A DNA stretch of 32,000 bases from Delftia acidovorans NBRC 14950 (GTDB lineage Bacteria > Pseudomonadota > Gammaproteobacteria > Burkholderiales > Burkholderiaceae_C): the NCBI RefSeq assembly GCF_001598795.1, contig NZ_BCZP01000012.1, forward strand, positions 179,088 to 211,087. Reading direction: 5' to 3'. This document shows, one piece after another, positions 1-32,000 of this stretch (within the stretch, counting starts at the first letter, position 1; each line of letters starts with the position of its first letter). The position numbers were made by a program, and so were the translations under genes. Under the pieces are notes generated by a model. That model did not search any database and was not told the origin of the DNA. It was given only the letters and a program-made list of their open reading frames with translations.

Positions 1-43
1 GGGGCTGGCTGGCCATCATGGTCGGCGGACAGGCAGGTGCGGC

Positions 44-1093
44 ATGAGCGAGTCCCTGCCACAACCGGCCGAGACCGACACCGCCTGGATCGCCGGGCAA
101 CGCACGCGCCTGCTGGCCCAGCGCGGCCACGCCTGGCTGCTGCAGGGGCCTTCCGGCCTGGGCCAGTACGCGCTGTCGCTGTCGCTGGTGCGCGCCTGGC
201 TGTGCGAATCGCCGTCGCCCCAGGGGGCCTGCGGCCACTGCGGCAGCTGCCACGCCATCGACGTGCGCGCCCATGCCGACCTGTGCGTGCTCATGCCCGA
301 GGTGCAGATGATGGCGCTGGGCTGGCCGCTGCCCGAGAAGGCCCAGGCCGATATCGACGACAAGAAACGCAAGCCCAGCAAGGAAATCCGTGTCGAGGCC
401 ATGCGCGACGCCGTGGAGTTCTGCCAGCGCACCAGCGCGCGCGGGCGCGGCAAGGCCGTGCTGGTCTACCCGGCCGAGCAGATGAACGCCATCACGGCCA
501 ATGCGCTGCTCAAGACGCTGGAGGAGCCGCCGGGCGATGCCCGCTTCGTGCTGGCCAGCGAGGCGGCCCACCAGCTGCTGCCCACCATCCGCAGCCGTTG
601 CCTGACCCACACCATGGCCTGGCCCGATCAGCAAGAGGCCCTGGACTGGCTGCAGGGGCAGGGCGTGGCCCCGGAAGCGGCCGACGTGGCGCTGCGCGCC
701 GCAGGCGGGCGGCCCGGCGACGCGCTGGCATTGGCGCACAGCGGTGGCGGCAAGGACATGGCCGCATGGTCCCAGTTGCCGCGCGCGCTGGCCAAGGGCG
801 ATGTGGCGGCCCTGGCCGCCTATGCTCCGCCCCATGCCGTGGAGGCCTTGCAGAAGATCTGCCACGACCTGATGGCCCTGGCCGCAGGCGCCGCGCCGCG
901 CTACTTCACGCCGGCCGACCTGCCGTCGCGGCCGCTGGACATGGGCCTGCTGGCCGAATGGTCACGCGCCCTGGCCCAGGCTGCGCGCACGGCGGACCAC
1001 CCCTTCAACGCCGGACTCATGACCGAGGCCCTGGCCGCCGAGGCCCGGCGCGTGCTCATGTCCGGCCAGCCTGCCCGCCAACGCCGGGGATGA
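44..1093 (+). CDS. holB: DNA polymerase III subunit delta-prime
   Basis: 349-aa ORF with a clamp-loader box 'LLQGPSGLGQ', a zinc module 'CGHCGSCH' and 'LKTLEEPP', as in HolB. The competing ORFs in other frames are Arg/Ala/Pro-rich junk. Confidence 0.9.
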   Translation: MSESLPQPAETDTAWIAGQRTRLLAQRGHAWLLQGPSGLGQYALSLSLVRAWLCESPSPQGACGHCGSCHAIDVRAHADLCVLMPEVQMMALGWPLPEKAQADIDDKKRKPSKEIRVEAMRDAVEFCQRTSARGRGKAVLVYPAEQMNAITANALLKTLEEPPGDARFVLASEAAHQLLPTIRSRCLTHTMAWPDQQEALDWLQGQGVAPEAADVALRAAGGRPGDALALAHSGGGKDMAAWSQLPRALAKGDVAALAAYAPPHAVEALQKICHDLMALAAGAAPRYFTPADLPSRPLDMGLLAEWSRALAQAARTADHPFNAGLMTEALAAEARRVLMSGQPARQRRG

Positions 1094-1237
1094 GGCGCGG
1101 GGAGCGGGGCGTGGCGGCAGCGCAGCAGCGCGGCGGGGTGCTTTTCGCCACATGAAAGCCCGTCCTGTTAACCTACGGCCCTGGGCCCGGTGCCGATCGC
1201 GCCGGCCGCTCACCGAACCAATGTCTGCAAACCATCC

Positions 1238-1597
1238 ATGAGCACCGCACCCACCACACCCCGTCCCAGCGTGATGCAACTGGCGATCAAGGAAAAGGCC
1301 GCGCTGTACGCCGCCTACATTCCCATGTTCGCCGAAGGGGGCGTTTTCGTGCCCACGCAGCGTGAGTACCGTCTTGGCGATGATGTCTACGTGCTGCTGA
1401 CCCTGCCCGACGAGCCGCAGCGCTATCCCGTGGCCGGCCGCGTGGCGTGGATCACGCCCGCGCGCGCCTCGGGCAACCGCACGCAGGGCATAGGCATACA
1501 GTTCCCCAAGGACGAGAAGTCCGCCGAGCTCAAGGCCAAGATCGAGAACATCCTGGGCTCGGCCCTGGCCTCGGACAAGGCCACGCAGACGGTCTGA
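1238..1597 (+). CDS. PilZ-type small protein (type IV pilus PilZ family)
   Basis: The ATG at 1238 lies inside ORF 1190..1597 and gives about 119 aa. The motifs 'GGVFVPT..YRLGDDV...GIGIQF' resemble the PilZ proteins that typically follow holB. Confidence 0.8.
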   Translation: MSTAPTTPRPSVMQLAIKEKAALYAAYIPMFAEGGVFVPTQREYRLGDDVYVLLTLPDEPQRYPVAGRVAWITPARASGNRTQGIGIQFPKDEKSAELKAKIENILGSALASDKATQTV

Positions 1598-1680
1598 GTC
1601 CTGCACCTGCCTCTGCCCGCATGCCGACACGGAGGAAATGCTCTCCGGTCGGCATGCCTGTTTCTGAACCACGAGATTCC

Positions 1681-2493
1681 ATGTTTACCGATTCCCACTG
1701 CCATCTGAATTTCCCCGAGCTGCAAAGCCGCCTGCCCGAGATCCGCGAGGCCATGGCGGCCGCGCGCGTCACGCGTGCGCTGTGCATCTGCACCACGATG
1801 GAGGAATTCGGCGATGTGCACCAGCTGGCACTGGACCACGACAATTTCTGGGCCACGGTGGGCGTGCACCCCGATACGGAACACATGACCGAGCCCAGCG
1901 TGGCCGACCTGGTCGAGCGCGCCGCCCTGGCGCGCGTGGTGGCCATCGGCGAAACGGGCCTGGACTACTACGGCATGGAAGACCGCAAGGGCGGGCGCAC
2001 CATTGCCGACCTGGAATGGCAGCGCGAGCGCTTTCGCGTGCACATCCGCGCGGCACGCCAGACACAAAAGCCCCTGGTCATCCACACGCGCAGCGCCTCT
2101 GATGACACGCTGGCCATCCTGCGCGAAGAAGGCGAGGACGGCTCGGCAGGCCAGGCTGGCGGCGTGTTCCACTGCTTCACCGAGACCATGGAGGTCGCGC
2201 GTGCGGCGCTGGACCTGGGCTACTACATCTCCATGTCGGGCATCGTTACCTTCAAGAACGCCCAGCACCTGCGCGACGTGGCCGCCTTCGTGCCGGCCGA
2301 CCGCCTGCTGATCGAGACCGACAGCCCCTACCTGGCGCCCGTTCCCTATCGCGGCAAGACCAATAATCCGTCCTACGTGCCTTACGTGGCACAGCAGATT
2401 GCGCAGGTGCGCGGCATGGCCGTGGAGGACGTGGCGGCCCTGACCAGTGCCAACTTCGACCAGCTGTTCAAGGGGGTTGTCGCATGCGACTGA
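1681..2493 (+). CDS. tatD: TatD-family metal-dependent hydrolase/DNase
   Basis: The ATG at 1681 begins 'MFTDSHCHLNF'. The motifs 'GETGLDYY', 'VIHTR' and 'IETDSPYL' are TatD hallmarks. The upstream part of ORF 1447..2493 looks non-coding. Confidence 0.9.
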   Translation: MFTDSHCHLNFPELQSRLPEIREAMAAARVTRALCICTTMEEFGDVHQLALDHDNFWATVGVHPDTEHMTEPSVADLVERAALARVVAIGETGLDYYGMEDRKGGRTIADLEWQRERFRVHIRAARQTQKPLVIHTRSASDDTLAILREEGEDGSAGQAGGVFHCFTETMEVARAALDLGYYISMSGIVTFKNAQHLRDVAAFVPADRLLIETDSPYLAPVPYRGKTNNPSYVPYVAQQIAQVRGMAVEDVAALTSANFDQLFKGVVACD

Positions 2494-3215
2494 ATGCTGC
2501 GGCCAGTGGCCGCGTGGGCGTGGACCGGCGCCACTGGCTGGCCCAGGCCGGCCAGGCCGTGGTGGCCCTGGCCGCAGCCAGCGGCGGGCTGGCGCATGCC
2601 AGCCAGTACGACGATTACGTGCGCGCCATCATCAGCGACAACGAGCGCGCCATGGTCAACCTGATCTTTCGCGGCTTCGACCCCAACACCCGCGACACGC
2701 GTGGCCGCCCGGGCCTGGTGGCCGCCTTGCACCAAGGCTCGCTGGGTGTCTTCGACGTGCTGCTCAAATCCCCGGGCATCAAGGTCAACGAAGCCTCCCA
2801 GCAGGGCGAAACGCCGCTGATGATGGCCTGCATCAAGGGCCACCTTGACCTGGCAAAGGAACTCATACGCCGGGGCGCCGATGTCAACCGCCCCGGCTGG
2901 ACACCGCTGCACTACGCCACCTCGGCCGACCTGCCCAAGACGCTGGACATCGTCAAGCTGCTGCTGGACAACAGCGCCTACATCGACGCCGACTCGCCCA
3001 ACGGCACCACGCCGCTGATGCTGGCCGCCCAATACAGCAGCGAAGCCGTGGTGGACCTGCTGATCAAGGAGGGCGCCGACGTCATCCTTCGCAACCAGCG
3101 CGGCTTCACCGCCGCCGACTTTGCCCGGCAGGTGGACCGCCAGTACATGGTGGACAAGCTCACCAAGGCCATCAAGGCCGAACGCAAGACCCAGCCTTCG
3201 CGCGGAAGCTGGTAG
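2484..3215 (+). CDS. Ankyrin-repeat protein with twin-arginine-like signal
   Basis: 243 aa with an N-terminal 'DRRHWLAQAG...AHA' Tat-like signal. Repeated 'G(E/W/T)TPL..A......V..LL..GA' ankyrin units follow. The start overlaps the tatD stop. Confidence 0.85.
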   Translation: MRLNAAASGRVGVDRRHWLAQAGQAVVALAAASGGLAHASQYDDYVRAIISDNERAMVNLIFRGFDPNTRDTRGRPGLVAALHQGSLGVFDVLLKSPGIKVNEASQQGETPLMMACIKGHLDLAKELIRRGADVNRPGWTPLHYATSADLPKTLDIVKLLLDNSAYIDADSPNGTTPLMLAAQYSSEAVVDLLIKEGADVILRNQRGFTAADFARQVDRQYMVDKLTKAIKAERKTQPSRGSW

Positions 3216-3260
3216 CAGCAAGCCAGGCGAGTGGCACTGCCGGTGCCGCCGCTGTCCAGC

Positions 3261-5078
3261 TCAGGTTGTGTGATTCCTGCTCAATCGGGCGTACAGGCCG
3301 TCCCGCGCCAGCAGCTCGGCATGTGTTCCCTGCTCGGCAATGCGGCCGCGCTCCATCACCACCACGCGGTCGGCATGCTCGATGGTCGAGAGCCTGTGTG
3401 CGATGACCAGGGTCGTGCGGCCCTGCATCAGCCGCGTCAGCGCCTCCTGCACCAGGCGCTCGGATTCGTTGTCCAGGGCCGAGGTGGCCTCGTCCAGGAT
3501 CAGGATGGGCGCATCCTTGTACAGCGCCCGTGCAATCGCCAGCCGCTGGCGCTGGCCCCCCGACAGCTGGCTGGCGTTGTGGCCCACCACCGTCTGCAGA
3601 CCGTTGGACAGGCCGCGCACGTGGGTGCCCAGATTGGCGGCATCCAGCGCGGCCCACAGCTGGGCCTCGTCTTCCACCCCGCCCAGCGCCACGTTGGCGG
3701 CAATGGTGTCGTTGAACATCACCACATCCTGGCTGACCATGGCGAACTGCTGGCGCAACGCGGCCAGATCCCATTCGGGCAGGGGCGTGCCGTCCAGCAG
3801 CAACTGGCCGCCCGTGGGCTGCAAAAAGCGTGGCAGCAGGTTCACCAGCGTGGTCTTGCCCGCGCCAGAGGGGCCGACCAGGGCCACCACCTCGCCCGGG
3901 CGCACGCGCAGGTCCACATGGCTCAGGGCGGGTGCCTTGTCCTCGCCAAACTGCACGGACACGTCGCGCAACTCGATCTCGCCACGCGCCTTGCCGGGCA
4001 CCTGCGTGCCGCCGGTCTCGTCGCCCGAGCCCTCCAGCAGATGCAGGCCCCGCTCCAGCGCAGCCACGCCACGCGTGATGGGGTTGGCCACATCGGCCAG
4101 GCGTCGGATAGGGGCAATCAGCATCAGCATGGCCGTGATGAAGGCCGCAAAGCTGCCCACCGTCACATCCTGCACATTGGCCGCAGCAGCGCCCGTGCCC
4201 CGGCTTTGCCACAGCGCAATGCAGATCACGGCCGACAGTGCGGCGGCGGCCAGCAACTGGGTCAGCGGCGTCATGGCCGCCGAGGCGATGGTGGCCTTGA
4301 TGGCCAGCTTGCGCAGCTGCCCGCTCAGGCCGCCAAAGCGCTTTTGCTGGCCCTGTTGCGCGCCATGCAGGCGCACCATGCGGTGGGCCAGAACGTTCTC
4401 TTCCACCACATAGGCCAGGGAATCGGTGGCCTCCTGGCTGATCTTGGTGATGCGGTACAGGCGGCGCGACAGCGTCTTCATGATCCAGGCCACGCCCGGC
4501 ACCACGGCCGCCACCACCAGCGTCAGCTGCCAGTTCAGATACAGCAGGTAGCCCAGCAGCGCCACCAGCGTGAAACCGTCGCGCGAGATGCCCAGCATGG
4601 CCTGCACCAGCAGCGTGGAGCCGGTCTGCACCTCATAGACCACGGTATTGGACAGCGATGAGGCCGACTGGCGCGAGAACAGCGCCATATCGGCCGCCAG
4701 CAGCCGCTCGAACAGGCGCTTGCGCAGCGCCAGCATGCCCTCGTTGGCAATGCGCGCCAGCGCGTACTGGCCCACGAACTGCGACAGGCCCCGCACCAGG
4801 AACACGCCGATGATGGCCAGCGGCACCGACCACAGCGGCAGCGTGCCGTCGGTGAAGCCGCTGTCCAGCAGCGGCTGCAGCAGGGCAGGGATCAATGGCT
4901 CGGTGACCGCGCCCACCAGCGTGGCAGCCACGGCCAGCGTCCAGGCCAGGCGCTGGCCACCAAAGTAGGGTGACAGGCGCTTGAGGCGCTGCGACAGGGT
5001 CAGGGTGCTGGCGAGATCAAGGGCCGCCGGTGCGGCGGACGGCGCAGGGGCCGGCGGCGGTGAGGATGGTGCTTGCAT
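3261..5078 (-). CDS. msbA: Lipid A export ABC transporter permease/ATPase MsbA-type
   Basis: 605 aa with a multi-TM N-terminal half. It carries Walker A 'GPSGAGKTT', the ABC signature 'LSGGQRQR' and Walker B 'ILILDEATS'. Confidence 0.88.
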   Translation of the reverse strand: MQAPSSPPPAPAPSAAPAALDLASTLTLSQRLKRLSPYFGGQRLAWTLAVAATLVGAVTEPLIPALLQPLLDSGFTDGTLPLWSVPLAIIGVFLVRGLSQFVGQYALARIANEGMLALRKRLFERLLAADMALFSRQSASSLSNTVVYEVQTGSTLLVQAMLGISRDGFTLVALLGYLLYLNWQLTLVVAAVVPGVAWIMKTLSRRLYRITKISQEATDSLAYVVEENVLAHRMVRLHGAQQGQQKRFGGLSGQLRKLAIKATIASAAMTPLTQLLAAAALSAVICIALWQSRGTGAAAANVQDVTVGSFAAFITAMLMLIAPIRRLADVANPITRGVAALERGLHLLEGSGDETGGTQVPGKARGEIELRDVSVQFGEDKAPALSHVDLRVRPGEVVALVGPSGAGKTTLVNLLPRFLQPTGGQLLLDGTPLPEWDLAALRQQFAMVSQDVVMFNDTIAANVALGGVEDEAQLWAALDAANLGTHVRGLSNGLQTVVGHNASQLSGGQRQRLAIARALYKDAPILILDEATSALDNESERLVQEALTRLMQGRTTLVIAHRLSTIEHADRVVVMERGRIAEQGTHAELLARDGLYARLSRNHTT

Positions 5079-5261
5079 GAAGCGCGGATTTTACGGCGGG
5101 CTTGCCTGGGGCTGCCTCATGGGGAACTGATGCGGCTGGCGGGGATCGAGAAAGCCTGGGCCGACAGACCCTACAGTGCACGTTCTTACATCGAGACGCA
5201 TCCAGTGTGTGTAACATTCGCACCTGTGCAAGTACCGGGGTCTTCCCGTAGATATTGATGA

Positions 5262-6587
5262 ATGCCAATGACTATTGACCGACTCCTTTCTCCCTCCTCC
5301 CTGGCGGCCGTGCCGCGCACTTCGCGCCGAACCCTGCTGGCCGCTCTCGCTTCAACCCCCGCAATTCCCGCGCTGGCCCAGTTCCGCGTCGAAGTGACGG
5401 GCGTGGGCCTGACCCAGTTGCCCATCGCCATTGCAGCATTCAAGGGAGAAGGGCAGGCGCCCCAGAAGATCTCGGCCATCATCCAGGCTGACCTGGAGCG
5501 CAGCGGTCAATTCCGCGCCGTGGACACGGCCGGCGTCCAGCTGGACGAAACCTCGCGCCCCGACGTTGCCATGTGGCGCCAAAAGAGCGCTGACTCGCTG
5601 GCCGTGGGCAGCATCACGCGCCTGGCCGATGGCCGCTACGACGTGCGCTTTCGCCTTTGGGACGTGGTCAAGGGCCAGGACCTGGGCGGCCAGGGCTTTG
5701 CCGTCACCACCGGCGACCTGCGCCTGGTGGCCCACCGCATCTCCGACTACATCTACGAAAAACTCACGGGCGAGAAGGGCGTGTTCTCCACGCGCATCGC
5801 CTACGTGACCAAGGCGGGCAGCAACTACCGCCTGTGGGTGGCCGATGCCGATGGCGAGAACGCCCAGTCGGCCCTGTCCAGCCCGGAACCCATCATCTCG
5901 CCCGCCTGGTCGCCCACCGGCACCCAGCTGGCCTACGTGTCCTTCGAGTCGCGCAAGCCCGTCGTCTATGTGCACGATGTGGCCAGTGGCCGCCGCCGCC
6001 TGGTTGCCAACTTCCGGGGTTCCAACAGCGCACCGGCCTGGTCGCCTGACGGCAACTCCCTGGCCGTCACGCTCAGCCGCGATGGCGGCTCGCAGCTGTA
6101 CCTGATCAGCGCCCAGGGCGGCGAGCCGCGCCGACTGATGCAAAGCAGCGGCATCGACACCGAGCCGAACTTCTCCAGCGATGGCCGCTCCATCTACTTC
6201 GTCAGCGACCGTGGCGGTGCTCCGCAGATCTACAAGGTGCCGGCCTCGGGCGGCAGTGCGGAACGCGTCACCTTCACCGGCAACTACAACATCTCGCCCA
6301 GCGTCAGCCCCGATGGAAAGTGGCTTGCCTACATCTCGCGCGTGGGCGGCGGCTTCAAGCTCCACGTCATGGACCTGGGCACCGGCACAGTGAATGCCAT
6401 CACCGACACCACGGCCGACGAAAGCCCCAGCTTCGCCCCGAACAGCCGCCTGATCGTCTACGCCACCCTGCAGCAGGGCCGCGAATCCCTGATGACCACC
6501 ACGCTCGACGGCAAGATCAAGGCGCGGCTGGCAGGGCAGGGCGGTGACATCCGCGAGCCCGACTGGGGTCCGTTCCAGCGCCAGTGA
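5262..6587 (+). CDS. tolB: Tol-Pal system beta-propeller protein TolB
   Basis: 441 aa with a signal-like N-terminus and repeated 'P.WSPDG..LA(Y/V)' propeller blades. It is followed by pal and cpoB. Confidence 0.92.
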
Positions 6588-6664
6588 TATCCGGCTTCCT
6601 CGATTTCTTTTCAGTCAACCAGTCAACTCAGCACGAAGTCCACCCGGACATACGGAGATTTTTC

Positions 6665-7207
6665 ATGATCACCATCAAACGACTTTCCCTGGCACTTGCA
6701 GTCACCGCACTCATGGCAGGTTGCAGCTCGGGCGTCAAGCTTGACGAAACCCCGGTCACCGACGCGGGCGCCACCAGCACGGGCCAGGGCAGCGGTGCCG
6801 GCACCGGCAGCACCTCGCAAAGCGGCATCTCGGGCGTGGACCTGACCGGCTCGGCCGCCGACAAGGCAGGTCCCCAGGGCGTCAGCCGCGTCGTCTACTT
6901 CGACTTCGACAGCTACGTCGTCAAGGCCGATGCCCAGCCCCAGATCGAAGCCCACGCACGCTTCCTGAAGGCATCTTCCGCTCGCAAGGTCCAGATCGAA
7001 GGACACACCGACGAGCGCGGCGGCCGCGAATACAACCTGGCCCTGGGCCAAAAGCGCGCCGAAGCTGTGCGCCGCTCGCTGGGCCTGCTGGGTGTCAGCG
7101 ACGCGCAAATGGAAGCCGTGAGCTATGGCAAGGAAAAGCCTGCCTCCGAAGGCCATTCCGAAGACGCCTACGCGCAAAACCGCCGCGCTGAACTGTCCTA
7201 CCGTTGA
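6665..7207 (+). CDS. pal: Peptidoglycan-associated lipoprotein Pal (OmpA-like)
   Basis: The ATG at 6665 begins 'MITIKRLSLALAVTALMAGC', which contains a lipobox. The OmpA-like C-domain reads 'VYFDFDS...IEGHTDERGGREYNLALGQKRA'. Confidence 0.92.
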   Translation: MITIKRLSLALAVTALMAGCSSGVKLDETPVTDAGATSTGQGSGAGTGSTSQSGISGVDLTGSAADKAGPQGVSRVVYFDFDSYVVKADAQPQIEAHARFLKASSARKVQIEGHTDERGGREYNLALGQKRAEAVRRSLGLLGVSDAQMEAVSYGKEKPASEGHSEDAYAQNRRAELSYR

Positions 7208-7989
7208 TGAACATGCAGCGCTCCCCGATCCTGCATCGCACCGCGCTGCGCACGCTGCTGGCTGCTGGCCTGATGGCCGGCTACGCCGCCAGCGGCCATG
7301 CCGCACTGTTCGGCGATGACGAGGCGCGCCGCGCCATCCTGGAAATGCGCCAGCGCGTCGACAGCATGCAGCAGTCGCAGCAGCGCATGACCGAGGAAAG
7401 CTCGCAAACGCGCCGTGGCCTGCTCGAACTGCAGTCGCAGATCGAGCAGCTCAAGTCCGAGCAAGCCAAGCTGCGCGGCCAGAACGAGCAGCTGCTGCGC
7501 GATGTAGCCGAGCTGCAGCGCGGCCAGCGCGACATCGCCAAGGGCGTGGACGAGCGCCTGCGCCAGTTCGAGCCCGTCACGGTGACGGTGGACGGCCAGG
7601 AATTCGCAGCCGACCCGGCAGAGAAACGCGACTTTGAAGCCGCGCTGGCGCAGTTCCGCGCAGGCAGCTTTGCCGAAGCCGGCACGGCGTTCTCGTCCTT
7701 CCTGAACCAGTGGCCCAAGAGCGGCTATGTGCCCTCGGCACGCTTTTGGCTGGGCAACGCGCAGTACGCTAATCGCAACTACAAGGACGCGATCACCAAC
7801 TTCCGCGCGCTGCTGGCAGCAGCCCCCATGCACGGCCGGGCGCCGGAGGCGGCACTGTCCATCGCCAACTGCCAGATCGAGATGAAGGACACCAAGGGCG
7901 CGCGCAAGACGCTGGAAGACCTGATCAAGGCCTATCCCAACGCCGAAGCCACGGCTGCGGCCAAGAACCGTCTCGCCAGCCTCAAGTGA
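7207..7989 (+). CDS. cpoB: Tol-Pal system protein CpoB/YbgF
   Basis: The ATG at 7207 abuts the pal stop. There is a signal peptide, a Gln/Glu-rich coiled coil and a TPR-like C-terminal half ('ARFWLGNAQY'). Confidence 0.85.
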   Translation: MNMQRSPILHRTALRTLLAAGLMAGYAASGHAALFGDDEARRAILEMRQRVDSMQQSQQRMTEESSQTRRGLLELQSQIEQLKSEQAKLRGQNEQLLRDVAELQRGQRDIAKGVDERLRQFEPVTVTVDGQEFAADPAEKRDFEAALAQFRAGSFAEAGTAFSSFLNQWPKSGYVPSARFWLGNAQYANRNYKDAITNFRALLAAAPMHGRAPEAALSIANCQIEMKDTKGARKTLEDLIKAYPNAEATAAAKNRLASLK

Positions 7990-8816
7990 TGAACGACACG
8001 GGCTCTTCATCCCTCCCGGAAGAAGACAAGACAGCGCCTGAAGCAGGCGCTGTTTTTTCTGATGCCGACCTGCAGCGCCGCTTCGGCGGCCTGGAGCGCC
8101 TGTATGGCGTGCCGGGCGCCGCGCGCATCCGCGCCGCGCACGTCGTCGTGGTGGGCATCGGCGGCGTGGGCTCCTGGACCGCCGAGGCGTTGGCGCGCAG
8201 CGGTGTGGGCGAGCTCACGCTCATCGACATGGACCATGTCGCCGAGTCCAACATCAACCGCCAGATCCATGCACTCACCACCACCGTGGGCCAGGCCAAG
8301 ATCGAAGCCATGCGCGAGCGCATCGCCCAGATCAACCCCGCCTGCCGCGTGCACTGCATCGACGACTTCGTTGACCCGGACAACTGGCTGCGCCTGCTGC
8401 CCCCGGGCGCCGACGCCGTCATCGACGCCTGCGACCAGGTCAAGGCCAAGACCGCCATGGCCGCCCATGCGCGCGCCACGCAGCAATGCTTCATCTCCGT
8501 GGGTGCAGCGGGGGGCAAGCGCCTGGCTCACAAGGTCGATATCGACGACCTCAGCGCCACCACGCACGACCCGCTGCTGGCCCAACTGCGCTACCGCCTG
8601 CGCCGCGAGCACGGCGCACCCAAGGAAGGCAAGCGCATCGGCATCGCCTGCGTCTTCAGCCGCGAGGCTGTCGCCCCGCCCGATGCCTCTTGCGCCATCG
8701 AAGGCGACGGCACGCTCAACTGCCACGGCTACGGCTCGGTAGTGGCCGTCACCGCCACCTTCGGCCAGTGCGCCGCAGGCTGGGTCATCGATCAACTGAG
8801 CCGCATCAAGAATTGA
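7989..8816 (+). CDS. tcdA: tRNA threonylcarbamoyladenosine dehydratase (ThiF/E1-like) TcdA
   Basis: The ATG at 7989 overlaps the cpoB stop. It has the Rossmann motif 'VVVVGIGGVGSW' and 'LIDMDHVAESNINRQ', typical of TcdA/CsdL. Confidence 0.85.
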   Translation: MNDTGSSSLPEEDKTAPEAGAVFSDADLQRRFGGLERLYGVPGAARIRAAHVVVVGIGGVGSWTAEALARSGVGELTLIDMDHVAESNINRQIHALTTTVGQAKIEAMRERIAQINPACRVHCIDDFVDPDNWLRLLPPGADAVIDACDQVKAKTAMAAHARATQQCFISVGAAGGKRLAHKVDIDDLSATTHDPLLAQLRYRLRREHGAPKEGKRIGIACVFSREAVAPPDASCAIEGDGTLNCHGYGSVVAVTATFGQCAAGWVIDQLSRIKN

Positions 8817-8839
8817 AGCGTAAATTTTGGTGCTAGAAT
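8813..8839 (+). promoter_or_regulatory. Candidate sigma70 promoter for tRNA-Lys
   Basis: TTGAAG (8813-8818), a 15-nt spacer, then an extended -10 TGcTAGAAT (8831-8839), about 45 nt upstream of the tRNA. Assigned by eye only. Confidence 0.3.
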
Positions 8840-8884
8840 CTATGTCTTCGCTAAGCAGCATCTGATGCATGCAAAGCGTGGTTC

Positions 8885-8960
8885 GGGTCTTTAGCTCAGT
8901 CGGTAGAGCAGCGGACTTTTAATCCGTTGGTCGCGAGTTCGAATCTCGCAGGACCCACCA
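8885..8960 (+). tRNA. tRNA-Lys (anticodon UUU)
   Basis: 76 nt: GGGTCTT/AGGACCC acceptor stem, GCTC..GAGC D arm, anticodon loop CTTTTAA, T arm GCGAG-TTCGAAT-CTCGC, and an encoded CCA. Confidence 0.93.
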
Positions 8961-8972
8961 ACAAATACGCGG

Positions 8973-9010
8973 AAGCCGCGCTATCGTAAAGGTAGCGCGG
9001 CTTTTGTTTT
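8973..9010 (+). terminator. Intrinsic terminator after tRNA-Lys
   Basis: An 11-bp stem, AAGCCGCGCTA (8973-8983) paired with TAGCGCGGCTT (8993-9003), is followed by TTTTGTTTT. Confidence 0.6.
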
Positions 9011-9032
9011 ATTCCCAATTTGGGAATAGAGG

Positions 9033-10073
9033 TCAGCCCAGGGACTGCCGTTTCGAGACCTTCGAGCGGTCGTAGACGCGGGCCGTGGTGGCTGAGCTGG
9101 CGTGAAGCTCGGGCAGGGCACCATACCGTGCCTTGTGCTGGGTCGTGTAGTACGCCCGCAGGTCGTGGAAGGTGAAGCGCCTGCTGATCACCTTGGTCTC
9201 CAGGGCTTCGACCATGGCCCGCTGCCAGCCCGTGGTGAATCCCGATTCCGTGAGTGGGCTGCCGTGCTGATTGATGAAGACATGCAGCGATGTCTCAGGG
9301 CGTGGCAGCTGCAGCAGCCTCTTGGCCAGGTCCAGCATGGCCGGGCCCATGGCGATGTTCTCCGCCCGCTTGGTGCCGCCGTGTTGCTTTGCGCGCATCA
9401 GCCGGATCTCGCCGGCCTGCATGTCGATCTGCGGCACCTGCAGGGCCAGGAACTCCACGCGGCGCGAGCCAGCCAGGGCGGCGAACTCGGCCATCAGGGC
9501 CAGGGTTTTGCGTGCAGGGCTACCGGCCTCCAGCCAGTCCAGGAAAGCGCGTAGCTCGGCCGGCTCCGGCGCCTCCGTCCGGGCTCGCTCGCTGTTCTTC
9601 TTGACCTGCTTGCACGGGTTGGCGTCGATCAGTCCACGCTCGATGGCCACGTTCATCAGGTTGGAGAGCAGGGCGATTTCTCGATTGCCCCGCACGGGCG
9701 CGTCTGCACGCTCTACGCGCAGGAACCTGGCGATGTCTGTAGGACGCACCGCGGCGGCTGGCACCTCGCCCATGACCTCAATGAGCTTCACGCTGTACGA
9801 CTCGTAGTCCTTCTTCGTGCGCTCCGCCAGGGCCGTCCAGCGGGCTGTCTTTTGGTACAGGTCCCATAGCTCGCGGATCGTGCCCTGCACGTTTGGAACG
9901 TGATTCATCTCCAGCACGGCCTGTATGGCCGCGGTGCGGTCGGTGCCCAGGTTGATGGGCTTGCCACCCACCGGGTGATATCGGTAGGTGACAAGCCCGT
10001 TCTTGCGCGGCCGAGCCTCCATCCGGGGCAGAAGGCCGAAGCCTGATGCTCGCTCTCTTCTGCGACCCATCAT
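9033..10073 (-). CDS. int: Phage tyrosine integrase
   Basis: 346 aa. The C-terminal catalytic region has 'FTFHDLRAYY' (H-x-x-R) and the Tyr of 'TARVYDRS'. The position next to a tRNA is typical. Confidence 0.93.
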   Translation of the reverse strand: MMGRRRERASGFGLLPRMEARPRKNGLVTYRYHPVGGKPINLGTDRTAAIQAVLEMNHVPNVQGTIRELWDLYQKTARWTALAERTKKDYESYSVKLIEVMGEVPAAAVRPTDIARFLRVERADAPVRGNREIALLSNLMNVAIERGLIDANPCKQVKKNSERARTEAPEPAELRAFLDWLEAGSPARKTLALMAEFAALAGSRRVEFLALQVPQIDMQAGEIRLMRAKQHGGTKRAENIAMGPAMLDLAKRLLQLPRPETSLHVFINQHGSPLTESGFTTGWQRAMVEALETKVISRRFTFHDLRAYYTTQHKARYGALPELHASSATTARVYDRSKVSKRQSLG

Positions 10074-10306
10074 TTACTCCAGTTGAAGCCGCGCCGAGCC
10101 GGTGAGGGCGCCTTGTTGTTCAGCCTCTCTTCCACGATGGTGCGACCAACCAGCGGAAGGCCGTCGGGACGGACACCGGCCACGGCGATGCCGAGTACTC
10201 GCTCGATGTAGCGGCGCTGGGCGAAGCGCTGCTTCAGTGGCTTGCACAGACCATTTATCTCGTCTTCGGTCAGGAAAGGACTTAAGGCTGGTGATTCAGC
10301 TGTCAT
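10070..10306 (-). CDS. DUF4224-like small protein (integrase-associated)
   Basis: 78 aa, 'LTEDEINGLCKPLKQRFAQRRYIE..GI......DG.PLV', like the small proteins found upstream of phage integrases. ATGA overlaps link it to both neighbouring genes. Confidence 0.6.
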   Translation of the reverse strand: MTAESPALSPFLTEDEINGLCKPLKQRFAQRRYIERVLGIAVAGVRPDGLPLVGRTIVEERLNNKAPSPARRGFNWSK

Positions 10307-10698
10307 GTAGCTGGCCCTCCTGTGCTTCTCTTGCGCGGGGTAGAGGCCGCGCTAGCCTTCTTTTTGGCGGCTGCCTTTGCCTTAAGGGCCTTCACATCCA
10401 TGCCGGCATCACGCATCCACTTGGGGACTATGCCCATGTTCAGGAGTGCCTTGTCCAGATTGGATCTGGGATCAGGGTCCGAGACTTTCAGCCGGATGGT
10501 CGGCATCGGGCCAGGGATTCTGGACTCGAGCTTGACTTGGGTAACTCTTTGCGATTCCTTGAACGCCACAACATCGGCTTCGTTGAACACGATCCGGCGC
10601 CCGATGCGATAGCAGGGGATTGGTCCATAAGGAGCGGCCAAAGCGTAGAGCCCCCGAGAGGATATGCCGAGGATGGCTGCAGCTTGCTTAGCGTTCAT
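10303..10698 (-). CDS. Excisionase/AlpA-type helix-turn-helix DNA-binding protein
   Basis: The ATG at 10698 is preceded by AGGAG. The sequence 'MNAKQAAAILGISSRGLYALA..GPIPCYRIGRRIVFNEADVVAF' matches the excisionase-family HTH pattern, with a Lys/Ala-rich tail. Confidence 0.7.
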   Translation of the reverse strand: MNAKQAAAILGISSRGLYALAAPYGPIPCYRIGRRIVFNEADVVAFKESQRVTQVKLESRIPGPMPTIRLKVSDPDPRSNLDKALLNMGIVPKWMRDAGMDVKALKAKAAAKKKASAASTPRKRSTGGPAT

Positions 10699-10834
10699 GA
10701 GAAAACTCCTTGCTGTGTGGTCTGACGACGAAGGGGTTCCCAAGCATTCACGAGGAGGGCGCGTACGTTGTGCGATGACCCGTCTTGGCGCGTGAAGCGG
10801 GGGCGTTTTTCATTTTGCTCTGCCATGTTGATTG

Positions 10835-11539
10835 CTAGTTTGGGCAGGCGTTGTGCCAGCCGTATTGATCGCCGCGCTTGTTCTCTCCTGTCATGCCATC
10901 TGCCAGGCTGCCGATGGTGGCCGTCAGCACACGGGCTGCGTCAAGCGCTTCCCTGATTTCTTTGATGTCTGCGCTGCGGCCTGCACCATCCACTACATCC
11001 AGCAGGATGCTGGCCTGCAAGGCGATAGCGTCAAGAACGTGGTGCTCTTTGGTTTCCCCCTGAGCGGAGGCTGGTGCCGGATCGAATGCAGGCGCATAGA
11101 CAGCCTGCTGTCCCGCCTGCAGCGCCCAGAGAGCCGATGAATCTCCCACAAGTCGAGAAGATCGGAAGACACCAGACAGGTCGACTGCCAGCGGCAGAGC
11201 TTCTCGAAGCAGGCAGCGCGCGGCGTTGATGGGGTCACTGCCATCGGTCTTTGCAGCGCTCAGCGCCTTTGTTGCTGTGTCCAAGCTGTCGGCGACCATG
11301 GCGAGAAGCTCACCCATGGCTGGCCTCGGGCCGTCCCCCATCCACGTTCCGTCGGTCCTGTTCACGTCCATCAGCAGAGCATCAGCCGTGTCGATGGCTT
11401 CATGGCCGGGGATGCGTGGCAGCAGGTCCGCAAGAGGCAAGATCAAGTTGTGCACGCGCCGAGCCACGTGGCGAGCCAAAGCTTCATGCTCTTGGAGGAT
11501 GTCGGGCTTCGCGACATCAATGCATGGCGCTTCAACCAT
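10835..11539 (-). CDS. Hypothetical phage protein (third gene of coupled operon)
   Basis: The ATG at 11539 overlaps the stop of the upstream gene (11532). The composition is Ala/Asp/Leu-rich and sensible, but I recognise no family. Confidence 0.5.
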   Translation of the reverse strand: MVEAPCIDVAKPDILQEHEALARHVARRVHNLILPLADLLPRIPGHEAIDTADALLMDVNRTDGTWMGDGPRPAMGELLAMVADSLDTATKALSAAKTDGSDPINAARCLLREALPLAVDLSGVFRSSRLVGDSSALWALQAGQQAVYAPAFDPAPASAQGETKEHHVLDAIALQASILLDVVDGAGRSADIKEIREALDAARVLTATIGSLADGMTGENKRGDQYGWHNACPN

Positions 11540-11972
11540 GGCGGCACCTCGTTTTGCTGACTGGCTTGAACACCTCCAGCACGCGGCCGAAGACGGTGAT
11601 GGAGTTGAGTATCTCGGGCGTGCATTTGCCCCACTGCAGCGCATCAAGCCCGTGGGGATCAGCGATTTCAAGGGAGCCGTCCAGACGGTGATGGAATCGC
11701 CTCACGCCGAACCATTGATGGCCCTGGCCGTAGTAGAAGGCGATCAGGTAGTCCGAGTCGCAGGTAATGCGGCGCGCATCGAAATCCACGCTGATCACGT
11801 CTCCGGCTTCGATGACGTGGCCGAACAGGCTGTGATGGGTGAGCAAGATGTGCCGCCCGAACATTCCTGCAGCCTGGGCAGGGTGCTCCAGTTGGCCCAC
11901 AGCCGTCGCCGGCATGACGGGCCTTATGCGCTGCTGGCGAGCTGGCGCCTTGCGAACTGCGACGGCGCTCAT
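11532..11972 (-). CDS. Hypothetical protein with possible LexA/UmuD (S24)-like beta fold
   Basis: 146 aa. By eye, 'HHSLFGHVIEAGDVISVD....DSDYLIAF......WFGVRRF....DGSLEI....ITVFGRVLEVFK' follows the S24 pattern (GDSM..GD.v.Vd....g...v......K+l....l.p.N....i.GvV). Ser is retained but Arg sits where the catalytic Lys would be. There is no HTH. Confidence 0.45.
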   Translation of the reverse strand: MSAVAVRKAPARQQRIRPVMPATAVGQLEHPAQAAGMFGRHILLTHHSLFGHVIEAGDVISVDFDARRITCDSDYLIAFYYGQGHQWFGVRRFHHRLDGSLEIADPHGLDALQWGKCTPEILNSITVFGRVLEVFKPVSKTRCRHG

Positions 11973-12730
11973 GGCTTTGCTTTTTTCCTGGCAATGCGCT
12001 GCATGTGGAACTCAACATATTCCTGGCCTTTCCTGTCGAGGCTCGCATAAACCGGGTGTTGGTGCAGAGTGTCGGCGGGCGTCATCACCTGGCGGCCAGT
12101 CTCATCCTGCACTGCCAGCATTTCAGCCTTATCGCCCTCTCCAAACCAAGTGCCGATGTGTTGAATTCGGCCAATCATCGTATCGAGCAGCTCAGGCTCG
12201 GAGCGGGCCAGAGGCTTGGCGTCCATCACATTGATCTTGGCAATGAACGCATCTGGGAATTGCGACTTCAATGTGTCCAAGACCTTGGCAGCGTCTTGCC
12301 AGGATTCGTGACGAAACGCGAGGCGGGATCCGCGAGACGTCCAGACCTCGAATCGATGATCTGAGCCATTTCCCGAGGCCAGTTGCAGCCAGTCTTCCAG
12401 CGTCCGGATCTTGTCCTGGAACTCCCGTTCAATGGCGGCCATCCGGCCTTGATCCTTCAGCCGGCCCACAGCCCAATCAGGCAGGGGCGGAAGTGGATCA
12501 GGGACGATACTGGCGCAGTAGCTGTTCGTCTCCAACACACCGAGAATGAGGCATTCCCAGTGAGATGCGATCTCCTTGATGCGATCCAACAGGTCCAGCG
12601 CATCGACAGGCTCAGGCAGGGCTGGCGCTGCGCGGCGGTTCGGAGGAGTGGGGCGGGGGTTGCGGCCGGTCTTGGGGTTGATTCCGGCGTGGGTTTTCCC
12701 TGCCGCGCGAGGCGTGGCATCATTCGTCAT
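11969..12730 (-). CDS. Hypothetical phage protein (first gene of coupled operon)
   Basis: 253 aa with a basic, Pro-rich N-terminus followed by a globular-looking region. An ATGA overlap links it to the next gene. No family recognised. Confidence 0.55.
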   Translation of the reverse strand: MTNDATPRAAGKTHAGINPKTGRNPRPTPPNRRAAPALPEPVDALDLLDRIKEIASHWECLILGVLETNSYCASIVPDPLPPLPDWAVGRLKDQGRMAAIEREFQDKIRTLEDWLQLASGNGSDHRFEVWTSRGSRLAFRHESWQDAAKVLDTLKSQFPDAFIAKINVMDAKPLARSEPELLDTMIGRIQHIGTWFGEGDKAEMLAVQDETGRQVMTPADTLHQHPVYASLDRKGQEYVEFHMQRIARKKAKP

Positions 12731-12978
12731 GGTCTAAATTCCTGGCTAAGGGTTTTTGATCAAGAGCTCTGCGCAGTTGGAGCTGTGCAGGTTTCGGGCG
12801 AGGGCTAGCAGTTGGAGCTGCTGGCCCTTTGCTTTTTGGGCGGGAGGTGCTTGTTGATACTGCATAGGGTTGATGGCTTGGTTTGTGGGTGTCAACGATG
12901 CCCGTGATCCCGGTTCATTTAACTGGCAGCTTGAGATTTGCAGATTTGCAACACTCTTCAATGAGATTGGAGCGTTGC

Positions 12979-13959
12979 TCACGCCAGGGCTGCCTGGGGT
13001 TGCGAAGCTGGCTGCAGGGGTACGCCAGCGGGCTTCTTGTCGCGCTTCGGTTTCGGCGCGGTGCGCTGGGCCATCGCTACCTCGACCAAGGGGCGGATCA
13101 GCTCGACCACGCTGGCATACCAAGCGGGGCGGTAGCCAGAGTGCTGATGCTCTACAGCCTGATAGGGGACCAGCGCGCCGTACTCTTTGCCCAGTTCCGT
13201 CACCACCCATTTGCTGCGAGGCTGGCCCTTGCCGTTCGTCCAGCGCTCTTTCGTCTGGAAGCTCAGCTGCTCCAGCGCGTTGTTGACCTGTTCTGAGGTC
13301 GCTCCGGCACCGATGAGCACTGCCAGTTCCTTCGGCGTCGTGCGCGGGTTGTCCGTGGCGGCCGTAGTGGTCAGTAGGTTCGTGTAATCCAGGCCCGTGA
13401 CGGCCTTCACTTCCTTCGCTGCGATGACCTTTGCCATGCCGTCATCCACGCCCAGCAGTTTGCAGATCTTGAGCTGTGCGCCAGTGATCGCCGCGGCTTC
13501 GCGGTAGCGCATTGAGGCGCGGGCGGGCTTGCTGGGGGCCGGCTTAGGCAGCGCGGCGGCCTGTTCCAGCTCCTCCAGGCGGGAGATGATGCGGTTGCGC
13601 AGGTGGATGTCATAGCCAGATGCGAGGGTCAGGGTCAGATTGCGGTTCAGCTCCACCGAAGACAGATAGCCGCGGCTCTCGTAGTGCAGCGTAAAGCATT
13701 GATTTTGTTCATGATCCAGAACGGGATCATCTTCAAATGCCCCTTTGAACAACGCTTCCACGTTGTCGCGGATGAACTGCCCGCGCTGGCTGGCCTTGTT
13801 GGCCGGGATGACGCTATCGACGTGCGCTCCCCCAAACAAGGTCAGAAGCATCACGCGGGTGTCACGGAGCACATGGCCGTGATTCTTGTCCGCGATGCTG
13901 GCGATTTCCTTGGTGTCCATCTTGCTGGGGATAGCGTTGACTTTGATGATGTTGCCCAT
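12979..13959 (-). CDS. Phage antirepressor, Rha N-domain plus KilAC-like C-domain
   Basis: The N-terminus 'MDTKEIASIADKNHGHVLRDTRVML' matches the Rha family signature. The C-terminal half resembles KilA-C/antirepressor DNA-binding regions. Confidence 0.78.
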   Translation of the reverse strand: MGNIIKVNAIPSKMDTKEIASIADKNHGHVLRDTRVMLLTLFGGAHVDSVIPANKASQRGQFIRDNVEALFKGAFEDDPVLDHEQNQCFTLHYESRGYLSSVELNRNLTLTLASGYDIHLRNRIISRLEELEQAAALPKPAPSKPARASMRYREAAAITGAQLKICKLLGVDDGMAKVIAAKEVKAVTGLDYTNLLTTTAATDNPRTTPKELAVLIGAGATSEQVNNALEQLSFQTKERWTNGKGQPRSKWVVTELGKEYGALVPYQAVEHQHSGYRPAWYASVVELIRPLVEVAMAQRTAPKPKRDKKPAGVPLQPASQPQAALA

Positions 13960-14039
13960 TGGTTACGGTTCCTTTGCGGTGATTAACTATGCCAAATTTT
14001 TGAAAAAATTGCGCGTCACGATAAAGCTACTCATAAAGC

Positions 14040-14060
14040 ACTTTTGAGTAACTCAAAAGT
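14040..14060. promoter_or_regulatory. Perfect 10-1-10 palindrome (operator candidate) upstream of the antirepressor gene
   Basis: ACTTTTGAGT-A-ACTCAAAAGT lies in the AT-rich 13960-14153 intergenic region, about 80 nt upstream of the rha ATG. TTGGTTAT is at 14101-14108. Confidence 0.5.
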
Positions 14061-14153
14061 TGCTGAGGCGACTTTTAATTGGCTAACTACGATGTACTTT
14101 TTGGTTATTTCCGGTATGCGATGAATGGTTTGTTGACCTTCATCTTGTGTTAG

Positions 14154-14471
14154 TCATGTATTCTTTCTGCATGGGTTCGAAGCGGATGTCGTAGCCAAAA
14201 AAATCAATCCTTGTAGTTCCGTTGCGCTATCAAGCGCGGCTTCAAAGCCCCTTTTTTGAACGTTGCTCTCAGGGCTGGATGAGTCCAGCGTTGTAGGTTT
14301 GTGCTTAGCTCCTTGAAAATCCGGAAAAGAGATTTGGATATTCACATGGTCAATGCGCTTGGCCGGCTGGACGAGTTGAAACGGCAGCATGATCGGCGCA
14401 CGGCTTTCAAGTCCTGACCCCTCATTTGCTGATTCAGTTCTGAGCCATGGCCCTGTTAGATCGGAAATCAT
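14154..14471 (-). CDS. Hypothetical small protein (low GC)
   Basis: The ATG at 14471 forms an ATGA overlap with the stop of the upstream reading frame at 14468. It would encode 105 aa. There is no clear SD and no family match, so this call is weak. Confidence 0.3.
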   Translation of the reverse strand: MISDLTGPWLRTESANEGSGLESRAPIMLPFQLVQPAKRIDHVNIQISFPDFQGAKHKPTTLDSSSPESNVQKRGFEAALDSATELQGLIFLATTSASNPCRKNT

Positions 14472-14720
14472 GCCCAACCCCCGGCGAACAGATTGCGAAT
14501 GATGTCTGGGCTTTCGGCGCGGTTGGTGGCGTCGCGTTCCTCCAGGTGCTCGAACACCGCCAGGGCCTCGAACTTGCTGCGAGGTTACGGGTGCTGGCAT
14601 CTGGGATGCGCGGTGGTTGCGCCAGAGCAGGCCCACAGCCCAGGCCATTGACTGCAGCAGGGTTCCACCAGCGCGACAGCGCATGGCGACAAGACGGAAC
14701 AGGCATGCGGCCTGGTTCAT
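14468..14720 (-). pseudogene. Small gene apparently interrupted by a frameshift
   Basis: From ATG 14720, GC3-rich coding runs in one frame ('MNQAACLFRLVAM...'). From about 14584 the coding-like signal ('SKFEALAVFEHLEERDATNRAESPDIIRNLFAGGWA*') is in the +1 frame, which has a TAA at 14585-14587 just upstream. Confidence 0.35.
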
Positions 14721-15130
14721 GAGGCGCTCCTTTTGATGGAGATGGGGAGGGCCTGGAACGCGGCGCCCGCGTCGATCTCGGTCTGGATGGTTTGTTCGCG
14801 CTCGTCGTAGGGCATGCCGGCTGCTGCCAGTTGCTCGCGCCGGGCGGCGGCGTAGTCAATGCGGATGCGCTCGCGGTCTTCGATCTGGCCGTTGCCGCCG
14901 AAGCCGCAATGCGAGCACATGCAGGGCACGCCCTTGGCTCTAAGCTCACGGCCCTGGCGCTCGGCGGCGCGGACTTGATGGGGCTGCAGGCCGTTGGCGC
15001 GGCAGATGCGACGGATCCAGCCTTCAGTGAGGCTGTTGTGCCCGTGGCGCGCGTCTTGGCGGACCTGCAAGAGCGCGTCCGTCTTGTTGAGCGTGATCTC
15101 TTCCAAGAGATAGCGGGAGAAGGGCTGCAT
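14717..15130 (-). CDS. Hypothetical early-left protein
   Basis: The ATG at 15130 has GGAG 6 nt upstream. It would encode 137 aa and contains 'CMCSHCGFGG'. It is the first gene downstream of the PL-like promoter. Confidence 0.55.
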   Translation of the reverse strand: MQPFSRYLLEEITLNKTDALLQVRQDARHGHNSLTEGWIRRICRANGLQPHQVRAAERQGRELRAKGVPCMCSHCGFGGNGQIEDRERIRIDYAAARREQLAAAGMPYDEREQTIQTEIDAGAAFQALPISIKRSAS

Positions 15131-15291
15131 CAATCACTCCAACAGGTTGAGGAATGGATGCCTGCGGCATCCCTTCGCAACACCTCGCTGCCGGGACTTC
15201 ATCCCTGGACCTGCCCTCTGCATCCTGGTGGGCTTACCGGCTTCGTATCGCTTGCCGAGGTCTGTTCGCTTTGCGTGTGCGATGGATACAT

Positions 15292-15319
15292 CTTATAACT
15301 TAAGTTATTTATTCGTCAA
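15292..15319 (-). promoter_or_regulatory. PL-like leftward promoter with embedded 14-bp palindrome
   Basis: The minus strand reads TTGACG (15319-15314), a 16-nt spacer, then TATAAG (15297-15292). The perfect palindrome ATAACTTAAGTTAT (15295-15308) covers the spacer and -10. TCTTGGTTAT is at 15323-15332. Confidence 0.45.
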
Positions 15320-15422
15320 TACTCTTGGTTATGTGATGTTCCAAAAAGATGCTCTACCCCTCAAGCCCTCTGCAACATGGCGATGTGAAGGGCGCTAGAA
15401 CGTCTAGCGATAGGAGTTAGAA

Positions 15423-15725
15423 ATGACGGCGCAGCGTCCGACCTTTGCTTCCCAAGGTCGATGGATACATTGGGGGATCACTCGGGAGACACCCATGCAC
15501 CATCTCGACACCATCGATGGAATCATTGCGCTCGCGGAGACAGGCCCTGGCGTTGAGCCAGGCGAGGCGCTCAACGTACTGGCTAGGATCATCAGCGACA
15601 TGGATCCCCAGGAGGCCCACTACAAGGAGCGGGTGGCTGGCTTGGTACTCGTTGGGGCGACACTGTGGCGCACGTCCATCGCGGCAGGCGACACGAGCAT
15701 TGATGCTGCCCTTTGGCGGGCGTAG
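15423..15725 (+). CDS. Hypothetical small protein
   Basis: 100 aa, with AGGAG at 15412-15416, 6 nt before the ATG. A 7-bp hairpin (15393-15409) sits just upstream. The gene ends at the bidirectional hairpin. Confidence 0.5.
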   Translation: MTAQRPTFASQGRWIHWGITRETPMHHLDTIDGIIALAETGPGVEPGEALNVLARIISDMDPQEAHYKERVAGLVLVGATLWRTSIAAGDTSIDAALWRA

Positions 15726-15736
15726 AGCCCCAACAA

Positions 15737-15759
15737 AAAGCCCCGGCATTCGGGGCTTT
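15737..15759. terminator. Bidirectional intrinsic terminator
   Basis: AAAGCCCCG-gcatt-CGGGGCTTT. A T-run (TTTTTGTT) follows on the minus-strand reading. It lies between the convergent genes 15423..15725 and 15780..16469. Confidence 0.6.
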
Positions 15760-15779
15760 GGCATCCACAGTGGCGATGG

Positions 15780-16469
15780 TTACCTTTGTGAGAAGTACCT
15801 CTTCCGCACGCCATCAACCGTCTGGTTGCACAGATTCTGCGTCGCAAGAGTGATCTCGGGGACGTGGATGCAGACCCCTGGCGAATGCCGAAAAGAATCA
15901 GCCTTCACTTCGTCGAAGTACTGCACTTCGCCGTCGGCGAGTTTGACGGTGTAGCGCGTCTTGTACTGCTGTACTGGGGCCGAGTCGGCCGCTGATCCAA
16001 GCATCGCCCCCAAGATTCCTACTGCCAAGTTCGCTCCAACTGAGTAGCTGTTGCCGCGCAAGGATCGATCAATGTACGCGGCGCTTGCCACAGCCCCGCC
16101 GAGAGCTGCGCCGCCAGAAGTGCCTGGTGTGGATTGGTCAACAGTCTGGACGTCAGTTATCACGCCATATCGATCAGGCTGGTGAGTTCGGACAGCGTGG
16201 GTATCTTGGAGCTTTGCTTGCTCGTCGGGAGACAGTGCATCCCAGTTGTCCTTTGACAGGTGCGCAATCGTTTTGGTGGGTGTTGGCGCAGCTTCTTGAG
16301 TGCTCGGGGTTGTCAGCTTCCAGGCGCCAAGCGCAGGGACTTCGACCTGCGGGACTGCCGTATACCCTGGGTCAGTGGTCCTTGCGGTATATCGAGGCAT
16401 CTCTGGCGCTGAAGTGGCGCAGCCAGCTAACGTGGCAGCCAACAATGCAAGGAAGAGCGGCGAGCGCAT
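15780..16469 (-). CDS. Lipoprotein with glycine-zipper segment
   Basis: 'MRSPLFLALLAATLAGC' is a signal peptide plus lipobox. The C-terminal 'GGAALGGAVASAAY...GANLAVGILGAMLGSAA' is glycine-zipper-like. GC is visibly lower. Confidence 0.72.
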   Translation of the reverse strand: MRSPLFLALLAATLAGCATSAPEMPRYTARTTDPGYTAVPQVEVPALGAWKLTTPSTQEAAPTPTKTIAHLSKDNWDALSPDEQAKLQDTHAVRTHQPDRYGVITDVQTVDQSTPGTSGGAALGGAVASAAYIDRSLRGNSYSVGANLAVGILGAMLGSAADSAPVQQYKTRYTVKLADGEVQYFDEVKADSFRHSPGVCIHVPEITLATQNLCNQTVDGVRKRYFSQR

Positions 16470-16471
16470 AG

Positions 16472-16858
16472 TCACTCGTCGAACTTGATTGCGCGGCCCT
16501 TGCCCTCAAGGCTACCCCAGCTCATCAGCGATATTCCGCCCTTTCCGTAGCGAGCCAAAACGACAGCATCGGCCCCCATCTCAGACGCCTTCTCTTTGAG
16601 CTTTTCAGTCACCATCTCGCGGGTAGGGTCCGGGTGGAAGACGGTGGTTTTGTTGACCATGACAGAGATGTCGCCAAGCATCCTGTACTTGCGGTCTGTG
16701 ATGTCGCTTTCTGTGACCTGGATCTGCGATGGTTGCTTCTTCGGCCCCTGACCTGCAGTGATGTCGGCTGCACTGTTGTCCACTGAACTGGTTGACCAAG
16801 TTGCACAGCCCGTCATAGAGGCGCACAAAAGAATTGAGCAAAGAATTTTCGTGCGCAT
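16472..16858 (-). CDS. Small lipoprotein
   Basis: 'MRTKILCSILLCASMTGC' is a signal peptide plus lipobox; 128 aa. Its stop abuts the start of the next lipoprotein gene. GC is visibly lower. Confidence 0.72.
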   Translation of the reverse strand: MRTKILCSILLCASMTGCATWSTSSVDNSAADITAGQGPKKQPSQIQVTESDITDRKYRMLGDISVMVNKTTVFHPDPTREMVTEKLKEKASEMGADAVVLARYGKGGISLMSWGSLEGKGRAIKFDE

Positions 16859-17245
16859 AGCTTTCCCTATTGTGGTGTTGTATCAAAAAGTACGGAGAGT
16901 GTAGGCCGTAACCGTTGAGCTTTGCAATGAGAAAGATTGCAAGTCACTCTACCGTCGCGGCCAAGCTCGGCCTGCGTGCCCTGCCGCATCCTGATCAGCC
17001 GATCCACTACTTCGATCGGTATCCCCAACCAAGCCGTCTTGACCGGCAGGAAGGCTGATGTTTTGGCCTGTACTTGAGTCTTTTGAGGGCTTTGCCGTTG
17101 GCGGCGCGTCGGCGCTGGCGGACTGGAGTCAGGGCGATAGTGTCATCGCATCATAAGAAATCCCGCTGACTAATGTGAAGTGGCGCACTCAGACTGCCGC
17201 TGTCTGCGAGGCAACGCGCTGCCTTGATGCGTGGCTGCAGCGATG

Positions 17246-17794
17246 CTAGACGTGATGCAGCGGCGCGCCTGGAGTTGGACTGAACAGGCCAAAACCATGA
17301 GCGACACCTGTACGTATTGCGTCGGTGGCATTCATGTGCAGATTGCCCCGTTCAATGATGTTCCACATCTGCTCGTCAAATGTGGCGCCTGCGGCAACTA
17401 CTATGTCTCGATGCCTAATGATATCGAGTACCAAAGAATCATGCGCTCCTTTGAGTGCCTCAGGGCTCCCGCTACCCTGCAGTCCGGCGGAGTAAGGTTG
17501 ATGGAACATGAAGGAGGCCGTATCGCATGTGTGCCGCTTGCTACCAGCCAAGTAGATGAGCGTTGCGCAAGACTCGATGGCACCCATGTTGAAGGTGCTG
17601 ACAGGTATTTGTAGACTCTTGATAACGTTTGCGATCGTCACGGCGGATGCAATGTGTCCGCCTGGCGAAGAGATCAGAAGGTTGATCTGGGAAAAAGAAC
17701 TATTCGCCTGATACAAAGCCGGAATAGATCTTGTAATCGTGCCGTTGTCTACAACGCCTGACAACGTCATCCAGACGATCGGTTTCTCATCCAT
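17246..17794 (-). CDS. Truncated ClpP-fold (S14-like) serine protease homologue
   Basis: 182 aa. 'INLLISSPGG', 'MGAIESCATLIYLAG' and 'SFMFHQP' align by eye with ClpP 'YINSPGG', 'GQAASMGAFLL' (Ser) and 'VMIHQP' (His). The SD AAAGGGGG lies upstream. The region is AT-rich. Confidence 0.8.
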   Translation of the reverse strand: MDEKPIVWMTLSGVVDNGTITRSIPALYQANSSFSQINLLISSPGGHIASAVTIANVIKSLQIPVSTFNMGAIESCATLIYLAGSKRHTCDTASFMFHQPYSAGLQGSGSPEALKGAHDSLVLDIIRHRDIVVAAGATFDEQMWNIIERGNLHMNATDAIRTGVAHGFGLFSPTPGAPLHHV

Positions 17795-17830
17795 AGCTCG
17801 GCCCCCTTTAAGCAGCCAGTCAACAGCAGC

Positions 17831-18460
17831 TCACTTGGAAAGATCAACTATGCATTTGGCGAATTGCTCAACCATCTCGTTTGACCTTTCTCGTATCAAT
17901 TGGCTCTCTCCAGCTTTAGAGTCTTTTACGGTTAGGTCAATCTCAATGTGCACATCTTGTTGACCTTTCTTCCTATTGAAGCCAAGCACAGTCTTTTGAT
18001 TTTTCATGATTCCCTCGAAAACCTGCCTCTGTGAGTCATCAAGTGCTCCGATGAACAAAGCGTAGCCTGGGGTTTCTGCCTCTGTTCTGATGATATTTTT
18101 TGGAGCAATCCCATTGGTGTCTCTCAGGAAAGCGTTTGCTGGAGCCCACGCTTTGGCACTTCCGTCCATACCATCTCTCACGCCAACCTTCAGCGCATAG
18201 CCAAAAGTATTCTGGTATGTCCTAATATAGTAGGAGCCATTTACCAATACAGGAGCGCTAGCCTTAGTAGCAAAATCACGGCCAATGGCGGCGAACTCAA
18301 AGCCACATGCACTTAACTGTCCGTCTGCCGTTTCACGATGACTTTTCACGAACAGCGTTCCAGACATGTACTCTGCAAGCTGCCTTTCTAGATCGCTTGT
18401 GGAGCACCATCCCGCCGTGGGCAGTAATGCAAGAAGAGCGAATAGATGATTTCTTGGCAT
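17831..18460 (-). CDS. Signal-peptide protein of unknown family
   Basis: 209 aa with N-terminus 'MPRNHLFALLALLPTAGWC'. It lies 36 nt upstream of the ClpP-fold gene on the same strand. Low GC. No family recognised. Confidence 0.62.
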   Translation of the reverse strand: MPRNHLFALLALLPTAGWCSTSDLERQLAEYMSGTLFVKSHRETADGQLSACGFEFAAIGRDFATKASAPVLVNGSYYIRTYQNTFGYALKVGVRDGMDGSAKAWAPANAFLRDTNGIAPKNIIRTEAETPGYALFIGALDDSQRQVFEGIMKNQKTVLGFNRKKGQQDVHIEIDLTVKDSKAGESQLIRERSNEMVEQFAKCIVDLSK

Positions 18461-18477
18461 GTCTTTCTCACATCATG

Positions 18478-18544
18478 ATCTGCATACCATAGATTGAATC
18501 TGCAATTCGTTTTCCTGTCAATCGGACATGCGCGTTTGCAGATT
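18478..18544. repeat. Inverted/direct repeats around that promoter
   Basis: AATCTGCAA (18497-18505) and its reverse complement TTGCAGATT (18536-18544) bracket the -35. A third ATCTGCA copy lies at 18478-18484. Confidence 0.6.
18493..18521 (-). promoter_or_regulatory. Candidate private promoter of the 209-aa/ClpP-fold pair
   Basis: The minus strand reads TTGACA (18521-18516), a 17-nt spacer, then TTCAAT (18498-18493), about 30 nt upstream of the ATG at 18460. Confidence 0.4.
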
Positions 18545-18614
18545 AAACTTTAGAGTTAGGCCATCAGGGTCAATACTGCTGACAAAGAAATTTCCAGGTG
18601 CACCCTATTCTCCT

Positions 18615-19277
18615 TTATTCGGGCACCCACTTCCCAATAACTACACCACAGATGGTCGCCTCGCCGTCGATTGGTGTGAGCCTGGGCTTCCAGTCCGGGT
18701 TCAAGGCGCGCAGGAACTTGCGGCCATCCTCTTCTAAGTACTGCTTGAACGTGGCTTGCTCTTGGCTCTCAAGGCGGACCACAACACGGTCGCCTGGTTG
18801 AGCCATCCGGCCCGGATCCACAAAGATGATGTCCCCAGGCTCGTAGGTAGGGCGTGCGCCGGGGTTGCTCATGCTTTCACCTTCAACGCGGAGACAAAAC
18901 GTGGTTTCTCCATGCCGCACAGGGCATGGCAGCCAGTCCTCCGCGTCACCTGGGCGAAACGTGTCCACTATCTCAGACCAATTTCCTGCTTGCACCGACG
19001 AAATCAAGGGTACAAGCTTAGGTGTGGGGCGGTCTGAAAAGTGGCCTGTCATCGGCATCATCACCTGATGTATGCGCAGTGGCTTCATGCCTGCGAGTTC
19101 CTCTGCTGTAGTGCCAAGCGCAGCAGCGATCTTGGCCCCGTGCTTCGTATCCCCGCCCTTTTCGATCTTCGCGATCGATACCTGAGAAATGCCTACGGCC
19201 TCAGCGAGTTGAGCTTGGCTCCACCCCCGCTGTTCTCTTAGCGCCTTCATGCGCTCACCAAAAGTACTCACTGACAT
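18615..19277 (-). CDS. cI-type prophage repressor (XRE HTH plus S24 LexA-like autopeptidase)
   Basis: 220 aa. The N-terminal HTH reads 'RGWSQAQLAEAVGISQVSIAKIEKG'. The C-terminal 'RVEGESMSNP...GDIIFVD...TFKQY' carries the Ser/Lys dyad pattern. Confidence 0.9.
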   Translation of the reverse strand: MSVSTFGERMKALREQRGWSQAQLAEAVGISQVSIAKIEKGGDTKHGAKIAAALGTTAEELAGMKPLRIHQVMMPMTGHFSDRPTPKLVPLISSVQAGNWSEIVDTFRPGDAEDWLPCPVRHGETTFCLRVEGESMSNPGARPTYEPGDIIFVDPGRMAQPGDRVVVRLESQEQATFKQYLEEDGRKFLRALNPDWKPRLTPIDGEATICGVVIGKWVPE

Positions 19278-19285
19278 CTAGTGAT

Positions 19286-19360
19286 CCTATAACCGCCGTT
19301 GTGGGTGGTCAAAGAGTCTTGGTTATTGACATTGAGAACCTGGGTTATAAAATGGGTTAT
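19286..19360. promoter_or_regulatory. OR-like divergent promoter/operator region
   Basis: Rightward: TTGACA (19326-19331), a 16-nt spacer, then TAAAAT (19348-19353). Leftward: TTGACC (19312-19307), a 15-nt spacer, then TATAGG (19291-19286). GGTTAT half-sites lie at 19321, 19343 and 19355, with an inverted TATAACC at 19288. Confidence 0.55.
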
Positions 19361-19619
19361 GCACGAAAAAAACCCATCTGTCCCGGCCCTTCGTGAAGCT
19401 ATTTCCCTTGCCGGCTCTCAAGCAGCGCTGGGCCGGCTCATGGGGCACTCGCAGGTACTTGTTCACAAGTGGCTCAACAGCTCCAAGCCTTTGGGCGAAA
19501 AGCACTGTGCGAAGCTGGAAAAGCTCCTGGGCATCCATCGTTCGCGATCACGCCCTGATGACTGGCAGGAAATCTGGCCAGAACTCGTGCAGTCCACTGA
19601 CGAAGCTGCGGAAGCATGA
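19359..19619 (+). CDS. Cro/YdaS-type small HTH regulator
   Basis: The first in-frame ATG (19359) gives 86 aa. 'AISLAGSQAALGRLMGHSQVLVHKWL' is a Cro/YdaS-like HTH. The gene is divergent from cI. Confidence 0.7.
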   Translation: MHEKNPSVPALREAISLAGSQAALGRLMGHSQVLVHKWLNSSKPLGEKHCAKLEKLLGIHRSRSRPDDWQEIWPELVQSTDEAAEA

Positions 19620-19622
19620 CTC

Positions 19623-19949
19623 ATGCCGCCGCGTCAGGACATCCTCCGCCCGCCGCGCGCTGTCTCCAGCTCGCGCTCCACGCACATCACGACCCGGCTC
19701 GCCCGGCAGCGGATGTGCAGCTCTCCCGCCATCCATGACAACTCCAGCTGGCTGGTGGTCAACGTCTGCTCCCGCGCGCTGGTGTCGGGGTTCACGTTGG
19801 TGCTGACGCTAGTCCTTGTGCTGGCGTGGAAGGGCTGTGTTTTGAGGTTCATGGCGGCTCCCTTTGGTGTGGTGTTTGTTTGCATTGCCGCGATGTTCGG
19901 CGTTCCCTTCTTCCCCGTCCACGTCCAATTTTTCAGGAGCCGGATATGA
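19623..19949 (+). CDS. Uncertain ORF (possible small membrane protein)
   Basis: 108 aa with a hydrophobic C-half. Its stop forms an ATGA overlap with the cII-like start. However, the N-half looks like antisense junk, and the frame shares third-codon positions with the minus-strand ORF. Confidence 0.25.
   Translation: MPPRQDILRPPRAVSSSRSTHITTRLARQRMCSSPAIHDNSSWLVVNVCSRALVSGFTLVLTLVLVLAWKGCVLRFMAAPFGVVFVCIAAMFGVPFFPVHVQFFRSRI
19634..19852 (-). CDS. Uncertain antisense small ORF
   Basis: 72 aa, with AAGGGAG 5 nt upstream of the ATG at 19852 and a hydrophilic sequence. It is mutually exclusive with, or overlaps, 19623..19949(+). Confidence 0.25.
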   Translation of the reverse strand: MNLKTQPFHASTRTSVSTNVNPDTSAREQTLTTSQLELSWMAGELHIRCRASRVVMCVERELETARGGRRMS

Positions 19950-20443
19950 GCGCTCTCGATGCGCTGCGCCGCGGCGTTGATCACTTCCCGGGTGGCCGCG
20001 CTGTCGTGGCTGTTCGTCTCGGCAAGACGGACGAGGTTCTGCGCAAGGAGCTGTCTGGCGCTTCGTCGCACAAGCTCGGCGCTGTCGATGCGCTGGCCAT
20101 CACCAGCCTGCTGCGCGAGGCAGCCATGCCCCACTGCTACGACTACGCGGCCTATGTCGCGGGCGAGGCTGGGGGGCGCTTTGAGCTGATGGAGGCTTGC
20201 CGCGTGGTGGTGGCGAGCCCCGTGGACAAGGTGTCAAAGCTGGTGCTGGAGACCTCGCACATCACCAGCGCGGTGATCGAGGCCATGCAAGACGGCGTGA
20301 TCTCAGACAACGAGCTGGCGCAGATCGAGCGCGAGATCGCCGAGGCCGAGGAGGTGCTTCGCAAGCTGCGCCAGGCCGCGCGTGCCGTCAACGCCGCAGG
20401 CAAACCCCGTGAGATGAACGAAGCGCAGGGCGCGAAGGAGTAG
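19946..20443 (+). CDS. cII/CP76/YmfL-type phage regulatory protein (tentative)
   Basis: The ATG at 19946 follows CAGGAG and gives 165 aa. Position and layout ('..LGKTDEVLRKELSG...HKLGAVDALAIT', C-terminal coiled coil) resemble CII-like regulators. Confidence 0.5.
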   Translation: MSALDALRRGVDHFPGGRAVVAVRLGKTDEVLRKELSGASSHKLGAVDALAITSLLREAAMPHCYDYAAYVAGEAGGRFELMEACRVVVASPVDKVSKLVLETSHITSAVIEAMQDGVISDNELAQIEREIAEAEEVLRKLRQAARAVNAAGKPREMNEAQGAKE

Positions 20444-20445
20444 GT

Positions 20446-21423
20446 ATGGCCGGGGACTGGATCAAGATGCGGACTGACCTCTACCGAGACCCCAAGGTCT
20501 CGCTCATTGCTGATGCGCTGATGGCTCCTGGCAGCGAGCTTTCGCGTTACGTCACGAACAACTGCCAGCGTGAAATGACCGTCACCCGTAACGTTATGCG
20601 TAACGTCACGGTCGGAGCGCTGGTGTCTGTTTGGGGTGTGATGCGACAGCGTGGAAAGCGTAACGGTGACGATTTGGTGTGTCACGGCGTGACGCTGATG
20701 GTGCTCGATGACATCGCTGATCTGCCTGGATTTGGTGCTGCACTCGCGCTTTCGGGCTGGGTTTTGCAGACCTCTGAGGGCCTTGAGTTCCCCCGATTTT
20801 TCGACGAATACAACGTCTCCCCAGAGGAGAAAACCCGCTCACAGGGTGCTGAACGCCAGCGCCGTTACAGGGAGCGCCAAGGGCAAAAAAGTGACGGCCA
20901 AAGTGACGGTTTTAGCGGCGTCACGGGTGACGTAACGGATAACGTCACTGTGACGCCTAGAGAAGAGAAGAATAGAGAAGAGAAAGAGAATACCCCCCAA
21001 TCCCCCACCGGGGGCCGGCAGCGTCGTCGCAATGCTGCCGAGGAGCCTGACGGCTTTGTCGAGTTCTGGTCGGCATACCCCCGAAAGGTCGGCAAGGACG
21101 CTGCTCGCAAGGCTTTCGCCAAGCGCCGGCCAGACGCAGCGCTGTTGGCGAAGATGCTGGCGGCCATCACGATCCAGGCAAGGTCAACGCAGTGGCTGCG
21201 TGACGATGGCCAGTTCATTCCGCACCCCTCGACGTGGCTCAACGCGGGTCGTTGGGACGACGAAGAGGGCGTGGGGCAAGCGGGGCAGGGCGACAGCGAG
21301 AGCCGTCCCCGCTGGGCTCTGCAGGCCGGTTTCGAGAACCGCTGGGAGGCGGAAAACGCGGGTTGTCGTGAGCACAACGCCCACCAATTCCGCGATGGCC
21401 AGCGCGCGGAGGTGACCGCTTGA
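20446..21423 (+). CDS. Phage replication initiator/replisome-organizer-like protein
   Basis: 325 aa. The N-terminus is 'MAGDWIKMRTDLYRDPKV'. The C-terminal motif 'FWSAYPRKVGKDAARKAF...FIPHPSTWLNAGRWDDE' is common in phage replication proteins. The gene precedes the primase-helicase and contains iterons. Confidence 0.62.
   Translation: MAGDWIKMRTDLYRDPKVSLIADALMAPGSELSRYVTNNCQREMTVTRNVMRNVTVGALVSVWGVMRQRGKRNGDDLVCHGVTLMVLDDIADLPGFGAALALSGWVLQTSEGLEFPRFFDEYNVSPEEKTRSQGAERQRRYRERQGQKSDGQSDGFSGVTGDVTDNVTVTPREEKNREEKENTPQSPTGGRQRRRNAAEEPDGFVEFWSAYPRKVGKDAARKAFAKRRPDAALLAKMLAAITIQARSTQWLRDDGQFIPHPSTWLNAGRWDDEEGVGQAGQGDSESRPRWALQAGFENRWEAENAGCREHNAHQFRDGQRAEVTA
20545..20955. repeat. Iteron clusters (candidate phage origin) inside the replication gene
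   Basis: There are at least 12 GT(C/G)AC(G/C/T) cores and 6 (G/A)TAACG/CGTTAC cores, in two clusters (20545-20694 and 20891-20955). CGTTACGTCAC (20545-20555) is the exact reverse complement of 20927-20937. GTAACGTCACG is at 20600-20610. Confidence 0.6.
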
Positions 21424-23219
21424 ACGCCGCCGAACTCAGCCAGCGCATGGCCTCTGACGCCGCGGCGATTGCGCAGTACCTGCTGCCCAACGGCAAGCGC
21501 AAGGCCGGCGAGTGGGTGGCTGGCAGCATCAACGGCGAGGAGGGCCAGTCGCTTTCCGTCCGCCTGACGGGCGCCAAGGCCGGCGTGTGGAAGGACTTCG
21601 CATCGGGTGAGGCAGGCGATCTGCTGGACCTGTGGGCCGCCTGCCGCAGCCAGTCCATCGGCGAAGCCATCCGCGAGGCGAAGCAGTACCTGGGCATCCG
21701 CGACGTGATGCCCGAGCGCGAGAAGAAGACCTTCAAGCGCCCGGCAAAGCCGCAGTGCCAGCCCGCCAAGGCCGGCGTGAAGGAGTGGCTCAATGGCCGT
21801 GGCATCACCGACGAGACCATTGCTGCCTTCCGGGTGGCCGAGCAGATCCGCGGCGGCAAGACCTACGCCGTGTTCCCGTACCTGCGCAACGGTGAGTTGG
21901 TCAACGTGAAGTACCGCAACATTGCGGAGAAGCGCGACATGCGGCAGGAGGGCGGGGCAGAGCCTTGCCTTTTCGGCTGGCACCTGATCGACCCCAAGGC
22001 CCGCACCGTGGCGATTACGGAAGGCGAGATCGATGCCATGACGCTGCACCAGGTTGGGATCCCCGCGCTGTCGGTCAATGCTGGCGCTGGCAATCACCAA
22101 TGGCTGGAGAACGACTGGGAGCGACTGGACTGCTTCAGCGAGATCCTGATCTTTTTCGACAGCGACGAGGCTGGCAAGGCCGGGGCGCAGGAGATCGTTC
22201 GCCGCCTGGGGCTGGAGCGCTGCAAGCTGGTCACGCTGCCCGAGAAGGACGCGAACGAGTTCCTGCAGAAGGGCGCTTGCGGCGAGGACTTCTGGCACGC
22301 CACCAAGGAAGCCAAGACCCTGGACCCCGAGGAGATGCGCCAAGCCAGCGACTTCATCAACCGCGTGAAGTCCATGTTCTATCCGGCCCACGATGACGAG
22401 GGCGACCCGGTGCTGCGCCTGGACAAGGATCTGGACTGGTTCGAGTTCCGCTCCGGCGAGGTCACCGTCTGGACTGGCTACAACGGCCATGGCAAGAGCC
22501 TGATGCTGTCTCAGGTGCTGCTGGGGCTGATGCAGCAGGGCGACCGCGTGATGGTTTTCTCCGGAGAGATGACACCCGAACGCCAGCTCAAGCGCACCGT
22601 CAAGCAGGCGGCGGGCCTGGACCGTCCGAGCATGGCTTACATCGATGCCATTGGGGCCTGGCTGCACGACAAGCAATGGTTCTTCAACGTGGTGGGTAGC
22701 GCAGGCATCGACCGTCTCCTGGCCGTGTTCCTGTACGGCTCCAAGCGTTACGGCATGCGTCACTTCGTGATCGACAGCTTGATGATGACGGACGTGCCCG
22801 AAGACGGCCCAGGCAGCATGACCGCCCAAAAGGAAGCCGTCCGCAAGATCTGCGACTTCGCGCGCCGCAATGGCGTGCATGTCCACCTGGTCGCCCACCC
22901 GCGCAAGGGTGCTGACGAGTCCAAGGGCCCTGGAAAGCTGGATGTTGCCGGGTCTTCCAAGATCACCGACGGAGCTGACAACGTGTTCACGGTATGGAGC
23001 GCGCGCAAGGACGAGAACGACGCCGGCCACGACCCCGACAAGCCCGACGCCAAGCTGGAACTGCAGAAGCAGCGCAACGGCGACGTGCAGCACTACAGCC
23101 AATACCTCTGGTTCAACAAGGCCGCCCAGCAGTTCGCCACGAACAGCCGGCGTCGCGCCATCAACTACGTCCCTTTCTCAACCCAGGAGCCAAAAGATGA
23201 ATTCGCTGACCAACCCTGA
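21420..23219 (+). CDS. Bifunctional Toprim primase / DnaB-family (T7 gp4/Twinkle-like) helicase
   Basis: 599 aa. The TTG start has GGAGGTG upstream. It has Toprim 'AITEGEIDAM...FFDSDEAG', Walker A 'GYNGHGKS' and Walker B 'HFVIDSLMM'. Confidence 0.88.
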   Translation: MNAAELSQRMASDAAAIAQYLLPNGKRKAGEWVAGSINGEEGQSLSVRLTGAKAGVWKDFASGEAGDLLDLWAACRSQSIGEAIREAKQYLGIRDVMPEREKKTFKRPAKPQCQPAKAGVKEWLNGRGITDETIAAFRVAEQIRGGKTYAVFPYLRNGELVNVKYRNIAEKRDMRQEGGAEPCLFGWHLIDPKARTVAITEGEIDAMTLHQVGIPALSVNAGAGNHQWLENDWERLDCFSEILIFFDSDEAGKAGAQEIVRRLGLERCKLVTLPEKDANEFLQKGACGEDFWHATKEAKTLDPEEMRQASDFINRVKSMFYPAHDDEGDPVLRLDKDLDWFEFRSGEVTVWTGYNGHGKSLMLSQVLLGLMQQGDRVMVFSGEMTPERQLKRTVKQAAGLDRPSMAYIDAIGAWLHDKQWFFNVVGSAGIDRLLAVFLYGSKRYGMRHFVIDSLMMTDVPEDGPGSMTAQKEAVRKICDFARRNGVHVHLVAHPRKGADESKGPGKLDVAGSSKITDGADNVFTVWSARKDENDAGHDPDKPDAKLELQKQRNGDVQHYSQYLWFNKAAQQFATNSRRRAINYVPFSTQEPKDEFADQP

Positions 23220-23454
23220 TCGCGCTGTCCCGAACCTTGCGGCTGGCCATGTCCTGCTGTGGAGCCAGAGCCAGTGCGCGCTGCATATCGAGCCCCTCAT
23301 GGACATGCTGACCAAAAACCGCAGGGCGTGCGCAGCTGACCATTGCATGGACTACGTGCCTCTGACCATCGGCACACGCGAGGAGTGCGACGCCGCAGCA
23401 AGTCGGCTCCGGCCAGTCCTCAACGAACGCCGCAGCGGCACCCCATCCCATTGA
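23197..23454 (+). CDS. Hypothetical small protein
   Basis: The ATG at 23197 follows CAGGAG and gives 85 aa. It overlaps the primase-helicase 3' end by 23 nt. Confidence 0.42.
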   Translation: MNSLTNPDRAVPNLAAGHVLLWSQSQCALHIEPLMDMLTKNRRACAADHCMDYVPLTIGTREECDAAASRLRPVLNERRSGTPSH

Positions 23455-23467
23455 TCCAGAAGACCGT

Positions 23468-24142
23468 ATGACAACAGAAGCACCAACCACACTCGCCGCT
23501 GAGCGGCCCAATGTCATCGAGCGCCTGACGAGCGCGAGCACCAGCAGCGATCTTTCCGTGGACCTGGAGAAACGCGGCGACGCGGACTACCTGATCGCCG
23601 CTGGCATCCAGCGCGCAGGCCTGGGCCGGCTGGTCCAGCAGCTGATCTGCGAATGGGACCGCCGCGAGAAGCCGCGCCCGCTGACCGAGGAGCAGTTGCA
23701 GCGCGTGGCCGAGCAGCTGCCCCGCAAGAGCCGGGGGCGTCTCGACATGGTGGGAGCCCGCGTGGCCGAAGGCCGGTGGCACATGGAGCGCCGCATGCAG
23801 ATCCTGACCAGCCTGCCGCAGTACGCCCGCCTGGTGGACGCGCACGCCGGGTTCCTGCCCTGGGTGCTGGCGCAGGGCATCAAGAATGCCCGCGCCAAGC
23901 TGACCGACGTGCTGCTGTGGTGGTGCGACCGCAAGTGCCCAGGCTGCGGAGGCGTCAAGCTGGGCGAGATAGCGATCTGCGAGACCTGCAAGGGCTTCGG
24001 CGACCGTGAGGTGCCGCACGAAGCCGAGGGCCAGCTGATCTCCGAGCACATCGCCACCCATGTGGACCGCGCACGCTCGGGCACCATCGCCGCGCTCAAG
24101 CGCATGAAGGGGCTGAAGGTGGTTGCAGCCGGGAAAGGGTGA
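23468..24142 (+). CDS. Zinc-ribbon protein, candidate Q-type late antiterminator
   Basis: 224 aa. The C-terminal region 'CDRKCPGCGG...ICETCKGFG' carries two CxxC pairs. It is the last gene before a promoter-plus-terminator cassette and the late genes. The function is inferred from position only. Confidence 0.55.
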   Translation: MTTEAPTTLAAERPNVIERLTSASTSSDLSVDLEKRGDADYLIAAGIQRAGLGRLVQQLICEWDRREKPRPLTEEQLQRVAEQLPRKSRGRLDMVGARVAEGRWHMERRMQILTSLPQYARLVDAHAGFLPWVLAQGIKNARAKLTDVLLWWCDRKCPGCGGVKLGEIAICETCKGFGDREVPHEAEGQLISEHIATHVDRARSGTIAALKRMKGLKVVAAGKG

Positions 24143-24150
24143 TGTATACT
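24123..24150 (+). promoter_or_regulatory. Candidate late (PR'-like) promoter
   Basis: TTGCAG (24123-24128), a 16-nt spacer, then TATACT (24145-24150). It overlaps the stop codon of the zinc-ribbon gene. Confidence 0.4.
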
Positions 24151-24258
24151 GCGTGCCTAGAGCGCAGGCGCAAGTAAACCGCCTTCCTCCCATCGGCAAC
24201 GTCCCCAGGCGGTGAGTCTGGCAAGACATGAAAGCGATGGAAGGTCGCGCTCAGATGA

Positions 24259-24296
24259 AAAGCCCGCCAGCTCTGAAGCCTGCGGGCTTTCTTTTT
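24259..24296 (+). terminator. Intrinsic terminator (tR'-like)
   Basis: AAAGCCCGC (24259-24267) pairs with GCGGGCTTT (24282-24290), followed by CTTTTT. It lies about 110 nt downstream of the candidate late promoter. Confidence 0.6.
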
Positions 24297-24443
24297 GGCG
24301 AGAAATGCTCCGACAGGGCCGCGCTGTCCAACCCACATCCGAACGCTGCTCCGGCTGTCATGCCGGAAGAGATGAGCTGATTAACCTAGGTTCCGGTGCT
24401 GCAAAGCAACCGTTTCAAAGCTCAACTCCCAAAGGACGTTTGT

Positions 24444-24623
24444 ATGAACAAGGATCAAGTTAAGGGTGCGGTCAAGGATGCTGCTGGCAAGGTTCAGCAA
24501 AAGGCCGGCGAGCTGATTGACAGCCCTGAGCAACAAGCCAAGGGCGTGGCCAAGCAGGTCGAGGGCAAGGCCCAGAAGAAAGCTGGCGACGTGAAGGAAG
24601 CGATCAAAGACGCGAGCAAGTGA
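24444..24623 (+). CDS. CsbD-family stress-response protein
   Basis: 59 aa. 'MNKDQVKGAVKDAAGKVQQKAGELI...AKGVAKQVEGKAQKKAGDVKEAIKD' is the classic CsbD repeat pattern. Confidence 0.8.
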   Translation: MNKDQVKGAVKDAAGKVQQKAGELIDSPEQQAKGVAKQVEGKAQKKAGDVKEAIKDASK

Positions 24624-24641
24624 TCATCGTCAGGCTGAACA

Positions 24642-24680
24642 AAAGCCCGCTCGGTTCGCCAGCGGGCTTTACTCTTTGTG
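24642..24680 (+). terminator. Intrinsic terminator
   Basis: A 10-bp stem, AAAGCCCGCT paired with AGCGGGCTTT, has a 9-nt loop and a T-rich tail. Confidence 0.6.
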
Positions 24681-24783
24681 GGCTTCCATCTCGCGATGCC
24701 GGTCTGTGGCTTTGTTGTGCCAATCGCGGTCGCTCCCTAAGATGCCGAATCTCAAATACCAGCGCGTCTGAAGGGATCCCGGC

Positions 24784-25197
24784 ATGTACCTGATCGCAGC
24801 CCTAGGCTTCGTGCTCCTGCATTTGCTGGTAGCCGTAGCGATATGGATCCCATTGATGGCGATTCATATTGGGACAAAGTGGATTGGGGAGATGAACGCA
24901 GACCAGATCATTCTGCGCATCGGCTCCTTTTCGCTCGCCATAAATGCGCTCTGCATCTGGATGTGGCTGATCGCTACGCAGTTCGAGGGGAAGGTCCCGA
25001 CGCTTGTCTTGTCTCCGTTCATTTACTGGTTTGTCGGGTGCTTTTTTGTCTTGAGGCGGCTTGCCCGACAAACGAGGCTGCCCAGGTTCGGCGCTACCAA
25101 GACTGGCTGCGTGCTCATGGGCACCCTGGCGCTCGTCTGGGTGATCTGGAAGATTATTTTCATCTGGGCCAAGAGCGGTGGGTTCCAGTCGATGTGA
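24784..25197 (+). CDS. Multi-pass small membrane protein
   Basis: 137 aa with about 4 hydrophobic helices (e.g. 'LIAALGFVLLHLLVAVAIWIPLMAI'). AAGGGA lies upstream. GC is lower. No family recognised. Confidence 0.58.
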   Translation: MYLIAALGFVLLHLLVAVAIWIPLMAIHIGTKWIGEMNADQIILRIGSFSLAINALCIWMWLIATQFEGKVPTLVLSPFIYWFVGCFFVLRRLARQTRLPRFGATKTGCVLMGTLALVWVIWKIIFIWAKSGGFQSM

Positions 25198-25415
25198 TGC
25201 GGTGATAGCCGCGCCGCCGGTCTCCCGGCACGTCCCCTGTCCATGGAACGGCTGGTCCAGCGCCTCTCGCGGGCTCTTTGCCGTAGGTCATGCGCAGAGG
25301 CGAAGGTTAGTACCTTTGCTGGCGTGATGTGTGGGCCTCCCTTACGCAGCAATCGTCTGGATTGCCGACGCTGCCAGCAGCACAATGAAGTCAAGGTAAC
25401 AAGCAGACTTCAACG

Positions 25416-25586
25416 ATGCAAGAAATGAGATGCGCCAGTTGCAATCGCAAGCTGGCTGTTGGAGTGTTCCAGCACCTGAACATCAAGTGCCCGCGCTGCG
25501 GGACGCTGAATTCCTTGAGGGTCGAGAACCCCAAACCTGAGTGCCATCGAGCGCCTGTGAAAACAACTGAAAGGCAGTCTCCATGA
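25416..25586 (+). CDS. Mu Com-type zinc-ribbon protein (not in the ORF track)
   Basis: My own translation gives MQEMRCASCNRKLAVGVFQHLNIKCPRCGTLNSLRVENPKPECHRAPVKTTERQSP (56 aa). 'RCxxCNrkL....f....IKCPRCgt.N' parallels Mu Com 'IRCKNCNKLL...IEIRCPRCKR'. Its stop overlaps the next ATG (ATGA at 25583-25586). Confidence 0.7.
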   Translation: MQEMRCASCNRKLAVGVFQHLNIKCPRCGTLNSLRVENPKPECHRAPVKTTERQSP

Positions 25587-25939
25587 CCACTCTCGCAAAT
25601 CCCACGCCTATCGGCGCGATGTTCGCCAACCTTGCGTTCAGCACTACGCCCGTGCAGATCGTTTCCCCGTCTTCGAACCTCCACGGCATCGTGATCCGCA
25701 CCTGCTACATGAGCGCCGTTGCGGGCGTCATGGGTGTGCAGCTCTACGCAGATCGCTCGGCGCCCTCGGGCTTCGCGGACGCCACAAAACGAGTGATCCT
25801 GATCGGCAACCCGATTCCTTCCATCGCGCTGCAGTATTCGCTGTATGTGCCACCTGGTCTGGGCCTGTGGGCTGTCGGTTCGGGTACAGGCGGCAGCGTT
25901 GAGATCACCTACGACGTTTTGACCGCTCCGCTTGCCTAA
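25583..25939 (+). CDS. Hypothetical 118-aa protein coupled to the Com-like gene
   Basis: Sensible beta-rich composition with no signal peptide. No family recognised. A terminator follows. Confidence 0.6.
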   Translation: MTTLANPTPIGAMFANLAFSTTPVQIVSPSSNLHGIVIRTCYMSAVAGVMGVQLYADRSAPSGFADATKRVILIGNPIPSIALQYSLYVPPGLGLWAVGSGTGGSVEITYDVLTAPLA

Positions 25940-25962
25940 CAGCCGAGCGCTAGGACTATCTC

Positions 25963-25997
25963 AAGCCCGCTGGCGCTGCCAACGGGCTTTTCTGTTT
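25963..25997 (+). terminator. Intrinsic terminator
   Basis: AAGCCCGcTGGC (25963-25974) pairs with GCCaaCGGGCTT (25978-25989) across a 3-nt loop, with one mismatch. TTTCTGTTT follows. Confidence 0.6.
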
Positions 25998-26258
25998 CCG
26001 CCTTGAGCCAGTCAGGGCGCGCGCCGCGATCCGAGCGCGCGGGGTTCTCTGCCGCGAGCTGCCGCGGTGCTGGCTGCGAAGCGAACGGCGTATCCCCAGC
26101 GGCATTGCGCCGTGAGTCCGATGGGGAAATGAATTAATTAGTTGTCTTGCTAATATTCAACAAATAGTCAGGAAGTATTAAATACTCTAATTAGACTTGG
26201 TACGTGCTAATGATAATCGTTAGCACCATAACCATTTATTGAGAATAGGGAGCTTTGC

Positions 26259-26705
26259 ATGAAGAAGTCTTTGTTTGCTGCTGTGGGTGTTTTGGCGGCA
26301 TTGGGGGCGGCGTCCAACGCATTTGCCGCAGGCAATTTGGAACAGGCGCATATTTGCGTCGTGTCTGGCTGGGCGTGTGACCAAGCCGATCCGAGCTACA
26401 CCGGTAGCGTTCTGGTGTACCACAGCGATGGGCGACTGATTCGCAAGCTGACTGCCAACCACACCCGTGAGCCCGGCGTGGGTGCTGCCTGCGGTGGTAA
26501 TTCCAACCGTGGTTTTGCTGGAGAGCTGGATACAACTCCTGGACAGGATTTCTCCGAGGGCTACCACAACGTTCGTGTGTACTTTGAGCGTCGCAATGGA
26601 TCGCTGCTCGAAATCAGTGGATCGCCTCGAGTTGTGCTGTTTGGCCCCGCGCAGCTGAGCCCTGGACCCAACGAGTGTGCTAATCCGCGAGGCTGGGGAA
26701 ACTAA
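26259..26705 (+). CDS. Secreted protein of unknown function (moron)
   Basis: 148 aa with a Sec signal 'MKKSLFAAVGVLAALGAASNAFA' and AGGGAG as SD. Several Cys residues. An AT-rich upstream island suggests its own promoter. Confidence 0.7.
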   Translation: MKKSLFAAVGVLAALGAASNAFAAGNLEQAHICVVSGWACDQADPSYTGSVLVYHSDGRLIRKLTANHTREPGVGAACGGNSNRGFAGELDTTPGQDFSEGYHNVRVYFERRNGSLLEISGSPRVVLFGPAQLSPGPNECANPRGWGN

Positions 26706-26747
26706 TTCGGTTGAATAGTTCCTGAGCCGCACGGCGCCTCATTCACC

Positions 26748-26769
26748 AACCCGGCATTGCCGGGTTTTT
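26748..26769 (+). terminator. Intrinsic terminator
   Basis: AACCCGGC-att-GCCGGGTT followed by TTT. Confidence 0.65.
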
Positions 26770-26872
26770 CGTTCCTGAGGGGGCGTATATCAGCCGCGAC
26801 CAGGCCCATCCGGCACAGCATGCATTGCGTGGGGTGTAAGGTCTGCGTGGCGGCGCCTGTCAAGGAGGGTAG

Positions 26873-27199
26873 ATGCTCAAGACGCTCAAGAGCACGCTGC
26901 CCGTACTGGACACCCGCCGCGTGCAGACAATGCAGGCCGGCAGCTGGCGCACCAGCGATCAGACGGCAGCGCAGCGCGGCTACGGCTACAAGTGGCAGCA
27001 GGCACGCGCGGGCTTCTTGCGCTCGCATCCGCTTTGCGTGATGTGCCAGGCCGAGGGCGTGGTGACCGCAGCCACGGTGGTCGACCACAAGATCCCGCAC
27101 CGCGGCGATCAAGCGCTGTTCTGGGACCGAGGCAACTGGCAAAGCCTTTGTGCCACGCACCACAGCAGGGACAAGCAACGCGAGGAGCAGACGCAATGA
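26873..27199 (+). CDS. Phage HNH endonuclease (terminase-associated)
   Basis: 108 aa. 'GYGYKWQQAR..FL..HPLCVMC...G....ATVVDHKIPH.....LFWD..NWQSLCATHH' is the HNH pattern. It lies just upstream of the terminase genes. Confidence 0.88.
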   Translation: MLKTLKSTLPVLDTRRVQTMQAGSWRTSDQTAAQRGYGYKWQQARAGFLRSHPLCVMCQAEGVVTAATVVDHKIPHRGDQALFWDRGNWQSLCATHHSRDKQREEQTQ

Positions 27200-27597
27200 A
27201 AGTCAGAGCACTGAAGAAGCGCGCCCAACGGTTGACGAGGCTTCGCATCGGCTGGGTCACAAGGAGGAGGCTGGACGCTTTGGTGCAGGCTGTCGCGTCG
27301 GCGCATCTGAAGTTCTTCGAAGAGCTGGCGGGGAAATTCGATCTGATCGCCAGAGAGCTACCTGCCGAGCATCAGTTCCAAGCTGGTGACTACGCCACCC
27401 GGGACGGCACGGACGTGCAGCTGGTGACCTACGCCAACGACCGATATGCAGACTTCCTGTGCCTGAAGGCGCCGCGCACCGGCTGGATCGGCGTCGGAGA
27501 GGTCGAGCACAACGGCCAGTGGAAGTACACGCCGCTGACGGCCGAGGAGGCTCGGGGTATGGGCGCGGTGCTCGAAGCGGCGCCAGAGCCCGCCTGA
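27196..27597 (+). CDS. Hypothetical phage protein
   Basis: The ATG at 27196 forms an ATGA overlap with the HNH stop; 133 aa. No family recognised. Confidence 0.5.
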   Translation: MKVRALKKRAQRLTRLRIGWVTRRRLDALVQAVASAHLKFFEELAGKFDLIARELPAEHQFQAGDYATRDGTDVQLVTYANDRYADFLCLKAPRTGWIGVGEVEHNGQWKYTPLTAEEARGMGAVLEAAPEPA

Positions 27598-27731
27598 CGC
27601 GATCCAGAGGCATTGCCGGGGCGGCCAGGGGAGGGGGTGGGGCAAAGTCTGGAGCCCTCGCCGGCCTAGACCGCCCTGTTCCGCACGCGCGAGAAATTTC
27701 CCCCTATTCAAATAATTCAAATGGAGTTGCT

Positions 27732-28028
27732 ATGTCCGGAGTCAAAGGGCGCAGCGGCGGCGCGCGTCCGGGCGCCGGCCGTCCACCGAAAGAGCCCGCA
27801 TACCTGAACCTGAGCGTCACCTACGACGAGCCCGCCAAGTTCCTCAAGGCGGTGATGAACGACAGCGGCACCGAAGCCAAGCTGCGGATTGACGCTGCGA
27901 AAGCGCTGCTGTCCGCAGAGGTCCGCCGCGGCGAGAACGGGGGCAAGAAGGCCGCACGCGCTGGCGCTGCCGCCACCCGAGCGAAGAGTGGGAAGTACGC
28001 ATCGGCCGCACCGCCGAACCTGCAGTAG
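27732..28028 (+). CDS. Terminase small subunit (P27-like)
   Basis: The ATG at 27732 follows GGAG. 'MSGVKGRSGGARPGAGRPPK' is a typical small-terminase N-terminus. The gene lies immediately upstream of terL. Confidence 0.7.
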   Translation: MSGVKGRSGGARPGAGRPPKEPAYLNLSVTYDEPAKFLKAVMNDSGTEAKLRIDAAKALLSAEVRRGENGGKKAARAGAAATRAKSGKYASAAPPNLQ

Positions 28029-28038
28029 GAGGGGCCGA

Positions 28039-29748
28039 ATGCCTGAATGGTCTACCGCATGCGTTGACTGGGCTGAGCGGATCCGGGAGGGACGCTCGAT
28101 CATCCCGCCGCCGATCTTTCCTGAGGAGGCCGAGGCGGGCCTGGCCGTGATGCGGGATCTGCGCATCGTGGACGCCCCGGGAAGCCCACGCATGGCTGAC
28201 GCCTGCGGGCAGTGGATCTTTGATCTGGCTGGCTCCATCTTCGGTGCCTACGACGCCCAAAGCGGCCGCCGGCTCATCAAGGAATGGTTCGTGATGCTGC
28301 CGAAGAAGAACTTCAAGTCCGGCTTGGCGGCATCCATCATGCTTACCTGCTTGGTGCGCAATTGGCGCCGGTCGGCCGAGTTCACCATCCTGGCTCCAAC
28401 AAAGGAAGTGGCTGACAACAGCTTCACTCCGGCCAAAGACATGGTGCAGTACCTCGAAGAGAGCGAGGACGAGGATGAGGAGCCCTACAGCGAGTTGGCG
28501 GAATTGATCCATGTGCAGGACAGCCAGCGGATCCTGACCCATCGCAGCATGGGCGCGAAACTGAAGGTAATCGCGGCGGACACGAATACCGTTTCCGGCA
28601 AGAAGTCTGCAGTGCTGCTGGTGGAGGAGCTTTGGCTGTTCGGCAAGATCGCCAAGGCAAAGGACATGCTGCGGGAAGCTGGCGGCGGGTTGGCTGCACG
28701 CCCCGAAGGTTTCATCCTGTACATCACCACCCAGAGCGACGAGGAGCCCGCGGGCGTGTTCAAGGAGAAGCTGGAGTACGCGAGGGGTGTGCGCGACGGC
28801 ACCATCATTGATCCCGAGTTCCTGCCCATACTGTTCGAGCACCCGCCAGAGCTGGTGAAGAACGAGGGCTGCATGCTCCTGGAGAACCTGGCCATGGTGA
28901 ACCCCAATCTGGGGTACTCGGTGGACCGGCCGTTCTTGGAGCGCGAGTTTCGCAAGGCGCAGCAGGAGGGCAAGGAGTCGCTCAAAGGCATGCTGGCCAA
29001 GTACGGCAACGTTGAGGTCGGCCTGAAGCAACGTTCCAACAGCTGGGCCGGTGCAGAGTTCTGGGAGCTTCGTGGGAACCGCCGCATTTCGCTCGAATAC
29101 ATCCTGCGCGAGTGCGAGGTCGTTGTGGTCGGGATTGACGGTGGCGGGCTGGATGACTTGCTGGGCTTAGCTGTTGAGGGGCGTCACCGAGGCGTGACTC
29201 GCTGCGCGCTCTGGAACAAGGCATGGATCCATCCCATCGGCATCGAACGGCGTAAGTCGGAGGAGCCGAGATACCGAGACTTCGAGCGCGACGGCGACCT
29301 AGTCGTGGTGGAGCGCCCGGGGCAGGATCTGGAGGAGCTCGCGGCGGTCTGCAAGGAGATCTACGACGCCGGCCTACTGGCGCGCATCGGTCTGGACCCT
29401 GAGCGAACGCACAAGGTTGTGTACCAGGCGCTCATTGATGCCGGGATACCGGAGGAAATGATCATCGGCATCTCGCAGGGTTGGAAGCTCACCGGCGCCA
29501 TGGCTGTCGCGGAGCGGGGCCTGGAGGATGGGAGTCTTACTCACGCGGCACAGCCTCTCATGGCCTGGTGTGTGGGCAATGCGAAGGTGGTGCCCTCAGG
29601 CAATGCCTCGCTGATCACGAAGCAGGCCAGCGGCACAGGGAAGATTGATCCGCTGATGGCCTCCTTGAACGCCGTCACGCTCATGGCCACCAATCCGCAG
29701 GCCAAGGGGCCATCCGTCTACGAGACGCGCGGCATGCGCTTTCTATAG
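28039..29748 (+). CDS. Terminase large subunit
   Basis: The ATG at 28039 follows AGGAGGGG; 569 aa. The layout is Terminase_1-type, with an ATPase N-half and a nuclease 'VVVGIDGGGLDDL' C-half. Portal follows. Confidence 0.9.
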   Translation: MPEWSTACVDWAERIREGRSIIPPPIFPEEAEAGLAVMRDLRIVDAPGSPRMADACGQWIFDLAGSIFGAYDAQSGRRLIKEWFVMLPKKNFKSGLAASIMLTCLVRNWRRSAEFTILAPTKEVADNSFTPAKDMVQYLEESEDEDEEPYSELAELIHVQDSQRILTHRSMGAKLKVIAADTNTVSGKKSAVLLVEELWLFGKIAKAKDMLREAGGGLAARPEGFILYITTQSDEEPAGVFKEKLEYARGVRDGTIIDPEFLPILFEHPPELVKNEGCMLLENLAMVNPNLGYSVDRPFLEREFRKAQQEGKESLKGMLAKYGNVEVGLKQRSNSWAGAEFWELRGNRRISLEYILRECEVVVVGIDGGGLDDLLGLAVEGRHRGVTRCALWNKAWIHPIGIERRKSEEPRYRDFERDGDLVVVERPGQDLEELAAVCKEIYDAGLLARIGLDPERTHKVVYQALIDAGIPEEMIIGISQGWKLTGAMAVAERGLEDGSLTHAAQPLMAWCVGNAKVVPSGNASLITKQASGTGKIDPLMASLNAVTLMATNPQAKGPSVYETRGMRFL

Positions 29749-29759
29749 GGCACGACCAC

Positions 29760-31001
29760 ATGAAGATATTCGACAAGCTGTTCCGGCGGGATGGGCCGGA
29801 GGCTCAGTCGCGCCCGCGAGCCAGTTCGGAAGGAATTACCTTCCAGGGGCTGGACGACCCGGCGCTGCTGGAGTTCATCCGCAACGGCCAGATGGGCGCA
29901 TCGAACCGGATGCTGCGCAACACCTCGGCGCTGCGCTGTCTCTCGCTGATCGGCAATGGCCTGGGCATGCTGCCCACCAGCCTTTACCGGGCCGGAGACG
30001 ACAAGGAGGTCGCCAGGGAGCACCCAGCGCACAAGCTGCTGCGCTACAAGCCGAACCCCTGGCAAACACCGATGGAGTTCAAGAGCCAGATGCAGCTGCT
30101 GCTGGAGACCGAGGGCAACGCATACGCGCGCATCATCCGCGCCGCCGGGCGCCCGATCCACCTGATCCCCTTCGAAAAGGGCAAGGTGGACGCCAAGCTG
30201 GGCAGCGGATGGCGCATGCAATACCGCTGCATGACCGAGAACGGCGGGCAGATCACTCTGGATCAGGAGGAGATCCTGCATGTGCGCGAGATCTCGTTCG
30301 ACGGCGTGCTGGGACTGTCCAAGCGGCAGCTGTCCAACGAGGTCTTCGAGCTGGCCGAGCAGGCGCAGCGCGCGGCCGGCAACATCTTCAAGACTGGCGT
30401 GATGGCTGGGGGCGCGATAGAGACGCCGAATGCTCTCTCAGACCAGGCGTACAACCGCATGCGGGCCTCGCTGGACCAGGGACTGAGCGGCTCCGAGAAC
30501 GTCAACAAATGGATGATCGCGGAGGAGGGGGCCAAGGCCAATCCCTTCACCTCGACGGCCAAGGACGGCCAGCAGCTGGAAAGCCGCAACCACCAGATCG
30601 AGGAGGTCGCCCGCCTGTACGGCGTGCCCCGCCCGCTGCTGATGATGGATGACACAAGTTGGGGCTCCGGCATTGAGCAACTGGCCATCTTCTTCGTGCA
30701 ATTCACGATGACGCCGCGCTTCACGGCATGGGAGCAGGCCCTGGAGCGCTCGCTGCTGACGGATGCAGAGCGGGGCCACTACTACTTCAAGTTCAACGAG
30801 CGCGCGCTGCTGCGCGGCACGCTCAAGGACCAGGCGGACTACTTCGCCAAGGCGCTGGGCGCCGGTGGCCACCAGCCATGGCACACGGCCAACGAGGTCC
30901 GCGACCTGGCTGAGTACCCGGCAGACCCGAACCCGAAGTTCAACACCCTGGGCGATCCCTCGGGGAAGAAAGCAAGCAATGAGCCTCAAACAACTACCTG
31001 A
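29760..31001 (+). CDS. Portal protein, HK97 family
   Basis: 413 aa. 'PNPWQTPMEFKSQMQLLLETEGNAYARI' is the typical HK97-family portal motif. It sits between terL and the prohead protease. Confidence 0.9.
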   Translation: MKIFDKLFRRDGPEAQSRPRASSEGITFQGLDDPALLEFIRNGQMGASNRMLRNTSALRCLSLIGNGLGMLPTSLYRAGDDKEVAREHPAHKLLRYKPNPWQTPMEFKSQMQLLLETEGNAYARIIRAAGRPIHLIPFEKGKVDAKLGSGWRMQYRCMTENGGQITLDQEEILHVREISFDGVLGLSKRQLSNEVFELAEQAQRAAGNIFKTGVMAGGAIETPNALSDQAYNRMRASLDQGLSGSENVNKWMIAEEGAKANPFTSTAKDGQQLESRNHQIEEVARLYGVPRPLLMMDDTSWGSGIEQLAIFFVQFTMTPRFTAWEQALERSLLTDAERGHYYFKFNERALLRGTLKDQADYFAKALGAGGHQPWHTANEVRDLAEYPADPNPKFNTLGDPSGKKASNEPQTTT

Positions 31002-31824
31002 GATCCGCGCGGATCACCGGCTGTCCAAGGCTGGATTCGACCTGCGCCCTGATGCGGTGGACCGATGGGAGCCCGAGGTGCGAGCCTCGGCCAGCGACGC
31101 GGAAACGAGCATCTCCATCTACGACTCCATCGGGGAGAACTGGGAGGGCACGGGCGTCACGGCCAAGCGCATCGGCGCCGCACTGCGCAACATCGGTGCG
31201 CGCGACGTGACGGTCAACCTCAACTCCCCGGGTGGCGACTTCTTCGAGGGCATGGCCATCTACAACCTGCTGCGCGAGCACAAGGCCAAGGTGACCATCC
31301 GCGTGCTGGGCGTGGCCGCCTCGGTGGCTTCGGTGATTGCCATGGCCGGCGACGAGATCCTGATGGGTGATGGCTCGTTCCTGATGATCCACAACGCCTG
31401 GGCCGTGGCCGTCGGAAACCGCCACGACATGACCGACACAGCCGCCGTGCTGGCGCCGTTCGATGCCGCGATGGCTGCGCTGTATGCCCACCGCTCCGGG
31501 ATCACCGAGGCTGAGGCCGCGATGCTGATGGATCGCGAAACCTGGATCGGTGCGCAACAAGCAGTCGATGACGGCTTCGCCACTGGCCTGCTGCCCAGCT
31601 CGGAGATAACCCGCACGGCCCAAGCATCTGGCGCGCGCAAGCCGCTGGCGCTGATCGAGGCCTCAATGGCCAAGGCCGGCTACTCGCGCAATGCGCGCAG
31701 AGATGCGTTCAAAGCCCTGTTTTCCAACGGCACGCCGGGCGCTGCCGATCCTGGGGCCACGCCGCGCGCTGGCCCTGAAGTCGCAGCCTCGCTGCAATCG
31801 CTGCTGGACACGATGCGCGTGTAG
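30979..31824 (+). CDS. Prohead (head maturation) protease, ClpP/S14-like
   Basis: The ATG at 30979 overlaps the portal 3' end. It has 'VNLNSPGGDFFEGMAIYN', 'GVAASVASVIAMAGD' (Ser) and 'LMIHNAW' (His). Confidence 0.85.
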   Translation: MSLKQLPEIRADHRLSKAGFDLRPDAVDRWEPEVRASASDAETSISIYDSIGENWEGTGVTAKRIGAALRNIGARDVTVNLNSPGGDFFEGMAIYNLLREHKAKVTIRVLGVAASVASVIAMAGDEILMGDGSFLMIHNAWAVAVGNRHDMTDTAAVLAPFDAAMAALYAHRSGITEAEAAMLMDRETWIGAQQAVDDGFATGLLPSSEITRTAQASGARKPLALIEASMAKAGYSRNARRDAFKALFSNGTPGAADPGATPRAGPEVAASLQSLLDTMRV

Positions 31825-31849
31825 ACCGCAGCAACCACCAACCCAATCG

Positions 31850-31869
31850 GCCGCCCTTGAGGCGGCTTT
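31850..31869 (+). terminator. Short hairpin between protease and capsid genes (possible attenuator)
   Basis: GCCGCC-cttga-GGCGGC followed by TTTG. The stem is weak. Confidence 0.3.
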
Positions 31870-31892
31870 GTCATTTCTGAAAGGGCCACACC

Positions 31893-32000
31893 ATGGCAAA
31901 GCAACACACCGCACGTCCCGTTCCCCGCGGCATCATGTCCGTTCGTGCCGAGGCACCCAGCAACGCCGAAGTCAAGGCGTTGATTGATGGCCTGCAGCAG
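31893..32000 (+). CDS. Major capsid protein, 5' end (truncated by window)
   Basis: The ATG at 31893 follows AAAGGG. 'MAKQHTARPVPRGIMSVRAEAPSNAEVKALIDGLQQ' stays open to the window end. The position after the prohead protease fits an HK97-type capsid. Confidence 0.55.
   Translation, partial: MAKQHTARPVPRGIMSVRAEAPSNAEVKALIDGLQQ

Follow-up and report, generated by a model that had tools for sequence, protein, structure and literature searches.

Two probably independent cargo genes, encoding a predicted periplasmic protein and a short ClpP paralog, in the post-repressor slot of a Delftia acidovorans prophage

Do the two genes that follow the cI-type repressor of a Delftia acidovorans prophage form a defence system of the lambda rexAB kind, or are they separate pieces of cargo that happen to share a position? 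The question is raised by the layout of the locus within the window, the 32,000-nt stretch of DNA analysed here. The repressor gene (18615-19277, minus strand) encodes a 220 aa protein that matches Pfam HTH_3 (E 2.3e-12) and Peptidase_S24 (E 1.8e-24) as well as the PHROG 4 transcriptional repressor (E 1.9e-45). Divergent cro-like (YdaS) and cII (CP76) genes, assigned with Pfam, lie on its other side, and the integration site of the prophage is a tRNA-Lys. Downstream of cI, and on the same strand, gene p209 (17831-18460; 209 aa, N-terminus MPRNHLFALLALLPTAGWC) follows after 154 nt, and a gap of 36 nt separates it from gene clp182 (17246-17794; 182 aa). In agreement with the sequence-only reading, which had described two genes behind cI, on its strand, in an AT-rich block, the GC content is 0.47 for p209 (GC3 0.46) and 0.52 for clp182 (GC3 0.58), as compared to 0.605 for the whole prophage and to GC3 values of 0.80-0.87 for its structural genes. 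Their base composition marks p209 and clp182 as foreign, and in GC3 they are also unlike each other.

The position itself has a history in related phages. Among 25 IMG/VR phages encoding a homologous cI (31-91% identity), practically each lineage has a gene of its own behind cI. HSDR_N nuclease-like proteins are encoded there, as is a BstA homolog (PADLOC E 3e-17), which holds the equivalent slot in phage L083 with its homologous cI. Lambda rexAB and BstA are documented occupants of the post-repressor hotspot (PMC8585504). The position immediately behind cI is a true hypervariable cargo and defence slot, and its earlier description as equivalent to that of rexAB is borne out. Because it is a hotspot for cassette swapping, neighbours in it may be unrelated cargo, and adjacency behind a repressor is by itself no evidence of a system. 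A search of the INPHARED phage collection returned no relative of the region and none of p209, and the only matches to clp182 in this collection were distant ClpPs of jumbo phages (34-36% identity). Lambda rexAB and Salmonella BTP1 bstA resemble p209 and clp182 in being located downstream of the repressor and in their presumed expression in the lysogen. RexA, RexB and BstA share neither sequence nor domain similarity with the two Delftia proteins according to Pfam and PADLOC, however, and the Delftia genes differ from rexAB in that they include no membrane channel component and show no conserved pairing.

The 154-nt intergenic region between cI and p209 (18461-18614, minus strand) holds a candidate promoter and an inverted repeat. 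No terminator-like site was found in a search for intrinsic terminators between cI and p209/clp182, and the RNA of the cI-p209 intergenic region folded no better than shuffled sequences (z = 0.28) and has no U-tract. Terminator scan and RNA-fold shuffles thus agree with the previous statement that a terminator is absent here, and the cI transcript probably reads into the p209/clp182 cargo. The sequence-only reading had also proposed a private promoter. The hexamers TTGACA (18516-18521) and TTCAAT (18493-18498), separated by a 17-nt spacer, are indeed present on the minus strand (18493-18521), but the -10 box matches the consensus at only 4 of 6 positions and lacks the conserved A2, which is why the element was not called in a consensus promoter scan. 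Read from its sequence, it is a weak promoter candidate only. The inverted repeat TTGAATCTGCAA / TTGCAGATTAAA (arms at 18494-18505 and 18536-18547) brackets the -35 box, and what had been taken for a third copy of its motif is a partial one (18478-18487). Real as the repeat is, its statistics are weak: a comparable inverted repeat appeared in 104 of 5000 local shuffles (2%), a similar one is present in 31 of the 414 tiles of the same size (154 bp) across the window (7.5%), and across the window its 9-mer is no more frequent than expected (7 matches vs 7.0). The repeat is a possible operator that exceeds chance only weakly. Its assignment as an operator for cI was rejected, as it is unlike the GGTTAT-type repeats of the cI-cro region, is not enriched and is locally only weakly unusual. 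A private promoter combined with an operator is a plausible reading for which the statistics are weak.

The protein encoded by clp182 (record WP_080736848.1) had been recognised by eye as having a ClpP-like core, and profile and structure searches support this. The protein matches Pfam CLP_protease (E 1.1e-15, 58.4 bits, gathering cut-off 20.2), and its AF2 model (pLDDT 93.3) matched more than 1000 ClpP chains with TM values of 0.75-0.89. It misses the cut-offs of both NCBIfam ClpP models, scoring 56.8 of the 228 bits set for PRK12553 and 37.3 of the 308.6 set for TIGR00493. The motif SPGG, the Ser of IESCA and the His of FHQP, all named earlier, are present; aligned with ClpP, the latter two are Ser75 (codon 17570-17572) and His98 (codon 17501-17503, both minus strand), and they are invariant in 41 divergent family members. 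The third triad position had been given as Gly or Asn rather than Asp, and of these it is Asn151 (codon 17342-17344, minus strand), not Gly150, that occupies the column where canonical ClpP (MEROPS S14, Ser-His-Asp triad) has its Asp. The N-terminus is truncated as had been claimed, although SPGG corresponds to residues 43-46 and is preceded by 42 residues instead of about 37. What is missing is the N-terminal axial loop or helix region, which in canonical ClpP gates the pore and docks ClpX/ClpA: the Pfam match begins at profile position 36, alignments with canonical ClpP chains in the PDB are offset by ∼17-25 residues, and the model opens directly with the strand formed by residues 6-12. The protein has no signal peptide and no hydrophobic or transmembrane segment, and is predicted to be cytoplasmic. 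An identity as a protease of the NfeD-stomatin type was rejected on the basis of an NfeD1b_N score of 18.4 bits (cut-off 40) and the lack of a transmembrane segment; the corresponding analogy for the pair was discarded because p209 has no Band_7 or other Pfam match.

Prohead proteases (NF045542; PHROG 1684 and 94) are likewise phage-encoded proteins with a ClpP fold and a Ser/His active site, the PHROG matches of clp182 are head-maturation proteases, and the prophage encodes a ClpP-fold prohead protease of its own after the portal gene (ORF within 30763-31824). It is nevertheless extremely unlikely that clp182 is a displaced or degenerate, functionless copy of that protease, since the two are only 24% identical over 66 residues, clp182 scores 46.8 bits against the ClpP-related head-maturation model NF045542 (cut-off 120), it fits the short-ClpP family described below end to end, and five intact variants have kept Ser and His. 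Moreover, prohead proteases are located next to portal and capsid genes, whereas clp182 is located in the immunity region.

To which ClpPs, then, does clp182 belong? Its short-ClpP relatives comprise 101 representatives at E <=1e-10, and the best matches obtained in an exhaustive search are 177-198 aa long and align over residues ∼5-180. Residues G45, G46, N69, G71, S75, R87, F95 and H98 are present in clp182 and in all 41 family members aligned. In a small sample of four genomic contexts, short ClpPs were found on an integrase island (L042), next to an IS1595 transposase (L045 and L046) and as a chromosomal orphan (L047). Thus, clp182 is a member of a group of ClpP paralogs of ∼180 aa that are truncated at the N-terminus, stand alone and are often present on mobile DNA. 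The locus search with a subset of the short-ClpP alignment returned mostly ordinary ClpP-like genes, and a scan of viral contigs with the pattern of this subset detected no prophage other than the Delftia one.

The sequence-only reading could name no precedent for the ClpP-like protein, a statement now outdated by the characterisation of PpClpP1 (PDB 9UXT; PMC12900304), a ClpP paralog of Pseudomonas plecoglossicida that is likewise truncated at its N-terminus. PpClpP1 and clp182 are similar in length (183 vs 182 aa), the ClpX-docking axial-loop region at the N-terminus is absent from both, both keep Ser and His together with a third triad residue other than Asp, and both are encoded away from clpX. 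The clp182 model superimposes on PpClpP1 (9uxt_A) over 181 columns with a TM of 0.89 and an RMSD of 2.1 A, a closer fit than that to any canonical ClpP. PpClpP1 is also the best PDB sequence match of clp182, and yet the two are only ∼23% identical; they differ in the third residue (Pro151 in PpClpP1, Asn151 in clp182) and in the motif TMGG versus SPGG, and PpClpP1 is by description a chromosomal paralog whereas clp182 is prophage cargo. Against the short-ClpP profile PpClpP1 scores 110 bits, and true family members score 190-240, values that place PpClpP1 in a sister lineage and not in the same subfamily. The Ser-His-Asn active site of clp182 has a counterpart, cited in PMC12900304, in Listeria monocytogenes ClpP1, a second ClpP isoform beside the housekeeping ClpP that works in ClpP1/P2 heterocomplexes. 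The Listeria protein is not shortened and has a normal N-terminus, however, whereas clp182 is truncated.

PpClpP1 forms a wide-pore homotetradecamer, or mixed rings with the housekeeping ClpP, and the mixed PpClpP1-ClpP2 rings raise degradation by ClpXP (PMC12900304). This activity would fit a role of clp182 in the lysis-lysogeny switch of the prophage, in which it would join the ClpP rings of the host, alter the ClpXP-dependent turnover of putative substrates such as repressor fragments or replication and regulatory proteins, and so tune induction or immunity, p209 being unrelated cargo. The location of the gene in the immunity operon downstream of an autocleaving S24 repressor is in line with this, as is the statement, in bioRxiv 10.1101/2022.09.18.507959, that phage induction in Staphylococcus aureus completes only with ClpX-dependent removal of cleaved CI. 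We nevertheless consider a switch function improbable: related phages with a homologous cI do without clp182, most family members are located outside prophage immunity regions, and broken alleles persist in prophages that are otherwise intact.

The first 57 nt or so of p209 (18404-18460, minus strand) encode a signal-peptide-like segment (residues 1 to ∼19), in which MPRNH is followed by LFALLALLPTAGW, with a Kyte-Doolittle maximum of 2.04 over 12 residues. In the alignment with its 17 homologs (40-48% identity) equivalent hydrophobic N-terminal segments are present, mostly ending in A-x-A-Q, and variant P0214, which is 91% identical to p209, has kept the segment with conservative changes. No transmembrane segment is present beyond the signal peptide. 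A basic n-region, a hydrophobic core and a cleavage site of small residues are conserved across the family, and heuristically, hydropathy and alignment predict that p209 is a periplasmic protein exported via Sec. Residues C52 and C203 and the motif GFNRxxGQQDV are invariant in the family alignment. Searches for a family match in Pfam, PHROGs, NCBIfam and PADLOC gave none, either for p209 or for any of the 17 family members, and the family profile had no match among PDB sequences. Foldseek comparison of the AF2 model (pLDDT 88.5) with PDB and BFVD yielded noise only (best E 0.17 and 0.03, respectively; TM <=0.33), so that the fold check suggested at the outset turned up no known fold. Alignment and database searches therefore agree with the initial impression of a protein with a hydrophobic, signal-like N-terminus and no nameable family, and p209 is predicted to represent an orphan, uncharacterised periplasmic family.

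In D. acidovorans p209 is annotated as KFJ11756.1. The annotation 'putative lipoprotein' was rejected, because p209 has no lipobox ([LVI][ASTVI][GAS]C); the corresponding position reads A-G-W-C, with Trp at -1, and the homologs have no Cys there. An alternative PGAP call starts at Met32 and gives a protein of 178 aa, and two p209 cluster members of 112 aa might be broken copies.

The central idea of the sequence-only reading was a two-gene module in a rexAB-like slot. Worked out, p209 and clp182 would constitute an abortive-infection or exclusion system, in which an exported or anchored sensor would act with a ClpP-fold effector protease and, as with rexAB, both genes would share a transcript with cI. 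Such a system would suit two adjacent genes on one strand with a 36-nt gap and no terminator after cI, both AT-rich relative to the prophage, located in a slot that hosts defence genes in related phages, and one of them with its catalytic Ser and His intact. The distribution of the two genes argues otherwise. In the 20 loci that represent ∼14 other lineages, p209 has no ClpP-like gene within ∼5 kb, and p209 was found neither at 29 ClpP-like loci nor in the four short-ClpP contexts; p209 and short ClpPs each occur alone elsewhere, and their pairing is limited to one Delftia prophage lineage. Even in near-identical Delftia prophages (L001-L003 and L050) p209 is intact next to a clp182 carrying a 1-bp deletion, which DNA comparison places at 17625 (minus strand; about residue 58) and whose product is annotated in D. 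tsuruhatensis as a hypothetical protein of 113 aa. An independent frame change in P0212 causes loss of His98. The D. acidovorans lineage with the 91%-identical p209 variant P0214 seems to have no ClpP-like gene at all. Intact clp182 is the majority form, and its five distinct intact variants keep Ser75, His98 and Asn151, indicating that the gene is maintained in most carriers. Several of the assemblies with the frameshift are third-party assemblies of public reads, and perhaps not fully independent.

Besides distribution, the inner membrane is predicted to separate the two products, with p209 in the periplasm and clp182 in the cytoplasm, which makes a direct partnership unlikely. PADLOC matches neither protein (no match at E <=1), and a literature search for ClpP-like proteins in anti-phage defence found no match. 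With the pair present in a single lineage, and clp182 broken there beside intact p209, the claim of a two-gene module fails the test that the sequence-only reading had itself named, conservation as a pair: p209 and clp182 are not a conserved two-gene system, and we give little credence to their forming an abortive-infection or exclusion system of the proposed kind. The 36-nt gap, the common strand and the low GC would also suit two genes that were acquired and are transcribed together, and as far as comparative data go, there may be a functional link specific to this lineage.

Variable cargo slots headed by p209 are found again in unrelated prophages and mobile elements, and in ∼14 of 17 loci a same-strand gene is located close behind p209 or overlaps it. 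Two unrelated folds of secreted nuclease recur among the overlapping genes, namely SNase (L012 and L060) and HNH-type (L009 and L056), and these have co-diverged with p209 to a similar depth (43-49% identity for both members). Four p209 lineages thus have a tightly coupled, co-diverged downstream secreted nuclease, and p209 is therefore not always a loner. Defence-type neighbours are a KAP NTPase and TIR, HEPN, Schlafen-like and DUF3800 proteins. One reading of these neighbourhoods is that p209 is the conserved periplasmic part of a modular system whose downstream effectors can be exchanged (a secreted nuclease of SNase or HNH type, membrane proteins, an NTPase or a protease), clp182 being the effector of the Delftia lineage. 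We regard this as unlikely. At MarR-p209 loci, p209 copies that are 97-99% identical precede different cassettes, which is the behaviour of a hotspot and not of cognate pairing, and DNA homology ends ∼30 bp past the p209 stop codon; this break indicates that p209 marks the edge of a swap site rather than being half of an operon. In addition, no same-strand gene is present downstream of p209 in L006, L011 and L053, the HNH scores of the small partners fall short of the Pfam threshold, and cytoplasmic partners (ClpP-like, Schlafen-like, DUF3800, KAP NTPase) would be unable to touch a periplasmic protein directly.

Taken together, we think that p209 and clp182 are probably accessory genes (morons) that entered the hypervariable post-cI slot independently, and whose products would act in different compartments and not as a functional pair. 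Both would be transcribed in the lysogen, probably from the cI promoter by read-through, with a weak promoter of the genes themselves as a possible second source. The p209 protein would be exported by means of its Sec signal peptide and, in the periplasm, Cys52 and Cys203 would probably be disulfide-bonded. As a self-sufficient unit, its most likely role would be protection of the lysogen at the level of the envelope, for which its location and neighbourhood suggest exclusion of superinfecting phages or interference with their entry. Superinfection-exclusion factors that are exported or are lipoproteins include Sim of P1, Sp of T4, Cor of phi80/N15 and Ltp of Streptococcus phage TP-J34. In location and topology p209 is like these factors, being small, having its gene in or close to a temperate-phage immunity region and presumably being expressed in the lysogen; it differs from them in that nothing similar in sequence or fold was detected in PHROGs or BFVD, and from the lipoproteins among them in having no lipobox.

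On the other side of the membrane, clp182 would be a cytoplasmic truncated ClpP paralog with the active site Ser75-His98-Asn151. By homology with PpClpP1, it would form wide-pore heptameric rings that are unable to dock ClpX themselves, and these rings may act as a weak peptidase alone or, mixed with the housekeeping ClpP of the host, may retune ClpXP proteolysis. For the prophage the protein appears to be dispensable, and it is probably decaying in some lineages. A more specific history would make p209 the founder of a new periplasmic superinfection-exclusion family, whose ancestral partner was a secreted SNase or HNH nuclease attacking incoming phage DNA or the entry apparatus; the Delftia prophage would have lost the nuclease, after which an unrelated short ClpP landed in the adjacent swap site. 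This is speculative, and its likelihood is low. A weaker variant takes the short ClpP as a prophage tool that would remodel host ClpXP and thereby block superinfecting phages or tune induction.

Confidently modelled, recurrent in prophage and defence hotspots and repeatedly coupled to secreted nucleases, p209 is a candidate for envelope-level phage exclusion in the Comamonadaceae. The prophage-borne clp182 falls in a recently characterised class of N-truncated ClpPs, which is a sizeable, mobile and stand-alone family. With this arises the question whether short ClpP paralogs are a means by which mobile elements retune the ClpXP of their hosts.

The window holds a Delftia acidovorans prophage that is integrated beside a tRNA-Lys gene (8885-8960) and contains a tyrosine integrase gene (9033-10073, minus strand). 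Its immunity region is of the lambdoid type, and its head module encodes TerL, the portal protein and a prohead protease with a ClpP fold. In the immunity region, the cI-type repressor gene (18615-19277, minus strand; HTH_3 and Peptidase_S24) faces two divergent genes, one cro-like (YdaS) and one for a CP76-type cII. The next gene downstream of cI and on its strand is p209 (17831-18460), which encodes a 209-aa protein and is separated from cI by a 154-nt gap, and 36 nt beyond it is clp182 (17246-17794), which encodes a 182-aa ClpP-fold protein. The sequence-only reading placed these genes in an AT-richer block and proposed that they form a two-gene module in a slot equivalent to that of rexAB. 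Their low GC content was borne out by GC3 values of 0.46 (p209) and 0.58 (clp182), versus 0.80-0.87 for structural genes. The prohead protease gene (30763-31824, plus strand; Pfam CLP_protease, 94 bits) directly follows and overlaps the portal gene, and together with clp182 it gives this one prophage genome two very different ClpP-fold genes.

The comparative results do not support a two-gene p209-clp182 system. HMM scans of 20 p209 loci belonging to about 14 lineages detected no ClpP-like gene near p209 outside the Delftia prophage lineage of the window, and scans of the fetched loci detected no p209 near ClpP-like genes at 29 loci. An intact clp182 occurs not only in the window but also in an IMG/VR provirus of an isolate genome (L049), and several protein variants are likewise unbroken. 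At four other loci (L001-L003 and L050; some of the assemblies may stem from overlapping public read sets) p209 is intact and clp182 has lost 1 bp at window position 17625. A second, independent disruption is present in the clp182 allele of protein cluster P0212, in which the frame changes after residue 92 and His98 is lost. Repeated inactivation marks clp182 as dispensable. In addition, no ClpP-like cluster member was detected in a D. acidovorans lineage whose p209 (P0214) is 91% identical and whose cI is a separate variant, which suggests that this lineage lacks clp182 altogether. Moreover, no export signal was found in clp182, so that the two gene products should be separated by the inner membrane. 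In protein clusters P0218 and P0220, p209 has a 112-aa form that begins at Met98, possibly a broken copy. A 127-aa ORF antisense to clp182 (17231-17614, plus strand) is probably spurious, the DNA being GC-rich.

The proposed position in a post-cI cargo slot was right, and such a slot is an already known phenomenon: bstA has been documented downstream of cI, and lambda rexAB lies in the same mosaic hotspot (PMC8585504). In 25 IMG/VR phages having cI homologs of 31-91% identity, the first gene after cI differs in essentially every lineage, and in none of them is it p209 or a ClpP-like gene. Sampled occupants include a KilA-N/BstA homolog (L083, 4801-5571; PADLOC BstA E 3e-17), located in the exact slot of p209 next to a 45%-identical cI, two HSDR_N nuclease-like proteins (L077, L088), a DUF6694 protein and an Ig-like exported protein.

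Inspection of the region between cI and p209 confirmed the absence of a terminator downstream of cI, and both the promoter-like element TTGACA-17-TTCAAT and the inverted repeat noted upstream of p209 are present. The consensus scan passed over the former because its -10 hexamer matches the consensus at only 4 of 6 positions and lacks the conserved A2. Shuffled versions of the intergenic sequence contain a perfect inverted repeat of at least 9 nt in 2% of cases, as do 7.5% of same-sized tiles throughout the window; the repeat 9-mer was not enriched across the whole window. The repeat is also unlike the GGTTAT-type repeats between cI and cro, and nothing therefore ties it to cI binding. We consider these elements weak evidence; read-through from the cI promoter would be the simplest expectation for expression of p209 and clp182.

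The ClpP fold of clp182 is backed by a Pfam score of 58 bits (cut-off 20), and the SPGG motif, Ser75 and His98 were all found. SPGG is preceded by 42 residues rather than the approximately 37 counted before; the third triad position is indeed not Asp, but the residue is Asn151 and not Gly150. An exhaustive HMMER search yielded 2793 relatives, the closest ∼100 of which are 177-198 aa long and can be aligned from end to end (25-38% identity). Among 41 aligned short ClpPs, residues G45, G46, N69, G71, Ser75, R87, F95 and His98 are invariant, and the column of the canonical Asp, where clp182 has Asn151, contains D (24), E (7), N (5), A (2), Q (1), T (1) and G (1). Scores of clp182 were far below the NCBIfam cut-offs for true ClpP (57 versus 228 bits) and for ClpP-related prohead protease (47 versus 120 bits), and it shares just 24% identity with the resident prohead protease over 66 residues. 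Where the genomic context of a family member could be read, the gene was solitary: it lies on the margin of an integrase-bounded island in Bradyrhizobium (L042), directly follows an IS1595 transposase gene (L045, L046) or is a chromosomal orphan (L047). Gene clp182 thus encodes a short, stand-alone ClpP paralog.

Both sequence and structure identified PpClpP1, an N-truncated ClpP paralog of Pseudomonas plecoglossicida (PDB 9UXT), as its best solved relative. The AF2 model of clp182 (pLDDT 93.3) superimposes on PpClpP1 over 181 of 183 columns (TM 0.89, RMSD 2.1 Å), better than on every canonical ClpP. Against the short-ClpP family profile PpClpP1 scores 110 bits, canonical ClpPs 70-85 and true members 190-240, which indicates that PpClpP1 is a sister lineage of shared architecture belonging to another subfamily. 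PpClpP1 lacks the N-terminal ClpX-docking region, does not bind ClpX and has a Ser-His-Pro active site, of which Ser and His, and not the third residue, are essential; it forms a tetradecamer with a 42.7 Å pore and low peptidase activity, and together with housekeeping ClpP assembles into a ClpXP complex of higher activity (PMC12900304). With clp182, a kind of protein characterised recently gains a new member, carried by a prophage.

For p209, a protein search retrieved 17 homologs (40-48% identity), whose sources are of the Comamonadaceae type, Variovorax and Caenimonas among them, and metagenome and viral scans added further loci. The hydrophobic N-terminal segment seen earlier is present. 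The alignment displays N-terminal signal peptides, ending in A-x-A-Q in most, two invariant cysteines (C52 and C203) and an invariant GFNRxxGQQDV block, features that point to a Sec-exported, disulfide-bonded periplasmic protein. A lipoprotein was ruled out since there is no lipobox; older 209-aa records carry the name 'putative lipoprotein'. The NCBI PGAP call (e.g. WP_155294224.1) is a 178-aa protein starting at Met32, which leaves out residues 1-31 (window 18367-18460) and with them the signal peptide. The 209-aa form is favoured because homology extends upstream of Met32 and the hydrophobic segment is conserved; in public annotation the export signal is probably hidden. AF2 gave a confident model (pLDDT 88.5, pTM 0.82). 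No credible match to p209 came from Foldseek searches of PDB and BFVD with this model, from PDB sequences searched with the family profile, or from Pfam, PHROGs, NCBIfam and PADLOC. The p209 protein represents an uncharacterised, orphan periplasmic family heading cargo slots, with no detectable relatives outside the family.

The same-strand gene upstream of p209 often encodes a regulator: an S24 repressor (window, L012), an HTH_3 protein (L010) or a MarR regulator (L051-L054); at L060 it encodes a DUF3987/PriCT primase. Downstream genes are diverse. Apart from clp182 in the window lineage, they include genes for small membrane proteins (L004, L057), an 8xMP membrane protein (L058), a 67-aa ORF followed by a GDSL lipase (L010), and a 580-aa KAP-type P-loop NTPase (L007/L008). 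The latter lies in a chromosomal, defence-island-like stretch (2443-10465), near genes for a CAP12/PCTIR TIR-domain protein and a HEPN protein. At the four MarR loci, p209 copies are 97-99% identical and the MarR-p209 units 90-97% identical at the DNA level; homology ends ∼30 bp past the p209 stop codon and is found again 1-2.6 kb further on (e.g. L051, 3-2604). The intervening cassettes encode a 451-aa Schlafen/AlbA_2-like protein (L051), a DUF3800 protein (L052) or a 283-aa unknown protein. These loci constitute a clean cassette-swapping hotspot, with p209 at the border of the swap site and a downstream gene that is not its cognate partner. Observations on nuclease partners point the opposite way. 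Genes for a secreted SNase (L012, 6001-7187; L060, 3516-4854, Pfam E 2.6e-24) or a small secreted HNH-type protein (L009, 1222-2135; L056, 1235-2136) overlap p209 by 4-28 nt, and all four products have signal peptides. The HNH-type proteins have a clear H-N-H motif (CPGYxVDH..GG..NMQW..H), but their Pfam HNH scores are below threshold (E 0.008-0.017). Two unrelated folds are found in four separate p209 lineages, and partners have diverged about equally (SNase pair 46% versus p209 43% identity; HNH pair 48% versus p209 49%), which suggests that the p209-nuclease couples are old and maintained.

The arm from cI to int as a whole looks rich in envelope proteins. Downstream of clp182, two further cargo genes (16472-16858 and 15780-16475, minus strand) encode lipoproteins with canonical lipoboxes (..MTGC and ..LAGC), and are preceded by a promoter-like site, TTCACA-18-TATGAT (17179-17150). 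The 128-aa lipoprotein of this pair has a weak likeness to the stress sensor RcsF (NCBIfam E 5e-6; 26.6 bits, cut-off 140).

Most likely, p209 and clp182 are independent cargo genes expressed from the lysogen. By homology with PpClpP1, clp182 may form rings without ClpX-docking N-termini, which would have weak autonomous peptidase activity or would mix with host ClpP and so retune ClpXP. One possibility is that the prophage would benefit from tuned turnover of repressor fragments, by analogy with the ClpX-dependent removal of CI described for S. aureus phages (bioRxiv 10.1101/2022.09.18.507959). The p209 protein would act in the periplasm, and its export, defence-hotspot neighbourhoods and coupling to periplasmic nucleases make envelope-level exclusion of superinfecting phage its most probable role. 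What makes the locus interesting is p209, whose uncharacterised periplasmic family is modelled with confidence, inhabits defence hotspots and repeatedly has nucleases as partners.
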